A stretch of DNA of 64,000 nucleotides from a virus. Below, piece after piece: positions 1 through 64,000 of this stretch (position 1 is its first letter; each line of letters opens with the position of its first letter). The stretch covers positions 1 through 64,000 of the IMG/VR virus record IMGVR_UViG_3300037511_000125; one strand, 5' to 3'. The notes beneath the pieces were generated by a model, which was not told the origin of the DNA, did not search any database, and worked only from the letters and a program-made list of their open reading frames with translations. A program made the position numbers and the translations under genes.

Positions 1-925
1 TCAAGGGCGCGGTAATCTCGGTCGGAGCCGCACGGTCAACCAACTGGATCGAGCACGCCTGAAGGCCCGGCGTGAGTTCCGCAAATGCGTTGGTGTTGAT
101 GCGACCGCCGTCCGGCTTTTTCACTTCTGGCATGGAGATGATGATCATGTCCGTACCGCCAGCGCCGCGACCCTTGAGCGTGTCGTCGCACGACCAGGTG
201 ATTTCATCCTCGTTCCAGCCGAGCACATCGTCGACTAGGCCACGCGACGACTTCGAACCAGCGCCTTCGCGTTGGAACTGCGTCAGTTGCACGATGCCCT
301 GATAGCTGATTGCCTCGAGGATTTCCTGCGTGGTCGTGACAGCGAAACGCGCGGGCATGCCCATTTGCATCGTCCGGACCTTGATAGCGCCGATCTGTTG
401 CAAGAGGAAAAAAGCAAGCTCGCCGCTGTCGTACGTCGAAATGGTCGTGTTGCCATTCGAATCCGCCGGCAGGCTGATAGCCGTTGCGCCGTTCGCATTC
501 AGCAGGCCTTCGCCGTTCGACGGATTTGCGCCGTCGAGCAGAAGGTTACGTTGCTGCTGGAACGTTGCCTGACGCATTGCCAGGCGGTGCGCTTCGACCG
601 TCGACGCGCCAACACGACCAAGCGCGGCCGTGTCGTGATGGTCGTACTCGGCGCGCGAGCGGATCATGTACGTCGGCGTGCTGATTTCGCTGTAGACCAC
701 CGAGCAGCTCGGAAGTTGATTAGACGCGAACTGGCCCGTTTGGACTTGCGTACGAACATCCATACGCTTGATGTAGACAGCCAGGTCACCTTCGCCCAGA
801 CGGACGAGCGGGTCGCCGGTTGCGATCAGGTCAAACGCGCCCGAAGCCTGTTGATATTGCAGGAGCAGTTCGGGCACCAGGTAATGCGGCGAAACCCGAA
901 TCTGTGCAGGTACGATATTAGCCAT
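1..925 (-). CDS. major capsid protein, 5' part (runs off left edge)
   Basis: Not in ORF track. My translation from ATG 925 reads MANIVPAQIRVSPHYLVPELLLQYQQ..., open to position 1. SD AAGGTGG lies 7 nt upstream. Last gene of the head operon; DUF2184-type capsid resemblance is from memory. Confidence 0.6.
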   Translation of the reverse strand, partial: MANIVPAQIRVSPHYLVPELLLQYQQASGAFDLIATGDPLVRLGEGDLAVYIKRMDVRTQVQTGQFASNQLPSCSVVYSEISTPTYMIRSRAEYDHHDTAALGRVGASTVEAHRLAMRQATFQQQRNLLLDGANPSNGEGLLNANGATAISLPADSNGNTTISTYDSGELAFFLLQQIGAIKVRTMQMGMPARFAVTTTQEILEAISYQGIVQLTQFQREGAGSKSSRGLVDDVLGWNEDEITWSCDDTLKGRGAGGTDMIIISMPEVKKPDGGRINTNAFAELTPGLQACSIQLVDRAAPTEITAPL

Positions 926-936
926 GTGTTACCACC

Positions 937-1815
937 TTAGATGAGGATGAGGGCGGTCGTACCTTGGCGATTCCAGGTAGCTGCACCGGTGTTTGCGTTG
1001 AAAGAGACCGTCATGCTGTTGCCGACGTTGATCGAGAGAACCTTGACCGGGAGGACGGCCGTGTTCTGAACCAGCGTGATCGTGCCGGTGAGTGCGCCCG
1101 TTGCGATTGCGCCCGAGGCAGCGGTCACCTGGAAGCTGAAGTGCTGGCTATCGGTGAACGCGCTGACGGTTTGGATGCCGTTGACGAGCGCTGCGCCCGT
1201 GCCGGTCACGCCGGCGAGGTTGATCGTGTCGCCAATCGCGCTAACGTTCGATGCCGCCGCAGCGACCACGACGAACGTGTACACGCCATTTGCAAACGAC
1301 GAAGTGACCGAGGTCACTGCAACCGTCGCCGTGCCGCCAGTCGGGACCAGCGTCTGCGTGTTGAAATCCCAGTTCACTGCCTGCGAGGTCAGGCCGCCAT
1401 CCAGCGATGCGAGGCCCGGATCAGCAGCGACCGCGATCCGTGCGCCCGAACCCATGCGGAAATACGCGACGCTTGCGCCGGTCGAGCCAGCCAGCGGTAC
1501 CGGGCTTTGCGGCGAACCGACCATCGAATAGGCCTGGTTGAACACCGAGAAGCCCGAGAGATTGGCGGCAGCCGTTGCCGGGGCGATCCCGCTGCCGAGC
1601 GTCACATCATTGCCAGCGGCCGGGATGAATTCGCTAATAGCCATGCCGCCCCAAACAGGGGACGTTGCGCTAGGCGCGAGATTGCCCATCGCGAGCGCAT
1701 AACGCACGGCAGGGTCATCCATGAAAACGCCTTGCACATAGCCGGCGCTTTGTACCGAAAACGAGCCTGCGGCATTGGTCGTCTGGTACGGGTAGAAAGG
1801 GGTATTGACATTCAT
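937..1815 (-). CDS. head-associated structural protein (decoration-like, Gly/Ala/Thr-rich)
   Basis: 292-aa ORF between the scaffold and capsid genes. Beta-rich composition typical of virion surface proteins. No specific motif recognised. Confidence 0.45.
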   Translation of the reverse strand: MNVNTPFYPYQTTNAAGSFSVQSAGYVQGVFMDDPAVRYALAMGNLAPSATSPVWGGMAISEFIPAAGNDVTLGSGIAPATAAANLSGFSVFNQAYSMVGSPQSPVPLAGSTGASVAYFRMGSGARIAVAADPGLASLDGGLTSQAVNWDFNTQTLVPTGGTATVAVTSVTSSFANGVYTFVVVAAAASNVSAIGDTINLAGVTGTGAALVNGIQTVSAFTDSQHFSFQVTAASGAIATGALTGTITLVQNTAVLPVKVLSINVGNSMTVSFNANTGAATWNRQGTTALILI

Positions 1816-1833
1816 GTTTTCTATCCAGAAATG

Positions 1834-1858
1834 AAAAAGGCCCGCTCAGTGGCGGGCC
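1834..1858 (-). terminator. rho-independent terminator after the scaffold gene
   Basis: On the minus strand: GGCCCGC-cactga-GCGGGCC followed by TTTTT. Sits 20 nt past the stop at 1878. Confidence 0.7.
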
Positions 1859-1877
1859 TCATTTGGCGACGATTGCC

Positions 1878-3776
1878 TTAGTGGCTTTTCGGTTGAATGA
1901 TCTTGCTCTTCATGCGCGGAGGACGATGCGCATCCATCCACGACGGGCGGCTGTCGAAGAACTCGGTGATCTTGTGACCGGCTTCCGACGTGCGCGTGCG
2001 CATGACCGGGCCATTACCGGTCGATGCCGGTCGGCTTGCGGCTTCAGCGGCGTCCGCATAGATCGCGGCTTCTGCAATCTCGAAGACCGATGCTTCGAGC
2101 TTGCTCAGATCGACGTCCTTCCATGCTGCACTGTGCGACTTCATCGGAGCGGCGAGGCGCTTGCGATATGCCAGCACGTCTTCGCCGTTGAGGGCGCGCG
2201 GAGCCTGCTTGCCAAACGCCGAATAGATGCTGTCGGACTTCGCTTGAGCGTCAGCGAACGCGGCGTGGTCAGCATCGGTGAGCGGCTTCACAGCGAGTTG
2301 TGCAGTCTGTACCAGCATCTTTTCGAGCTGGTTGACGCGCTCGAGCAGGGCGCTTTCACGCTTCGCTGCGTCGGCCTTCGCCTCTTCCTTCTCTTTCTCT
2401 TCTGCGTCGGCCTTAGCCTTCGCTTCAGCCTCTTCCTTTTCCTTGGCTTCGGCGTCGGCTTTGGCCTTATCCGCAGCGGCGAGTTCTTCGGCCGGCATTG
2501 CGTCGGGCTTCTTCTCCATCGAATCCATCCGCTTGCACAGCGAATCGACGGCGGACATCAGCTTGTCCCATTTTTCGGAATCGGCCTTGGCCTTTTCTTC
2601 TTCGGCATCAGCCTTCGCCTTTTCCTCAGCGTCGGCCTTGGCTTTCGCTTCGAGTTCTTGCTTCGCCTCGGCGTCCGCCTTGGCCTTACGCTCTTCTTCA
2701 GTCATCTCAGGTTCCTGAACGTTAGTGGTAGATACGCCAGCAGGCGGACCGCCCTTGTCCCACACGCCAACCTCGCAGATCGCGATGTGGTCGAGCAGTT
2801 TTGGGTTTCCCTCAATAAGACCTTTCTCACCGTTGTCGAGGGTTACAACGGTGTTTTCCAACTTCGGATTGCGGAAGACGACGTTGGGCGACGTGGATAA
2901 CTGCTCTTGCGACATGAGGGTCGCGGTCGCTTCGTCGTAGATGCGGACGATGGCCCAAACTTCGTCGCCCTTGATGTAGGGCAACATGACCGAGCCAACG
3001 GCGCGTTTCTTGAATTCCTCAGAGTTGAGGTTGCTGTTTTCAGGATGGTCAACGATGACCGGCAGGCCGTTGCAGCGCGCTAGAAATTCATCGTTGAGAT
3101 ATTCCTCAGGCGGCCGGTAGACGTATTCCTCGTCCTTCGATCGGTACGAGGTGCCCGTGCCGGTGATGCGAATATCGAACAGCCACATGTTCACGAAGAA
3201 CTGCGGCGACGAGTACTCGCCCGCGACCATCGCTCGAGCTAGGTCCGTCTCCGTCATGTGTGCTTTGCGGATCGCCTTGAACGCGTCCGACTCAAGCACG
3301 AACCGGCAACCGGGATGCAGCGGCTCAGGCCACGAACCAAGCGGAGACCAAACGAAATCAGTGCTCTCGTCGCTCAGCGCAACATCGAACGGTCGGGATT
3401 CGTTGTAGAACGTCGTGAATTCGACTGAGCCATCGTCAGACTTGCCAAGCTCAATCAGCTTATGCGGCTCATATCCGGTTTCTTCCTGCGTCTCGCGTCG
3501 GGCGGCTTCTTCGGGCGTTTCACCGGGCTCAATATGTCCGCCGGGAAAGGCATACTCGCCGGGGTGATCGCCACCGTTGCCGCGCCTGAGAAACAGCACG
3601 TTGCCGTCAGCGACGATCAGCGCTCCAGCGGCCCGGACCTTTTCGGAATCGGCTTTGCTCTTGCCGGCTTCGTGCATCGCAATCGCGACGGCCTGGGATT
3701 CTTTGTGTCCGGCTTGGCGCAGTTCCTCTATATTCCTAGAGACAACTGCGTTACTGGAGCCTGATTCAAGGGGCAT
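1878..3776 (-). CDS. Nudix hydrolase fused to DUF2213-like prohead scaffold/protease with a Lys/Ala/Glu-rich coiled coil
   Basis: Nudix box [23 protein letters not shown] fits GX5EX7REUXEEXGU. The middle region (...[11 protein letters not shown]...) is DUF2213-like. Two [13 protein letters not shown] repeat blocks. Position is between portal and capsid. Confidence 0.75.
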
Positions 3777-4615
3777 GGATTCATCTCATTGGCTTGCGCC
3801 AGTTGTTCTCTCGCGGCTCGTTCGGCAGCTCGCCTAGCCTTCATTCCAGCACTGACTTTGGCTCGGAATTCGTCGCTGCGCTTTATGCCGCGCTGAACGG
3901 CGGAGATTTTCGCGCGGTGCGCTTCGGAAAGCTTCTTGCCAGTCAGCGCGGCGCTGACGCGAGCACTCTTGAGCGCTCTAGCTTCTTCGGACATGTTTTC
4001 TCGTCCGAGACGGCACGCCTCAAGTTCTGCATCGCTACGCTTTCTTCCCCTGTGTGCATCGCCAATGGCGTCCTTGTGAGCCTGGCTAAGCGGGCCTTGT
4101 GATACACCCTTCTTCGCTGCGCTAATTGCTGCCGCATGCTCGGGCGCAGTGACGCGCCCCTTGTGCGCCGCACTTAGTTTGGCTCGCGTTTCTTCGGATG
4201 GTTTTCTGCCTTTCCGAACTGCGCTTAATTTGGCGATGTGCTCGGGTGATTGTTTCTTGCCCTTTGCCGCAGCAGACATCTTTTGCTTCGTTGCTTCGGA
4301 ATGTTCATGGCCGGCAAGTCCGTCTCCACCGTCAGTGAAATTCACTAGCGGGCCACCATTCGCAACGCGCCCTATCGCCGCTATGAACGCGATCTCGGTC
4401 GCGCATGCCTCGGCATCGGTCAACCCTTCGCGGATCTTTACCTTTGGGAGTTTGCCGCCCGCTTTTTGAATGATGCTGGCGAGAAGCGGGTTGTGCGTGC
4501 GCCGTTCATGCTGATTCCATCTACCGCCGACGCCCTTACCAACATAGCAAGGGATGCCGTTGGGACGAAACAAAATATAAACGTAGCTTTCTCGTTTTTC
4601 TTCGTAGACCGTCAT
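3728..4615 (-). CDS. GIY-YIG homing endonuclease with NUMOD3-like repeats
   Basis: N-terminus [26 protein letters not shown] is a GIY-YIG motif. It is followed by about 7 repeats of the S-x-E-x-R-x-K-x-S-x-A-x-K-G type. Confidence 0.8.
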
Positions 4616-5445
4616 GTCATCGCCTTGATCTTCGCGCGAACCGCCTCTAGAGATTCTTTGCCACGAATCGTCAACATAGATTCTGGCAAATCCCTTAAAT
4701 TAAAGAGGAATTGCGCAAAGCAAGAGCAAAAAACTTCTTGCCCAACGGCGGTTACTTGATCGTAGTAACCGGCATCACCGACTTTCATTAAGCCTTTTTG
4801 AATGGCCCAGTTGTCGCGAATCGTATAGATCAGGCCGTCGCGTTCTTTGTGGTCCTCTCTATAAGCGTAGCCGGGTCTCCGCCACATGCTTCGCCAGATA
4901 AGCGCTATTGCGCCACCATCAACGGCGACAATCTCATTGAGTGCGGCTGTAAATTTCGCCGACTGATCGATGGCAACTCGCCGGTCCTCGAAAGAGAGCG
5001 ACGTAAGCGCCTTGCGGATGTGATCCTTCGTATCCTTCACGTCGACCGCGCGACTGCCACCAGCAGGGACCGATGATGCCCAACCGGCGAATCGCTGGAT
5101 CGTCTTCTCGACCGACTGCTGACGATTCAGCTTGATCAGGCTACGCGACACCATCATGCGGCGATCGAGCTCGGTGCGAAGCTTCGGCTTCAAGCGCTCG
5201 ATCGTGTACTTCGGGATGCCCGGATTCGCTTTGAGCAACTGACCGTCGTCGACGAGGCGCTTATAGATGCCCCCAAGCGTTCGGGTCAGCGTGTCGTTAA
5301 GCACGCTCTCAGGCGTCAGTGAATCGACCGCAGCCTTGCGGATGCGCTCCGTCCAGATCGAAAGGTCTTCCGCACTCGTGAATCCGTTCTGCTCGAAGTG
5401 GCGGATGGCCTCGCTGACCACGGTATAGAAGGATTGCGAGGCCAT
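4612..5445 (-). CDS. head morphogenesis protein (SPP1 gp7 / Mu F-like)
   Basis: 277-aa ORF immediately after the portal gene, coupled by ATGA overlaps. The call rests mainly on position. Confidence 0.5.
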   Translation of the reverse strand: MASQSFYTVVSEAIRHFEQNGFTSAEDLSIWTERIRKAAVDSLTPESVLNDTLTRTLGGIYKRLVDDGQLLKANPGIPKYTIERLKPKLRTELDRRMMVSRSLIKLNRQQSVEKTIQRFAGWASSVPAGGSRAVDVKDTKDHIRKALTSLSFEDRRVAIDQSAKFTAALNEIVAVDGGAIALIWRSMWRRPGYAYREDHKERDGLIYTIRDNWAIQKGLMKVGDAGYYDQVTAVGQEVFCSCFAQFLFNLRDLPESMLTIRGKESLEAVRAKIKAMT

Positions 5446-6860
5446 TAGATGTTGTGCGGCGCGGGTTCGTCAGTCTCGGGATCGGGCGCGGGTGGCTTGT
5501 AGTTGCGCAGATCGTCGTAGTCAAGATTCAGCGGACTGACAAACAACTTCTTCGATTCGTTCGCGTTATTCGCAAACCATTCGATGAGTCGCGCCTTGTT
5601 GTCTGGGTCCAGATCGGGTTTAAGCGAATCCAGCGCCGCCGTCAGGGCTTCGAACTTCACCTTCTCGACCTTCACCATCTCCGATTCAGGCTCTTCGAGC
5701 AGATTCGGCCACTCAGCAGAGAAGGCGTTTTTCCACTGGTAGAACGCCTCGGTGTACGACATGCCCCGGTATTCTTCGACATCCGCCTGGATGGTCTTGA
5801 AGAATTCCTCGCTCCACGCCAACCGCATTACGATCGGGTCGAAGAAGCCATACAGCGGCTGCACGCTCTTGCGTTCGTGGTTGATATAGCGAACCACTTC
5901 CTTGGCGTCTTCGGTGCCCTCGCCAAATCCTTCGGCATACGACTCGGAATTGAGCATCTTCGCCGGCTGCGGAACTGCCGCAGCGACGTTCTCAAGGATG
6001 TTCTTTCGGGCCGTCGTCAGCGCACCGTCTGCATTCAGCAGGTTCAACGTCTCGATCGCCTCTTCTGGCGTGATGTTGATAACGTTGTTTGTCTGCGCTT
6101 CCTTGACGACATTGCGCTTGATGCCCTGCAGAACCGCCATAGCGCGGTCAGCAATCGAACCAGCGGGCTTCATCTTAGCGACGATCACGCCGACCTTGCG
6201 GGCCACCATGTCATCCGCGACCATCGTCTGGACGAAGGATTTCAGCGGAAAGAGGGCGCGCTGATAGGCTGACCGGCCCGTGTAGCCGAATGCCGAGTTG
6301 CTGTACTCGATGTACAACGGCGCTTCGTTGAACAGGACCAGAGAGCGGGACGGGTGATACGACTGGCCCGCGGCCGTTACTGTCGTCGGCTTCTGGAAGT
6401 CCGGTGCGTTCGGGTCCTGGTTGAGAACAAGCGAACCTGCCGTATTCAACGGATCGAGCGAGTTGAAGTACAGATCGGCTTCAAGTTTCGCTAGGTCTTC
6501 CGGTTTGATGGGAGACTTCGTATCGACGCCCTTCGCCCCATAGACGATCGCAGCAGCACCGTAGATCTTGCTCAGGCGCCATGTGTTAGCAATCTTGTCG
6601 TCGACGGTGAGTTCATCCCACTTGCGCTCAAATGCTTCAGTAATGCGCTCTTCGGCCACAACGGGCACAGTGATCTTGCGCCGCTGGCTCATGGCGATCT
6701 TGATCGGCTGATCGACGATCTTCGAGCCTAGCGGGTGATACGCGTATATCTGTTTGCAGAGCTGGTAGCTCGGCTCGGCGCCGGGGACGATTTCATCCGC
6801 CATGAGCAGATCGGTCAAAGCCGACGACAGCCTTGAGCCTTCGATTGTGATTTCTGCCAT
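5445..6860 (-). CDS. portal protein (DUF1073-type)
   Basis: 471 aa, directly downstream of TerL. N-terminal ...AEPSYQLCKQIYAYHPLG... resembles DUF1073 portals (from memory). Confidence 0.8.
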   Translation of the reverse strand: MAEITIEGSRLSSALTDLLMADEIVPGAEPSYQLCKQIYAYHPLGSKIVDQPIKIAMSQRRKITVPVVAEERITEAFERKWDELTVDDKIANTWRLSKIYGAAAIVYGAKGVDTKSPIKPEDLAKLEADLYFNSLDPLNTAGSLVLNQDPNAPDFQKPTTVTAAGQSYHPSRSLVLFNEAPLYIEYSNSAFGYTGRSAYQRALFPLKSFVQTMVADDMVARKVGVIVAKMKPAGSIADRAMAVLQGIKRNVVKEAQTNNVINITPEEAIETLNLLNADGALTTARKNILENVAAAVPQPAKMLNSESYAEGFGEGTEDAKEVVRYINHERKSVQPLYGFFDPIVMRLAWSEEFFKTIQADVEEYRGMSYTEAFYQWKNAFSAEWPNLLEEPESEMVKVEKVKFEALTAALDSLKPDLDPDNKARLIEWFANNANESKKLFVSPLNLDYDDLRNYKPPAPDPETDEPAPHNI

Positions 6861-6872
6861 GGGGATGATGTG

Positions 6873-8150
6873 TTAGAAGCCTTCGGAATTCCCAAGGCCA
6901 ATCGCGACGCCGTAGGTGAAACAGTCGAGCAAGTCATCGGCGCGCTTGGCGGCGTCTTTGTCGCCAATGCGGAAGCCCAGGACTTGCGAGAGAAGGTGAT
7001 TGCGCGTCTGACCTTTGAAGTCGGACGTTTGATCGAAAGCGGCCTGACTGACCTTTACGAGTCCGCGATGCGCGTAGCCAGAAACGTTCATGGCTCGCTC
7101 GTCCTTACCCACGGATGTCAGCACGCCGTCGATAGGCTCAGCCGGCCAACCGCGCCGCGCGGCCTGTTGCAAAAGAATCGTTCCCGATCCCTTGTCTTCT
7201 ATGTACGTTCCGATTGCACCAAATCGCGCCTTCGTAAGCGCGGCGTAGTCCTGTAGTTGTCGGTAGACATTCGGCAGCCATGTTTCGAGCAGGCTCCCTT
7301 CGATCTGGATCAGCTCGTAGCCAAGGATGACTAGCGGGTTCTTTTGATGCTTGGCAACCGCCCAATAGATACAGCCTGTTCCGTCGTTATCCGACCCTGC
7401 CTTGATCGCAGTGTCGATCGTGCAGTAGACCCCATCAACATGCTGCGGCAACGGAACCGGCTTGCCATCATCAAGCAACTTGTCGAGCGAGAAAAACGCA
7501 ACGCCCGACCAATCGACAAACTCGGCCTCAAATTCCTGCTGCCAGACGAGCGGATGGTTGATTTCCTTTTCGCGGGCCAACTCATCAGCCGGCACATAAG
7601 GATTTGCGCTCGTCGGCGCGTGGTGTTGCTTAAACCCTAGCTTTGGCTCATTACAGACCGACCAGAAGAAGTTCTCTTCGTCGATCCCGTGCGGCGTGGA
7701 AAATACCCATGCGCCGCCTCGACGTGTTAGCAGGGTAGGCTTGATAGCCCGTTCCCATATCTGCCGCATCTGGCCATTCTTAGCGAATGCCGCTTCGTCC
7801 AGTAGAACGATGTCGTATTCGCGCCCCCGTCCAGCCAACGGGTTATCGTTGGTATGCCAGAAGTCGACGAGACCGCCCGTGGTCGTGCGGATCTCGCCAT
7901 CGTTCTTGCTGGACCGCCGCTTGATCGGCGAGAGGATTTCCAGAATCTCGTCGAACGGCTCGAGCAACTGTTTGTGCTCTGGCGTGAAAATGCCGATCTT
8001 CTTTGCTTTTGCAGCGCCATTTGACGCAATGGACGTCATCAGTTTGGTCTTGCCAAACCGGCGCCCGCATCGGACTGCGTTGAAGCGGTCTCGATTGCGA
8101 TAGATCTCCGCCTGCCCGCTATGCAACGTTGGCAGGAAGATATCGGTCAT
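6873..8150 (-). CDS. terL: terminase large subunit
   Basis: Walker A CGRRFGKTK, Walker B IVLLDEAAF, and a C-terminal RNaseH-like nuclease region with acidic residues. Confidence 0.9.
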   Translation of the reverse strand: MTDIFLPTLHSGQAEIYRNRDRFNAVRCGRRFGKTKLMTSIASNGAAKAKKIGIFTPEHKQLLEPFDEILEILSPIKRRSSKNDGEIRTTTGGLVDFWHTNDNPLAGRGREYDIVLLDEAAFAKNGQMRQIWERAIKPTLLTRRGGAWVFSTPHGIDEENFFWSVCNEPKLGFKQHHAPTSANPYVPADELAREKEINHPLVWQQEFEAEFVDWSGVAFFSLDKLLDDGKPVPLPQHVDGVYCTIDTAIKAGSDNDGTGCIYWAVAKHQKNPLVILGYELIQIEGSLLETWLPNVYRQLQDYAALTKARFGAIGTYIEDKGSGTILLQQAARRGWPAEPIDGVLTSVGKDERAMNVSGYAHRGLVKVSQAAFDQTSDFKGQTRNHLLSQVLGFRIGDKDAAKRADDLLDCFTYGVAIGLGNSEGF

Positions 8151-8199
8151 AGCGCAAAATTATTTCTTGTGGCGCGAGACCAAATGTAAAAACTCGCTC

Positions 8200-8640
8200 C
8201 TAATCAGGCAATCCGCCGTGAACTTGCACGTCATTCTGATTGCCGCCATCGTCTTTCGACTCTCCGTACTTCTTCGGCAGCAACTTCGACATCAACCACT
8301 TGCGAGCATCGACGCGCAGACGTGAGCGCTGGACAGCTTCGCCATTCACGCGCCATCCAACGGTATCGCCATCCTTGCCGAGAACTTCCATCCAGTCGTT
8401 ACGACCGTCATCAGCAATCTCGATGATCTCTTCGGCCATCGCCTCAGCCTGCATCTCGCGCGCGCGTGCGTATTGGTCGCGGAAATCAGACTTTTTATCG
8501 TCCGCTAACCAGCGCAGAACCGTTGCCTTATTAGGCATTCCCGGTTGTTCGCATATCTGGCGCAGCGATTTCCCTTCGATCAACTGCTCACAGATAGTGG
8601 TCGCAATGGCCGTGGTGTAAGTCGATTTAGCCATACCCAC
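8200..8640 (-). CDS. terS: terminase small subunit (HTH)
   Basis: 146 aa immediately upstream of terL. N-terminal HTH ...SLRQICEQPGMPNKATVLRWL... is typical of phage TerS. Confidence 0.65.
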   Translation of the reverse strand: MGMAKSTYTTAIATTICEQLIEGKSLRQICEQPGMPNKATVLRWLADDKKSDFRDQYARAREMQAEAMAEEIIEIADDGRNDWMEVLGKDGDTVGWRVNGEAVQRSRLRVDARKWLMSKLLPKKYGESKDDGGNQNDVQVHGGLPD

Positions 8641-8666
8641 TCATGGGCATGGAGCCCTTCCTTGTT

Positions 8667-9002
8667 TTAATGCCCGATTGCAGCCCAAGTCGTCCCCGCC
8701 GCGCTACCCAGTCCATTCAGAGCGTTGCCCGGACCAAACGGGAGCGTGATCGATGCGCCCGCGGCAAGCGAGATATCAGCGGTCGTGACGGGACTGATGA
8801 ACGAGACATTCAGCGTCTGTGATGCATGCGTGTTCTGCAGTGTTACCCACGTTGAGAATGTACCGGCAGGAATGATGACTGCGCTGGTAGTCCCCACTGA
8901 GCCATTCAGGCTGATACCAGTCGCGCCACCACCGCTCGGTGCTCCGGCAATCCAAACGGGAATTGCTGCCGCGGGGTTACCTTGATTGTTTGGAAATGCC
9001 AT
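8667..9002 (-). CDS. hypothetical Gly/Ala-rich protein
   Basis: 111-aa ORF co-oriented with its neighbours. No motif recognised. Confidence 0.45.
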   Translation of the reverse strand: MAFPNNQGNPAAAIPVWIAGAPSGGGATGISLNGSVGTTSAVIIPAGTFSTWVTLQNTHASQTLNVSFISPVTTADISLAAGASITLPFGPGNALNGLGSAAGTTWAAIGH

Positions 9003-9054
9003 TTGGCTCTCAATTCGTTAATTCAACGTGAAGATCAACGTTATGCTCACGCCG

Positions 9055-10305
9055 TCAATTTAGCGTCGCCGCCAATGTGATGCGAATCCCATCCATCGCG
9101 CCGGTCGTGTTAGTGCCGCTTATCAGCACAATATCTAGCCGGTCGCCGGCTGCGAACGTTACGGGATTCCCGCCGCTCGTGGTGAAGGTCGCCTTGTTAA
9201 ACGTATGCAGGACGCTGAAGGTCCCGATCGAAGTCCCGTTCTGCAGGATGTTGAATATCGGCGAGCCGTCAGGCGTCACGTCCGAGTAACCCGCGCTGCC
9301 GGCAAAGTTCGCCGGGAAGGTCATCGCACGCGGGATGACGATGCTTGCGATTGACTGGTTATTGACGATTTGCGCGTTGCGTACGTAGGGCAGCGGGAAG
9401 TACACCATCTGCCCGGTTCCGGCCTGCACTGCGCTTTGCGCTGCCGTCTGGGCGGCAGTCTTCACGAATGCCGTGCTCGCAGCGTTCTGGCTGTTATCGC
9501 TTGCCGCGGGAGTCGGAACAATCGGGCTGTTGACGAAATTCCATACGCGGGTTGCGCGGGTGACAGATGCAGAGTCGCCCAGGAATCCGCCATTGTCGGC
9601 GTAGGCGTAAAAGTGCAGATCGCCGCCGCCATTGTTCGAACCAGTCTGCGCGGTATCGCTACCGAACTTCCAGAGCGAAACGCCCGACCATTCGAGAAGA
9701 ATCCCCCGGAATACACTACCTGCAGCGTTGTACCCTAATACACCATTGGCTGTGCCACCACTGATCGGCAGATAGGTCGCGGCTGCGCCAGCGGTCGTAA
9801 GATAGTTGCCGGGGGCGAAATTCCCGCTATCCCATGGCGTCGCACCGTTGAACGTCGGTCGCTGGGTAAAAGTGCCAGCGCCGCTGACATTCAATGCGCC
9901 CGCGACCACAACCGGCGCAGACACGCCCGCATCGGTCAACTGCGATGCACCGCCGAAGCTCTGAAAGCTAACCGCCTTCACTGTGCCCGCGAACGTATTC
10001 GTTCCCGTCCAGGTCTGCGTACCGCTCAGCAGGCCAAGATTCGAATACTGGATGCCGGTGTCGAGCACTCCGGTTCCGGTCGTGTTCGAAAACGCGACGA
10101 GGCCATTTTCCGTCGATGACGTCGGACCTGTGACGCTGCCCGATCCAGAGCCGCACGGACTACCTGTCGTGCCGATCGAATATGCGCTAGTAGCCTGGAG
10201 ACAATTCCCTGGCGTCATAGCCGCAGAGGGCGTGACTCCAGGGCTGTACATCTGCGCGCCGGCCGAACTGCACAAGGCAATCAGGAGCAAGGCAACGTAG
10301 CGCAT
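9055..10305 (-). CDS. tail-fibre-like protein with an N-terminal Sec-type signal peptide
   Basis: MRYVALLLIALCSSAGAQ looks like a signal peptide. Followed by fibre-like ...GTQTWTGTNTFAGT... and Gly/Thr/Ser-rich beta repeats. Confidence 0.55.
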   Translation of the reverse strand: MRYVALLLIALCSSAGAQMYSPGVTPSAAMTPGNCLQATSAYSIGTTGSPCGSGSGSVTGPTSSTENGLVAFSNTTGTGVLDTGIQYSNLGLLSGTQTWTGTNTFAGTVKAVSFQSFGGASQLTDAGVSAPVVVAGALNVSGAGTFTQRPTFNGATPWDSGNFAPGNYLTTAGAAATYLPISGGTANGVLGYNAAGSVFRGILLEWSGVSLWKFGSDTAQTGSNNGGGDLHFYAYADNGGFLGDSASVTRATRVWNFVNSPIVPTPAASDNSQNAASTAFVKTAAQTAAQSAVQAGTGQMVYFPLPYVRNAQIVNNQSIASIVIPRAMTFPANFAGSAGYSDVTPDGSPIFNILQNGTSIGTFSVLHTFNKATFTTSGGNPVTFAAGDRLDIVLISGTNTTGAMDGIRITLAATLN

Positions 10306-10462
10306 ATGTCCAAGAATTATTGCCCGCGAACGGGCGAATACCGTCGTTGCGACGGAGCGGAACTGTGGGCGCCCGACACTGCGGCTAGCTCCGGCGGTGA
10401 GGGGTTTGTAGCAGAAGGGCTACTGAATCAGCGATTTCAGGCGAGGTTGTCGCCCTGGGGCA

Positions 10463-11650
10463 TCAAGCGGCCCACGAAACCCAGCTAGCCGACTCAACCT
10501 TTCTCGGCTCATCAACGTTCACCGGCATGCTGAATGTGATGCCCTGCGTCGGGTGCGTCAGCCAAAGAGCTTGGCGCGGCGGCTCATAGCCGAAGTTATT
10601 CGAGTACGCGTACTCGTCGTATCCCTTCAGCGAGCCGTTCACGATCAGGCGTTGCAACTGGATCAATTGGTGCCAATGCCCGAGCAGCATAGTGTCGTAG
10701 CTCGCGCCGATCTGGGTCTGTCTGCTGCGCTTCTTATGGTCGCCGCGGATGATCGGGCCTAGTGCGCCAATCATGCCATCGCCACCGCGGAACTGGTCAC
10801 CGTGAGTGAGCAGGTAGCGGTGATCGTAAATCTTGTACAGCGCGTCCGGGCCGTTCGGGATCAGGAACGAGACGCGCTTGTCGTCTTCGAACCGCTTGGC
10901 GAGGAAGCAGTAAAGCAGCCAGTCGAATGACGTGTAGTTCCGGCCCTTGGCGCGGATCTTATGGGTGTTACGCCCATGATTGCCGGTCACGCACGGCACG
11001 AACACGCGCCCAAACCGATCAGCCAGGGTATTGATACACCACGTCAGCGCGCCGAACAGATCGAGCACGACGGCCATGATTTCATGCTCGTCGGTCGCCA
11101 TGAGTTCTTCATGGATGCCGCCTGAAACCATATCGCCGCCAAGGGCGAACACTATGCCCGGATACTCCGGGTTCACCATGTGGTTGTTCAGGAGGTCAAT
11201 AGCGACCTCGACCATCCGGCGAATGCGCTTGTTGGCAATCGCCATGTCGTATTCGTTCACGCCGCCAATCTGCGACGAGTCGACGACTTCGCCCCAATGA
11301 AGATCCGACGCGAACAGGGTAGGGACGCCGGGCGACTTCTTCGACGGTCGGGCCGATACCAGCCATTTAGGCGGCTCAGCATGGGCCTCAGCTAACTTCA
11401 GGATGCGGCGCTTTACGAATTCCTCGTCGAGCGCTTCACGCTTGCTTGCGGCCAACTGATTGCGGAGCGTGCGCAGTTCGCTTTCCAGCTCATCAACGCG
11501 CGAGACTGGTTCGGGAATGGGCGCGTCATCGTATCGACTCGGCACGCCGTTTAATCGGCCGCGAAGAGTCGATTCCGCCATACCAAGGGCGCGCGCTGCA
11601 CCGCGTACGCTGCCGTGCTGCGCTACGGCTTTCTTCAAGTCGTCAGTCAC
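10463..11650 (-). CDS. HTH plus calcineurin-like metallophosphoesterase
   Basis: N-terminal HTH (GSVRGAARALGMAESTLRGRL). Phosphoesterase motifs DLHWG, GGDMV, GNHG, GHWH. Confidence 0.75.
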   Translation of the reverse strand: MTDDLKKAVAQHGSVRGAARALGMAESTLRGRLNGVPSRYDDAPIPEPVSRVDELESELRTLRNQLAASKREALDEEFVKRRILKLAEAHAEPPKWLVSARPSKKSPGVPTLFASDLHWGEVVDSSQIGGVNEYDMAIANKRIRRMVEVAIDLLNNHMVNPEYPGIVFALGGDMVSGGIHEELMATDEHEIMAVVLDLFGALTWCINTLADRFGRVFVPCVTGNHGRNTHKIRAKGRNYTSFDWLLYCFLAKRFEDDKRVSFLIPNGPDALYKIYDHRYLLTHGDQFRGGDGMIGALGPIIRGDHKKRSRQTQIGASYDTMLLGHWHQLIQLQRLIVNGSLKGYDEYAYSNNFGYEPPRQALWLTHPTQGITFSMPVNVDEPRKVESASWVSWAA

Positions 11651-11723
11651 GGGCGCCCTTTAGTCATAAATGAATAGAATTCTGTCTTTATGTGCCAGAT
11701 ATGGATAAAACTCTGACACTTCG

Positions 11724-11782
11724 AATCTTCTCAAAATCTCCTCACCGAATGAGAAGATTATGAGGAGATTATGAGGAGATTA
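11724..11782. repeat. five copies of a 10-mer TGAG(A/G)AGATT: two inverted, then three tandem at 11-bp phase
   Basis: AATCTTCTCA at 11724-33 and AATCTCCTCA at 11735-44. TGAGAAGATTA, TGAGGAGATTA and TGAGGAGATTA at 11750-82. An AT-rich block lies at 11660-11720. Confidence 0.8.
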
Positions 11783-12004
11783 CGAGTTCAGCAGCGGTCG
11801 AAACTGCCCGCACCACTGGTCCGGCGCAGTGACCGGAAACGTGCTGACCTGCATCTGTTCTTGCATGTCGTATGTCACGGTCGGCGGATTGAGGCGACAG
11901 AACCAGACTACGCTGTCGTCGCCTTCGAACATCCACCCGCAGCGACATGCCTTGCAAGTCTCTGTTGGCTCCGCAATGACCGGAATTACTTTCTTGCGTG
12001 CCAT
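11780..12004 (-). CDS. hypothetical small Cys-containing protein
   Basis: 74-aa ORF with plausible composition, co-oriented with its neighbours. Confidence 0.5.
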   Translation of the reverse strand: MARKKVIPVIAEPTETCKACRCGWMFEGDDSVVWFCRLNPPTVTYDMQEQMQVSTFPVTAPDQWCGQFRPLLNS

Positions 12005-12519
12005 TGCGAGCGCTCAAATAAAATAGCCCACCGAAGCGGGCAAAGCCTGAAGGGGAGTACAGGCGAGGAGACAGGGTGAGGCTACTTTTGCGCGCTCGCG
12101 TAACCCGTAGGGGCCAATCGGCCGGCGCAGCGCTAATTTCACCTTCGTGGCGGGCGACTGGCCGGGATTCGTCCCTCCCGTTTAAGTCCCAGGCCTGCTA
12201 CGCACAGGGTACCAATCGCCCATCATGAAGGCCCAAGTCTTTGCTTGGGCGGTACTTCGGTACGCTTCCCAGCGTTCCATTCGAGAGCGGCCGTGAATCC
12301 ACAGCCCGAACCCTCAAGCCCTCTAAGGGGAACCTCGTTGTCCGACATCGCGGAACAATCACCCGAAACACCCTGTTTCGAGCATTAAATCCGAGATGTC
12401 GGAAATAACTTACGTTTTTGCCGTTTTTGCTGCGGCCTGACTGAGATATCAGTCGCAGCCCACGACACGCCAATCGCACCAGTGGTTGAACTGGTCGCAA
12501 TACCAGCATCGCATCCCGA
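12005..12519. ncRNA. candidate structured noncoding region (strand unresolved)
   Basis: About 515 nt with only Arg-rich shadow ORFs. Hand-folded helices: 12341-49/12395-403 (9 bp) enclosing 12364-70/12374-80 (7 bp), 12232-37/12244-49, and GTAC-TTCG-GTAC at 12252-63. Confidence 0.3.
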
Positions 12520-12795
12520 TTACCGGATGCGAAACTCCCACAGGTCCGAAAGCTTGCGCCTCTGTAGCGCCATCGCCTTCTCCGCTTCCTCGACCGTGCG
12601 GTATCTGTTCCACTTGCGCCATTCCTTGCTCACCAGCGATTCAGGCAACTGGCAGCGAAGGTGCCGCCGACACTCGACGATGACAGGCTTATCCTTCTTC
12701 GACGTAGGCCGGATCGGTCTCTGCTCGACAATCCCGGCGCGCACGGCTTTCGCCTCGTTGCAGGACTCGCGATAGCTATTCACTTGCGCCCTCAA
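12520..12795 (-). CDS. hypothetical protein
   Basis: 91-aa ORF, basic, co-oriented with its neighbours. Confidence 0.5.
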   Translation of the reverse strand: MRAQVNSYRESCNEAKAVRAGIVEQRPIRPTSKKDKPVIVECRRHLRCQLPESLVSKEWRKWNRYRTVEEAEKAMALQRRKLSDLWEFRIR

Positions 12796-12882
12796 TCAGT
12801 TCGGCTAGATCCGTCCAGAACGACGAAAGCTCGAGATTCAGCGCGCCAAGGAACAGAAGCCATGCCGTTAGCGGATTCACTT

Positions 12883-13101
12883 TCACTCTCGCTCATGTTT
12901 GGGAGCGTCGAACAAGGCTTCAATGGCCTTGCGTGCCGCCCATCCCTTGCGGACTGTCAGCGTTCGACGCTTGGGTGCTGGTGCGTTTGCGGTCTTTTCG
13001 ATGGCTCGCTTAGCCTGCCTGGCTGCTTGCGCCTGCTTTGCAGCATAGAAATCTTCCGGATTCCCGTAAGCGCTGGACTCTAGGGGTTCGGGGAATTTCA
13101 T
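12883..13101 (-). CDS. hypothetical protein (first gene after the late terminator)
   Basis: I start it at the internal ATG 13101 (MKFPEPLESSAYG...). The longer track ORF would run through the terminator. Confidence 0.45.
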   Translation of the reverse strand: MKFPEPLESSAYGNPEDFYAAKQAQAARQAKRAIEKTANAPAPKRRTLTVRKGWAARKAIEALFDAPKHERE

Positions 13102-13112
13102 GGCGGTAAACG

Positions 13113-13132
13113 ACAAAACCCGCCAAGCGGGT
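13113..13132 (-). terminator. terminator of a short late leader transcript (tR'-like)
   Basis: Minus strand ACCCGC-UUG-GCGGGU followed by UUUUG. A CCUCCC/GGGAGG hairpin lies just upstream, about 90-100 nt below the promoter. Confidence 0.55.
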
Positions 13133-13221
13133 CGCTGTAGCGGGTTTCTTTGGTGACACCTACACCTCCCATTCCGGGAGGGTAAGCTCAGGCGCAAGGC
13201 CGAATCTGTAATCTGACACGG

Positions 13222-13250
13222 ATTATAAAACGCACTTTTCCGGTTTACAA
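13222..13250 (-). promoter_or_regulatory. sigma70-type late promoter (PR'-like)
   Basis: Minus strand reads TTGTAA-17 nt-TATAAT (-35 at 13250-13245, -10 at 13227-13222). It overlaps the stop of the Q-like gene. Confidence 0.6.
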
Positions 13251-13660
13251 GCACTTTTTGCGGCTGACTGCAAGATTTTTTCGGCGGTCAGCATGGCGAT
13301 GTTTTTGCACAGTGCGGACTTAGCCTGAGCAAGCACCAGATCAACTTTGACGCCACGCAAACTGATGTTGTGCGACTTCCGCATGCGAGTGCTGACCTTA
13401 TCCGCGTCCATCCCCCAAACCCAGTGATATTTGAGGCACCACTTGTATGTGTGATTGGGGAGCATCGTCCAGGCTTTCTCGACTAACCAACCGTCCCACT
13501 CATCTTTAGTCATCGACGGCGCTTGAACCGTCTTTCCCGCATCGCGGAGCAACACATACCATTTGGCCCATAAGGCACATTCGCCAGATTGGAAACGGGG
13601 AGAGCGGACTACGCGGCTCCAGTTATTCAGGCGATCATCAATGTTCTCAAAGTCCATCAC
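13223..13660 (-). CDS. putative late-gene antiterminator (Q-like, by context)
   Basis: 145-aa ORF directly followed by a consensus promoter and a terminated leader. I could not verify sequence similarity to Q. Confidence 0.4.
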   Translation of the reverse strand: MMDFENIDDRLNNWSRVVRSPRFQSGECALWAKWYVLLRDAGKTVQAPSMTKDEWDGWLVEKAWTMLPNHTYKWCLKYHWVWGMDADKVSTRMRKSHNISLRGVKVDLVLAQAKSALCKNIAMLTAEKILQSAAKSACKPEKCVL

Positions 13661-13724
13661 CGGCCCCGTGATTTAACGCTTCACATTATATCGTAAATTT
13701 AGTTGTCCTGCGCGAAACGTTGTG

Positions 13725-13982
13725 CTATAGCCTCATCAGTTTCTGAACTGAAGTGCGCGGGAAAATATATGTCGTGACCGTATTCATTGCATACTTGTAC
13801 GCATCGAGAGCGCTGATCCCGAATCCGAGAGCAGAGATGGTCGGCGTTTCCTGCTGGCAGCACCATACGCCTAAGTGCGGTACATCAGGCACGATGTTCG
13901 TCACCGTAAGATGCGGCTTGTCTCGACCTATCTGCATGGGCAAGCCCGAAGTAGACGGCCATTGCGATACAAAATTCCTCAT
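13725..13982 (-). CDS. hypothetical protein
   Basis: 85-aa ORF with lower GC than its neighbours. Confidence 0.4.
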   Translation of the reverse strand: MRNFVSQWPSTSGLPMQIGRDKPHLTVTNIVPDVPHLGVWCCQQETPTISALGFGISALDAYKYAMNTVTTYIFPRTSVQKLMRL

Positions 13983-14242
13983 CTCTCTTCTCCCGTAACG
14001 CCATACATGTAAATCGGTTGGTCGCCTATACCGCCCACGTCTGCCAGATCTGGTTCGCGCTTATACGGCGCAAGCCAATCTCCGCTCCCGTGCGTTACGA
14101 TTTCTGCGCCGGGGCACGCATACTTTCTCCGCCTCAACGTAGGCATCTTCGGGCGACGCTGGAGGCGATAAAGTACGAATGCGCCGCATGTACCGACACC
14201 GATGAAGAACCCGGCCATCAGGCCATGGATGAAGGGGCTCAT
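13979..14242 (-). CDS. small membrane protein
   Basis: N-terminal TM helix FIHGLMAGFFIGVGTCGAFVLY. Overlapping start/stop with both neighbours. Confidence 0.5.
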   Translation of the reverse strand: MSPFIHGLMAGFFIGVGTCGAFVLYRLQRRPKMPTLRRRKYACPGAEIVTHGSGDWLAPYKREPDLADVGGIGDQPIYMYGVTGEER

Positions 14243-14724
14243 GGTTTTTCCTTTGAAATCACCTCATCGATCGCAACATCCAAACACTCAGGAAATTTCT
14301 CTTCGGGCTTGTGGCCTAGGAAGTAGTGAACGTGCTTTCCACTAGGTAGCGGCACAGTGACGTTTAGCGGCATGCCTCGGCGCATCCACCGATACCGATC
14401 ACCGTCCACCTTCTCGGCCCTGAACATTTCCGCATTCGCATGAGCGAGAAGCTTGGCGGCTTGCAAGTCTTCGCGCAGACGGCGGATTTCGGTGCAGAGT
14501 TCGAGAATGGCTTTCGGCGAATTAGCCTCGATGTGCGCCGCAACCTGCGACTCGTCGATAGGCTCGGGCCAATTACCGATATTGCCGAATACACGGCATA
14601 CGGAATCGCCGTCCGGCCCCCACACATGCATTCCGTCGAACGTGCCATCGGGGCCGCATTCGGTTGACCATGATTCGCCACCTGCCGCCTTAGCAAGAGT
14701 CTCTAGCTTGTCGATGTCGATCAT
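14239..14724 (-). CDS. Ead/Ea22-like protein
   Basis: The ...AAHIEANSPKAILELCTEIRRLRE... motif is typical of the Ea22-like early protein family (from memory). Confidence 0.55.
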   Translation of the reverse strand: MIDIDKLETLAKAAGGESWSTECGPDGTFDGMHVWGPDGDSVCRVFGNIGNWPEPIDESQVAAHIEANSPKAILELCTEIRRLREDLQAAKLLAHANAEMFRAEKVDGDRYRWMRRGMPLNVTVPLPSGKHVHYFLGHKPEEKFPECLDVAIDEVISKEKP

Positions 14725-14975
14725 GCGTCCACTCCCTCAAGCAGCTTGGCGACTTCCGCGACAACCCGATCGGCACGCTCACTATCGAACGAAGTAACGA
14801 GGTCGTATAGCGCATCCTCGTTGCCAACTTTCAACTTGACCTTGAGGTCGACCTGACCAAGTTCTGTTTCGCAAACCTGATGCATGATGAAATCATCGCC
14901 GTCCGGTTCGATGTAGAACAGAACCTGCCGCCCGTCCGATGCTTCGCCGATTGCTGCAAACTTGCGTGTGGTCAC
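14721..14975 (-). CDS. hypothetical protein
   Basis: 84-aa ORF, translationally coupled. Confidence 0.55.
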   Translation of the reverse strand: MTTRKFAAIGEASDGRQVLFYIEPDGDDFIMHQVCETELGQVDLKVKLKVGNEDALYDLVTSFDSERADRVVAEVAKLLEGVDA

Positions 14976-15559
14976 GCTGCTTTCCTTTTAAGTAGACGGA
15001 CTTGCTCTCTGTAGAACGCCTTCATCTCCTGGATTTCGGCGATGGTGTATTTCTTGGGTTCGTGCGGGCCTTCGAGCCATTCGACGCGCGGCAAACCGAT
15101 TCGCTTAACCAGGTTCTTTCGATAGCGGATGAGATTCCCTGACAGGTCAGTATTACATGGCTTACACTGCTTATGGACGTTATCCGGCTCAAATCTGAGC
15201 GCCGGCTCTCTGCCGACACCCTGGTAATGCCCGGCGTGCCATTGGCCCCTGTGATAGCGACCGCACGATATGCACGGCCGATCTTCATCTCTGAGCCTGA
15301 TCCACTGGTTGAACACAACCTGCAATTCGCTGAGGTGATCGCCTCGCGTCTTGATACGCTCCCTGGCTTCGCGCAGCGATTTCCTCTCGGCTTGCTTCAC
15401 CTTGGCCGCCTGCTTTGCCTTGGCCTTATCCGTAAGCGCTATCGCACACGGGACGCTGCACGCCTTGGACATGCTGCTGATCGGCGTGAAACTCGCGTGA
15501 CAGTGCTTACATTTCTTTAATTTGAGCCTTTTCGTAACAGGAAGCGAAGAGCGGATCAC
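14972..15559 (-). CDS. ninG: NinG/Rap-like recombination endonuclease
   Basis: Cys clusters CKHC...CSVPC, and ...CISCG...HAGHY...CKPCN... as in lambda NinG. Confidence 0.8.
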   Translation of the reverse strand: MIRSSLPVTKRLKLKKCKHCHASFTPISSMSKACSVPCAIALTDKAKAKQAAKVKQAERKSLREARERIKTRGDHLSELQVVFNQWIRLRDEDRPCISCGRYHRGQWHAGHYQGVGREPALRFEPDNVHKQCKPCNTDLSGNLIRYRKNLVKRIGLPRVEWLEGPHEPKKYTIAEIQEMKAFYREQVRLLKRKAA

Positions 15560-16380
15560 TTATCGCCTCCGGTTCTTTCCAGCGATTTCCACCCCTTATT
15601 GCGCGCGTAGGCAACCGCCTCAGGCGTCACATCAAACTTTTTCGCCCAATAAACGTGGGTCTCATTACTGTTGCGCATCTCTAAAATCTGCGCTGGGGTC
15701 AGCTTGTACCTTTTGCCGAGAGGTGTGCTCAATGCCTCTTCAATAGACCATCCCTTTCTGATGCGCTCTTTTAGAGTTCCCGGCTCAATCCCCAAGGATC
15801 GCGCCCATTGAGTCAGAGTCTTCGTTTCGCCATTGTGAGAAATGACGCGATTGGCCCTTGTGTTGTTGTGCTGTTCAGTATCCGTAGCCCAACGACAGTT
15901 CCCCGGTTCATAATTTCCGTTGAAGTCGGGATGTCGATCCAGCGTCATTCCTTCAGGGCGATCACCCATGTCTTCATAGAAGTTTTCGAATGACAGCCAA
16001 CGCTCACAAACCGTAATCCCGCGTCCGCCATAGTTATCAAAATGCATGTGCTTTGGGTTTAGGCACCGCTCCTTCATGGCACTCCAAGATTCGTACGTCG
16101 GTGTATTTGACATGCCGTGCTTCACAAGCCGTCGCCCCGTCTCGGTGCTTACTTCCCTTCGAAGGCATCCGCAACTTTTAATATCGCCGGATCGCAAGGA
16201 TTTTCCGCCTACGTCGCAGGTGTTGCCGCATTCGCATACGCAATCCCAATGAATCTGCCATTTTGTGCGACGCTGCGATCGATGCAGCACCGTCAAACGC
16301 CCAAAAGTGAGGCCGGTTAGGTCGATTAGTCTCACAAGTTCCTCGCTTCCGCCCGCTTGGTAGCTTCGATTGTTCGCCAC
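15556..16380 (-). CDS. HNH-family homing-endonuclease-like DNA-binding protein
   Basis: ...LDRHPDFNGNYEPGNCRWATDTEQHNNTR... is an HNH-like core, with a C-terminal HTH-like region. GC is lower than in the flanks. Confidence 0.6.
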   Translation of the reverse strand: MANNRSYQAGGSEELVRLIDLTGLTFGRLTVLHRSQRRTKWQIHWDCVCECGNTCDVGGKSLRSGDIKSCGCLRREVSTETGRRLVKHGMSNTPTYESWSAMKERCLNPKHMHFDNYGGRGITVCERWLSFENFYEDMGDRPEGMTLDRHPDFNGNYEPGNCRWATDTEQHNNTRANRVISHNGETKTLTQWARSLGIEPGTLKERIRKGWSIEEALSTPLGKRYKLTPAQILEMRNSNETHVYWAKKFDVTPEAVAYARNKGWKSLERTGGDK

Positions 16381-16676
16381 GCTTCGATTTTTGCCTCGGC
16401 CCCGACGATCAGCCAGCGCAGGCGCTCTTCGTTCTCCGTAGCCTCTTGCAGGCCCACCAGCGTCTCGATGTAGCTTGGATCGGCATACGCTTCCCTTTCC
16501 TGCATCGCCGCCGTCTTGTGGCCGCGCAACTCGGCGTCACGCATGAGCATCGCCTTCTTGCTCTTTCGGAAATTCTCGAGATACACGCGTTGCGCCTTGG
16601 CTTGCGCGTAGGCGGGCGCGTTGTCGCGGATAAAGTCCAGACAGCGGAAGATGTTCAGTTCGCCTTCGTCGGTCAT
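16332..16676 (-). CDS. hypothetical coiled-coil protein
   Basis: I start it at the internal ATG (MTDEGELNIF...). Confidence 0.5.
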   Translation of the reverse strand: MTDEGELNIFRCLDFIRDNAPAYAQAKAQRVYLENFRKSKKAMLMRDAELRGHKTAAMQEREAYADPSYIETLVGLQEATENEERLRWLIVGAEAKIEAWRTIEATKRAEARNL

Positions 16677-16755
16677 TTCGCCAACCTCCACAACACCGCC
16701 CCACATCCCACCAGAAAAAGAGAGATACCGATTGCTTCTAATATTCCGAGGGGGA

Positions 16756-17331
16756 TCATGCGGCCTCCGAATTCGATTGAGCGATCTGCCGCGCGTCTTC
16801 CTCGCGGGCGGCGTGTTCGGATAAGGCGGGGCTGCGCAGCCATTTCGCAGGCCGGTCGTCGCCTTCTGGATACGTGCGAATGAACGTCAGCAACATGACG
16901 AGGTTGCAAAGGAAATGGCCGCGATGGGGCCGCTTCGATTCCGGGTCAAGTGCCTCGCCGGCCATCATCCCGAAGATCAGGTGACGCGCCGCGCAGGCTA
17001 GAGGCACGCTCCACGCCATACCTTTAGCCCAGTTCCACTCAGCGTACTTGCGGCGACCATAGTCGAATACGGCTGCACATTCCTCCCAAGCAGGGCCGAC
17101 CGAGGTGATCGCATTGCGCAGGTAGACGTCGCTGCCTCCCTCCTGGAACAACGCGAGATTCCACAGAGCACCGATCCAAGCGTTCGCCGGATCGTCTTCT
17201 GCGGTGACGAGTTCGAACTGCTCCGCGATCAGGCGCAGCGGAATCAGTTCGATCGGCACCTTGCCGGCGTTGTAGCGCGCTCCAGATCCGCGCGCGTCCG
17301 AGTGCACGTCGCCAATGTTCGCTGCGTTCAT
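16756..17331 (-). CDS. dATP/dGTP diphosphohydrolase-like protein (DUF5664-type N-terminus)
   Basis: Starts at ATG 17331, which overlaps the upstream stop. ...GARYNAGKVPIELIP... matches the family signature as I recall it. Confidence 0.6.
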   Translation of the reverse strand: MNAANIGDVHSDARGSGARYNAGKVPIELIPLRLIAEQFELVTAEDDPANAWIGALWNLALFQEGGSDVYLRNAITSVGPAWEECAAVFDYGRRKYAEWNWAKGMAWSVPLACAARHLIFGMMAGEALDPESKRPHRGHFLCNLVMLLTFIRTYPEGDDRPAKWLRSPALSEHAAREEDARQIAQSNSEAA

Positions 17332-17525
17332 GCCACCACCTTCTGCCGATCCAGATATTCCTTGACCGCCTCTGCTTCCAGATCCTCCGCCAGATTGTTC
17401 ATCTCGGAAATGAGGCGCACGACTTCGCCCGAGCCGAAACCCTTTGCGGATGCCTCGACTATCTGACGTTGCAACAATCCGATGCGCACTAGCATTTCGG
17501 GTGCTGTGGTTGAGGTGTAGGTCAT
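17328..17525 (-). CDS. hypothetical protein
   Basis: 65-aa ORF with 4-nt overlaps on both sides. Confidence 0.5.
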   Translation of the reverse strand: MTYTSTTAPEMLVRIGLLQRQIVEASAKGFGSGEVVRLISEMNNLAEDLEAEAVKEYLDRQKVVA

Positions 17526-17839
17526 GCCGCTTCCTTCTCAAAAAGGTCGTACACGTTGACGATTTCAAGGCCCAGCTTCTCGGCCACCAGACGTTCGATG
17601 CGTGCGCCGAACGACGCTTCCCATCCAGGTATCATTGCGATCATCTGGCAGCGCGCTACGTGCTCGATGTCGGCTTTTATGCACGTCAGCCAGGCGGCAG
17701 ACGGATCGCTGTTAATTTCTACGGGATTGATCACGTCGTAACCGATGGCGCGCAACTGAGCGGTCAGCGAGTTGAACAGCGGGAAATTTAAATCTATCTC
17801 CCCCGACATTTTTCCGGACAGGTAGATGGTTTTCTTCAT
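17522..17839 (-). CDS. DUF4406 / nucleoside 2-deoxyribosyltransferase-like protein
   Basis: MKKTIYLSGKMSGEIDLNFPLFN...GYDVINP is the characteristic N-terminal motif. Confidence 0.65.
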   Translation of the reverse strand: MKKTIYLSGKMSGEIDLNFPLFNSLTAQLRAIGYDVINPVEINSDPSAAWLTCIKADIEHVARCQMIAMIPGWEASFGARIERLVAEKLGLEIVNVYDLFEKEAA

Positions 17840-18090
17840 GCTGCAATCTCCTCGGTTGTCATTCCAGCCAGCCAGTCAAGCGAACACTCGAGAACCTGAG
17901 CAATCGCGACCGCCGTTTCCCATTGCGGTTTTGCGCCCTTGTTCTCGATCCGGGCGATCACGCTGGAATCGGTACCGACGAGACGCGCAAACTCATACAG
18001 TCCGAACTCGCGCTGCAGGCGCATTTGTTTGATCCGATCGCCCAATGGCGTCGCGCCGCGCTCGTGGGATCTTCGGTGAACGGCTGTCAT
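17836..18090 (-). CDS. XRE-family HTH regulator
   Basis: ...IKQMRLQREFGLYEFARLVGTDSSVIARIENKGAKP... is a classic HTH_3 motif. Confidence 0.75.
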   Translation of the reverse strand: MTAVHRRSHERGATPLGDRIKQMRLQREFGLYEFARLVGTDSSVIARIENKGAKPQWETAVAIAQVLECSLDWLAGMTTEEIAA

Positions 18091-18518
18091 GCGGCCTCCG
18101 TCTCTTCGATATCCATCGCCTGCCGATAGACGCGGCCCACTGGAATCTGCGGCTTGAACGACTTGGCATATGCACCGAACAGAAGCACGTCTTGCCAGTG
18201 GCGGAAAGGCTCCGGGCGCTTTGATTGCTCCTTTTCCAGAGCCTTGGCCGCCAACTGTTCGCGATTGCGTGCCAATGCCTTGCGCTCATTGCTGGTCAGG
18301 GCCTTTGGCTTGCGCGCGTCTTTCCCAGAACCGATCGCCCATAACTTCACCGGATGCCCGATGTTGTTGCGCACATAGCCGGAAATGCGAATTTGCTTAT
18401 CCGCCTTCAGGCGTCGAATGCTCGAAGTCACGAACGACTGAGATACGCCAAGCTCGGCAAACATTTGGGGCGCGGTGCGGGGTTTACCGTCTTTGAGTAG
18501 CGCCAGGACCGTTTGCAT
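18087..18518 (-). CDS. winged-helix DNA-binding protein
   Basis: Starts at the internal ATG 18518 (MQTVLALLKDGKPRTAPQMFAELGVSQSF...). Confidence 0.5.
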   Translation of the reverse strand: MQTVLALLKDGKPRTAPQMFAELGVSQSFVTSSIRRLKADKQIRISGYVRNNIGHPVKLWAIGSGKDARKPKALTSNERKALARNREQLAAKALEKEQSKRPEPFRHWQDVLLFGAYAKSFKPQIPVGRVYRQAMDIEETEAA

Positions 18519-18528
18519 GACTTGCTCC

Positions 18529-18984
18529 TTATGCGGCTTTCTTGACAAGCGCATGCGCTTGCTTGTGGTGGAAATCGCACAGCCACACAACGTCGAGCGG
18601 GCGGCTGTAGTCAGGGTGGTGTGCTTCTGGCCTACATTCACAGGTGGGAACTGCGCAAACAGGCCACGGGGCCAATTTCCCGCGGAGAATCGCCTTATTC
18701 ACGGCTGCGCGCGCACGCGCCCGCTCCGGCTGTGCTTCACGGTATCGATCATTCGCGGCGTGGTGCGCCGCACGGAATGCGTCGGTCTCTTGATATGCCT
18801 TTCTGGCTGCGACGCGATGCGGTTGATTGTCGCGCGCCCTATCATATGCAAGGTAGTAATCGATGTTCTCGGCGCGGTTGGCCCGAGAAGCTGCCTTCAC
18901 GCACTCCTTGCATTTCGACTTATTCGACTCGTAGAACTGATCGGCGGGTTTATCGGCTCCGCAAGCCTTGCATGTAATCGTCAT
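18529..18984 (-). CDS. HNH-like Cys/His-rich nuclease
   Basis: N-terminal CKAC...CKEC, and C-terminal ...EAHHPDYSRPLDVVWLCDFHHKQAH (HNH-type). Confidence 0.5.
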   Translation of the reverse strand: MTITCKACGADKPADQFYESNKSKCKECVKAASRANRAENIDYYLAYDRARDNQPHRVAARKAYQETDAFRAAHHAANDRYREAQPERARARAAVNKAILRGKLAPWPVCAVPTCECRPEAHHPDYSRPLDVVWLCDFHHKQAHALVKKAA

Positions 18985-18986
18985 GA

Positions 18987-19436
18987 TTAAAAAGGCACGT
19001 CATCATCCATTTCGTCGAATCCGCCACCGGCCGGCGCGGCGGGACGAGACGCGGCTTGCTGTCGTGCGGGGCGTTCCGTATCGTTACTACGGGGTCCGTC
19101 TCGACGGTCGCCAAGCATTTGCATCGAATCCGCAACGATATCCGTCGAGTACCGATCAGTCCCGTCCTGAGCCTGATACTTGCGCGTGCGAATCTTTCCC
19201 TCGACGTAGATCGTCGAGCCTTTCTTCAGGTACTCGTTGACGATCTCCGCGAGACGGCCAAAGAACGACACGCGATGCCACTCGGTCGATTCCTTCATTT
19301 CGCCCGATGCCTTGTCCTTGTAGCGGTCCGTCGTCGCGAGACGGATGTTCGCCACCGCGTCACCACTCGGCAGATATCGAACTTCGGGATCAGCTCCCAG
19401 GTTGCCGATGAGAGTAACTTTGTTTACGCTTGCCAT
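18987..19436 (-). CDS. ssb: single-stranded DNA-binding protein
   Basis: An OB-fold N-terminus ([36 protein letters not shown]...) and the acidic tail DDDVPF. Confidence 0.9.
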
Positions 19437-19631
19437 TTATGCAATCTCCTTTGCGTTATTCCGCTCAGCCCAATGCGCCTTGAGCGCGTCCTTAAGTTGA
19501 TTCTCTGCAGCCTCTCCGAACACTGTCCGGATGTTGGCGAGGTAAGCTCTTCGTTGCTCGAGACTCCAGGCGGAGATTTCCTCGATGACGGAGCGGAGTT
19601 GGTCTAAGTCGTGGATCATGAGTCGGCCCAA
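19437..19631 (-). CDS. hypothetical protein
   Basis: 64-aa ORF between the primase and ssb genes. Confidence 0.5.
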   Translation of the reverse strand: MGRLMIHDLDQLRSVIEEISAWSLEQRRAYLANIRTVFGEAAENQLKDALKAHWAERNNAKEIA

Positions 19632-20512
19632 TCCGTCCCGACTGCCTCAGGAATCCGCACATCGGTCTTGATGCCGCGCATCGACAGGCGGTGAGCCAGC
19701 GCGAACGCGGCGTTCTGGCCCGTGAAGTTCTCATCGTTGTCGCCAAAGATGACGACTTCCTTGACGCCAGCCGGTACTTCCCAGTCGCGCATACCGCCTG
19801 CAGAGATAGCCGCCCATGTCGGAACGCCAAACAGCACTGAGGCGCGCAACGCCGTTTCGATGCCCTCGGCAATGCCAAGGCACTCGGCCAAGCCAGTGAG
19901 CCGGATCGCGCCGCTTTTGATCGTGCCGGCCATCACCTTCTTCGCCTCGTCTACCGGAGCCTTTCCGCCGTTACCATCGAGCCAAGTCCGGTGCATCGTC
20001 GACGCTTTACCGTCTGGCATGGTCACAACGGCGAGCATCGCGGGAAACGATCGGCTCGAGTCGTAACGCAGATTCGGATGAAACCGGATCGCAGCGGGAA
20101 CCGTTTCAATGCCCGTGCGACGATTCAGATACGTCCAGACCGCATCGCCCGTGACGACAGCCTTCGATTCCCGGTAGACGCGCTTCAATGCCGCGGACTT
20201 CTGCTCGTCGGTAAATTCACGGCGCGGTGCGTCCTCTTTCGACACACCCAGCACGCGCTCGACTTCACGGGCCGCCTGCGCGAATGACCATCCGTTGATC
20301 TTGCGAAGCAGAGCGAAACCGTCACCGGCTCCGTCGTGCGAGCAATACCAGGTGCCTCGCTGATCCTTGTTATCGAAGCGGTAGCGATCCTTGCCGCCGC
20401 AGATCGGGCAGGGGCCATGCTTCTTCGAAAGGAAGTCGGTCGAAAGGCCAAGCGACGTGAGAATCGATTCCCAGCGTCCAACGCACAGATCACCGATGCG
20501 CTCACGCTGCAT
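19616..20512 (-). CDS. DNA primase (P4-type zinc-binding domain plus Toprim)
   Basis: CPICGGKDRYRF...WYCSH zinc motif. Toprim-like ...VVIFGDNDENFTGQ... Confidence 0.8.
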   Translation of the reverse strand: MQRERIGDLCVGRWESILTSLGLSTDFLSKKHGPCPICGGKDRYRFDNKDQRGTWYCSHDGAGDGFALLRKINGWSFAQAAREVERVLGVSKEDAPRREFTDEQKSAALKRVYRESKAVVTGDAVWTYLNRRTGIETVPAAIRFHPNLRYDSSRSFPAMLAVVTMPDGKASTMHRTWLDGNGGKAPVDEAKKVMAGTIKSGAIRLTGLAECLGIAEGIETALRASVLFGVPTWAAISAGGMRDWEVPAGVKEVVIFGDNDENFTGQNAAFALAHRLSMRGIKTDVRIPEAVGTDWADS

Positions 20513-22067
20513 GCTTCATCCCCTTCGCGTAGGCGATGTTGCGGGACTGGATGTAGCGCTTCGTGTCCGCAGAAGGCTCGCAGGCAACCTTGTTAAGACT
20601 GTTCGGCCACACTCCAAACTTGTCTCGATAAACGTGAGCCACGCGCCCGTCAGACCATCCCTTGATAGCTTGGTGGCCAAGCAATTCGGAATAGAACTGC
20701 TGCTTCTCGGCCATCGTCGCTTTGACCTTCTTCGCGCCGCGTTCCTGCTTGACCAACTCGCCTTCCGCAGCGTGAATCGTGTTCTGCTTCTCAGGTGCGA
20801 AACCGCATTGCGGGCACTTGTGCGATACCTTCAGGAATGAGCATGAAGGGCAGGCGGTCGGCAACTTCTCTTTCTTCTTCGACGCCGATTGCTTCTTCGG
20901 TTTGCCATCATCCAGTTCGAGCGGCAGATCGTCGGTCGGATAACCGAGCGTCTTCGAACTTCCCGAATGATCGAGAATCAGGGCGCGCGTCTTTCCTTCG
21001 GCGGGGCGCAAAACACGGCCGGCCATCTGGATATACCGAATCAGGCTCTTGGTCGGGCGCGCAAGAATGAGCGTCTGGCAGAACGGCGCATCCCACCCCT
21101 CGGCAAGCAACGCCGAATTGCTGATGATGGTTGTCTCGCCCTTTTCGAAGCGCTTCAGCGCCGCGCGACGGTCGTCGGTGTCGTCGTAGCAGTCGATGTG
21201 TTCCGCCTTAACGCCTGCCGCGAGGAACTGCTCGACGATGTGCTTGCTGTGCGCAATGTTCGACGCGAACACCACAGTCGGCGTGCCGCGTGCCAACTTG
21301 AACCAGTGCGAGACGATATCGCCGATCAGTTCCGGCTTGTCGGTTGCCTCGCCAACATCCATGTCGGACCAGTCCAACTCGCCGAACTTGTTTTTAACCT
21401 GCTTGAAGCCGGTCATGTCAGGCTCGGACGGCGCGTAAATATCGCAGTCGACCAGGTATCCTTCGCTGATCAATTCCTGAATCGTCGCCGCGATCACCAT
21501 GCGCTCGAACAGCGGGCCGTTGAGCTTGTCGTAGTGCTTGCCCAGACCCTTCGCGAACGGCGTTGCAGACAGACCGATCACAGGCTTGCCGGCGAATGTC
21601 TCGATGATGCCGCGGTAATCCTTCGATCCCGCTACGCCATGCGCCTCGTCGATGATGATGAAATCAACGTCCGGAATACCACGCTTCGCGATGGTCTGGA
21701 TCGAGCAAACCAGCACGTGTTCGTACTCGCGCCGGCTGTTGTCGCCCTGGATGATTCCGTGCGCAATGCCGTAGTTCTGGAAAGCCTTCGATGCCTGCTC
21801 GACGAGCTGGATGCGGTTGCACAGGAACGCGACACGCTTTCCCTTCGCCCGAGCGCCCTTGACCAGTCCAACGGCAAGCGCCGTCTTACCCATGCCGGTC
21901 GGGCCGTAAAGCATCTGGCGCAGGCAGCCTTCGGACAGGCCGATGCGCAGCCCTTGAATCGCCTGTGCCTGGTACGGACGCAGTTCGAGTTCAGCGCCGA
22001 AACGGCCCAAGCCAATGGGAGGGGCTTCATAAACGGCGGCGGCAAATCCGGTGTCGGTGAAATCCAC
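20502..22067 (-). CDS. SF2 DEAD/DEAH-box helicase
   Basis: Walker A GPTGMGKT, motif II IIIDEAHG, SAT motif, and a C-terminal zinc ribbon CPSC...CPQC. Confidence 0.85.
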   Translation of the reverse strand: MDFTDTGFAAAVYEAPPIGLGRFGAELELRPYQAQAIQGLRIGLSEGCLRQMLYGPTGMGKTALAVGLVKGARAKGKRVAFLCNRIQLVEQASKAFQNYGIAHGIIQGDNSRREYEHVLVCSIQTIAKRGIPDVDFIIIDEAHGVAGSKDYRGIIETFAGKPVIGLSATPFAKGLGKHYDKLNGPLFERMVIAATIQELISEGYLVDCDIYAPSEPDMTGFKQVKNKFGELDWSDMDVGEATDKPELIGDIVSHWFKLARGTPTVVFASNIAHSKHIVEQFLAAGVKAEHIDCYDDTDDRRAALKRFEKGETTIISNSALLAEGWDAPFCQTLILARPTKSLIRYIQMAGRVLRPAEGKTRALILDHSGSSKTLGYPTDDLPLELDDGKPKKQSASKKKEKLPTACPSCSFLKVSHKCPQCGFAPEKQNTIHAAEGELVKQERGAKKVKATMAEKQQFYSELLGHQAIKGWSDGRVAHVYRDKFGVWPNSLNKVACEPSADTKRYIQSRNIAYAKGMKHAA

Positions 22068-22076
22068 GTTCTCTCC

Positions 22077-22637
22077 CTATGGCTTATCAAAGGGGTTAGA
22101 GGAATCGTCCTCTGGCTGGGAGGTTCTAATACCCGAAGGTGAAGAAGGAGAAGCAGTAGAAGAGCCGTCACCAAAGGTATGCTTTGGTGAAGCCTTGGGT
22201 TTGCTCTTTGGTGCATTCTTAGGTGAATCTCCATCACCATCACCAAAGCGCGTAGATTCGCCACGAATGGTGCGGACATACTCGTCCTTAACCATCCGTG
22301 AGGAGTACCAAAGGGGACCGACCTGACTAGACACTAAAGTTACCGGCTCACCATCTTTTCGGCCGGAGCGGGGAACATATATGAAGGGCTCGACCTTCTC
22401 GCCAGCGTCGGCACCCTTCAAGATTCCTTTGTCGGACAGTCCACGCAACGCCGCCACCGTGCAATTCACGGCTTGGGCGATTTCCTTCAGGGGCCAGCGA
22501 AGAACCCCATAATCTTCCGAGTCGTGCATCAGGCACATCACATCGATCCAGACGCCTTTCTCGGCATGCGAACAGCGACGCAAATTGCTGTTCGATGCCC
22601 AGTCGCCAGGGTAGAACTGGAAAGACGGACGCTTCAA
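22077..22637 (-). CDS. DUF1376-like replication-associated protein
   Basis: MKRPSFQFYPGDWASNSNLRRCSHAEKGVWIDVMCLMH is the family signature as I recall it. Confidence 0.65.
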   Translation of the reverse strand: MKRPSFQFYPGDWASNSNLRRCSHAEKGVWIDVMCLMHDSEDYGVLRWPLKEIAQAVNCTVAALRGLSDKGILKGADAGEKVEPFIYVPRSGRKDGEPVTLVSSQVGPLWYSSRMVKDEYVRTIRGESTRFGDGDGDSPKNAPKSKPKASPKHTFGDGSSTASPSSPSGIRTSQPEDDSSNPFDKP

Positions 22638-22679
22638 ATCACTTCCCCTTCATTGGCGTTAAACAGATCCCGTTTCATC

Positions 22680-22895
22680 TCACTTCCCCAAAAACGGAGC
22701 GAGCGCCCCGATCTGCCACAGAATCAGCGCAGCAAGCGATATCAGGCCGACGTACAGAACGACGAGGAACGTGACGTTGCTGTGCATCACGCGCCTGGTG
22801 CGAGACTGCCTGGCAGCCTGTTTGGCCTTGATCGAGGCTATCCAGCGGTCGTATTGAAGACCGGTGGTGATGCCTTTGTCGTGGATGTCGTTCAC
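22680..22895 (-). CDS. small membrane protein
   Basis: C-terminal TM helix FLVVLYVGLISLAALILW. Confidence 0.5.
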   Translation of the reverse strand: MNDIHDKGITTGLQYDRWIASIKAKQAARQSRTRRVMHSNVTFLVVLYVGLISLAALILWQIGALAPFLGK

Positions 22896-23227
22896 GCTGG
22901 CACCTCGTCCCGCGTTTCTTCATCGACAGGGACGCCGCCGATGGGACGGAGATGTTCATCGCCGATGATCCGCTCAGCGAAGAAGGCAATGCCGCTATCA
23001 ATCCGGCCGTCCGTAGTCGCCCACGGCAGAGGATTCGCGCTTCGAACCACCCACGCATCATCGTGACGACCCGTGAATCGGGCGCACACCTTTCCATCAA
23101 TCGACGTGAACTGCTCAAGCGCGACGGCAGGGCGAACCACGTCAACGATCCGATCGACAAGCCCGGGCGTCATGTCATGACAGCCGTTGCTGACGACTCG
23201 GGCAAGCATTCCGGGCTTTACGTTCAC
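22892..23227 (-). CDS. hypothetical protein
   Basis: 111-aa coupled ORF. Confidence 0.5.
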   Translation of the reverse strand: MNVKPGMLARVVSNGCHDMTPGLVDRIVDVVRPAVALEQFTSIDGKVCARFTGRHDDAWVVRSANPLPWATTDGRIDSGIAFFAERIIGDEHLRPIGGVPVDEETRDEVPA

Positions 23228-23409
23228 GCTGCCTCCATTCCCATGAATTTGTGCGGATCGACGCGGTACAGCTCAACCTCAACCACACTTAGGAGTTGTT
23301 GCCCCTGAACCTTGAGCGTGCGTTTAGCGCCGAAATAGCGCGTGTACGTTTTGGCTCGGGCGTCGATCACGACGAGTGCGGGGCCAGAGAAGATGTTTTC
23401 GGGTTTCAA
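23224..23409 (-). CDS. hypothetical protein
   Basis: 61-aa coupled ORF. Confidence 0.45.
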   Translation of the reverse strand: MKPENIFSGPALVVIDARAKTYTRYFGAKRTLKVQGQQLLSVVEVELYRVDPHKFMGMEAA

Positions 23410-23852
23410 GCGGCTCTCGCATAGCCCATAGAGGCAATCTGTTCGCGGACCATCTGCGCCATAACGGCTTTCATTTCTTCCGGGATCTCGACTTCGGGCT
23501 TGGTGAGCCAGCCGCGAATCTGCGACTTGCGCATCGCGCGAAACTGATCAATGGCAGCGTTCGAGCAGATGTTTTGAAGAAGCTCTTCCTGTTCGAGGGA
23601 AAGCTTGGCAAGGCCCATCTTTACCTTGGCAAGCTGGGCTCGGTTCTTGAACCCCAGGTATGCAGCGATTTCACCTTCCTGCAGTTTGCGAATGCGTTTG
23701 TCGAGACAAAGGCAAACCGCATCGCTGTAGTCCTTGCAGGACGCGATAAGGGCGTTGTCCAGATCGCGCGGCTTGGGAATCGTCGTCAGCACGGGCAGGG
23801 CGTCCTGCACGAGCCGATAGAGATAAGTAATTGAGTCCGCTTGATGTTCCAT
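23406..23852 (-). CDS. early regulatory protein (CII/CP76-like, by position)
   Basis: First large gene after the cro-like gene. I start it at ATG 23852 (MEHQADSITYLYRLV...). The family call is weak. Confidence 0.4.
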   Translation of the reverse strand: MEHQADSITYLYRLVQDALPVLTTIPKPRDLDNALIASCKDYSDAVCLCLDKRIRKLQEGEIAAYLGFKNRAQLAKVKMGLAKLSLEQEELLQNICSNAAIDQFRAMRKSQIRGWLTKPEVEIPEEMKAVMAQMVREQIASMGYARAA

Positions 23853-23895
23853 TTGATTCTTCTTGATGTTCCAGTAGGACAAGGGGCCAAATGAA

Positions 23896-23911
23896 GGCTC
23901 CCGAAGGAGCC
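23896..23911 (-). terminator. hairpin between the cro-like gene and the next gene (tR1-like attenuator?)
   Basis: Minus strand GGCUCC-UUCG-GGAGCC followed by UUCAUUU. Confidence 0.3.
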
Positions 23912-23935
23912 AACGTTAAGAAACCTATGAACCGC

Positions 23936-24175
23936 TTAAACCGCTACAACTTTCGATTCAAGCAACTGATCCCTGGATACGCGCCCTTCAGTGAGGCTTT
24001 CGATTGCTGCAGCGTATTGCGTCTCTCCAGTCCACTCGGTTCGGGGTAACCGACCCCTCGCGATCCATTTGCGGACAGCCTGGTAGGTGACCGGCTTCTG
24101 GATCCGTTCATTGAGTTTCTTGGTGAAGGCGGTAAGTCCGCCAGCATCGCCAATTGCTATTTCGATCAGGTTCAT
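23936..24175 (-). CDS. Cro-like / YdaS-like HTH regulator
   Basis: MNLIEIAIGDAGGLTAFTKKLNERIQKPVTYQAVRKWIARGRLP is HTH-like. Divergent from the CI-like gene. Confidence 0.6.
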   Translation of the reverse strand: MNLIEIAIGDAGGLTAFTKKLNERIQKPVTYQAVRKWIARGRLPRTEWTGETQYAAAIESLTEGRVSRDQLLESKVVAV

Positions 24176-24206
24176 GGTCTCCATTCTAGAACCAAAAGTT
24201 ACTGTC

Positions 24207-24884
24207 ATGCAAGAACTGATTGTTCCTGTCGCTCCGGCGACAATGGAACCTATGGTTACTAGTGATGAAATCCGCGATTTTTCAGAGCGATTGAACTCCG
24301 CGCTCGATGCGAAGAACGATGAGCGCGTGGGTCGGCAGGCGCGCCTCGGGAAGGCGTTTGGCTTGAGTCAGAAGGCGGCGCGCAAGTGGCTTGTGGGTGA
24401 GTCCTTCCCCGAGGTGGCGAGAATGATCCAGCTCGCCAAGATGCTCGACGTCCGATTCGAGTGGCTGGCTACGGGACGCGGCCCGCGTTATTTGAATGAA
24501 GAATTAGGGTCAATCAAGCCGGATGAGTCGGTTGATCGGCCTCTTGAAAAGATCCGGCAAGTCATTGACGGCCAGCACCGTGCGTCGCGAATCAGTGATG
24601 AGGACGCGACTTTGCTTCGCGCTGCGGTGGAGTCTGTTCAGACCAATATGGCACCTACGATCCGCGCCGCCGTTTTATTAATGTTGGGTAGCCAAACGCC
24701 CGCAGAGAACCAAAAAGAGAACGCTAATCAGGTAATTGAAGGGCATGTAATTAGTTCACACTCATCGTCACGCGAGGTAAAAGGTTCTGCCAAAGACTTC
24801 GCCGGGAGCAAGATAGCCGACATTCGATCGGAGGCCGTTCCAGACGGTGAGAAGCATCATGACCAACGAAAGAAGGGAACCTGA
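24207..24884 (+). CDS. CI-like repressor (HTH, no S24 peptidase domain)
   Basis: HTH ...LGKAFGLSQKAARKWLVGESFPEVARMIQLAKMLDVRFEWLATG... No Ala-Gly or Ser-Lys autocleavage motifs are seen in the C-terminal half. Confidence 0.65.
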   Translation: MQELIVPVAPATMEPMVTSDEIRDFSERLNSALDAKNDERVGRQARLGKAFGLSQKAARKWLVGESFPEVARMIQLAKMLDVRFEWLATGRGPRYLNEELGSIKPDESVDRPLEKIRQVIDGQHRASRISDEDATLLRAAVESVQTNMAPTIRAAVLLMLGSQTPAENQKENANQVIEGHVISSHSSSREVKGSAKDFAGSKIADIRSEAVPDGEKHHDQRKKGT

Positions 24885-25101
24885 GGTCGTGAGCCTAGAT
24901 GCCTATAGAGCCATCCGCGATCACAGGTCAGCGCGATACGATCAGGAGGTAGTTACAGATGTACATTTCTCGATAACGCGTTCTGGCGCGATCCTGCCAA
25001 GTGCAGTGAAGGTGGTTGATCTGCATGTTCTGGCGGTGCTCGCGTGGAGCTTGGAGGTGTCCTCAAACATGCTCGACAATTACCTGTCTCAGACCGACTA
25101 A
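24859..25101 (+). CDS. hypothetical protein
   Basis: ATG 24859 (MTNERREPEVVSLDAYR...) overlaps the end of the repressor gene. Confidence 0.45.
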   Translation: MTNERREPEVVSLDAYRAIRDHRSARYDQEVVTDVHFSITRSGAILPSAVKVVDLHVLAVLAWSLEVSSNMLDNYLSQTD

Positions 25102-25124
25102 GACCCACACAACGAGAACCATAC

Positions 25125-25149
25125 AAGCCCGCCGCGCGCGGGCTTTTTT
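25125..25149 (+). terminator. rho-independent terminator of the repressor transcript
   Basis: AAGCCCGC-cgcgc-GCGGGCTT followed by TTTT. Confidence 0.75.
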
Positions 25150-25191
25150 GTGTCCCCCATCAATCTGTCCCCATTTGTTACAAAAATGGTC

Positions 25192-25231
25192 ACTTTCGGT
25201 ACTTGCGCGACGTAACCGAAAGTTCTATGAT
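25192..25231 (+). promoter_or_regulatory. operator-like palindrome overlapping a putative promoter
   Basis: ACTTTCGGTAC-N9-GTAACCGAAAGT at 25192-25223, then TATGAT at 25226-31. A possible -35 TTGCGC lies 17 nt upstream. Confidence 0.4.
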
Positions 25232-25315
25232 TCATCCATACCCGCTGCACACGAATCATCAGCACCGCACCACAAACCGCAGCAGCACCGCGGATCAATC
25301 ACGAAGGGGACCGAA

Positions 25316-25639
25316 ATGACCGAAGTAACGAAGGCCTGCATCGCGGGCGCCGTAATGGCCGCAGCTCTCTTTGGCGTCGCCAAGCACGCAAACGCCGAGG
25401 AATACATCCTGGGCACTGCTCAGTGCCACGTATGGACCGATGCGAATCACGGCGAGTTCGATCGCATGCTCGAGCTGGGCTACACGATCGGATTCGCGGA
25501 CTCGTACTCGCTGAATGCGGATACACGCACGTACAAGTATGGCGAAGTCGTTGCAGCCATCACGCGTGAATGCTACCGCGATCCGAAGCAGATGATCGCC
25601 GCCGCTGCAGTTAAGGCGATGAAGACGTTCGAGAAGTGA
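25316..25639 (+). CDS. small secreted/periplasmic protein (immunity-region moron)
   Basis: SD GAAGGGGA. Signal peptide MTEVTKACIAGAVMAAALFGVAKHANA. The mature part has two Cys. Confidence 0.6.
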   Translation: MTEVTKACIAGAVMAAALFGVAKHANAEEYILGTAQCHVWTDANHGEFDRMLELGYTIGFADSYSLNADTRTYKYGEVVAAITRECYRDPKQMIAAAAVKAMKTFEK

Positions 25640-25640
25640 A

Positions 25641-25745
25641 ATGAGCTACGCCGACTACGTCGCCGACTGCACCGCCCGAGGCAAGCGTGCGATTTCGTAC
25701 ACGGCCTGGGCGAATCTGCAGCCTCCGACTGAATGGAGTTTTTGA
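25641..25745 (+). CDS. tiny ORF (34 aa)
   Basis: MSYADYVADCTARGKRAISYTAWANLQPPTEWSF. Its stop overlaps the next ATG (TGATG). Confidence 0.3.
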   Translation: MSYADYVADCTARGKRAISYTAWANLQPPTEWSF

Positions 25746-25918
25746 TGCGCGAATGGTTAGTCAGCATATACGCCGGTTATCACCACACCAATCCGACGTG
25801 GAAGTTCTCGGTAAGCGCAGATAGCAAGGCGATGGCGATATCGATCGGCATGTGGATGTTCGAACACTCAGGTGAGTATATCGACGAGTTCGGTCACGTC
25901 GAGGCGGACAAGATTTAA
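25745..25918 (+). CDS. hypothetical small protein
   Basis: MREWLVSIYAGYHHTNPTWKF..., coupled to the previous ORF. Confidence 0.4.
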   Translation: MREWLVSIYAGYHHTNPTWKFSVSADSKAMAISIGMWMFEHSGEYIDEFGHVEADKI

Positions 25919-26641
25919 CTGTTCGTAGCAGCTTGGCCTTGAGCCAAGCTAGTGCGAATAGCACGAAGTACCGCAGTAGAACCAGATACAGGCTGCATGG
26001 CGTCAGCCTGGTAGGGCAAGTGGATCTTTAAGAATACTGGACAGCGCAGGCCGTAAGGCCAGAACACCGGAGATATTCCCTGCGCCGTATGTGCATGTGG
26101 CCGCACACGAGATAGCCGAGAGGCAGTGCCATTTCCCGAAAGGGACACCGAACACAGCAGCCGCTGGTGTAGAAAGCGGAGCGCCCGCGAACGTCGCGTG
26201 ACCTTGTGAGTCATTCGACCAAGCGGAAGGCGTGCGGGGATGGGAAAACAGACCTGAACCGCGCGCAAAGCAGTACCAGCGCACGATAAGCGCATTCGGA
26301 AGAGTGCTCTTATCGGGCCTGCTGTACTGACGAAGGACCGCTGAACTCCCTGCACTAGATGAGTATCCGCGAAACCGATCCGCCATAAGTCCTACGGGCA
26401 GGGGCAGTAGGTTAGCTGAAGTCCAGTGCATAGCAACAGCGTTCCTTCGTGAGTATTGCATACCCCCAGCGAGAGGGATGATCCGATGCATTTGCCTGCC
26501 AACGCATCGGGGACCAACTGACAGGCTACACCGGGGAGCTTCGGGCGGCTGGAGAACCGGGGATGGTGATAGCTAAACCGCCCACCTATTCACATCCGCA
26601 TTGCTATATGCAGTGCGTTTCGGACTACTACGGAGCATAAG
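25919..26641 (+). ncRNA. candidate large structured ncRNA (about 720 nt, family unknown)
   Basis: No plus-strand ORF longer than about 25 codons. Many nested helices, and GNRA tetraloops that read correctly only on the plus strand (details in findings). Confidence 0.5.
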
Positions 26642-27067
26642 ATGAAATTCGATGCCAACGGCAGGCATTTCTTGGGTGATTGGGGAGTGATCGAGGTTAA
26701 TGCATTGGGTGACACGCTCCAGGCGTTGAAGGGCGCATTGCTGGTCGCGTTCGGCGAGCACCGGGACGCCACGCACTACAGGGTGTTTGACGACGCGGAG
26801 ACGGGCGGCAACATGCTTGCCCTGTACTGGACAAACAGCAGTGAGGCGATTCCGCTGCCCTTCAAGATCGACGCCAACACCGCAGTCGATTTCGTCGCGC
26901 GCTGGCTGGAAGCAAACGGACGCTGGCCGGATGAGCGACCCGACACCGATGGTGACGTGCATGTCGGGTTCCGCATTCAGTCTGGTTGGTGCGACCAAAA
27001 GAATGATCACTGCGACTTCTACACAACCGCTCTGATCATTCCCGAGTGGACTGTCTACGGCAAGTAA
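26642..27067 (+). CDS. hypothetical protein
   Basis: 141-aa ORF with good composition. Confidence 0.6.
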   Translation: MKFDANGRHFLGDWGVIEVNALGDTLQALKGALLVAFGEHRDATHYRVFDDAETGGNMLALYWTNSSEAIPLPFKIDANTAVDFVARWLEANGRWPDERPDTDGDVHVGFRIQSGWCDQKNDHCDFYTTALIIPEWTVYGK

Positions 27068-27091
27068 GCCGCCGCGCCATGCGCGAAGGAG

Positions 27092-27478
27092 ATGAAGATG
27101 CATCGCGAACGACTTGAGCAGATGGTCACCATGCTGCGGGGTTTGCCGCCGGAAGGTGAGGTTGGTTTTGATCTGTCCAGTTGGCATTGCGGAACGACAG
27201 CGTGCGCCGTAGGGCATGCCTGTCTCAATCCAAAGTTTCAAGAGCAGGGGCTAAAACTTGTTCCGAGCAGGAGTGATGGGTTCATACCCTCCTACGCGGG
27301 GAATACGGGTTGGGAGGCCGTGAGGTCTTTCTTTGGTCTGGGAGCGGAAGAAGACGATTACCTGTTTTTTGCCTGGGAGTATCCGAAAGGATCGCAGACC
27401 ACCGCAGCCGAGGTTGCCGACCGGATTGAGGATTTTCTCGCAGGCAATCCCGATCCGGACGAAGTTCTGTCGCTCTAA
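27092..27478 (+). CDS. hypothetical protein
   Basis: 128-aa ORF. Confidence 0.6.
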   Translation: MKMHRERLEQMVTMLRGLPPEGEVGFDLSSWHCGTTACAVGHACLNPKFQEQGLKLVPSRSDGFIPSYAGNTGWEAVRSFFGLGAEEDDYLFFAWEYPKGSQTTAAEVADRIEDFLAGNPDPDEVLSL

Positions 27479-27490
27479 AGGAATTCGATC

Positions 27491-27664
27491 ATGTCCGACG
27501 ACGCCATGGTGATCTGCGACACCCGAGCCAAACTCGCAGAGCTGGATGCGATGCCTCACGGCGCGCTTGTGGAACATCTCACAGAGGTATTCAGCGACTC
27601 GATCCGCCGCAAAGCAAACAGCATTATCGCTGCGGCCACGCGAGATCCGCAGGAGGGTTGCTAG
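27491..27664 (+). CDS. hypothetical small protein (57 aa)
   Basis: MSDDAMVICDTRAKLAELDAMPHG... Below the track cutoff. Its stop abuts the next ATG. Confidence 0.4.
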   Translation: MSDDAMVICDTRAKLAELDAMPHGALVEHLTEVFSDSIRRKANSIIAAATRDPQEGC

Positions 27665-28063
27665 ATGGGCGACTACATCGACATAGTTTTCGCCAAATCC
27701 CCCGATCCCAATCCCGACTTCCGCTTCGTTGAGGTTGAGGATCCGAACGGGGCGTCTGTTGACGTGGGGAACTGGCTGCAGCGCGAGGATGGGCGTTGGG
27801 TGTTGCGGATTGGGGCACCTGTACTGCGCGCCGACTCGGTGCCGCCCAACTTCGTGAGCAAATGGACGGCGGCGATCAAGGATCTACCGATGGGCGAAAA
27901 CATGTTGCTCGAGCCTGCCGCGGCAGATGCAGACCAGTTGACGGACGAGCATCGAGAGTCGCTTGAAACGGCGATACGGGTTATGAAGGATGCGGGATTC
28001 TCCCACACGGTTAAAGGGCTTGAATCTCTTCTGCGCGCCGCATTCGCAAAGGAGCAATCGTGA
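27665..28063 (+). CDS. hypothetical protein
   Basis: 132-aa ORF. Confidence 0.6.
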   Translation: MGDYIDIVFAKSPDPNPDFRFVEVEDPNGASVDVGNWLQREDGRWVLRIGAPVLRADSVPPNFVSKWTAAIKDLPMGENMLLEPAAADADQLTDEHRESLETAIRVMKDAGFSHTVKGLESLLRAAFAKEQS

Positions 28064-28278
28064 ACGCACAACAGCGCACCGACTGGAACAACCGCCCAAC
28101 GCAAGTAAAGGTTTTCGAGCTTTGCGAGTCCTGCGACACGCTTAAAGAGGGCGTCGAGACCCGAGAGGAAACCGGGTACTGGCCAAGCTTCCACGTAAAG
28201 CTGAAATCGTGTGCGTGCTGCTTCGATGTGGCCAAGAACAAGGCTCGCGTTGAGGCGTCGCAGGTTGCTTATTGCTGA
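28060..28278 (+). CDS. small Cys-rich (zinc-ribbon-like) protein
   Basis: Contains CESCD...CACC. Confidence 0.5.
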   Translation: MNAQQRTDWNNRPTQVKVFELCESCDTLKEGVETREETGYWPSFHVKLKSCACCFDVAKNKARVEASQVAYC

Positions 28279-28285
28279 GGAAGAT

Positions 28286-28405
28286 ATGAGCACACTCGGA
28301 TGGATTTGCGTAGGCATTGTCTGCTACGCCAACGTAGTGATGATTGCGATGGCGATTTGCAGGCACTGGAAAGAACAGGATCAACGGATGGGAGTGGGGG
28401 AATGA
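28286..28405 (+). CDS. 39-aa hydrophobic peptide
   Basis: MSTLGWICVGIVCYANVVMIAMAICRHW... forms one TM helix. Confidence 0.35.
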   Translation: MSTLGWICVGIVCYANVVMIAMAICRHWKEQDQRMGVGE

Positions 28406-28524
28406 AAAAGCAACGCGGAGCAACACTGATTGAGCTTTTGATGCTCATCTGGATTGTTGTTGTTTGCACCGGGTTGGGTCTCGGTATATACGCGGTCTGT
28501 CATTTCGTCGCCAAGTTCTGGTGA
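28402..28524 (+). CDS. 40-aa prepilin-like mini-peptide
   Basis: MKKQRG/ATLIELLMLIWIVVV... matches a class III (prepilin peptidase) signal, with Gly at -1 and Glu at +5. The ATGA overlaps the previous ORF. Confidence 0.4.
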   Translation: MKKQRGATLIELLMLIWIVVVCTGLGLGIYAVCHFVAKFW

Positions 28525-28536
28525 GTGAGGCGACCT

Positions 28537-28617
28537 ATGACCGCAATCCTGATCGTCGCGATACTCGTCGCCCTGTTTGATGAGTGTGTATCGCACGCAC
28601 AACCGAAACGGAGGTAG
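28537..28617 (+). CDS. 26-aa hydrophobic peptide
   Basis: MTAILIVAILVALFDECVSHAQPKRR. Confidence 0.25.
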   Translation: MTAILIVAILVALFDECVSHAQPKRR

Positions 28618-28619
28618 AT

Positions 28620-29201
28620 GTGAGCGTAGATAAACGCAGCGTCCACACAGACGCACTGGCAACACTCGGAACCATCATCGACGACACACAGGCGCGTGAT
28701 GCGATTCACTTGGCTGTAGAGCCCGTGATCGCAGCGCACTTGCTGCAACCCGGCGATGACGTTGGCTTGTTGCCTGACGGCAGCGCGACCACGGACGGCG
28801 TGAAGTTGCTTGGCATCGTTGACCCGTTCCTGAAGGAGCCGGTAGGCGAGGGTGAGCGATTCTGGCTTGTCGTCTATCCGCGCCAAATCACGTCTCTGCG
28901 CCACGTGTGGGAACACGCGGATTTCCCGGCATCAGACGAAACAAAAGTCGTCGCGCGATCCAAGGATGAATCCGAGAAGTGGTTGCGGGATTTCATCGAC
29001 GGCGCTGATTGCCCCGGCTACGAAACGGTGATCGCGGCTGCATTGGATAACAGTGGCTCATGGGATCCGGAATACCTGCACTTTCGCGATCGCGATGCGC
29101 ATGGCGATATCCCGCCCGAGTTCTGGGATCACCTTGAGGTTGTAACAGGGCGCACGATTCCGCAGGAAAGCCGCGCAAAGTACTTCTCCTGCGCCTGCTA
29201 A
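28620..29201 (+). CDS. hypothetical protein
   Basis: GTG start 5 nt after the GGAGG SD. 193 aa. Confidence 0.55.
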   Translation: MSVDKRSVHTDALATLGTIIDDTQARDAIHLAVEPVIAAHLLQPGDDVGLLPDGSATTDGVKLLGIVDPFLKEPVGEGERFWLVVYPRQITSLRHVWEHADFPASDETKVVARSKDESEKWLRDFIDGADCPGYETVIAAALDNSGSWDPEYLHFRDRDAHGDIPPEFWDHLEVVTGRTIPQESRAKYFSCAC

Positions 29202-29570
29202 CGAGCAACACCGCCAGCAGCAGTCCCCAACCCGCGAGATCGAAAGGATGCAGCGGGGTAAGTTCGAGAGCGAAGGTAAATCCGGGCCGTACGGCGGGGT
29301 CCGGAGCCCTGATGGAACGGGAATACGCAGGTGGTGACTAGCGTGAGGGGTTCGCAGTGAATGGTAGCGAGCCGCAGCAAAAGTAGAGCTGGCCGGGATC
29401 ACCTCCGGCCCCGTTCCATGAGGGCGAAAAGCGGATTTCACCCAGACACCGCAGCCATTAATTTGTCGCTGGCCATAGGTGGGAAGTGAGCGGTTGAGGG
29501 TGATGGAGCGGAAGTAGCTCTCTCTACATATGCAGGTAAGCACTCCTACGGGAGGCGAACGGAGGATGTG
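29202..29570 (+). ncRNA. candidate structured ncRNA (about 370 nt, family unknown)
   Basis: ORF-free on the plus strand. A 15-bp long-range helix 29307-21/29410-24, GGCCGG/CCGGCC at 29391-96/29405-10, and CUCC-UACG-GGAG at 29544-55. Confidence 0.45.
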
Positions 29571-29741
29571 ATGGGCAAATACGCAAACCAACAGGCAGCA
29601 GCCGAACTCGAACGCCTTCAACGCAAGGCACAGGAGCGGCAGGAGCAACGGCAGCAAGTTAAGGCGCCGCCGCGCGGGTTCTCGGATTTCTATAACTGGA
29701 AACTCGACGCCGAGATTGATCGGATGCAGGGGACTTGGTGA
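29571..29741 (+). CDS. hypothetical small protein (56 aa)
   Basis: GGAGG SD 5 nt upstream. MGKYANQQAAAELERLQRKAQ... Confidence 0.4.
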   Translation: MGKYANQQAAAELERLQRKAQERQEQRQQVKAPPRGFSDFYNWKLDAEIDRMQGTW

Positions 29742-29947
29742 TGGGCCTCGTCACCTACAACACTGAAGGCGATCCGGTGGAGTCGGGCGTATATGCATGC
29801 CGCATCCCAGATTCAATTTGCGACGGGCTACTTCTTGACCGATTCCTGCTTTGGTACGACGGCGGATGGCAATACTGCGGGAGCGACCAACGCTATCGCG
29901 GCCTCGTGAAGGGATGGATCGGCCCATTGCAGCGGAGGCTTCCATGA
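29741..29947 (+). CDS. hypothetical protein
   Basis: The ATG overlaps the previous TGA. 68 aa. Confidence 0.5.
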   Translation: MGLVTYNTEGDPVESGVYACRIPDSICDGLLLDRFLLWYDGGWQYCGSDQRYRGLVKGWIGPLQRRLP

Positions 29948-30240
29948 CGCACCACTGCCACGCTAACGACTGCCCGACACAAACGCCACAAAAGCTTTTG
30001 ATGTGCCCGAAGCACTGGCGCATGGTGCCACGAGAAATGCAGGACCGCGTCTGGGCGACATTCCGCGCTCGAAGTGCAGCGCCCGGTGCGGACCCCGCAA
30101 GTTGGGGCGATTACTACGAGGCCGCTGCCGATGCCGTTGAGCACGTTGCACGGCTGGAAGGGAAGCCCACAGAAAACAGCTATCGACGCATGGTGCCGAA
30201 GTGGCGCGAACATGCCGCCCAAAAGGAGAGGACATGCTGA
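29944..30240 (+). CDS. Cys/His-rich small protein
   Basis: MTHHCHANDCPTQTPQKLLMCPKHW... Confidence 0.55.
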   Translation: MTHHCHANDCPTQTPQKLLMCPKHWRMVPREMQDRVWATFRARSAAPGADPASWGDYYEAAADAVEHVARLEGKPTENSYRRMVPKWREHAAQKERTC

Positions 30241-30424
30241 CCTACGAACGCACAGAGGATTACACCCTCTGCCTGTCCGACGAGGGCTTCGCTCGCCTCG
30301 CCACCGAAACCGCATAAAACGCCCGCACTGCAGCCCGTCATCAAATCTCCGTCGCTATCGCGTTCGGGATTGTTGCTGGGTACTTTCTTCTGCGTGAAGG
30401 GCATTCGATATTGGAGTGGTTCAA

Positions 30425-30607
30425 ATGAACATCCCGAAGAATCTTGATCTGCGCCACGTCGAAACCGCACTGGCGCCTAGCGAACGACTCGCCGCGATCA
30501 ACGAGAACAAGCGCCTGCAAGCAATCCGCGCGCTTGGCAATCGTTGGCTTCTGGCAAAGGACTATTGCAATCACTACGTGCCAATTCTCACCAAGAAGGT
30601 AGCGTGA
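30425..30607 (+). CDS. hypothetical small protein
   Basis: MNIPKNLDLRHVETALAPSERLAAINENKRLQ... Confidence 0.45.
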   Translation: MNIPKNLDLRHVETALAPSERLAAINENKRLQAIRALGNRWLLAKDYCNHYVPILTKKVA

Positions 30608-31302
30608 TGGCAAAAGAAATCATCGCGACTAGTGGTCACTCTATTCTCGTTGACGACTCGGATTTCGAGGAACTGAATAGATACAAATGGACTGTGAATA
30701 TTACGGGCCATGCGGCAAGAAAGATTCGCGTAGAAGCTTCCACGTACAAACGCATCTGGATTGGCATGCACCGCCAGATCATGGGCCTTCCTGCAGGGAC
30801 GCGGGGCAAGGATGGTCACATCGAAGTTGACCACATCAATGGCGATCGCCTTGATAACCGGCGAAGTAATCTTAGAGCTTGCACGCGACAGCAGAATGTC
30901 CTCAACAGACGGGGAAGCAGCAGAACTGGCTTTAAAGGCGTGACACAGCAAGCCAAAACAGGACTTTTTTGCGCTGAAATACGTGTCGGCGCAATCAGAA
31001 AACATCTCGGGTCTTACCAGACTGCCGAAGAGGCGCATGAGGTTTATTGCTTATGGGCCGACATGCTGCATGGCGAATTTGCGAATCATGAGCACAACCA
31101 GCAGGCAAACGCTCGTGCGCATAACGTTATTGAGAAGGTGATGCGGGAACCGAGAGTATCGCTCTCAGACGCAAATCAAATTCGCGATCTAAGAGGGACT
31201 CTTACCGTTCACGAGGTGGCGAAACGATTTGGCATAGCTGCTTCTTATGTTTATGCGATATGGAGTGGCCGTAGCAGGAAGGATACGGGGGTTAAGGCAT
31301 GA
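30607..31302 (+). CDS. HNH endonuclease with AP2 and HTH domains (homing-type)
   Basis: HIEVDHINGDRLDNRRSNLR is an HNH_3 motif. GFKGVTQ...LGSYQTAEEAHEVY is an AP2 motif. Lower GC. Confidence 0.8.
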   Translation: MAKEIIATSGHSILVDDSDFEELNRYKWTVNITGHAARKIRVEASTYKRIWIGMHRQIMGLPAGTRGKDGHIEVDHINGDRLDNRRSNLRACTRQQNVLNRRGSSRTGFKGVTQQAKTGLFCAEIRVGAIRKHLGSYQTAEEAHEVYCLWADMLHGEFANHEHNQQANARAHNVIEKVMREPRVSLSDANQIRDLRGTLTVHEVAKRFGIAASYVYAIWSGRSRKDTGVKA

Positions 31303-31583
31303 GCATCATCAACCACCCAATTCTCCTGACCGACGACTCCGGCTTCGTCTGCGAGGCCACAGTCCGAATCGAATTCGACCACACCCCATTCGAGCGAGCG
31401 ACGCGCGATTGTCCGGGTAGTGCGGAAGAGGTTCGCGTGACCCGTGCAACGGTCTTCGTCGGCAACTTCGAGCTTGGGCCGCATCCGGCGCCGCTGAACC
31501 TTTGGGAGCCGCAAGTTTGGCAACACATCAACGAGCAACGCCAGGCCGATGAACTTGATCGGGCGATGGCTAGGGCCGCTTAA
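31299..31583 (+). CDS. hypothetical protein
   Basis: 94-aa coupled ORF. Confidence 0.5.
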   Translation: MSIINHPILLTDDSGFVCEATVRIEFDHTPFERATRDCPGSAEEVRVTRATVFVGNFELGPHPAPLNLWEPQVWQHINEQRQADELDRAMARAA

Positions 31584-31597
31584 GGCGAGGGAAGAAC

Positions 31598-31897
31598 ATG
31601 AAAGTAACTGTGAAGGGTTTCATCCACGCCGAGAAAGAGCCGTGGGACGAGAAGGCGAAGTTTGCGGTCTATCCGTTCGATATGAGCAAGACAAGCCGCA
31701 ACACGGTCCTGATCAGCGAACAGGATATCGAGGTCGACGTTCCGGATGGATTCGACATCCGCCCCGGACTCGTTGAAAACCTCGAAAAGGAGAAGCAGCG
31801 CATCACGGCGGAGTTTCAGGCGCGCGTCACCGAACTCAATGGCCAGATTCAATGCCTGTTGGCTCTTGAGGGTCCTGTCAGCGAGGTGGTTGCATGA
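31598..31897 (+). CDS. hypothetical protein
   Basis: 99-aa ORF. Confidence 0.55.
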   Translation: MKVTVKGFIHAEKEPWDEKAKFAVYPFDMSKTSRNTVLISEQDIEVDVPDGFDIRPGLVENLEKEKQRITAEFQARVTELNGQIQCLLALEGPVSEVVA

Positions 31898-32262
31898 CCA
31901 CCGAAACCAAGCCTCTGTCCTGCATCGTCATCAAAGACCTTGGGCGCTACAACTTCGCATCCAACGAGAAGCAATGGAACGTTCAGGTTCTCATGCCTGA
32001 CGGCAAGTGGCTATCCGAGAAGTGGAATGAAGACGACGAACCCGCAATCGAAGGGGAGCCGCCGAGCGAAGTCATTGCGATGATTGAGGCGAGGATCAAG
32101 TCCTATTGGATTTGCACGCGACGCGAAGAAACACTGGCCCGCATCGAAAGCTTCCGCCACATGTTCCCGCAAATGGATGACGCATGGGCGCGCAAGCAGA
32201 TCGAATCGCTTGAGTGGCGGATTTCGTCGCTGCGGGATTATCTGATTGAGGAAGAAGAATGA
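31894..32262 (+). CDS. hypothetical protein
   Basis: 122-aa coupled ORF. Confidence 0.55.
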   Translation: MTTETKPLSCIVIKDLGRYNFASNEKQWNVQVLMPDGKWLSEKWNEDDEPAIEGEPPSEVIAMIEARIKSYWICTRREETLARIESFRHMFPQMDDAWARKQIESLEWRISSLRDYLIEEEE

Positions 32263-33278
32263 GCAACGCGCTCCAAGTCATCACCAACGAGATTTACGGC
32301 GTTCGAACCAGTTTCGAGGCCGTAAGTGTTGACCGCTCAATAAACTTTGAGCGGGAAGCCGGATTCGCGATCCAGATGATTTCCGGCAACGACTACGCGC
32401 TCACGCAGGCGATGAACAACAAGCAGTCTGTCATCGACGCTGTGACGAACGTTGCCGCCATCGGGATCAGCCTGAACCCGGCCAAGAAGCAAGCCTATCT
32501 CGTTCCGCGCAAGGGCAAGATTTGCTTGGACATCAGTTACATGGGCTTGATCGACCTCGCCATTCAGGACGGCGGGATCAAGTGGGCGCAGGCGCAACTG
32601 GTGTACGAGAAAGACACGTTCGCGCTCAACGGCATGGATAAATTACCGCTGCACCAGTTCAACCCGTTCGCGAAGGATCGCGGGGAGATCGTAGGTGTGT
32701 ACGTGGTCGTGAAGACGGCTGACGGCGAGTATCTGACGCACACGATGGATATCGATGCGGCCTACGCGATCCGCGACCGCTCTGAATCGTGGAAGCGGAA
32801 CCAACCCGGCAAGCGCGGACCGTGGGAAACCGATCCCGGCGAGATGATCAAGAAAACGTGCGTGAAGCAAGCGTACAAGTATTGGCCGAAGACCGATAGG
32901 CTGAACAAGGCAATCCATTTTCTTGACACCGAAGGCGGGGAGGGTGTCGAGCCGATCCAGCAGCGCAACGAATGCCCCTCTGATCTGCTCACCGCATGGT
33001 GTGACAAGGCGAAGACCGCGCCGAACGCCGACGCGCTCAGCAAAGTCTGGACGGATGGCCTTGCAGTCATCAAGCCGACCAAGGACATGCGTGCTTACAA
33101 CACGTTCAAGGAAACAGTTTCCGCGCGTGGCAATGAGTTGAAGAAGCCGGCCGCCGCCGATGCCAACACGATCGACGTGCAGGCAAAGGAAGTGCCGAGC
33201 CGCGAACCCGGTTCGGATGACGCAGAGTTGCAGGCAGATTTTGAACGCCAGATGGCGAAAGAAGGGGCGTCGCAATGA
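32259..33278 (+). CDS. recT: RecT-family single-strand annealing protein
   Basis: ...[36 protein letters not shown]... is the RecT core. Confidence 0.85.
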
Positions 33279-33931
33279 TCCTTATCGAGGCGATCCAGGG
33301 CACCCAGGAATGGTTGCAGGCTCGAAGTGGCGTGATTACCGCGTCGCGCATCTCCGACGCAATCTCGGTGCTTCAACGGAAATCAGGCTCAAAGAATCCG
33401 GGCGATCCGACAAACGAGTCGGATAAGTATGCGTACGAGGTCGCTTTTGAGCGCATCAGCGGTGTCCCCTATGCTGCGCCCATCAAAGCATTCACACTCG
33501 AGCGTGGGCACACCTTGGAGCCCGTCGCGCGGATGCTGTACGAGGAACGCACCGGCAATCTCGCAATGGAGTCGGGCATCGTTCTGTCCGACGACCGAAA
33601 GTTCGGGTACTCAACGGACGGGTTCCTGAACGACGATCGCGGCATCATCGAAATCAAATGCCCGGTTGATACGGTCAAGATCATGGACATGCTTACGACT
33701 GGCGACACGTCGGAGTACGACCATCAGATCCAGTTCGGACTTTTCCTGACTGGCCGCGCTTACTGCGATTTCATCCAGTACGTGCCGGCACTCGAATCCG
33801 TTGGCCGCGACCTCTACGTCAAGCGCATTGAACGCAATGAGGAGTTTATCGAGGACATGGTTGCCAAGGTTCTCACGTTCGAAAAGCGCGTGACTGCATA
33901 CGAAACGTTGCTGCGAAAGCAAGCCGCCTAA
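33275..33931 (+). CDS. YqaJ/lambda-Exo-like 5'-3' exonuclease
   Basis: GTQEWLQARSGVITASRISDA... and ...IIEIKCP... are PD-(D/E)XK motifs. Coupled to recT. Confidence 0.8.
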   Translation: MILIEAIQGTQEWLQARSGVITASRISDAISVLQRKSGSKNPGDPTNESDKYAYEVAFERISGVPYAAPIKAFTLERGHTLEPVARMLYEERTGNLAMESGIVLSDDRKFGYSTDGFLNDDRGIIEIKCPVDTVKIMDMLTTGDTSEYDHQIQFGLFLTGRAYCDFIQYVPALESVGRDLYVKRIERNEEFIEDMVAKVLTFEKRVTAYETLLRKQAA

Positions 33932-34043
33932 GCCCTCGCCGCTGCCCGCACGGATTGGCTCAGTAGAGCGTGTTCCCGCGCGTATCAAATAGGCAGCGGC
34001 ACCCAATCCCCTAGTCGTACGGTGGTCCCGTACGGCGCTCTTA

Positions 34044-34068
34044 GGCCCGGAAGCTCGGGCCGTTTTTT
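34044..34068 (+). terminator. rho-independent terminator
   Basis: GGCCCG-gaagct-CGGGCC followed by GTTTTTT. Confidence 0.75.
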
Positions 34069-34111
34069 ATTCGTGAATCGTGGCGTGTTTGCTGCGATAT
34101 AGGAGAGAGAA

Positions 34112-34396
34112 GTGGACTTGAGCGAAGCATTCGATAAGTTCGACGACGAGTACATCAAGTTTGAGCGTGTCGAGAACAAGCTGAGCAGTCGACCCGATAT
34201 TCACGCGTTCATCCTGCTCAACCAGTTGCAGCCCGGCACAAGAGACCTGGTAAGCGCCGCCGAACACGACGAAATCTATCTCGACATCGACGTTGATAAG
34301 TTGGCGGAAGTCATCACCGAGGATCAAGTTCGCGACCTCGCGCGTTGCGGTGTTCGGTATGACGATGGGTTGGATTGCTTGGCGATGTTTGTTTAA
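34112..34396 (+). CDS. hypothetical acidic protein
   Basis: 94-aa ORF. Confidence 0.55.
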   Translation: MDLSEAFDKFDDEYIKFERVENKLSSRPDIHAFILLNQLQPGTRDLVSAAEHDEIYLDIDVDKLAEVITEDQVRDLARCGVRYDDGLDCLAMFV

Positions 34397-34434
34397 CCAC
34401 CCTACGGCCACCGGCCGGTACAGGAATAGAGATC

Positions 34435-34731
34435 ATGAGCAACGCATATACGCCAGGCCCATGGAAGTGGACGCGGACACTTGACGGTCTGAATGCACTC
34501 GAAAGTGATTCGATCGCATACGGAATTCTCGTTTGCGCAGAAGACAACGCGCCGCAAGACCTGAACGACGAAGCTAACGCTCGCCTGATCGCCGCCGCGC
34601 CCGATCTGCTCGAAGCGATCCTAGCGCTCGATGATCTCCGAGGCGCATGGGCTCCGCCTGAGGAAACAATCAAAGCGGCATGGTCGAAAGCGCGCGCCGC
34701 AATCGCGAAAGCAACCGGCGTCACACCCTAA
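34435..34731 (+). CDS. Ea22-C-terminal-like protein
   Basis: MSNAYTPGPWKW...NARLIAAAPDLLEAI... is a common phage motif. Confidence 0.55.
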   Translation: MSNAYTPGPWKWTRTLDGLNALESDSIAYGILVCAEDNAPQDLNDEANARLIAAAPDLLEAILALDDLRGAWAPPEETIKAAWSKARAAIAKATGVTP

Positions 34732-34766
34732 CCCTCGCCTATTCGGCCAATTGTGATCTTGAGGAT

Positions 34767-35624
34767 ATGAATGAGCTGGCATTGTTCGCAGGCGCTGGTG
34801 GCGGGATTCTTGGCGGCCACTTGCTCGGATGGCGCACAGTCTGCGCCGTCGAATACAACGCCTATGCCCGAAGCGTATTACTGGCCCGACAAAACGACGG
34901 AACATTCCCGCCTTTCCCGATTTGGGATGATGTCCGAAGCTTTGACGGTCGACCGTGGCGAGGCTTTGTTGACGTGGTTTCTGGCGGGTTCCCGTGCCAA
35001 GACATCAGCGCAGCTGGACGCGGGGACGGTCTCGACGGTGAGCGAAGCGGGCTCTGGACGGAAATGGCTCGGATTATTGGCGAGGTTCGACCGCGATACG
35101 CGTACATGGAGAACTCCCCAATCCTCACTTCTAGAGGGCTCGGACGAGTTCTCGGAGACCTGGCCGCGATGGGGTTCGATGCGGAATGGGGAGTCTTGGG
35201 AGCGGCAGACTTTGGCGCCCATCACCAGCGAGATCGAATCTGGATTCTGGCCCACTCCGAACTGCGTAGGGTATCGGAGCGACGGGGAACTGCTGCTTCT
35301 GTCTCGCAAGTTGACTTCGCGCGAGGAGTATCTAGCGATGTCGGATCGGGCCTGCAACAGCAAGCGGGAACGGTTCTGGCCTACCCCGACCGTCGCAATG
35401 TCGAAGGGATCGAGCGAGGGCGCCCTGACACGCAAGACGGGGCGCAGCCGAGAGAACGACAGACTGGACTACGCAGTCGAGGGGAATGGCCGGAATGGCC
35501 GACTGAACCCGGAATGGATCGAGTGGTTAATGGGTTGGCCCATCGGGTGGACCGAATTAAAGCCCTTGGAAACGGCCAGGTACCGAGAGTGGCTGCAGCA
35601 GCATTCGATCTGCTCTCGCGCTGA
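34767..35624 (+). CDS. DNA (cytosine-5) methyltransferase, frame A
   Basis: Motif I LFAGAGGG, IV GGFPCQDIS, VI ENSP, VIII QRDRIWILA, X RIKALGNGQVP. The middle about 95 aa look low-quality (Arg-rich, low GC3). Confidence 0.75.
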   Translation: MNELALFAGAGGGILGGHLLGWRTVCAVEYNAYARSVLLARQNDGTFPPFPIWDDVRSFDGRPWRGFVDVVSGGFPCQDISAAGRGDGLDGERSGLWTEMARIIGEVRPRYAYMENSPILTSRGLGRVLGDLAAMGFDAEWGVLGAADFGAHHQRDRIWILAHSELRRVSERRGTAASVSQVDFARGVSSDVGSGLQQQAGTVLAYPDRRNVEGIERGRPDTQDGAQPRERQTGLRSRGEWPEWPTEPGMDRVVNGLAHRVDRIKALGNGQVPRVAAAAFDLLSR

Positions 35625-35634
35625 AGCAGCCTAA
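34771..35634 (+). CDS. alternate-frame ORF fully inside the methyltransferase gene, frame B
   Basis: 287 aa open. WPTP occurs twice, plus NPEWIEWLMGWPIGWT and TWPRWGSMRNGE. By hand count GC3 is higher than in frame A, and the GAGGA SD is better spaced for this ATG. Confidence 0.4.
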   Translation: MSWHCSQALVAGFLAATCSDGAQSAPSNTTPMPEAYYWPDKTTEHSRLSRFGMMSEALTVDRGEALLTWFLAGSRAKTSAQLDAGTVSTVSEAGSGRKWLGLLARFDRDTRTWRTPQSSLLEGSDEFSETWPRWGSMRNGESWERQTLAPITSEIESGFWPTPNCVGYRSDGELLLLSRKLTSREEYLAMSDRACNSKRERFWPTPTVAMSKGSSEGALTRKTGRSRENDRLDYAVEGNGRNGRLNPEWIEWLMGWPIGWTELKPLETARYREWLQQHSICSRAEAA

Positions 35635-35653
35635 CCCTCCAATACCTACAGCG

Positions 35654-35824
35654 CTAATAGGGAGGCTTGGCGCGTTGTATCAGCTTCCGTAGCCATTCGA
35701 GGCCGTAGGCATCGATCTTGGACCATTGATCCGCTGATAGGCGGATGGAGCGCTGGACAAGTTTCTGATCGTCGGGGAGCCTCGGGCGCCCGCCAGGGTG
35801 TTTGGGTTTGGGTTTCGTTTCCAT
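35654..35824 (-). CDS. 56-aa basic ORF (RHH-like?) antisense to the operon
   Basis: My translation: METKPKPKHPGGRPRLPDDQKLVQRSIRLSADQWSKIDAYGLEWLRKLIQRAKPPY. No clear SD. The start lies inside a 14-bp hairpin stem. Confidence 0.3.
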   Translation of the reverse strand: METKPKPKHPGGRPRLPDDQKLVQRSIRLSADQWSKIDAYGLEWLRKLIQRAKPPY

Positions 35825-35901
35825 GCGCCACATTGTACACGCTGTATTCGAATCACAGAAACATGTTGCGCATGGTTAGTTTATGAATCACAATAACAGA
35901 T

Positions 35902-36996
35902 ATGGAAATCGTCAAGACATTGAAGTTGCGTATCAAGGACAAGCACGCCACGGCGTTGCTTGCGATGGCTCGCGACGTCAATACTGTCTGGAATTTCTGC
36001 AACGAAACGCAATACCGCAGCCTGAGACGATACTGCAATCGACCCAAAACATGGTTGTCAGGCTTTGATCTCGAGAAGCTTGTTTCAGGGTTTGTGAAGT
36101 GCGAGAGTGTTTCAATCGGCTCATCCACAGCGCAAGAGACTTGCCAACAGTTTGCAAGGCGTCTAAGGCAGTTCAAGCGCCAGAAACTTCGGTGGCGCGT
36201 AAGTGATCGTCAGTCGCCCAGATATTCGCTTGGGTGGGTGCCGTTCAAGGCAACTGCCATCAAGTTCAAAAATGGGCAGTTGCACCTCAATGGAAAGAGC
36301 ATCGGCCTTTGGGATTCATATGGCCTTTCCAAGTATGAGCTTCGCGCCGGCAGCTTCAACGAAGACTCGCGCGGTCGCTGGTACGTGAACATCGCGGTCA
36401 AGGAAAAGGCCGCAGAGAAGCGTGTACCGGATGGCGCGACTTCGATCGGAATCGACCTCGGCCTTAAGACGATGGCGACATACAGCGACGGCACGAAGTT
36501 CGAAATGCCGCGCTGGTATCGACTCTCCGAACAGACGCTCGGAATCGCCCAGCGGGCGAACAAGAAACGCCGCGTTAAGGCTATCCACGCGAAGATCGCG
36601 AATCAGCGCAAGGACGCCATCCACAAGGAAACGTCCGCACTGGTGAAGAAGCATGCAGCAATCTTCGTAGGGAACGTGAACGCGAAAGCGCTGGCGAGAA
36701 CGAGCATGGCGAAATCCGTGCACGACGCCGCATGGACGATGTTCCGGACACAACTCAAGTTCAAGGCCATCAGGCATTGCGTGGTGTTCGAGGAAGTCAA
36801 CGAAGCGTTTTCATCCCAAACCTGTTCGAGTTGCGGAGCTTTGCCCGACTCGCGGCCGAGAGGTATCGCAGGACTTGGAATAAGAGAGTGGGCGTGCAGC
36901 GACTGTGGAGCGGTCCATGACCGGGATACAAACGCCGCACGAAACATTCTCCGCTTGGGGCATCAAGCGCTAGCGGTAGGAGCCTCGCACGTCTAG
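35902..36996 (+). CDS. tnpB: TnpB (RuvC-like RNA-guided nuclease, OrfB_IS605)
   Basis: ...IGIDLGLK... (RuvC-I), ...FEEVNEAFSSQTCSSCGALP...WACSDCGAVHDRDTNAARNI (zinc finger plus RuvC-III). Confidence 0.85.
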   Translation: MEIVKTLKLRIKDKHATALLAMARDVNTVWNFCNETQYRSLRRYCNRPKTWLSGFDLEKLVSGFVKCESVSIGSSTAQETCQQFARRLRQFKRQKLRWRVSDRQSPRYSLGWVPFKATAIKFKNGQLHLNGKSIGLWDSYGLSKYELRAGSFNEDSRGRWYVNIAVKEKAAEKRVPDGATSIGIDLGLKTMATYSDGTKFEMPRWYRLSEQTLGIAQRANKKRRVKAIHAKIANQRKDAIHKETSALVKKHAAIFVGNVNAKALARTSMAKSVHDAAWTMFRTQLKFKAIRHCVVFEEVNEAFSSQTCSSCGALPDSRPRGIAGLGIREWACSDCGAVHDRDTNAARNILRLGHQALAVGASHV

Positions 36997-37050
36997 CGCG
37001 GGGAGATGCCAATAATAGAGGACAACGTGGAAGGCGTATCGCCTAACCCC
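36850..37050 (+). ncRNA. expected omega/reRNA region at the tnpB 3' end (inferred)
   Basis: By analogy with characterised TnpB loci, the guide RNA overlaps the 3' end of tnpB and the right end. I did not fold it convincingly. Confidence 0.3.
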
Positions 37051-37060
37051 AGAGGACACC

Positions 37061-38059
37061 ATGACAACCTATACAGACCGCCAGAAGGCATGCATTCAAG
37101 CGCTTCACGACGCTATTTTCGACAAGTGCCTGATGGACCTGACCGACGACGAGTGCGTGGGAATCCTCGCCTACCTCGAAAGCACGTCTCCTGTTGCTGG
37201 GTTTAGCGAGGCGACGAGCGAGCCGATTTACGAGACGTACACGGGCCAGAACGGTTGGCTTGAAGTCTCGAAAGACGAATACGAGCGCACGAAGGACAAG
37301 TACGAACACCGCATCCGATACGCCGCACCCGATAGTGGGGTGATGACGGGCACGTTTTCGTGTCCGCTGTGCGGGAAAGCGACGCCGCATGAGCACACGG
37401 CGGAGGAACAGGTCGCATACAGAAATATGCGCAAGCTGGTCCCCGATTGGCACGAAGGCACGCTTATGGAAATCCTTAGGGACGCCGGTCTTCGGTTCGA
37501 ATACCGCGATGAAAATGTCCGAGGTGCTGTTATCGCAGGCATCAAGTGGGGATTCAGTGAAGCCATCAAGCAATCCGTCACGTCGCGCGCCGCCGCCCCT
37601 ACACCAGTAGCCGATAGTGGGGCGATGGAAAGTGCATTGGCCGAACTGATCGATAAGATCATGCCAGGTCTTGATAGCGGCAACATTCTTGCCGACGCCC
37701 GCACGGCCAGCGACGCCATCACCAGAAGCGAGCCCGTGGCGTGGTTGGTCAACGGATTGAATAGCCACAACGGGCCTTCGTCGAGCGCATGGATTCGGAA
37801 AGACAATGCCGACGCTGCCGCTGCTTTGCTGTTCCGGGAATCAGTGACGCCGCTCTACCGTTATCCACGCATCGCTCTCGCCGCCGCGAAGCCGGTCAGC
37901 GTGGATGCGGGCGCCATGCGTGAGCGGGATTCGGTGATCGAAGGCTACCGGCGAGAACGAGATGAAGCACTAGCAGATGCCGAACGGTACAAACGCCTGT
38001 ACCAATCTGCGCGCACGCTTCTCAACCCTCCCAACGAATCGACAGGAGAGCCGACATGA
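37061..38059 (+). CDS. hypothetical protein
   Basis: 332-aa ORF. Confidence 0.6.
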   Translation: MTTYTDRQKACIQALHDAIFDKCLMDLTDDECVGILAYLESTSPVAGFSEATSEPIYETYTGQNGWLEVSKDEYERTKDKYEHRIRYAAPDSGVMTGTFSCPLCGKATPHEHTAEEQVAYRNMRKLVPDWHEGTLMEILRDAGLRFEYRDENVRGAVIAGIKWGFSEAIKQSVTSRAAAPTPVADSGAMESALAELIDKIMPGLDSGNILADARTASDAITRSEPVAWLVNGLNSHNGPSSSAWIRKDNADAAAALLFRESVTPLYRYPRIALAAAKPVSVDAGAMRERDSVIEGYRRERDEALADAERYKRLYQSARTLLNPPNESTGEPT

Positions 38060-38355
38060 CCATGCGCGGCGGATTTAAAGTCAGGAATGTTCCACCTCCC
38101 GGCAAGAAACGCATCGCCGATTGGATGGGCTTGCGCGTTGCGATCAAGACCGAAATGACAAACGGCTATGCGACCTTCCCGGCCGGATGCACGGCAGTAG
38201 TCGCTGGCGTCGGCAATGGGCTCCATTTGAAGTTCGATCCGTGCAACTGCTGCGGTATCGCTGGTCACCTCATGCGCGTTCATGGAAGCGAGGTCAAAGT
38301 TATCGACACCGAATCGACAGGATCGACAGGATCGACTGGAGAGCCAACGCTATGA
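38056..38355 (+). CDS. hypothetical protein
   Basis: 99 aa. Its C-terminus carries an STG repeat encoded by GATCGACAG repeats. Confidence 0.5.
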   Translation: MTMRGGFKVRNVPPPGKKRIADWMGLRVAIKTEMTNGYATFPAGCTAVVAGVGNGLHLKFDPCNCCGIAGHLMRVHGSEVKVIDTESTGSTGSTGEPTL

Positions 38356-38525
38356 GCGACGACGACCTCAAATGCCCCGGCTGTGGCGTGATGGCCGACA
38401 AGGTTCAACCGAACGGATGGCTTTTCTACTGCGTTCCATGCAAGTGGGGTTGGGGTCATCCGCAGATTGACTCTCGCGAGGCGGCGACTGATTTTCTTCA
38501 CGATTTGAAGGAGCCAACGCTATGA
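38352..38525 (+). CDS. small zinc-ribbon protein (57 aa)
   Basis: MSDDDLKCPGCG...YCVPCKW. Confidence 0.45.
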   Translation: MSDDDLKCPGCGVMADKVQPNGWLFYCVPCKWGWGHPQIDSREAATDFLHDLKEPTL

Positions 38526-38983
38526 GCGACGTGCTTGCAAAACTTAAAGCCATGCGCGGCGGTGATCGTCACGACAGGCCGAAGTACCTCGGAGACGGAA
38601 TACACGAGTCGGTGAAACTCGACGACATTATCGCCGAACTCGAAGCGCGTGCCGGTGAAGCTGTCCCTCAAGGGTGGAAGCTTGTGCCGATTGAGCCTTC
38701 GAACAAGATGACTGCCGTGGGCCAAGAACACCGTTACGAGTCCGTATGGAGCATCGGGGCCATCTACCGCGAAATGATCGCGCATGCCCCCATTCCTCCT
38801 ACCGGTGACGCCGCAGGAACCTTCGTTAGGTTGCAAGACTTGGAGTCCATCTACGAGGCCATGAACCATCTTGGCGATACGCTAAACGAAATGGATGCCG
38901 TCGAGAAAGAGGACGAAGTTGCGACCGATCCGGGATTCTCGGCAATTCGTGATGCGATCAAGCGCGCAGGAGGCAAGCCGTGA
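38522..38983 (+). CDS. hypothetical protein
   Basis: 153-aa ORF. Confidence 0.55.
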   Translation: MSDVLAKLKAMRGGDRHDRPKYLGDGIHESVKLDDIIAELEARAGEAVPQGWKLVPIEPSNKMTAVGQEHRYESVWSIGAIYREMIAHAPIPPTGDAAGTFVRLQDLESIYEAMNHLGDTLNEMDAVEKEDEVATDPGFSAIRDAIKRAGGKP

Positions 38984-39276
38984 ACATCAAAGAATTGAAT
39001 GACCTTCTTTCCAAGATGGAAGAAGCCGGTTTCAGCAGGGCGGAGTTGAATAACGAGCGCTTGAGAAAAGCTGCAAAGCACTTGCTCGGTGACGCGGCAG
39101 GAAAGGATTCGGTAGATGCGGCGCGGTATCGGTGGCTCAGGTCGGAAGCGTGCGCAAAGTCTCTCCCGCACGCGTATGCGCCGCATGACTTCAGACCAAT
39201 TTTCGGGGATGAACTTGACGCCGCCATTGACGCTATCGCTTCTCTTACCAAGACAGCAGATGGAGAGAAGACTTGA
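38980..39276 (+). CDS. hypothetical protein
   Basis: 98-aa ORF. Confidence 0.5.
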   Translation: MNIKELNDLLSKMEEAGFSRAELNNERLRKAAKHLLGDAAGKDSVDAARYRWLRSEACAKSLPHAYAPHDFRPIFGDELDAAIDAIASLTKTADGEKT

Positions 39277-39515
39277 AAGTTGGACAATGCGTGATGTTAG
39301 TGGGCACTGACGGCTACATGCCACCGTTCGGCGCATTAGGTCAAATCGTCGAACCGATGGACGAAGACGGCGACTACGGAGTGCTGTTCTTCGCGCATCC
39401 TTGCCCGAACCCTCCGGGGATCCATTGGTACGCGCCGCCTTCGTGGCTCATGCCAATCGACGGCAACGAAAAGCAAACCGAAACCGTCGCCACTAATCAG
39501 CGCGGGGGAGATTGA
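39273..39515 (+). CDS. hypothetical protein
   Basis: TTG start 5 nt after GGAGAG. 80 aa. Confidence 0.5.
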   Translation: MKVGQCVMLVGTDGYMPPFGALGQIVEPMDEDGDYGVLFFAHPCPNPPGIHWYAPPSWLMPIDGNEKQTETVATNQRGGD

Positions 39516-39519
39516 GAAT

Positions 39520-39771
39520 ATGGATCAGCGAGAAAGGTTTGAGGCGTGGGTAACGGGCGGCGGATTGCCGGTTGAGCACGCAGCGAACATCGACTTTTTC
39601 TATCCCGGCGCATGGGGTATTTGGCAAGCCGCAGAAGCTGCCGCGCCGGAACTGGCGGTATCGATTTGCGACGAACACGCCGGAAGCGCGACCGATTATC
39701 TGGCATGGGATTGCGCCGAAAGCATCCGCAAGTTGGCCGCTCCAGTTGAGCGCGGGGGAGATAAGTCATGA
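39520..39771 (+). CDS. hypothetical protein
   Basis: 83-aa ORF. Confidence 0.5.
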   Translation: MDQRERFEAWVTGGGLPVEHAANIDFFYPGAWGIWQAAEAAAPELAVSICDEHAGSATDYLAWDCAESIRKLAAPVERGGDKS

Positions 39772-40091
39772 GCCTCTATCAGTGCGAACACTGCGGATGC
39801 TGCGAGAACACTGCGCTTGGTTGCTACTGGTCGGTGAAGATCGAGCCGGAACTATTCGACTGGACCGGAATTGAAGATCGGCGCGCCAAGCATCTATGCA
39901 GCGCATGCGGGCCTGCGCGATACCGCGACGGGACCATGACCGGTCATGGCTCTTGGCATGGCAAGTTCGCGAGAACTTTCCTGCCGATGGGCATGTTCAA
40001 GACGAACCGGGTCGGAAATCTAGAGCACGTCGAAACTGGCAGCGAGGATTTTCGCGCATATGCTCTGTCGGCTGAGCGCGGGGGAGAGTAG
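39768..40091 (+). CDS. Cys-rich hypothetical protein
   Basis: MSLYQCEHCGCCEN...CSACGP. Confidence 0.55.
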   Translation: MSLYQCEHCGCCENTALGCYWSVKIEPELFDWTGIEDRRAKHLCSACGPARYRDGTMTGHGSWHGKFARTFLPMGMFKTNRVGNLEHVETGSEDFRAYALSAERGGE

Positions 40092-40096
40092 CGACT

Positions 40097-40297
40097 ATGA
40101 GTAGATACCCATACACCGATGCAGCGGATTACATTCGCTCGCAAGTACAGGATTTTAGTGAAGACCATCAGATGAGGTTGCCGACTATTAGCCGCTCGCA
40201 AGCAAGTCAGGCATACGGCGCAGTGGCAAAAGCGCTTGGCATGTCTCATGAGGAACTGGCGGTGAAGCTGGCAGATTATGCGAAGTCGTTGTTATGA
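40097..40297 (+). CDS. hypothetical protein
   Basis: 66-aa ORF. Confidence 0.45.
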   Translation: MSRYPYTDAADYIRSQVQDFSEDHQMRLPTISRSQASQAYGAVAKALGMSHEELAVKLADYAKSLL

Positions 40298-40482
40298 CCG
40301 CCATAGCCAACCGTCGCCACCTCCTCGAATCAGCCAACGCCTACGCCCGCGCCCGTCAGCCCACTCCCCAGCAAGTCCTCGATCTATGCACGGCAGTCTG
40401 CCAAACCCTGGCCGATGACTGCGGCGAGGCTGTTTCTATGGTGCTGCCAGGGAAGATCGTTATTTCGCGAGAACCTAAATGA
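40294..40482 (+). CDS. hypothetical protein
   Basis: 62-aa coupled ORF. Confidence 0.45.
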   Translation: MTAIANRRHLLESANAYARARQPTPQQVLDLCTAVCQTLADDCGEAVSMVLPGKIVISREPK

Positions 40483-40778
40483 GACCTTTTGCAGTGGAAG
40501 TCAGCTTTACGATGATCGTAATGGCAGAAGACGAGGGCGACGCCTACCAGTGCGCCCGCGAGAACGCATCCGAAGCTTGGGGGGATACATACGACCCACA
40601 GTTCGACGTGTGCGAGCAAATGAAGACGGAAGACGATCTAAAGCGCCACAAATGGGACGGCCAGTGCATCCCATACGGCGGAGACGGCAATACGCGACTG
40701 AGTGACATTCTCGCGGCGATCGAAGCGGAGCCCGAGCGCGATACGAAGACCATCGATATGTTTCAGGAGGCGCGATGA
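40479..40778 (+). CDS. hypothetical acidic protein
   Basis: 99-aa coupled ORF. Confidence 0.5.
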   Translation: MRPFAVEVSFTMIVMAEDEGDAYQCARENASEAWGDTYDPQFDVCEQMKTEDDLKRHKWDGQCIPYGGDGNTRLSDILAAIEAEPERDTKTIDMFQEAR

Positions 40779-41005
40779 GCGACCGCATGCACGATGCGAT
40801 GGAAAAGGCGCTGTGGAGTGGCGACGGTCCTGCTGCGCCAGAGGAAGCATTTTCACTTGGCTGGCGAGCTGCGCTCGAAGTCGCCTGGGAAGCCGTCCAC
40901 GCAGAGCGCCTGATCGACCCGACCGAGGAACACGGCGATCTGGTGTATCAGCGTGCCGTTGAGGATTGTGAGAATGCTGTGTTTGCGTTGAGGGAGAAAG
41001 CATGA
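40775..41005 (+). CDS. hypothetical protein
   Basis: 76-aa coupled ORF. Confidence 0.5.
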   Translation: MSDRMHDAMEKALWSGDGPAAPEEAFSLGWRAALEVAWEAVHAERLIDPTEEHGDLVYQRAVEDCENAVFALREKA

Positions 41006-41089
41006 AACAAGTGATTCACGATGCAGGTTCACGTCCGATCAAGGGGGGCAATAAGTTATAATTACGGGATACTAAATTAGGATGTGAAA

Positions 41090-41593
41090 ATGCCGCGCGC
41101 CGCACCGAATGACGGATTAACGACAAAGCAAAGATATTTCAAAAAGATGAGCGATGCAGCGCCAACAATTCTCTGCGCATGCGGGTGTGGCGGGTCGCTT
41201 AAGTCAGTCGATGCCTATGGCCGCCCCGCAACGTTCATCAATGGCCACAACGCGCGAAAGTACGAGGGCGAAGAATCGACCAAGTGGGCAGCCCAGAAGC
41301 GATACCGCACGAACAATCCCGATAAGCATCGGGACTACAAGCGTGAATATTATCGCGCTCGGAAACTTAAGGCGATGGAACTTCTGGGTAACAAATGTGA
41401 GTTGTGCGGAATCCCGTATAACGGGACTAACGCCCCCATTTTCGAATTTCATCATAGAAACCCGCACGAAAAAGAAGCTGGCGTTACCAGAATGCTAACC
41501 AATAAGGCTTGGGAGCAGGTCGTTCTGGAAATGACGAAATGCATTCTTGTGTGCGCCAATTGCCACAATCAACATCACGGAGGTGAGTGGTGA
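41090..41593 (+). CDS. HNH endonuclease
   Basis: ...CELCGIPY...FEFHHRNPHEK...LVCANCHNQHH. The upstream region is AT-rich. Confidence 0.8.
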   Translation: MPRAAPNDGLTTKQRYFKKMSDAAPTILCACGCGGSLKSVDAYGRPATFINGHNARKYEGEESTKWAAQKRYRTNNPDKHRDYKREYYRARKLKAMELLGNKCELCGIPYNGTNAPIFEFHHRNPHEKEAGVTRMLTNKAWEQVVLEMTKCILVCANCHNQHHGGEW

Positions 41594-42774
41594 AGCAGGT
41601 TATCAAGGAAGATGGGGCATCGCCCATCAAAATCTGGACCGATGACGTTGAGCAGAGCGCATTGGCCCAATTGAAGAGCATTGCCGGTCTGCCGTTTGTA
41701 TCGAAGCATGGCGTCGCAGTTATGCCTGACGTCCATGCCGGAATTGGGTCAACCGTTGGAAGCGTCGTGGCCACGGAAAAGGCAATCGTGCCTTCGATGG
41801 TCGGCGTGGACATCGGGTGCGGGATGAACGCCGTTCGCCTGTCGCTGAAGGCGTCCGAACTCCCCGACGATCTGAAGACGATCCGCCATCAGATTGAGCG
41901 AGACGTTCCGCTTGGAACGGGTGGGGCGCATCGCGACGACCGACAACCCGACATCCCTGTAGATCTGGCGGCGCGCTACACGCATATCGTCGATCAGCAC
42001 GCCGGGATTCTCAATAAGAACATGAACCGCCAGCTCGGCACATTGGGTAGCGGCAATCACTTCATCGAACTGTGCATCGACGAGGCGCAGGACGTTTGGG
42101 TGATGCTTCACAGTGGTTCGCGCGGCGTTGGCAATCTGATTGGCCGATACTTCATCGAGAAGGCGAAAAAGCGGATGGAGCAATACTTCATCAGCCTGCC
42201 GGATGGCGACTTGGCCTACTTCCCCGAAGACACCGACGATTTCCGCGATTACGTGAAGGCGGTGAACTGGGCGCAGGACTATGCGCTCGAAAACCGCCGC
42301 GTGATGATGGAAGCGGTGATCGCGGCGCTACGCCGACATATCCCCGTCGAATTCACAATTACTCAAGAGGCGATCAACTGCCATCACAACTACGTCGAGC
42401 GTGAAAACCACTTCGGCAAAAATCTCTGGGTGACGCGCAAGGGTGCAATTCGCGCTCGTGAAGGCGACCTTGGCATCATCCCGGGTTCGATGGGTCAACG
42501 CTCATACATCGTGCGCGGCAAGGGCAATCTGGAGTCGTACTGCTCATGTTCGCACGGGGCCGGTCGAAAGATGAGCCGTGCCGAGGCACGTCGTCGATTC
42601 CAGTTGTCCGATCTTGTCGCGCAGACTGAAGGCGTTGAGTGCCGCAAGGATGATGCGGTGCTGGACGAGATCCCCGGCGCGTACAAGCAGATTGACGAGG
42701 TGATGGCGAATCAGACGGACTTGGTTGAGGTCGTTCACGTCCTAAAGCAGTGCCTCTGCGTCAAGGGAGCCTGA
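41587..42774 (+). CDS. rtcB: RtcB RNA ligase (3'-phosphate/5'-OH)
   Basis: ...VGVDIGCGM..., ...LGSGNHFIELC..., ...HSGSRGVGN..., ...NCHHNY..., ...SCSHGAGR... are canonical RtcB metal/GMP motifs. Confidence 0.9.
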   Translation: MVKQVIKEDGASPIKIWTDDVEQSALAQLKSIAGLPFVSKHGVAVMPDVHAGIGSTVGSVVATEKAIVPSMVGVDIGCGMNAVRLSLKASELPDDLKTIRHQIERDVPLGTGGAHRDDRQPDIPVDLAARYTHIVDQHAGILNKNMNRQLGTLGSGNHFIELCIDEAQDVWVMLHSGSRGVGNLIGRYFIEKAKKRMEQYFISLPDGDLAYFPEDTDDFRDYVKAVNWAQDYALENRRVMMEAVIAALRRHIPVEFTITQEAINCHHNYVERENHFGKNLWVTRKGAIRAREGDLGIIPGSMGQRSYIVRGKGNLESYCSCSHGAGRKMSRAEARRRFQLSDLVAQTEGVECRKDDAVLDEIPGAYKQIDEVMANQTDLVEVVHVLKQCLCVKGA

Positions 42775-42876
42775 ATGGATATCGCCAAGGGTAAGCGCGT
42801 AACCGCCAAGGAGGCAGCTGCTATCCTTGGCGTCCCCTACGCCAACATCAGCCGAGTTGAGCATGCCACTAGCTAA
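42775..42876 (+). CDS. 33-aa HTH-like ORF (possibly a remnant)
   Basis: MDIAKGKRVTAKEAAAILGVPYANISRVEHATS. It overlaps the next ORF in a different frame. Confidence 0.3.
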   Translation: MDIAKGKRVTAKEAAAILGVPYANISRVEHATS

Positions 42877-43453
42877 GCCGCCAACAAACACTTATTGGAC
42901 CATCCGGCACAACTTCAACGGCGAACTCTGGCCGCGCCTTTGGCCCACTGAGGCCGATGCCTGGAAGATGCTAGAGAAAGAAACCGGGTTCACGAAAGCG
43001 GAAGTTGCGGCAAAGTGCAACTGGTCGATGGTCCAAGTCAAGCTTTCGTTGGTTGCGGAGGTGGTTCATGAGATTCAGCCTCAAGTTATCCGGGTGGATA
43101 CTCCTGTTCGGACAATTCCCGATGAATTGCATCAGTTCGGCAACGTGCTGGACGCATCCACGTACGCGCTACCATCTGGCGTCTATTTTCTTTACCTGAA
43201 GGGCGCCTTGCAATACATAGGTCAGTCAGCCGAGCCGTCGAACAGGTTGGTCAACCACAGAAAAGCAGGGAAGGTCTTTGATCGCGTTTTCCTGCTGCCA
43301 GTGCCTTCATTCATGCTCGCTCGCGTCGAGGGCGCAATGATTCGGAAGTTTCGTCCACCGCTTAACATCGTGATCGCCCAGATGGGCGGCGAATCGGACG
43401 ATGAGACATCGGCGTGGCTGAGTAAGCCGCTACTAGAGGTGTGTGATGAATGA
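42863..43453 (+). CDS. protein with a C-terminal GIY-YIG/T5orf172-like domain
   Basis: ...GVYFLYLKGALQYIGQSAEPSNRLVNHRK...VEGAMIRKFRPPLN. Start uncertain. Confidence 0.5.
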   Translation: MPLAKPPTNTYWTIRHNFNGELWPRLWPTEADAWKMLEKETGFTKAEVAAKCNWSMVQVKLSLVAEVVHEIQPQVIRVDTPVRTIPDELHQFGNVLDASTYALPSGVYFLYLKGALQYIGQSAEPSNRLVNHRKAGKVFDRVFLLPVPSFMLARVEGAMIRKFRPPLNIVIAQMGGESDDETSAWLSKPLLEVCDE

Positions 43454-43661
43454 TTCAATGTTTCTCGATGACGATGCACTGACGGAGTTGACAGGCAAGC
43501 GCCGCAATTCCGCACGCGTCCGCGTCCTCAATACAATGGGCGTGCACCACAAGATCCGGCCCGATGGTTCGGTGGCCGTGCTGCGCGCCCATGTCGATCG
43601 ATTATTTGGCGAGAAAGCCGCCAAGTCTAAAATGGAGACTTGGCAACCCGCCTGGAGCTGA
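43443..43661 (+). CDS. xis: excisionase-like protein (DUF4224-type)
   Basis: ...LDDDALTELTGKRRNSARVRVLNTMGVHHKIRPDGSVAV... sits directly upstream of int. Confidence 0.6.
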   Translation: MMNDSMFLDDDALTELTGKRRNSARVRVLNTMGVHHKIRPDGSVAVLRAHVDRLFGEKAAKSKMETWQPAWS

Positions 43662-43663
43662 GA

Positions 43664-44725
43664 ATGCCACGCCCACGAAACAAGGAAAACAACGGGCTGC
43701 CGAAGCGCTGGAAACTGCATCACGGGGCGTACTACTACCTTGTCCCGATTGGGTTGGAAGCCGCGTGGGACGGCAAGAAGAAGTTCAGGCTTGGCGCGAC
43801 GTTACCCGAAGCATACGCAGTGTGGGCGGAGCGGGTAGGGCGGCTGGACAAAATCCGCAATGTTGGCCAGCTTCTCGAACAGTACGCAATGGAAGTCATC
43901 CCGACGAAAGCCCCGAGCACGCAGACGCAGAACACCGCCGCACTGAAACCCCTTCTCGAGCATTTCGCACCAGCGCCATTGAACGGGCTGGAGCCGACCG
44001 TGATTTATGCCTATCTCCGCAAACGCGGCAAGGAAGGCTCGAAGACAGGCGCGAAACGGGAGGTAGAGGTACTGTCTCACGCGCTCACGAAGGCTATCGA
44101 GTGGGGCTACATCAAGGCTCACCCGTTCGCGTGGCAGATGCGAATCGAAGGTGATGCGCCGCGCGATCGGTACGTCGAGGACTGGGAGCTGGAGGAATGC
44201 CTTTCTTTGAAGTCGCGTCGGAAGAAGGGCAGCGTCCAGGCGGCGCAAGCCTACATCCGAATCAAGCGCATCACCGGAATGGCTCGCGGCGACTTGCTCC
44301 GGCTGAAACCCGGCGAATTCACCGACGAGGGTATTCCGATCCAGCGCCGCAAGACCGCGAAGAAGACCGGCAAGCGGACTTTGTACCTGTGGACTGACGA
44401 GTTGCGCGCAGCGGTTGCGGACGCCATCGCGGCCCGACCTGTCGATATTTCACCTTGGCTGTTCTGCACGCTGAAGGGCGAATGCTATATCGACGAGAAG
44501 ACGGGCAGAGCAGGCGGATGGGAATCGCTGTGGCGCGGATTCATGGCTCGCGTGATGAAGGAAACAAAGGTGAAAGAGCGATTCACCGAACACGACATTC
44601 GAGCCAAGACGGCCAGTGACGCGGATAGTCTTGAACACGCACAAGCGCTTTTGTCGCATGCCGACAGCCGAACGACGAACCGCGTTTACAGACGGAAGGC
44701 GGAGCGCGTAAAACCGCTGCGGTAA
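43664..44725 (+). CDS. int: tyrosine integrase
   Basis: ATG 43664 (MPRPRNKENNGLPKRWKLHHGAYYY...). C-terminal catalytic region ...HDIRAKTASD...LSHADSRTTNRVYRR. Confidence 0.9.
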   Translation: MPRPRNKENNGLPKRWKLHHGAYYYLVPIGLEAAWDGKKKFRLGATLPEAYAVWAERVGRLDKIRNVGQLLEQYAMEVIPTKAPSTQTQNTAALKPLLEHFAPAPLNGLEPTVIYAYLRKRGKEGSKTGAKREVEVLSHALTKAIEWGYIKAHPFAWQMRIEGDAPRDRYVEDWELEECLSLKSRRKKGSVQAAQAYIRIKRITGMARGDLLRLKPGEFTDEGIPIQRRKTAKKTGKRTLYLWTDELRAAVADAIAARPVDISPWLFCTLKGECYIDEKTGRAGGWESLWRGFMARVMKETKVKERFTEHDIRAKTASDADSLEHAQALLSHADSRTTNRVYRRKAERVKPLR

Positions 44726-44729
44726 AGCG

Positions 44730-44975
44730 TCAAAAGTGGGTTATTCGCGATGCTCGATGCTCGAAATATAAGGGCTTTTCGGGATGTTTTAGATTAAAAT
44801 ATAACCCACATGCATTACGCGTTTGCCTTATGTGTAGCGGCAAGCGGGCCGAACCTTGTACCGGTTAATAGCCTATCCGGGGTTCGAATCCCCGTCTCTC
44901 CGCCATTGATACACAAGGGTTTGCGACCGGTCACTTGGCGCATGTGGGTTATAAAACGGCCTTCGGGTTATTCAA
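44730..44975 (+). other. attP-like region: tRNA-like core flanked by arm-type repeats
   Basis: GTGGGTTAT at 44736-44. A 13-bp perfect inverted pair, ATAACCCACATGC 44801-13 and GCATGTGGGTTAT 44940-52. GGGTTAT at 44965-71. Core at 44861-44905. Confidence 0.55.
44861..44905 (+). other. 3' fragment of a tRNA-Ser-like gene (T-arm, acceptor 3' strand, CCA); not a complete tRNA
   Basis: CGGGG-TTCGAAT-CCCCG TCTCTCC G CCA ends at 44905. No matching GGAGAGA 5' acceptor strand lies upstream. Confidence 0.5.
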
Positions 44976-45460
44976 ATGTCCGTTTCCGCCAGTCCATATG
45001 CGTTAAATTCGGGCTTGAAAGCGGCAATGTATAGTTGCTCCAGCCGTTCCTGTTCAAGGCCGGTCGCGGCAACTGTATGCACCTTGTCAAAGTCAATCCG
45101 ATTATTGCGGACGTGAGTGCCGATGCGCGTGAAGATGTTGTCGGATCTCCCGACATAGACTATTCGATCACCTCGCAACAAAAAATACACTCCAGCCCGA
45201 TGAAGTAATCCCGCGCTTGCTGCGATGTGTTCCGCCGTCATCATCGCTCGGCTTACTTCATCTGCCGCAGCGCTTTCTTGTGCGGACATCATTTTCCCGA
45301 ATATCTCGCGAGCCTCGTCCAACGTCTTGCCAAGCAGAAACTTGCGCTTGTGATTCCAGTACTTCTCGGCGCCAGGCGGAACCAGATAATAGTAGGCTCC
45401 ATGGTGAAGCTTCCAGCGCTTGGGTAGATCTAGGTTCTCCGGGTTTCTGGCTCGAGGCAT
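44972..45460 (-). CDS. chimeric protein: integrase N-terminal (arm-binding-like) segment fused to a GIY-YIG/T5orf172-like domain
   Basis: The first 51 aa are 36/51 identical to the Int N-terminus (hand alignment). The C-terminus reads ...GVYFLLRGDRIVYVGRSDNIFTRIGTHVR...LEQLYIAAFKPEFN. Confidence 0.55.
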   Translation of the reverse strand: MPRARNPENLDLPKRWKLHHGAYYYLVPPGAEKYWNHKRKFLLGKTLDEAREIFGKMMSAQESAAADEVSRAMMTAEHIAASAGLLHRAGVYFLLRGDRIVYVGRSDNIFTRIGTHVRNNRIDFDKVHTVAATGLEQERLEQLYIAAFKPEFNAYGLAETDI

Positions 45461-45521
45461 AGGATAATCTCAAGGTTTCGACTGCCATATTGTAGCCGAA
45501 AAGGTGTGTATAATGTGGTGT

Positions 45522-45653
45522 ATGAAACGCACAAACATTTTCCTCCCGGAGCAGTTGATAGAGCGCCTAAAAGCGCTCGCGGAGAAGACCGGATTATCGG
45601 TTGCAGAGCACATCCGAAGGGCTATCGATGAATATTTGAAGCGGCAGAAATAG
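45522..45653 (+). CDS. ribbon-helix-helix (CopG/Arc-like) protein, 43 aa
   Basis: MKRTNIFLPEQLIERLKALAEKTGLSVAEHIRRAIDEYLKRQK. TATAAT at 45509-14 lies only 7 nt upstream, so the mRNA may be leaderless. Confidence 0.5.
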   Translation: MKRTNIFLPEQLIERLKALAEKTGLSVAEHIRRAIDEYLKRQK

Positions 45654-45700
45654 CGGCGAATAGCGCCCGCAATCTCCGCGCATTGTGCGACGATTTCCCC

Positions 45701-46336
45701 ATGAAACCGCCCGCCCTCACGCACCCCATCGAAGCCGCTGATTTGATGCACGCCACACTTCGACGGACGCCCTTCAGCGACCCCGACTGGCTGTTCGAAT
45801 GGAAGTACGACGGCTATCGCTGCCTGGTCCGCAAGTCTCGCGAGGTCGAACTAATCTCGCGCAATGGGAATCTGTTGAACGCTTCGTTTCCTGACATCGT
45901 GCAGGCGGTCGCAGAGGTTCCGGGTGGCTTCGTTTGGGACGCTGAGCTGTGCGTCGGATCGGGCCGAGGTGCCGAGTTCGCATTGCTCCATCAACGGGCC
46001 AAGACCGTATCAGCGAAGAACGTACCGGCAGCAGCAAGGCGATGCCCTGCGAGGCTGTACGTCTTCGACATGCTGGCGAACAAGCGAGACTTGCGCGGGC
46101 TGCCGCTGATCGAGCGGAAAGCGATCCTGCGCGACTCGTTCGAGGACTCGGATACGCTATCGTTTGTGAGCGGGATTATTGGCGATGGGATTGCGGTGTT
46201 CGGGCTGGTGAAGCAGCACAAGTTTGAAGGCATGTTGGCGAAGCGGCTCGCGTCGACATATCAACGAGGTCGGACGCGGGATTGGTTTAAGGTTAAGTGG
46301 GGCGGGTATAGCAGGCGCGCAGCGGATGCTGGCTGA
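45701..46336 (+). CDS. ATP-dependent DNA ligase-like nucleotidyltransferase domain without an OB domain
   Basis: Motif I EWKYDGYR, III FVWDAEL, IV LYVFDML, V EGMLAKR...RDWFKVK. The ORF stops about 12 aa after motif V. Confidence 0.7.
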   Translation: MKPPALTHPIEAADLMHATLRRTPFSDPDWLFEWKYDGYRCLVRKSREVELISRNGNLLNASFPDIVQAVAEVPGGFVWDAELCVGSGRGAEFALLHQRAKTVSAKNVPAAARRCPARLYVFDMLANKRDLRGLPLIERKAILRDSFEDSDTLSFVSGIIGDGIAVFGLVKQHKFEGMLAKRLASTYQRGRTRDWFKVKWGGYSRRAADAG

Positions 46337-46416
46337 TTGAGGGGTGGCCGTCCCCGGTGAGAGGACGGCGATTTACAGCGAATTACCTGTATTGCGAAAA
46401 AACAGCTTTTGGGCTG

Positions 46417-47025
46417 TTAAGCGGCTTCCGGCTCACTCCCAATCGCCAGGGCCTCAATGACCCGCTCAATCGCATGATCCCGCGCATTCGGAATGGGAAG
46501 TAGCGCCGAGCCAATGTGCGTTAGCAGAGCGGCATGCGGCCAGCCAGGCGGAACATCGGGCACGATGTCATTGCCGTTCTTGTACAGATGCACCGGCACT
46601 TTCGCGAGCAGCGTGCGGATGGCGATATCAGTGCTTACGCGCGGCGGTTCGAAGGCGTAGACGGCCACTGGCGGCTTCCCGGCAAGCGTCAGCGTTACAG
46701 CTGCCATAATCGCGAGCGCGCCGCCGAGGGAATGCCCAACCAGTGTCACGGGCTGATCGCCGATCGCCTTCAGCACATCGCCCGAGATGGCTTGCCACGC
46801 TAGCCAGAAGCCCCGATGCACATTTCCGGCGCGCAGTACCGGCACGGTCGTTACGTCCAGATCCGTGATCCAGCCGTCGAGGTTTTCGGTTCCCGTGAAG
46901 GCGATGCACAGGCCATCATCCGTTTGCCGAACGATGGCCTGCGAGGCGCTACCGTCAAGGCCGATATCTGGCTTGGCAGAGTAGGCCTCTTGAGCCAGCA
47001 ATGCGTAGCCGTGCGCGTCCATCAC
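46417..47025 (-). CDS. class 3 lipase / alpha-beta hydrolase
   Basis: Nucleophile elbow GHSLGGALA. ...NGNDIVPDVP... and ...DHAIERV... are candidate Asp/His sites. No signal peptide. Confidence 0.8.
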   Translation of the reverse strand: MMDAHGYALLAQEAYSAKPDIGLDGSASQAIVRQTDDGLCIAFTGTENLDGWITDLDVTTVPVLRAGNVHRGFWLAWQAISGDVLKAIGDQPVTLVGHSLGGALAIMAAVTLTLAGKPPVAVYAFEPPRVSTDIAIRTLLAKVPVHLYKNGNDIVPDVPPGWPHAALLTHIGSALLPIPNARDHAIERVIEALAIGSEPEAA

Positions 47026-47513
47026 GCCACCGGCTCAGACGCAACAACCGGAGCCGAAGCCGGAGCGGGCGACGATGCGCCAGCCTGCGCCGCTTGCTGT
47101 TGCGCGATGAGCGTCAGCACTTGCGACAGAACCGGTTGAGCCGCCATCAAACCGATCAGGATTGCCGGCTGATTCGGAATTGCCGGGATCGATGCAACGA
47201 GCGTGATAAGCGCGGGAAACAGAGTCGCATTGAGCGTCTGCAGATCGTTCGCGTCAATTTCACCGTTGGCTGCGCAGACTGCCGTGTTAACGGTGAGGAT
47301 TTGCGAGACGAGCGCCTGTTGGTCTGCGTTAAGCAGCGCAGCAGCGGCCGGTTGCGTGAGCAGCTTGAGCTGGGCGTTCACCGAGGGGCAGAAGTCGGCG
47401 ACCAACTGTTGCGGCTGAATGACGAGATGCGATTGCGAGCCTGTCGAAGCGCAGCCTGCAAATGCAACGCACGCGACGAGGCCAGCCAGAACTGCGGCGA
47501 GTTTGGATTTCAT
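47022..47513 (-). CDS. lipoprotein
   Basis: MKSKLAAVLAGLVACVAFAGC contains a lipobox. ATGA overlap with the lipase gene. Confidence 0.7.
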   Translation of the reverse strand: MKSKLAAVLAGLVACVAFAGCASTGSQSHLVIQPQQLVADFCPSVNAQLKLLTQPAAAALLNADQQALVSQILTVNTAVCAANGEIDANDLQTLNATLFPALITLVASIPAIPNQPAILIGLMAAQPVLSQVLTLIAQQQAAQAGASSPAPASAPVVASEPVA

Positions 47514-47536
47514 TGGTGAGCCTTTACGGGAGAGGT

Positions 47537-47725
47537 CTAGAACTTCCAGCGAGCGCTGGCTTTTACTTGCGCGCCGTTATTGCCCTTCACGACAGAAAGG
47601 CTTAGGCGGGTAGAGGGCGGGATTTCGGCGTAGACGATCAGGCCGGGTTGGATGTCGTATTGCTTGTCGATCGCGGGAAGAACCTGGACGTGCGAAACGA
47701 GCAGCCAGAGGGTTGCGGCGATCAC
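47537..47725 (-). CDS. small signal-anchored protein
   Basis: MIAATLWLLVSHVQVLPA..., ending in ...SARWKF. Confidence 0.4.
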   Translation of the reverse strand: MIAATLWLLVSHVQVLPAIDKQYDIQPGLIVYAEIPPSTRLSLSVVKGNNGAQVKASARWKF

Positions 47726-47940
47726 TGTGCAGCCGGAGCCGCGGGAGCCTTCGCCGCACCGCGAGCAGCGACAACCTTGCTCACGTAATGCGCGCCGGCC
47801 ACGATCAGCACGACGACAGCGCTTTGCACGTCAGCGGGCAGCATTGCGTGAAACAGGCTGGCAACGTACGAGACGACAGGGGCGACGACGGCGCCAGCGC
47901 CGACAGCGGTGGCGGTAGAGAGGGGCGAATTCGAGTTCAT
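47722..47940 (-). CDS. two-TM small membrane protein (holin-like)
   Basis: The segments AVGAGAVVAPVVSYVASLF and SAVVVLIVAGAHYVSKVV are hydrophobic. Confidence 0.5.
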   Translation of the reverse strand: MNSNSPLSTATAVGAGAVVAPVVSYVASLFHAMLPADVQSAVVVLIVAGAHYVSKVVAARGAAKAPAAPAAQ

Positions 47941-48527
47941 AGATGCTCCGGGTCGTGATGGATAACTTCATCGGGGCTGAACTGATAGCCCTCGACGGCG
48001 TACTTCGTGAACAGCCACACAGGAAGGGGCAACCTGTGTAATCCCTCGTCCTTTCCGATATGCGCGCCGGCGCCGAGCAACAGACCGTTCACGGTCATAT
48101 CGTCGACGAAGGTGTATGGATCAAACGGGTCGGCCGACAGGAATGAATCCCAATCGAACGCCTGCGCGTGCGGACCCCACAGACCACGCTTGCAGTCTTC
48201 AGCGAAGCGCGGCCAGTCCCATGCAGTCGCGAAGCAGCGTTCTACGGGGTGGTGGTGGGCTTGGAGGGGTGCGCCGAGTTCTTCGGCCGTCATATTGGTG
48301 ACGAAGCACCGGCCACCCTCGCGCTCGATCAGCGCTTTACGGGTCCGCTTGAATAGCGAAGTCGTGGTGCGCTCTTCATGGCCAGGGACGAAGTAATCTG
48401 CCGTGATCGTGTCTTTGAGTTCGTGTGTTTGTTCGACGGACATAGATTTGGATACCCGTGCAAGCCCCTCCTGCATGCACGAATGACAGGCGTGCTCAAG
48501 CGGCACGCCATGGGAGCAACGGGGCAT
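47937..48527 (-). CDS. hypothetical protein (weak HNH-like His/Cys motifs)
   Basis: I start it at ATG 48527, because the longer track ORF would run through a terminator hairpin. Contains ...GGRCFVTN...LQAHHHP... Confidence 0.4.
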   Translation of the reverse strand: MPRCSHGVPLEHACHSCMQEGLARVSKSMSVEQTHELKDTITADYFVPGHEERTTTSLFKRTRKALIEREGGRCFVTNMTAEELGAPLQAHHHPVERCFATAWDWPRFAEDCKRGLWGPHAQAFDWDSFLSADPFDPYTFVDDMTVNGLLLGAGAHIGKDEGLHRLPLPVWLFTKYAVEGYQFSPDEVIHHDPEHL

Positions 48528-48535
48528 GATTTGGG

Positions 48536-48563
48536 CAAAAAGAAAGCCGCGCGAGGGCGGCTT
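48536..48563 (-). terminator. rho-independent terminator downstream of the lysozyme gene
   Basis: Minus strand AAGCCGC-ccucgc-GCGGCUU followed by UCUUUUU. Confidence 0.6.
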
Positions 48564-48719
48564 GTGGGGGGGGGAGGGCTTATACCCTCGAAACGAATCG
48601 CGGGGTATAAGCGAAATCGCTTGTAAGGGATGAAAGGCACGCGTAGAGTGGACTTGCGCGTTATTGAGCAAGTGGCGCGCACCCAAGGCTTCGCTGGCGT
48701 GTGCTAGCGGGGCCGTTTT

Positions 48720-49172
48720 TTATGTCGGCATCACGCCGTCTTCCATTGCGCGGGCCAGTCGCTTTGCGCGGTCACCGACCTGTTTGGCCCAGATCGAATT
48801 GAGCATCGCCGCGGCGGCCACCGCATACGAACCGCGTTGCATCGCGCCGAGAGCGTTCTTGAACGTCAGCAGCTTCCCGACCCCCAGGTTAAACGCCATA
48901 TTCGCAACGACGCGTTGGCGAACCTCATCGAGATCACGCCACCATGGCAGATTGCGATCGAGGTTTGCGAACACGTCCGCGAGGTCATCGGCGAGCAACT
49001 GGTCGACTTGTGCGTCGGTGAGCGGATAGGCCCAGCTCGTCGGTAGAGGCTTGGCATTGAGGTTATGACCAACCGCAACAGTGTCCCGAGGTGGCGTCGC
49101 CGTGTCTTTGTACGGGAAGCGGCGCACGCCTTCATCGCGGCGCAGCTCTGCCTCAAGAAGCGCAATGTCCAT
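48720..49172 (-). CDS. endolysin, T4-lysozyme-like (GH24)
   Basis: MDIALLEAELRRDEGVRRFPYKDTATPPRDTVAVGHNL has the Glu, Asp, Thr catalytic spacing. Confidence 0.85.
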   Translation of the reverse strand: MDIALLEAELRRDEGVRRFPYKDTATPPRDTVAVGHNLNAKPLPTSWAYPLTDAQVDQLLADDLADVFANLDRNLPWWRDLDEVRQRVVANMAFNLGVGKLLTFKNALGAMQRGSYAVAAAAMLNSIWAKQVGDRAKRLARAMEDGVMPT

Positions 49173-49317
49173 CGCGACCTCACGAATGAAACTTCAAACA
49201 AACGGGGGAGTTTGTATAACTTTTGATACGCAGTAGTCGTTTCTGTGCGAAACGCGCTGGAAATAGCGACTTTTGTGTATCGAGTGTGTGTTTCTGTGTA
49301 TTAGCAGATTTGCTAGG

Positions 49318-49614
49318 TTACTTGTCGGCCTTGCCATCAAGTTTTTCGTCGATGCGCTCGAGCTTCTTGAAGACCGCATTGATCGATTCGCTGAACCGGT
49401 CAATCGCCTTCTCTAAGGCGCTCGAAGTGACGAACGTTTCCGCGCAGTGCAACTTGAACTCCGCGAGGTCATCAGCGCGCTTCTGTAGAGCCAGGTCGTG
49501 CGCTTCCAACTTCTTGTCCAGTTGCGAAATAGATCGCTTCAGCATGCCGCCGAAAACAGCACTAACCAGCGCAACGCCTGCGCATCCGATCTCAACAGCG
49601 GCGGTGTAATCCAT
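49318..49614 (-). CDS. N-terminally anchored coiled-coil protein (i-spanin or holin-like)
   Basis: MDYTAAVEIGCAGVALVSAVFGGML is a TM helix, followed by a long coiled coil. Sits upstream of the lysozyme gene. Confidence 0.5.
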   Translation of the reverse strand: MDYTAAVEIGCAGVALVSAVFGGMLKRSISQLDKKLEAHDLALQKRADDLAEFKLHCAETFVTSSALEKAIDRFSESINAVFKKLERIDEKLDGKADK

Positions 49615-49630
49615 GCAAGTTCCAGGAGAA

Positions 49631-49656
49631 AAGAAAAAAGCCACCGCGAGGGTGGC
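49631..49656 (-). terminator. rho-independent terminator after the P63C gene
   Basis: Minus strand GCCACC-cucgc-GGUGGC followed by UUUUUUCUUUU. Confidence 0.7.
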
Positions 49657-49681
49657 TTGGGTTTGTTGTGGTTGCAGCGGT

Positions 49682-50671
49682 TTATCCGCGGTCTTCTTCG
49701 TCCAGATCCAGCGGGATCGTCTTGCCGAATCTTTGATGGACTCGATTCAGTTTCGAAATGAAGTCTGGGTAGGTGTCCGATAGCTTCATGATCGTGGTCA
49801 CCGAGGCCAGGTGTTCGCGCAGCTTCGGATGACCAATGTCTTGCGTGAGCCGGCGATGCAGATGCGCCTTGCGATCTTCCTTCTTTGCAAAAGACTTCAG
49901 TTCTTCCAGTAGCCCCGGAGCCAACCGCCCATAGACAATATCGTTCGTCAACAGGCCGAAGTATTGCGGCCGGAACTGAGGGTTGTCAGGCGGGTACTTC
50001 AGGCTGCGAAGCCGGAACAGTTCTTCGTAGTAGTCTGGCGGGAAAGTCTTGACGTACGGCTGCAATTCCTTGGCTACGAATTTCTCTAGGATTTGCGCAA
50101 GCGCATCGCGCTCGCGGTCCTTTTGGTAACCAGTCGCTTCGTCGACCAGCGCAATGATGCCAACGCGCATAAGGCCGCGGGCCAAGGTCTGGCACTGCGC
50201 GACGATATGCTCTTGCTGCTTGCCTAATGCGCCGGCATCCCATGCCTCCAGCACCGCATCGACCAAGTCGGTCAGGATCGTGGCCGGATATCCGTTCGCC
50301 GCACTTCCTCCGTGTGGCGGAATGAACTGAATCGGAGATTCCAGGCCGCCCGCCAGAGCCTTGCCAATAAAGGGCTCAAGAGCTTTTGACCCAGTGAAAC
50401 GGCTAATCCGTGCGCCCCCTTCGCTGAGCCCAACCGCAGCCGTCAGACCCATCTGAGTGATAACGCGAGTCCCATCACTCAGCACATAACACGGTATCTC
50501 AACATCACCAATGCGCAACGGACGATCAGCCGATCCGTATGTTGCATGGGGCATTGCCTTCTTGGCCTCGCGCGCATTCACCGCATTTTTAGCCCGCTGC
50601 GCGCGCTGTTCTGGCGTCATCTTCTGCGCCGCCGCTTTGCCGCCTTTTGCTCTTCCCTTCGTTTCAGCCAC
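49682..50671 (-). CDS. P63C-domain protein
   Basis: ...LRIGDVEIPCYVLSDGTRVITQMGL... resembles P63C family members (from memory). Confidence 0.6.
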   Translation of the reverse strand: MAETKGRAKGGKAAAQKMTPEQRAQRAKNAVNAREAKKAMPHATYGSADRPLRIGDVEIPCYVLSDGTRVITQMGLTAAVGLSEGGARISRFTGSKALEPFIGKALAGGLESPIQFIPPHGGSAANGYPATILTDLVDAVLEAWDAGALGKQQEHIVAQCQTLARGLMRVGIIALVDEATGYQKDRERDALAQILEKFVAKELQPYVKTFPPDYYEELFRLRSLKYPPDNPQFRPQYFGLLTNDIVYGRLAPGLLEELKSFAKKEDRKAHLHRRLTQDIGHPKLREHLASVTTIMKLSDTYPDFISKLNRVHQRFGKTIPLDLDEEDRG

Positions 50672-50783
50672 GACAGACTCCCGTTGATGTGGAGCCTAAA
50701 TAATATCTATCTTTTTCATTCTAAGCAAGATACATCAAACAATGTGAGCCGAAGATAGATTGTGTGCGTATAACTATTTTCGC

Positions 50784-50812
50784 TTGACAACCACACCAAA
50801 GGGGTGGATTAT
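50784..50812 (+). promoter_or_regulatory. sigma70-like promoter for the HTH-GT2 moron
   Basis: TTGACA-17 nt-GATTAT in an AT-rich divergent intergenic region. Confidence 0.45.
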
Positions 50813-50881
50813 GCACGCAACAGGGCGGCCTACCGGCAACCCGCCAACTCCGAAAGGAAGATTCGATGATCTACTATTTTC

Positions 50882-51208
50882 GTGCGCGCTCGCGCCGCCC
50901 TGGATCTTTTAATGCGATACAAAGCACCGTCGACGGAAGACCTGGCGCGACTCAAGGAACAGCTCGGATATACCGGTTCCCGGATGGCCGCATTGTTCGG
51001 CGTGTCGGACGACAATCAATTCCGGAAATATACGGGCGGCAAGGAGCCGCGGAAGGTCAACGCGCAAATGCTGTTCTTTGCTATGGCGCGTTTGGTGCTC
51101 AAGCAAAAGGACATCGAGACGGTATTGGAAAAGATGCGCGAGGTCGGAGCGGACATCGACCTGGACGCGCCATCCACTTCCCGGGCTTCAACTGGCGAAC
51201 CGGAGTAG
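50882..51208 (+). CDS. HTH-type regulator
   Basis: ...LGYTGSRMAALFGVSDDNQFRKYTGG... Start uncertain (GTG 50882 or ATG 50912). Confidence 0.5.
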   Translation: MRARAALDLLMRYKAPSTEDLARLKEQLGYTGSRMAALFGVSDDNQFRKYTGGKEPRKVNAQMLFFAMARLVLKQKDIETVLEKMREVGADIDLDAPSTSRASTGEPE

Positions 51209-51369
51209 TCGCCGCAGCGCTTCTTCTTTCGGCCTGTGGCGGCAACAATCCCAATCCTACGTCTGCTGTAGTGGCGGCATCACCTGTTGCGTTGAGGGGT
51301 GGGACATCTGAACCACCGGTTGTTTCATGCACGACAGAAGCTAGTCGATAGCACGATACATTATGCGGA

Positions 51370-52632
51370 ATGACGCTAAAAAAGAAAGGTCCTAGTAATA
51401 AAATACTAGTATCGTCGATGCTAGGAGATTCTATTGTGAAAAATAAAACATCCGTGGTTGTTGTTATACCGTTTTACAACGGGAGCAAATGGATCGAGCG
51501 GGCCGCGAAGAGCGTATCCGAGCAAACGATCAGTCCGGACGAATTCATTGTTGTTAATGACGGATCAAACGATGCGGAACGGGAAGCTCTGACTCCCATG
51601 GCATCCCAATACGGATTTCGAATCATTGACAAACAGAATGGCGGTCAGGGATCTGCTCGCAATGCTGGCGTCTGGGCATCAACGTCCGAATACATATCAT
51701 TTCTGGATCAGGACGATTACTACCTGCCGCATCACATCGAGGATCTTGTCGAAGCGCTACCGTCCAATGACAGGAGATTGGGTTTCGTATATGCGGACCT
51801 CTGCGAAGGTGATGAGGAGGGCAGGATCGTTCACTCGAATCTGCTGCATCAAATAAAGCACGTCTCACACCCCAAAAAAGGCCATATCGGTGAATTGATT
51901 CGGAACGACCTCTTCATATTGCCATCCGCCTCTCTGATCAAGCGCAGTGCATTTGAGGAGGTTGGCGGGTTCGATCCTCAATTTATGGGATATGAGGACG
52001 ATGATCTTTTTCTGCGGATGTTCCGATCCGGCTTCACCAACTATTTTATAGATAAGCCAGTGACGGTATGGTGCACCCATACTGGCTCCACGTCGTGGAG
52101 CATAAAAATGTCACGCAGTCGCTACAAATATTTCAGAAAACTGACCGAAAACTACCCTGATGATGTCCATAAGGCTCAGTTTTTCATGAGGGACAGTATT
52201 GCGCCACGCTTCGAGCCTGACTTCGTTCGCGAGGCGATCCATGCCTCCAGGAAAAAGCCTGAGCACGCGAAAGAGTATATCGATATTCTTGCCGGGTTCG
52301 TCGGTATCGTCACGGCTAATGATGCCGTCGATGACGAATTCAAGAGGCATCTTCGCCGTTCGTTGTCAGTTGCCAGGGGGGAGGAAATTTCGGTTGAGGA
52401 CTACGGCAAATTCCAGCGCTCGCTCTACGATTGCTATCGGTCCACCTCGTGGAAAATCAGCTCGCCCTTGCGTCTTGCAGCAAAAACACTCACCGGGAAA
52501 CGGTTCATCAGGGATTCGATACCATCGGATGAAAGTGAGGCGATGGATCGATTTATTAGGCTAAGGCGCTCGGTTTCGTGGAGACTAACCGCTCCCGTCA
52601 GATTTGCCAAACGAGCAATCAAAAATGTTTAG
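51370..52632 (+). CDS. family 2 glycosyltransferase
   Basis: VVVIPFYNGSKWIERAAKSVSEQT...VVNDGSND...LDQDDYY (DXD). Visibly lower GC than the flanks. Confidence 0.85.
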   Translation: MTLKKKGPSNKILVSSMLGDSIVKNKTSVVVVIPFYNGSKWIERAAKSVSEQTISPDEFIVVNDGSNDAEREALTPMASQYGFRIIDKQNGGQGSARNAGVWASTSEYISFLDQDDYYLPHHIEDLVEALPSNDRRLGFVYADLCEGDEEGRIVHSNLLHQIKHVSHPKKGHIGELIRNDLFILPSASLIKRSAFEEVGGFDPQFMGYEDDDLFLRMFRSGFTNYFIDKPVTVWCTHTGSTSWSIKMSRSRYKYFRKLTENYPDDVHKAQFFMRDSIAPRFEPDFVREAIHASRKKPEHAKEYIDILAGFVGIVTANDAVDDEFKRHLRRSLSVARGEEISVEDYGKFQRSLYDCYRSTSWKISSPLRLAAKTLTGKRFIRDSIPSDESEAMDRFIRLRRSVSWRLTAPVRFAKRAIKNV

Positions 52633-52891
52633 GGCACAAATGCTAAGACTCGCCAGAATGATCAAGGAACTTGGTGGAACCGTATCTATACGCTTCCACG
52701 AGGGTATTTACGATGCATCCTGCGACGGGGTGCTTCATTACGGCATGACCCCAGAGGGGGCCGTATGGAATGTCCTCAACCAAAAGCGAAGAGCGCGGAA
52801 TCGTGCAGCGCCCACTGAGGCGCGCGAATACCGCGTTAGTCGCTTCTATCAGGTCATTGTCGGGGAAATTCCATCGGCCGGCCAAGGGTGA
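52625..52891 (+). CDS. possible small ORF downstream of GT2
   Basis: MFRAQMLRLARMIKELGG... overlaps the GT2 stop. Weak. Confidence 0.3.
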   Translation: MFRAQMLRLARMIKELGGTVSIRFHEGIYDASCDGVLHYGMTPEGAVWNVLNQKRRARNRAAPTEAREYRVSRFYQVIVGEIPSAGQG

Positions 52892-54688
52892 TCAAGGCAC
52901 CGCCATGCCGGAAGTATTGCTTGTGCCTTGGTCTACGACCGGCGTCGTGCATGTAAGCGCGTTGCCGAGGTTCACGTTCCCGCTAGATCCAGTCTGATAC
53001 CAGATGCACGTCGTCAACCCTCCGATCTGGTTCTGCCCGATCGTAAACTTTCCACCCGCATTGGAGCCCAGGACAATGCCGTTGGTGCCTGTGTTTGCGC
53101 TGTCATCTTTGTTTATGTTGTTCCCGGTGATAGAGCCGCTTGCAGTCGGGCTGATGAAAATAGCGGACGTGTTCGTATGCACAAAGATGTCGTTATGATG
53201 GATCATAACGTTGCCAACGAGACTGTTGATCGATATCTCGTTACCAGAATTTGCGAATTGTGAATCCGATATCTGGAGTTGCGACAATTCACCGGTCGAG
53301 CTGGGCGGAACAAGGAAACCCGTGAAATCGTTCTGAAAATTTGATTGGGTGATTGTCATCCCCTGGCAGAACGATCCATACACCACGCCAGTTCCCAGAT
53401 TATTAAAAACCGATTTGGAAATATTGACGTATATCGCGTACTGGCTGCCATTTCCCTGACAGACCAGACCGGCGCCAGTCGCGGTGGAATTTGCTCCAGC
53501 GCCATAAACGGTAACACTCTCGACATTTACATTGTCCTGACCGTTGATCAGGATTGCATCTGTCCAGAAATGAGATCCGCCGCCCCCGCCATTGTCCGAT
53601 CCTCTAAGCGTGACATTGTAGATGTCACTGCCCGCGAATTGATTCAGAGAACTGGTTTGGGTGAGCAGAATTCCGGAAAAACCTCCGTTTTGACCAGTCG
53701 TAACAGTCATGTCCCTGATATGGGCCGAACTGCCAGGCGCATTGCTAGTAACTACAATGCCGTTATTGGCATTCGGAAAATTCAGGGTGGTTACGTCCTG
53801 ACCGGATCCCCGGATCATGATTGAGGATGGGGCTGTCGGATTGGTGTATGAAGCCGCCGAACTGAATTTATATGTGCCCGGAGGGAAGTCCACGCAAACG
53901 GACCCCGTGGGATTGGCCGCAATTGTCGCAAGGAAAGCCGCGCTGTTGTCGTTCGTGTTGGTGTTGTCGCCCCCATGATCCATGATGGACGGGCAAACGA
54001 GGCTTTTTGCAACATATGCCGTCGTCGCAACTGAGGTGTTATTGGCCCCGCGACTCGCTGTCGGCGCAACCGGGCTTCCCGTAAAGGTTGGCGATGCCAG
54101 CGGCGCGTATGTGCTGGCGGCATTACCTCCGAGCGACGATGCATTGATGGCGGTGTTGCAGCCGAACCCGCTTCCACTCGTCCATTGCAGCGCGCTAGAT
54201 GCGGTGCTGCAGCTCGGGACCGAGGCCGCTACAGGGATTGCGGAAGAAGCTGACGTATTGGCAACAACAGTATTTGCACTTTGGGCGGCCAGATCGCCAA
54301 TCGAGAAAAGTCCCGTAGCGGTAAGCGAGCCCGTGACCGTCAGATTCGAGATGGTAGGAGATGCGCCAAGAACGATGCCACCTGAACCCGTGACCGCCTG
54401 GCCAAGCGCGGATGCTACACCCGTACCCAATCCAGCGAGGCCGGCGACAGGAAGCCCCGTCGCGTTGGTCAGAGTGATTGCCGAGGGCGTCCCAAGGTTA
54501 GGAGTAACCAGCGTAGGTGAATTCGACAGGACAGCCGAACCCGATCCGGTCGAAGTCGTCGCGCCCGTTCCACCATTCGCCGCGCTAAGCGGATTCTGGA
54601 GCGTGAGGCTATTGAACGTGGGAGACGGGAAAGTCTGGGCGAGCGCCACCACCGGCACCAGCAGTGCCGCGAGAATCAGTTTCTTCAT
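52892..54688 (-). CDS. tailspike / tail fibre with a right-handed beta-helix (pectate-lyase-like) domain
   Basis: N-terminal fibre-like Gly/Thr repeats. The C-terminal half has repeated ...N.T...G... rungs. The N-terminus MKKLILAALLVPVVALAQ looks like a signal peptide. Confidence 0.7.
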   Translation of the reverse strand: MKKLILAALLVPVVALAQTFPSPTFNSLTLQNPLSAANGGTGATTSTGSGSAVLSNSPTLVTPNLGTPSAITLTNATGLPVAGLAGLGTGVASALGQAVTGSGGIVLGASPTISNLTVTGSLTATGLFSIGDLAAQSANTVVANTSASSAIPVAASVPSCSTASSALQWTSGSGFGCNTAINASSLGGNAASTYAPLASPTFTGSPVAPTASRGANNTSVATTAYVAKSLVCPSIMDHGGDNTNTNDNSAAFLATIAANPTGSVCVDFPPGTYKFSSAASYTNPTAPSSIMIRGSGQDVTTLNFPNANNGIVVTSNAPGSSAHIRDMTVTTGQNGGFSGILLTQTSSLNQFAGSDIYNVTLRGSDNGGGGGSHFWTDAILINGQDNVNVESVTVYGAGANSTATGAGLVCQGNGSQYAIYVNISKSVFNNLGTGVVYGSFCQGMTITQSNFQNDFTGFLVPPSSTGELSQLQISDSQFANSGNEISINSLVGNVMIHHNDIFVHTNTSAIFISPTASGSITGNNINKDDSANTGTNGIVLGSNAGGKFTIGQNQIGGLTTCIWYQTGSSGNVNLGNALTCTTPVVDQGTSNTSGMAVP

Positions 54689-54694
54689 GGATTT

Positions 54695-54907
54695 TTAGCT
54701 GAGGGAAACGACGCCGCCGTTGTTCCAGAGAACGCCGGCAGTGGTGGGTTTTTCAGTGGGGAGATTGGCCGACCAGGCGGTCGAATTGATGATCGATGCC
54801 AGTTGGGACAGTGGCATGGAGCATTGGGCCATCTGGCCGTTTTGCATCTGCGCAATCGTGACCAGTTCGTCGCCCGTGAGGGCTTGGGGAAGTCCGAATA
54901 TCTTCAT
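54695..54907 (-). CDS. small tail-fibre-associated protein
   Basis: 70-aa ORF between the fibre genes. Confidence 0.45.
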   Translation of the reverse strand: MKIFGLPQALTGDELVTIAQMQNGQMAQCSMPLSQLASIINSTAWSANLPTEKPTTAGVLWNNGGVVSLS

Positions 54908-55111
54908 TTATTCTTTGGGGTCTATGAGTTTTCCGTTGTTGACATTCCAACCATTAGGACTGTTGAAGTGCTTCGCCCATTGCGAATCCGTCATCTGGAT
55001 AAGTTCTTTCTCACCAGGAAGATTCGGGTAATCCAGGATGTCTGTGTCGTACCAGCCAATTACGGGGGCAGGCTGTTCGGCTTTCGGGTCGTATTGTGCG
55101 AATCTCGGCAT
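54908..55111 (-). CDS. tail fibre assembly/chaperone-like protein
   Basis: 67 aa, immediately after the tail fibre gene. Confidence 0.5.
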   Translation of the reverse strand: MPRFAQYDPKAEQPAPVIGWYDTDILDYPNLPGEKELIQMTDSQWAKHFNSPNGWNVNNGKLIDPKE

Positions 55112-55945
55112 TTAATATCCTTTAGCAGTCCACCAGACCGTGTCGCTACCCCCCGAGGGAGCCGCTACGGAAATAGAGAATTGAGTGGTGCTTGTGGCCT
55201 GACCTCCGCAGCATGTGAAGACGGTAAGGTTGATGGCATTTCCGAGGCTGCATGTAAAATTCAAAACCGCATTGGGAAACGCGATCGGGAAGTTCAGGCC
55301 GTTCGTTGTGATCTGAGTAGGGAAAAGTCCATTTCCCCATTGTTCAATGAAGAACCCGGTTGGCGAGTTGGAATCGGGATACTTCTTGAATCCATTGGCC
55401 GAAAGGGAGCTGGGGAATTGACTTGGCAACTGCCCTAGCGGCATAGCCTGTGTCGGCGACACGGCTTGGGCCACATTAAATGTTTCGCTTGATGAACCAT
55501 TAAGCGCCGCGAAATCCGCCTCGGCCTGGCCAAGATTGATTGCCTCATTTGATGTCGCAGCATTCGGCACGACAACCGGGTTATTGAAGGTATTGTTCCC
55601 GGTCCATGTGTTGTTTCCGGATAACTCGGCAAACGACGCCTGCTGGCCCGCAGTGGGTCCGCTAAAGACGAAGTCGCCGACCAGCCACGCTAATGCCGTC
55701 GTTCCTTCCTGAGCGCGCTGAACGGTTAGTGTTGCACTCGATCCTGAAATCGTGATTGCTGTTGCATATACGATTTCATAGTTATTGCGCGTCGCCTGAT
55801 CGTTCAACGTGATCGCAAGAGCAAACCCCGATGGAATGGACGATGGAAGATTGGCCGAACTTGCAAGCGTGATCGTGGTGGCTGTGGTCGACACAGCGCC
55901 AGCCAACGCCGTATTGACGTTGTTCGCAAAAATGAAAGTGGTCAT
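55112..55945 (-). CDS. tail fibre protein
   Basis: Starts at ATG 55945 (MTTFIFANNVNTALAGAVSTTATTITLASSANLP...), a typical fibre N-terminus. Confidence 0.7.
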   Translation of the reverse strand: MTTFIFANNVNTALAGAVSTTATTITLASSANLPSSIPSGFALAITLNDQATRNNYEIVYATAITISGSSATLTVQRAQEGTTALAWLVGDFVFSGPTAGQQASFAELSGNNTWTGNNTFNNPVVVPNAATSNEAINLGQAEADFAALNGSSSETFNVAQAVSPTQAMPLGQLPSQFPSSLSANGFKKYPDSNSPTGFFIEQWGNGLFPTQITTNGLNFPIAFPNAVLNFTCSLGNAINLTVFTCCGGQATSTTQFSISVAAPSGGSDTVWWTAKGY

Positions 55946-55946
55946 A

Positions 55947-56837
55947 TCACGAGATGCAGATAACGCCGCCGTTGACCCAAAGCTGATTCGGGTTGTTCGG
56001 GTTTGTTGTGGGCAAGCCACCGCCGCCGAGTGCGAGAAGCTCTGCGGCGGTAATGGTCCCGAAGAAGACTGGCGCACCCGAGCCTGACCCACCCGGCACT
56101 ACTGCGACAGTGCCGCCGTTGTACCAGATGTCTCCGACCGAAAGACCTAATGATGAAGTCGGATAGTTGAGCGGCGCCGTCATCCACAGCACGCCACCGT
56201 CATTCAGGAAACTCGCCAGGTTGAATTCGATGTTGTACTGGAACGGGAATGAAGCGGTACGACTGGCAAGCAATTCCTGAAGGGCAACCGACACCGAATC
56301 CTGGAACGTCGTAACCGTGAACGTGTTACCCGACACAGTTATCGATGGGGGGTCATTGAGAACCGGATAGTCCGATCCGCCCGCACCGTTGATAAACCGG
56401 TTGACCCGGTTTTTCAGCCAGCCAATGGTGAACATCTGCCCATCGCCTCGATACAAAATCCACGTCAACAATCTTTTATAGATGTCATCCGACGCCACCT
56501 CTGCCGTTCCGGACGCGGAAAAACTCAGGTAGTCATACGGAACCGTGTTGTACGGGAACACGTTGTATCCGGCACGCACAATCGAACTCTGCGTCGAGAG
56601 AACGGGGCGCGTAATGCCATACACGCCCTGTCCAATCCAGTCGAGCAGAGGTCCGTTGATATTGGGTGATGTGTAAAGGCCAAGAGGCGTATTGTTGAAC
56701 CACGACAGGTATCCCTGAGACAGCGAATTAAACCCGTCGACAAAGGCTTGCAGGTTTTGATCATCCGCGTATTCCCGGTACAAATAGCTCGGGATGATCT
56801 GCTGCAATGGCGTGGTTGCAAAAGATTCGACCTGCAT
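55947..56837 (-). CDS. baseplate wedge / fibre-attachment protein (Mu gp48 / P2 I-like position)
   Basis: 296 aa following the J-like gene. Confidence 0.55.
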   Translation of the reverse strand: MQVESFATTPLQQIIPSYLYREYADDQNLQAFVDGFNSLSQGYLSWFNNTPLGLYTSPNINGPLLDWIGQGVYGITRPVLSTQSSIVRAGYNVFPYNTVPYDYLSFSASGTAEVASDDIYKRLLTWILYRGDGQMFTIGWLKNRVNRFINGAGGSDYPVLNDPPSITVSGNTFTVTTFQDSVSVALQELLASRTASFPFQYNIEFNLASFLNDGGVLWMTAPLNYPTSSLGLSVGDIWYNGGTVAVVPGGSGSGAPVFFGTITAAELLALGGGGLPTTNPNNPNQLWVNGGVICIS

Positions 56838-56840
56838 GCA

Positions 56841-58259
56841 TTAGCCTTGATGGACGGTAACGCCGGCCGCCGAGCATGTGAACGCGCTTTCAGGATCACT
56901 CGGAATGATGCTCGTGCCCGCAGTAGGGGAGGCCGGCACTCCGTTGATGGTTACGGCGAACTCCAGTGTCGTGATGTTCTGCGGAGCGATCACCGATGAG
57001 ACTGCGCTCTGAAACGCTGCCGTCATTTCAAGTTCGTTAATCGGCTGACCGACAAAGATGCTATTGATGTAGTTCTGTATCGCTGGAGCCGCCAGTTGCG
57101 CGACGGACGTGCCGCCAGTGAAACTCGGCAGCGTCGTATTCCACGTCACGTCCACAGTCACGATCTGCTGCGGCGGATTGACGAACGTGATTGAATAGGT
57201 ATCCGGATTCTGGAACAGCGAGACAGAGACGTTCCGCGGATTCGGAGACAACGTTGCTCCGCTCACATACGAACCAAAGGCAGAACCGTTCGTCGTCGTC
57301 GTAATTGTGGTGGCCGTGACTGATGCCACGGTGTAAGTCAGGTTGTACGCGGATGGGGTTGCCCCGGTTACCGTGAACGTCTGCCCCGCGATATAGCCGT
57401 GATTGAGGTTGGTTGTGATGACGACCGGATTCGCCGCCGTCATCGCGGTAATGGCGAGTTGCGAACCCTGAAGTACGGCAATGTCCGGAACGCCTTGCAG
57501 AATTGCAGTCGCCACCGAGAATGCATCGCCACCACCGCACACAATCTGCCAGCCGCCGGGCAATTGATTGATCGATACGAGTCGCGCCTGAACGCCAGTG
57601 ATTTTCTCGAGAAGCGTCCGGACGTATGCTGGCGTTCCAGTCGATGCAACCTGTCCAGCCTGAAGCACTCGCGCCCTGTAGTCCTGAACGCTTTCGCTTG
57701 TTGTTGCTGGAGTTCCCGCCTCGGGGTTATTGACGGTGACGTTATAGGCGCTCGGAACCGAGGTAACGATCTGTGTAACCGTATCAGCGGGGATAGCAAA
57801 CGTGCCGCTGTTCGTCGCGACGGCGAAGAGCTGCGGACTGAACCCGCTTGTCTCGATTACACCGCCGTCCTGAAGAGCGTATTGATTCGTACCATCAGAT
57901 ACAAGGAATCCCGGCTGGAATACGTATCCCGCAGGGCCTGCGAACTGGACAAATACGCTACCATTGGCGCCGACACCCTGCGGAATTCCAGCCTGTGCGC
58001 CGAGTTGGGCGAGCAGAAATGCATTAGCTCCATAGGGCGTAACACTGTTGACGGCCTCAACGCGCGCCTGATCGATCGCTACCAGCGCGCCAACGTCCGT
58101 ACCGCTGATGTCATCAATCAGGCCTGCTGGCAGCACCGTATAACCTGGGGACTGCGTGGAGACGTAGTTAATCAGGTTCGCATAGAGCGTTGCCGGCGGC
58201 GTCGTCACCGGGCCAGATGCCGTCATGACCAACGGGATGGACGTGGGGGAAATGGTCAT
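56841..58259 (-). CDS. baseplate J-like protein
   Basis: 472 aa. The call rests on position and size in the Mu-like baseplate order. Confidence 0.65.
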   Translation of the reverse strand: MTISPTSIPLVMTASGPVTTPPATLYANLINYVSTQSPGYTVLPAGLIDDISGTDVGALVAIDQARVEAVNSVTPYGANAFLLAQLGAQAGIPQGVGANGSVFVQFAGPAGYVFQPGFLVSDGTNQYALQDGGVIETSGFSPQLFAVATNSGTFAIPADTVTQIVTSVPSAYNVTVNNPEAGTPATTSESVQDYRARVLQAGQVASTGTPAYVRTLLEKITGVQARLVSINQLPGGWQIVCGGGDAFSVATAILQGVPDIAVLQGSQLAITAMTAANPVVITTNLNHGYIAGQTFTVTGATPSAYNLTYTVASVTATTITTTTNGSAFGSYVSGATLSPNPRNVSVSLFQNPDTYSITFVNPPQQIVTVDVTWNTTLPSFTGGTSVAQLAAPAIQNYINSIFVGQPINELEMTAAFQSAVSSVIAPQNITTLEFAVTINGVPASPTAGTSIIPSDPESAFTCSAAGVTVHQG

Positions 58260-58603
58260 GTCGCAATGGTTTGATTGATGATTGCACCGCTATGGCACAC
58301 GGCATTTACTTGGTAGACGGGCGGGAAAGAGGCGGGGACTCGCGTGATCGTCAACGACGCGAAATACTGTGCGAAGTACTGCTGTATCTGCGTTACATAG
58401 AAGTCCGGGAAAACCTGGGTCACGATCGTTTGCATCTGCGGGATGCCAACATTCGCGAAAAATGGCGATTCTCCGAGATTCAGTTTCAGCGCCTGAACCA
58501 GAGTAGTCAGATAAATGTTGTCGAGGAATCCGTTTGCATCTGGCGTTACCTCAATCCACTGGTATGTGCCGTCTTCGTTAAAAGCTCTTCCCCACGTTCT
58601 CAT
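58256..58603 (-). CDS. small baseplate protein (gp25/W-like position)
   Basis: 115 aa, coupled to the J-like gene. Confidence 0.5.
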   Translation of the reverse strand: MRTWGRAFNEDGTYQWIEVTPDANGFLDNIYLTTLVQALKLNLGESPFFANVGIPQMQTIVTQVFPDFYVTQIQQYFAQYFASLTITRVPASFPPVYQVNAVCHSGAIINQTIAT

Positions 58604-58618
58604 TTAAGTGACCTATGT

Positions 58619-59272
58619 ATGTCAGAGACATATCCACCAAGCTTTTTCGCGCACGAATCCCTCGCGAAACTTTCTCGCGAATATCTGGTTATCGTGCTGT
58701 TCGTAAAAAGCCGATCGGACGCGTTTCCGTGGGCGTTTGAGGTGGCGAGCAGGGCAACTCTGTTTGTCGAGCGCGATCTGCAATCAATGAAGGTGTATGT
58801 CGCCGCCTTTATCGCCACCTTTGAAGGGGCGACACAGGCAATGGATTTGATCCACTACGTTCGAGGCTGGAAAGGCACACACTTTTACGCGCAAGGGCGC
58901 ATGGTTATCGGAGAAATGGAGCAGGCTTTTCATCTCGAGGCTGTCTTGCGATGCTTCGCCGACTCATGCGCCACTCGGGACTACCGTGCGCATTGCTTCC
59001 GCCTCATCGACAATCCATTTGAGCCATTAGCTCCATACCGCAACTTCGATCACGTCGCGCCGTATTTCAGGCACTACGAGGCTAAGGCGGATAACGGGAC
59101 ATACGTTTTCCCTTGTCGCCACATGCTCAAATGGTTTCGAGCACAGGAAGACCATCCGGCATCCATACCGGACCAGATTCAGGCGGAAGGCGTCGAGAAG
59201 TACTGCGATGTCTGCCCGCGATTCGAACCCGATGATTTCGGGGTGACCATCATTAAAAGGAAACTGAAGTGA
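58619..59272 (+). CDS. unknown cytoplasmic protein, first gene of the antisense cassette in the baseplate operon
   Basis: I start it at ATG 58619 (MSETYPPSFFAHESL...), because the 5' part of the track ORF is antisense to 58256-58603. Lower GC. Cys/His-rich C-terminal half. Confidence 0.55.
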   Translation: MSETYPPSFFAHESLAKLSREYLVIVLFVKSRSDAFPWAFEVASRATLFVERDLQSMKVYVAAFIATFEGATQAMDLIHYVRGWKGTHFYAQGRMVIGEMEQAFHLEAVLRCFADSCATRDYRAHCFRLIDNPFEPLAPYRNFDHVAPYFRHYEAKADNGTYVFPCRHMLKWFRAQEDHPASIPDQIQAEGVEKYCDVCPRFEPDDFGVTIIKRKLK

Positions 59273-59607
59273 ATCGAATTCTCATCCCGGCCATAGTCGG
59301 TCTGATTTCCATCAATGCACACGCCGTCGATCTGGCTGGAATTCCGCAGAACTGCCAGGCACCCTTGGCACACGACATGGAAATGGAGAACATCCCCTAC
59401 CTTCTCGATCTCGGGCAGAACGCGGCGCGCATCACCCTGATCGAAACAATAGGTGGGACGCCGGCCTACCAGTACGCGCCGGGCCAGTATCGGATTGATT
59501 GCTTCATCACCGTCCACTGGAGCAACGGGGTGACTGATTACGGCTTCAAATTCAGCATGTGGCAGGATCGGTACGGCCAGCTAAAGGGAACCTACTCCCA
59601 GCATTAA
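59269..59607 (+). CDS. small secreted protein, second gene of the cassette
   Basis: The GTG overlaps the upstream TGA (GTGA). Signal peptide MNRILIPAIVGLISINAHA. Confidence 0.55.
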   Translation: MNRILIPAIVGLISINAHAVDLAGIPQNCQAPLAHDMEMENIPYLLDLGQNAARITLIETIGGTPAYQYAPGQYRIDCFITVHWSNGVTDYGFKFSMWQDRYGQLKGTYSQH

Positions 59608-60317
59608 GGAGTAACTGGACCGCCCGTGTCCGTCTCGGGATTGCTACCCGGAATGTACGGGTGAACGTGATCCTCGAACACAACGCCATTGCCCATCGTT
59701 GCACCGGCAGCACCAAATGTGAACGTCTTCCCGCCCGCGGTAATGGTCACGCCATCAGCATTAAGCATCAGCGAAGTCACTCCGCCGAAGTTGAGCAATA
59801 TCTGCGTCTCTTCGACTACCGCAGTATTGGAGCCGAATGTCGCCGTCGTCCCGGACTGGTTCGTTACGACCGATGATGTTGTGCCTTGCGTCGTTCTGCT
59901 GATAACACCATTGGGGCCTTGAATCTGGGCGGCATTCTGGTCGATCGGACCCGAACCGGAGTTGCTGACCGGCACGAAAACAAGTGCCGTCAGGTTGGCG
60001 CGTTGCGTCAGCGTTGCCGTCCCGCCACCCAGGCCGGAAACTCCGCCGAGATACGTGTCAGCGGGCATCGTGACGCCCTTATCGCCCACCTGGGTCGGCA
60101 TCCGTATCCACGGGCTTTCTGCCTTGGGGATCGTGATGTTCGGCAGCGCCTGAACTGAATCGCTCACTTCGAATGCGACCGTTACGATTGAGCCCGACAC
60201 GCTCACTACCCGACATGGAAGCGCGCGACCGAGTTTCTGAATCGCCTGCTGCGCCCGATTGATTGCAAGCTGGTTCGCGCTCTTCTGCACCCATAGCTTG
60301 TCGTAGTTATCGGCCAT
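59604..60317 (-). CDS. baseplate central spike / gpV-like (Mu gp45-like)
   Basis: N-terminal OB-like ...LPCRVVSVSGSIVTVAFEV... and a C-terminal beta-helical Gly/Thr repeat. Confidence 0.6.
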   Translation of the reverse strand: MADNYDKLWVQKSANQLAINRAQQAIQKLGRALPCRVVSVSGSIVTVAFEVSDSVQALPNITIPKAESPWIRMPTQVGDKGVTMPADTYLGGVSGLGGGTATLTQRANLTALVFVPVSNSGSGPIDQNAAQIQGPNGVISRTTQGTTSSVVTNQSGTTATFGSNTAVVEETQILLNFGGVTSLMLNADGVTITAGGKTFTFGAAGATMGNGVVFEDHVHPYIPGSNPETDTGGPVTP

Positions 60318-61269
60318 TTGGATTCAGGATGCAGTTAGCGATCGTCACCCATTGAGACGCGTCAGGTGCGCGGAAATTGCCGACCTGTCGCAACTCCTGG
60401 ACGATGAAGTTGTTCTGGAATGTCGTCTGATACTTGATACTCGATGGATACGCTGATTGGGTCGTCGTCACGAAGCCGGGGAGGTTTTGAAGCCCTTGCG
60501 GCATCCGGACAATGCTACCCATTTGCAGATCCGCTCTTGCCACCATCTTGATCTGGATGGTGTTGACGCCGATCCACGTCGGTTGGCCTATGAAATCCGT
60601 GAAGACGAGTTGTATCGGGGCGGGGGAAAATGACTTGTCGAATACGACGATCTTTCCAGCCTGAATACCGATCGTCACCCGACTATCGAAAATGCCTTCG
60701 GTAATGTCCCCGACCACTTGCGCCAACTGGTCAAGCGTGTCGTAGACGCCGATCTCGTCATGATTCTGCACAAGATCATTGCTGATGTTCATCTCGATCG
60801 GCATATTGGGATATGCAACATCGAGTGTTTGAAGCAGCGCGTCGGACAGTTGCGCCCCGGCGCGCCAGTTCAGCACGAAATTCCCCGGATTGTCGATCGT
60901 GAACGTGCCCGGCAAGACAACAAAGTCAAGGCTCTGATCGACGCCTTCCCAGTTGCCGAACGCCTGAAACACCATGCCTTTCAAGATGGTTCCGGCCTGT
61001 GCCGGATTGACCAATGGAAGGCCGGCGCGCATCCCCGCCTTCAGTTCAAGCGTCATCCCGGCGAACTGCTGAGGCTGCGTCAGATCCTGTAGCGCTATAC
61101 CGCGGACCTTGATTGTCGATGCCCCTGTGGGCGTTCCATACGGGCCGACCAGAGCATCGTATTCAATCTGCAGCGCCGCAGGATCGATGATGTTATTCGG
61201 ATGACTCGTCCACGTCCGGATTGGCGTCGTGCTTCCGGCTGGCGTTAGGGTCAAGGAATAAAATCGCAT
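60307..61269 (-). CDS. baseplate hub-like structural protein
   Basis: 320 aa; called from its position in the Mu-like order. Confidence 0.5.
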   Translation of the reverse strand: MRFYSLTLTPAGSTTPIRTWTSHPNNIIDPAALQIEYDALVGPYGTPTGASTIKVRGIALQDLTQPQQFAGMTLELKAGMRAGLPLVNPAQAGTILKGMVFQAFGNWEGVDQSLDFVVLPGTFTIDNPGNFVLNWRAGAQLSDALLQTLDVAYPNMPIEMNISNDLVQNHDEIGVYDTLDQLAQVVGDITEGIFDSRVTIGIQAGKIVVFDKSFSPAPIQLVFTDFIGQPTWIGVNTIQIKMVARADLQMGSIVRMPQGLQNLPGFVTTTQSAYPSSIKYQTTFQNNFIVQELRQVGNFRAPDASQWVTIANCILNPNGR

Positions 61270-61544
61270 TACGGATTGACTTCTATGTTGCCGGTGTCTT
61301 CGCGGTAGAGGATCGTACTCTGGCTAAAGATGCCCGGAGCCAACAGCACGTCATGGTTGAGTGACGACCCAACCATCGCTCCCGTCCATATCACCGTGCC
61401 GCTCACGTCGACGATCGACATGTAGTAACGCTGGCCGTAGAAACTCCACGTCACATTTGCCACGTAGCTACCGCCATCCAGCGTTACCGGTGTCGAGAAC
61501 GGCGGATTCGACGCGTTCGACGGAGTGAAAGGAATTAGCGTCAC
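61269..61544 (-). CDS. small tail/baseplate protein
   Basis: 91-aa coupled ORF. Confidence 0.5.
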   Translation of the reverse strand: MTLIPFTPSNASNPPFSTPVTLDGGSYVANVTWSFYGQRYYMSIVDVSGTVIWTGAMVGSSLNHDVLLAPGIFSQSTILYREDTGNIEVNP

Positions 61545-62287
61545 AGCGGAGAACTCAGGAATTGATTGACCGCGCCCGTTAGCTGGTTAATGCCTTGCGT
61601 GGCGCTTTGCGCTGCCGCACCGACTGCTGTCTGCGCACTCGACCAGAAGGAAGACCCGGCAGCGGGCGTGGCTCCCGAAAGTTGCGCGCCAGACGATAAC
61701 TTGGACATCAGTGCGTTAAACGCGCTCGTAGCACTCTGTTGCGTCACCAGTGGTTGAAAGAAGTCCCACTGGTATTCGATCTGGACTTGCCTCCCCGCGC
61801 CGCCCGTCACGTCCGTTACCTGGGTGAGCAAGCAATTCGGGTAGATACCGGCCGGCGTGGCAATCGTGTATGTTCCGCCCGCTGCGTTATGAGCTGCGAG
61901 TGACGATTGCAGGGACGAGAAAATCGCCAGTTTCGTCAGGTAACCAGCCGTATCATTGACGGGGGCAATCATCCGCAAAGAAATCGACAGCGGCTGCTGG
62001 ATGGTCGCGTTCGCGGCCGTCTGCTGATTGGCGAACGGATATACAGCAACCTGCTGGCTGATCAGCGTCGAACCAGGAACAGGGATGAACCGCGCAAAGA
62101 AATCGTCAGCCGTCAGGCTTCCACTGGACAACAGCCCTTGAGCGCCCCCGAGCAATTGGCCGGTGAGACCAATGATCGGCAACATCCCGCCCAACGTATT
62201 CGACGCGATGCCGTCCACCAGAATGATGGGCGACACCTGGAAGGCGATGTCATACGTACTGCGGAATGCATCGGAAATGGCGGCCAT
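61541..62287 (-). CDS. tail/baseplate structural protein
   Basis: 248-aa coupled ORF. Confidence 0.5.
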   Translation of the reverse strand: MAAISDAFRSTYDIAFQVSPIILVDGIASNTLGGMLPIIGLTGQLLGGAQGLLSSGSLTADDFFARFIPVPGSTLISQQVAVYPFANQQTAANATIQQPLSISLRMIAPVNDTAGYLTKLAIFSSLQSSLAAHNAAGGTYTIATPAGIYPNCLLTQVTDVTGGAGRQVQIEYQWDFFQPLVTQQSATSAFNALMSKLSSGAQLSGATPAAGSSFWSSAQTAVGAAAQSATQGINQLTGAVNQFLSSPL

Positions 62288-62288
62288 A

Positions 62289-63905
62289 TCAATGAGGTGC
62301 GGCGTTCATCGACGTTGCCACATTCGCTGTCGTCGAGTTGGTGATGTTGATGTTGACGCTCTGGCCTTGGCGAGCCAGCAGCGCCATGATCTTGTTGATA
62401 TACGGCTGGGTTTCCGACGAAGGAGAATGCGATTCCCAGTTATCTCCATATTTGGAAATGGCCTTATCAACGTTCCCCATGCCCCAGTTATACGCGGCGA
62501 GGGCTTTTCGCACATCCCCGCCATATCGCTTCAGAAGAAAAGTGTCATATCGTCTCGCTGCATCCATTGAATCTTGTAAATTGTTGACATCTCCATGACC
62601 CCATTCTTTCCACGTATCGGGCATGAATTGCAACGGTCCAAGTGCGCCTTTGGGTGATTTGAGATTTTTCCCTCGGTTTGACTCGACCGTATATTGGGCA
62701 TCGACAAGTGCCCCCAATGGGTCAGCAGAAGGCGAAGATGAATCGGATCCGAGTAAATTTCTATCGATCCAATTGCCCACCTTTGTTCCGTGCATCCAGT
62801 CGACAAGGGCATCAAGTTTGGTGTAGTTTTTCGAACCCTTGGGGGTTGGCTGCCCGGTGGTTATTTCGTGGACGACTGGCGTTACTTCCTTATCGATGAA
62901 CTTTGCAAGTGCAATTGCCGCTTTACTGGCTGCATCGCCGAGTACCACAAGATCCGGGCCAGCCTTCGCCAAGCTCTCATTGAACGTGTTCAGCACCTTC
63001 GCCCAATCGGACTGCAGCGCCGCTTTCACATCGGATGCCTGATCCGCCGTACCCTGATTGATCTCGTTCGCCTTGGCATCTGCCAACGTCTTATTTTGTG
63101 CCGCAACCCACTTTGCATCAGGCTGACTTTGCATTGCATTCAGTTGCTGAATGCTATAGAAGTCCGTAAAGCCATATGCCTTCGCCATAGATGCTGCCGG
63201 CATACCAGACTGCTTCCAGCCACGATATTTTGTGGCCGCTGCCCGTGCAAAATCGTACGTCAGTTGTTCGGCGTCTTCGTTCTGGATTTGCTGTGGAGTC
63301 AGGCCGGCCGCGATAAACGCGCGCCAGCGAGATACATCACCCTGCGCATTTGCAACGTTGCCAAGATCGGAAGTCCCAAGACCGAAGCGTTCGAAATTCG
63401 CGTCAAATGCCTGCGTCTGACCAATACGAAGGCCAAGCCCTCGCGCCTGGACATTCTGCCCCGCAACAGTGCTGGTTGCGCCATATACGGCACCAAGAGC
63501 AGACCCTACACCGCCGACGCCGACTGTCCCCAACTTGAGCAAAATCGTGCTCATGCTGACGATGGACTTCTGCATCGCAGCGGACGCTTTTTGCATCCGC
63601 GTCATCTGGATCGCGCCGTCCTTGGCCTTGACGTTGAACTTATCCTGAACGCCAGTCGCGCGGTACATCGCTTTCGAGATCGCGTCGGCCTGAATGGCCG
63701 CGATCATCAGGAAGTCTTTCGAATGTTTCGAAGACTCCGAAAACCCCTCCATGCCCTCACCGGCATCATCGATAACGTCGATGACCTTGGCCCAGTCCTC
63801 GGGCATGTCCTTGAGCTTTTTTTGGTACTCCGAGAATTCCTTGTGGAAGGCTGCAAATTTGCCGTCCGGATCGATGTCGATTTGGATAACGCTCTTCGTC
63901 GTCAT
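62289..63905 (-). CDS. tape-measure-like virion protein with a lytic transglycosylase (SLT) domain
   Basis: ...QYTVESNRGKNLKSPKGALGPLQFMPDTWKEWG... is an SLT motif with catalytic Glu. The N-terminus is a helical Ala/Lys-rich region. Confidence 0.7.
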   Translation of the reverse strand: MTTKSVIQIDIDPDGKFAAFHKEFSEYQKKLKDMPEDWAKVIDVIDDAGEGMEGFSESSKHSKDFLMIAAIQADAISKAMYRATGVQDKFNVKAKDGAIQMTRMQKASAAMQKSIVSMSTILLKLGTVGVGGVGSALGAVYGATSTVAGQNVQARGLGLRIGQTQAFDANFERFGLGTSDLGNVANAQGDVSRWRAFIAAGLTPQQIQNEDAEQLTYDFARAAATKYRGWKQSGMPAASMAKAYGFTDFYSIQQLNAMQSQPDAKWVAAQNKTLADAKANEINQGTADQASDVKAALQSDWAKVLNTFNESLAKAGPDLVVLGDAASKAAIALAKFIDKEVTPVVHEITTGQPTPKGSKNYTKLDALVDWMHGTKVGNWIDRNLLGSDSSSPSADPLGALVDAQYTVESNRGKNLKSPKGALGPLQFMPDTWKEWGHGDVNNLQDSMDAARRYDTFLLKRYGGDVRKALAAYNWGMGNVDKAISKYGDNWESHSPSSETQPYINKIMALLARQGQSVNINITNSTTANVATSMNAAPH

Positions 63906-64000
63906 GATCTCTTAAGGGCTTCTATCAGGTATCGATTCTTGTACTCCTGCGCCGAACGATAGGGCGAGTCGTACTGCTCGAAGGTTTCGGCGAATCCCTC
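63902..64000 (-). CDS. 3' end of an upstream tail gene (partial)
   Basis: My translation reads ...EGFAETFEQYDSPYRSAQEYKNRYLIEALKRS. The stop overlaps the next ATG (ATGA). Confidence 0.4.
   Translation of the reverse strand, partial: EGFAETFEQYDSPYRSAQEYKNRYLIEALKRS

Follow-up and report, generated by a model that had tools for sequence, protein, structure and literature searches.

Introduction

Accessory genes that lie antisense in a late operon are a textbook kind of feature (P22 sieA/mnt). In Salmonella phage P22, sieA, orf59a and mnt are placed antisense between late genes 16 and 9, and late transcription must cross this island. Its genes are expressed in the lysogen and include one for an envelope protein of superinfection exclusion; SieA is an inner-membrane protein. 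The lambda cI-rexA-rexB operon is also expressed in the lysogen and encodes a repressor, a cytoplasmic protein and a membrane protein in that order. Phage-encoded inhibitors that meet incoming tail lysozymes in the periplasm (T4 Sp and proteins of the LprI, Ivy and MliC types) form a further group of described systems. Classical morons, in the sense defined for HK97 and HK022, are exemplified by lambda bor and lom and by HK97 gp15. The virion does not need them, and many of them code for envelope proteins. The moron definition is restated in PMC5567305, and Cumby et al., 2012 is cited in PMC10269795.

A two-gene insert was analysed in the window (the whole stretch of viral DNA under study, 64,000 nucleotides). 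The closest described architecture is that of P22 sieA/orf59a/mnt, with which the insert shares an antisense position among late structural genes that late transcription would have to cross. The two differ in that the insert has neither a Mnt/Arc nor an Ant gene, and neither a predicted promoter nor a predicted terminator. The first gene of the insert, ORF1, has no counterpart in P22, and the product of the second, ORF2, is a predicted soluble periplasmic protein, unlike SieA. The site also differs, being the junction of the spike and gp25-position genes of a myovirus, whereas P22 is a podovirus. The 1-kb insert was judged, with a probability of roughly 0.6, to be a lysogenic-conversion ('moron') cassette at a hotspot, of benefit to the lysogen rather than to the virion.

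Materials and methods

Related loci were collected by way of the 115-aa protein encoded next to the cassette, of homologues of ORF1 and ORF2, and of degenerate DNA patterns. The baseplate proteins of the window were mapped onto the fetched loci, and 63 non-redundant junctions between the spike gene and the 115-aa gene were counted. The profile search with ORF1 covered 1.84 billion representatives, and its matches were counted as clusters at 50% identity. Values of dN/dS were obtained by comparison with the closest relative. A recurrent promoter-like pattern was checked by a PWM scan of 31 relatives, with shuffles. Structures were modelled with AlphaFold and compared using Foldseek.

A two-gene insert in a tail module

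The ORF list and the raw sequence bore out the original prediction that two plus-strand genes split a minus-strand baseplate operon, with a divergent spacing of 15 bp on one side (Table 1). The start of ORF2 overlaps the stop of ORF1 (GTGA), and AGGAAA lies 8 nt upstream of the ORF2 start. On the minus strand the spacer contains AGGTCA, where ribosomes are likely to bind for translation of the 115-aa gene. ORF1 has no canonical Shine-Dalgarno sequence in the 15 bp; the GACCT found there is the minus-strand ribosome-binding site that serves the 115-aa gene. The spacer measures 11-25 bp in 31 related loci and has a recurrent GACCT motif. This spacer at one edge of the cassette and the shared stop codons at the opposite edge leave no room for a promoter or a terminator. 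No direct or inverted repeats flank the cassette that might point to a mechanism of insertion.

Table 1. Positions of the cassette and of the surrounding tail-module features in the window.
Feature	Position	Strand	Description	Basis
ORF1	58619-59272	+	217 aa; ATG at 58619 to TGA at 59272	sequence, ORF list
ORF2	59269-59607	+	112 aa; GTG at 59269 to TAA at 59607	sequence, ORF list
Divergent spacer	58604-58618		15 bp between the starts of the 115-aa gene (-) and ORF1 (+)	sequence
TTAA	59604-59607		ORF2 stop (TAA, +) overlapping the spike-gene stop (TAA, -)	sequence, ORF coordinates
115-aa gene	58256-58603	-	left flank; gp25/gpW (sheath-initiator) position	phrog_7986, E 7e-43
237-aa gene	59604-60317	-	right flank; central-spike (gpV-like) position	labelled by position only
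Baseplate hub	60307-61269	-		phrog_196
Plug-like gene	61269-61544	-	91 aa	weak Pam3_gp18 match
248-aa gene		-	in the tail module with the tape measure, plug-like gene and hub	
Tape measure	62289-63905	-	SLT domain	
Baseplate_J/wedge gene	56841-58259	-		
Fibre genes	down to 52892	-	past the Baseplate_J/wedge gene	

The 115-aa gene is situated between the spike and Baseplate_J genes, and an hhalign comparison of its product with a protein annotated as Sheath_initiator gave only a weak colinear match. The 237-aa gene had no sequence match in Pfam, PHROGs or the PDB, and the label 'gpV-like' first given to it reflects position and sequence appearance only. No phage genome was matched when the tail module was searched with megablast, and an Rfam search found nothing.

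Close homologues of ORF1 (n = 99) and ORF2 (n = 34) all come from Paraburkholderia and Burkholderia genomes and from soil metagenomes. The ratio dN/dS was 0.040 for ORF1 (dS 0.89) and 0.092 for ORF2 (dS 1.03), comparably low to the flanking genes in the same comparison (0.069 for the 115-aa gene, 0.079 for the spike gene). The AlphaFold models were confident, with pLDDT values of 84.8 (ORF1, pTM 0.81) and 75.1 (ORF2). ORF1 and ORF2 are real genes under strong purifying selection.

Late transcription would run antisense through the cassette. A sigma-70 consensus scan in and around the cassette gave no promoter-like site, and a terminator scan of both strands gave terminator-like sites at chance level only. 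The 5' end of the 115-aa gene had no extra synonymous constraint of the kind that marks an embedded promoter. In 11 of the 31 relatives the sigma-70-like pattern TTGATA-N16-TAYGTT occurs on the antisense strand of the 5' part of the 115-aa gene, and it is degenerate in the window. It is not put forward as a promoter: the pattern is built of conserved Tyr-Gln and Thr-Tyr codons and scored no better than shuffles (mean z ~0).

The lower local GC content that had been claimed for the cassette was not found: GC is 0.539 in the cassette and 0.553 in the remainder of the tail module, and the cassette value lies inside the gene-to-gene spread of 0.503-0.586. GC3 of the cassette genes (0.62 and 0.72) was also within the range of the flanks (0.54-0.72). 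The composition of the cassette is not foreign. In a classical moron an own promoter, an own terminator and deviant GC are expected, and none of the three was found here. The moron interpretation of the original prediction stands in part: it is supported by presence and absence at a hotspot, described below, and not by GC deviance or by a recognisable promoter or terminator.

A variable junction

The synteny comparison that had been proposed revealed a variable hotspot. At 21 of the 63 junctions no insert was present, and the spike stop was -4 to +8 bp from the start of the 115-aa gene, often with an ATGA overlap. Such direct coupling of the two genes in translation is clearly the ancestral state. 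The remaining 42 junctions had inserts of 231-1463 bp, nearly all of them antisense. ORF1 and ORF2 were found together at 13 of these, ORF1 with a 61-aa protein of two transmembrane segments at 9, ORF1 with a second secreted family (family B) at 5, and ORF2 without ORF1 at 2. A further 6 junctions had ORF1 without a classified partner; in five ORF1 was truly alone, and in the sixth it was accompanied by a lipoprotein and a small transmembrane protein. Other cargo occupied 7 junctions, three with unrelated secreted proteins and two with sense-strand ORFs. This other cargo also included a sense-strand HNH-like endonuclease ORF (L034) and a transposase-like fragment (L036). Altogether the cargo comprised at least six mutually unrelated exported or membrane proteins.

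Since junctions are insert-free or have differing cargo, the site is a moron hotspot. Presence in some close relatives and absence from others at the same late-operon position is what is seen with classical morons. Comparison of sequences showed that the cassette genes are non-structural and dispensable for the virion, and the pattern that would have spoken against a moron, conservation as structural genes in all relatives, was excluded by the synteny.

Wherever ORF1 is present at the junction it adjoins the 115-aa gene and is antisense, and 20 junction types have ORF1 without ORF2. ORF1 and ORF2 are not an obligate pair. They assort independently, which makes it unlikely that they form an obligate pair of toxin and immunity protein or of sensor and effector.

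ORF1 and the genes before it

The ORF1 product was confirmed as a protein of cytoplasmic type with the motifs FPCRHMLKW and CDVCP. It has no hydrophobic segment (maximum Kyte-Doolittle-19 value 1.05) and a pI of 6.5. It matched only phrog_16260, and did so over its full length (E 9.1e-38; residues 13-207 against 15-209 of 213 profile positions); this is an uncharacterised phage family. The profile search gave 400 clusters with E<=1e-3, or 290 when the cut-off was E<=1e-10; among the matches listed, the top ones are nearly all single-domain proteins of ~200-230 aa. F28, C112, C126, P165-C166 and C199-P200 are invariant throughout the family, and H125 and H179 are nearly so; recurrent motifs are RAHC, FPC, HPSSxxDQIQA and CDxCP. 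In the model, residues 12-117 form an N-domain of ferredoxin-like fold and the C-domain is rich in Cys and His; ORF1 probably has a structural Cys4 metal site, likely for zinc.

Neither cassette protein had been recognised when the DNA was first read, and structure prediction with Foldseek comparison has now also yielded no relative of known function. No match was below E 0.04 for ORF1 in the PDB and BFVD or for ORF2 in the PDB, and TM was <=0.3 for ORF1. ORF1 and 80 diverse relatives had no match in Pfam, NCBIfam or PADLOC; with PADLOC-DB v2, ORF1 and ORF2 had no match at E<=1 and the 80 family members only scattered ones at E>0.01. Sequence searches of the PDB with single sequences and profiles were empty for ORF1 and ORF2, and a tblastn search of plasmids with ORF1 gave no match. 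In the literature no description of the ORF1 or ORF2 family was found.

The genomic settings of distant ORF1 homologues were compared. A repressor was immediately upstream in 13 of the ~23 distant loci with usable flanks. This count includes a Mu-like phage (L108) with one gene between, the order there being repressor, membrane-protein gene, homologue and then Abi_alpha. In Bordetella avium phages the homologue comes directly after a cI-type repressor on the same strand. It directly follows an HTH+Peptidase_S24 or CI-type repressor in L001, L087, L123, L138/L150, L143, L147, L148 and L153, and an Arc/Mnt-like RHH gene in L128, L132 (Klebsiella phage ST899-OXA48phi17.1), L136 and L149. The stop of the repressor and the start of the homologue frequently overlap. 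In three of these loci (L132, L136, L149) a pair of Arc and Bro-N/Ant antirepressor genes points away from the Arc/Mnt gene, and the whole unit lies within a tail module. These sequence comparisons showed a link of the ORF1 family to repressor operons.

Other placements were also seen. At another baseplate junction, that of plug and hub, an antisense homologue was found in L007, L101 and L144, and a single lambdoid contig has the homologue in its nin region, which is transcribed with early lytic genes. The clades of ORF1 are specific to each insertion site. The position of distant homologues directly behind repressors supports expression from the prophage, and the nin-region homologue indicates that expression in the lysogen is not universal for the family.

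It is possible, at clearly less than even odds, that the ORF1 family represents a new and widespread prophage function hard-wired to lysogeny-maintenance promoters, as an exclusion or abortive-infection protein or as a lysogeny regulator. If it is a cytoplasmic exclusion or abortive-infection protein, it would commonly work beside variable envelope proteins. In either case the baseplate hotspot of Burkholderiaceae phages would be one of its habitats.

A related reading, which appears doubtful, is that the family belongs to lysogeny control itself, as a partner or modulator of the repressor or as part of an antirepressor circuit, and is not host-protective cargo; the copy in the window would then be a trans-acting regulator merely parked in a baseplate operon. 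At least 12 independent loci have a homologue whose start overlaps or abuts a repressor stop, and the repressors are of three types. Units with a divergent Arc plus Bro-N/Ant antirepressor that resemble P22 immI were seen in four loci, and those with Mnt/Arc and antirepressor genes in tail modules are L128, L132, L136 and L149. That the repressors preceding ORF1 homologues belong to unrelated classes argues against a specific protein partner. ORF1 has neither an HTH nor an RHH motif, its pI is near-neutral, and it matched no regulator family. No regulator adjoins ORF1 in the 33 junction types at the present site or in the 3 at the hub/plug site. The name 'prophage repressor', which one GenBank homologue of ORF1 bears, would favour a regulator, but this label was rejected as unsupported, and it is the sole such name among 5 cluster members.

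ORF2 and other exported partners

ORF2 was confirmed to have a signal peptide and GTGA coupling, as originally described. The signal peptide is of the Sec type and comprises residues 1-19 (59269-59325), with MNR, a hydrophobic stretch and the cleavage site AHA|VD. The mature part has 93 aa with the invariant cysteines C29 and C78, and in the model a helix packs against a sheet of five strands. Foldseek against the PDB gave only weak NTF2/cystatin-like matches that were not significant. No match was found by tblastn against phages or by scans of Pfam, NCBIfam and PHROGs. ORF2 was found in Paraburkholderia prophages only, always at the spike/115-aa junction. The label DUF2790, given in UniRef to a single ORF2 homologue (P0104), was discarded, as PF10976 matched 0 of 23 members of the ORF2 family at E<=1.

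Inhibition of incoming tail lysozymes is a lead for ORF2 that is drawn by analogy. Like T4 Sp and the inhibitors of the LprI, Ivy and MliC types, ORF2 would be small, Sec-exported and disulfide-containing, and the tape measure of the prophage itself carries an SLT lytic transglycosylase domain. In L136 an LprI-family lysozyme inhibitor is encoded at the place equivalent to ORF2, convergent with a tape measure that bears a hydrolase. ORF2 differs in having no similarity to LprI or any Pfam family. An assignment of ORF2 to the LprI type was rejected, with no match to PF07007 or other Pfam entries and an hhalign comparison with the LprI protein of L136 that aligned the signal peptide only. A remote homology test of ORF2 against family B likewise aligned only the signal peptides.

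Exported partners are also common among the distant loci. After at least 9 of the distant homologues a lipoprotein, a secreted or a small membrane protein comes next. Lipoproteins were found beside ORF1 homologues in L087, L142, L146, L147 and L153, and secreted proteins in L128, L136 and L149. Family B occurs with ORF1 homologues at the two baseplate junctions alike, and either gene may come first (L007 against L091, L097 and L117).

The order of repressor, cytoplasmic protein and membrane or envelope protein in these loci is like that of lambda cI-rexA-rexB, and raises the reading that ORF1 and its exported or membrane partner form one two-component system, either a Rex-like sensor and effector or a toxin with its immunity protein. 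At 27 of the 33 ORF1-bearing junction types the next gene downstream encodes an exported or membrane protein, and its start often overlaps the preceding stop; family B keeps company with ORF1 homologues at two insertion sites, and lipoproteins come after distant homologues as well. This reading is unlikely all the same, and the suggestion that the cytoplasmic and periplasmic proteins are a toxin/immunity pair is argued against by the same observations: ORF1 is alone in 5 junction types and has other partners elsewhere, and 2 junction types have ORF2 but no ORF1. The partner families show no relationship to one another, and the majority of partners, as lipoproteins or soluble proteins of the periplasm, have no possible contact with a cytoplasmic protein. 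The ORF1 family has no relationship to RexA (hhalign probability 0.1%). The partners are not polytopic channels like RexB, ORF2 has only a cleavable signal peptide, and the cassette in the window is detached from any repressor, unlike cI-rex.

Discussion

The preferred reading is that of a lysogenic-conversion cassette. The phages concerned would be temperate contractile-tail phages of Burkholderiaceae, with the insertion between the genes in the central-spike and gp25/gpW positions, and the insert would consist of two independently assorting cargo genes. Both are most likely transcribed in the lysogen, antisense to a silent late operon. ORF2 would act in the envelope or periplasm and ORF1 in the cytoplasm. 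The likely benefit, and with it an exclusion or defence role of the cassette, would be protection from superinfecting phages by exclusion or abortion.

Two other readings were weighed against the lysogenic-conversion cassette. In one, ORF1 would be a selfish free-standing endonuclease of the homing type at the spike/115-aa junction, with the exported genes hitch-hiking. The insert sits precisely at the junction of two essential genes that are conserved and coupled, ORF1 is always at one and the same edge of the insert, its C-domain is Cys/His-rich, and an HNH-like endonuclease ORF (L034) and a transposase-like fragment (L036) were found at the same junction. Foldseek also gave very weak matches to I-CreI-type meganucleases (TM 0.18), but these are not significant, and ORF1 has neither a nuclease motif nor a match to a nuclease family. 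The strong, long-term purifying selection, the site-specific clades, the absence of flanking repeats, and the presence of distant members within repressor operons instead of homing-type junctions make this reading very improbable. In the other, ORF1 and ORF2 would be virion or assembly components of the baseplate on the opposite strand, which their tight packing inside the baseplate module and a purifying selection equal to that of structural genes would allow, but this is scarcely credible and is largely refuted because of synteny (21 of 63 junctions lack the genes and have directly coupled flanks, and others have unrelated cargo), with unrelated phages having ORF1 homologues in their repressor operons and nin regions and an ORF2 Sec signal peptide that is incompatible with cytoplasmic tail assembly.

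The cassette itself is of moderate interest. Its layout leaves thinking about prophages unchanged, and its value is that of a pointer; what is new here are two uncharacterised cargo families. The hotspot between the spike and gp25-position genes of soil Burkholderiaceae myoviruses offers a compact catalogue of candidate superinfection-exclusion factors. The ORF1 family deserves further attention: it is large, lacks any annotation or fold relative, and is placed behind repressors with striking conservation. In Burkholderia, Bordetella, Klebsiella and many uncultured phages its members recur in a syntax of repressor, ORF1 homologue and envelope protein, and this conserved syntax makes a lysogen-specific function directly testable. 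Should ORF1 prove to act in defence or in lysogeny control, a function could be given to several hundred prophage genes now called 'hypothetical'.

Divergence and promoter-like sequence around the cassette

Synonymous divergence (dS) was compared between window 58256-60317 and the closest relative (L113/L013). Values differed sharply among adjacent genes, at 0.33 for the spike-position gene, 0.89 and 1.03 for the cassette genes ORF1 and ORF2, and 1.40 for the 115-aa gene, and these shifts indicate recombination breakpoints around the cassette, as read from synonymous sites. For promoter-like motifs, window 58520-58600 was taken together with the equivalent stretch in 31 related loci. A sigma-70-like TTGATA-N16-TAYGTT was found in 11 of the 31 relatives, on the antisense strand at about codons 8-17 of the 115-aa gene, and the window copy was degenerate (CTGGTA ... 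AAAGCT). The occurrence of this motif in the window stretch and the 31 related loci could not be told apart statistically from chance.

Other cargo at the spike/115-aa junction and beside distant ORF1 homologues

Two related loci carry an HNH-like ORF and a transposase-like fragment at the junction (see table), which therefore draws selfish elements besides morons. In a third (L028), the ORF2 homologue in the antisense insert has two neighbours, a small TM protein and an ORF of 53 aa whose sequence resembles a ribbon-helix-helix (MKRLNFFLPEQVIAALQALSDKTGLTVSEHIRRAIDAYL); the 53-aa ORF may be what is left of an Arc/Mnt-type regulator at the hotspot.

Of the secreted proteins encoded behind distant ORF1 homologues, that of L136 was assigned to the LprI lysozyme-inhibitor family (E 1.2e-12). 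Its gene is convergent with a tape measure gene whose product bears a cell-wall hydrolase domain, and the protein is a candidate for inhibiting the tail lysozymes of incoming phages. In L144, one of the two morons belongs to the ORF1 family and separates plug from hub; the other encodes a lipoprotein of 190 aa and separates the hub from the baseplate gene that follows.

Features of the window and of the loci fetched for comparison (L-numbers)
Locus	Positions	Strand	Feature	Remarks
Window	32259-35624	+	RecT and YqaJ recombination genes, C-5 cytosine DNA methylase	
Window	35902-36996	+	TnpB-like protein	OrfB_IS605 and Cas12f1-like TNB domain; within prophage early region
Window	41587-42774	+	RtcB RNA ligase, full-length	Pfam E 2.6e-126
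Window	43640-44725		Weak integrase-like gene	Adjoins RtcB gene
Window	50866-52891	+	Second opposite-strand block	Directly after tail-fibre gene (52892-54688, -)
Window	51370-52632	+	Family-2 glycosyltransferase	Pfam E 8e-28; GC 0.489
L034	4493-4999	sense	HNH-like endonuclease ORF	Spike/115-aa junction
L036	4422-4952		Transposase-like fragment	Spike/115-aa junction
L108	9062-12315		Operon of Mu-like phage	cI/S24 repressor, Zn-ribbon membrane protein, ORF1-family protein, Abi_alpha abortive-infection protein
L136	3684-4031		Secreted protein	Behind distant ORF1 homologue
L144	4487-6641		One baseplate module	Two separate antisense morons
L149	1814-2155		Secreted protein	Behind distant ORF1 homologue

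Other prophage genes and the second opposite-strand block

The RecT, YqaJ and methylase set is ordinary content for a prophage early region, and the RtcB ligase may help the phage to counter defences that cleave tRNA or RNA. In the second block, the glycosyltransferase gene is accompanied by a 161-aa and a 95-aa ORF. The block mirrors the position of gtrABC after tailspike gene 9 in Salmonella phage P22, and in relatives L002-L006 it is replaced by Lipase_GDSL and/or Acyl_transf_3 genes beside a Beta_helix tail gene. It is probably a conversion module that modifies surface polysaccharide.
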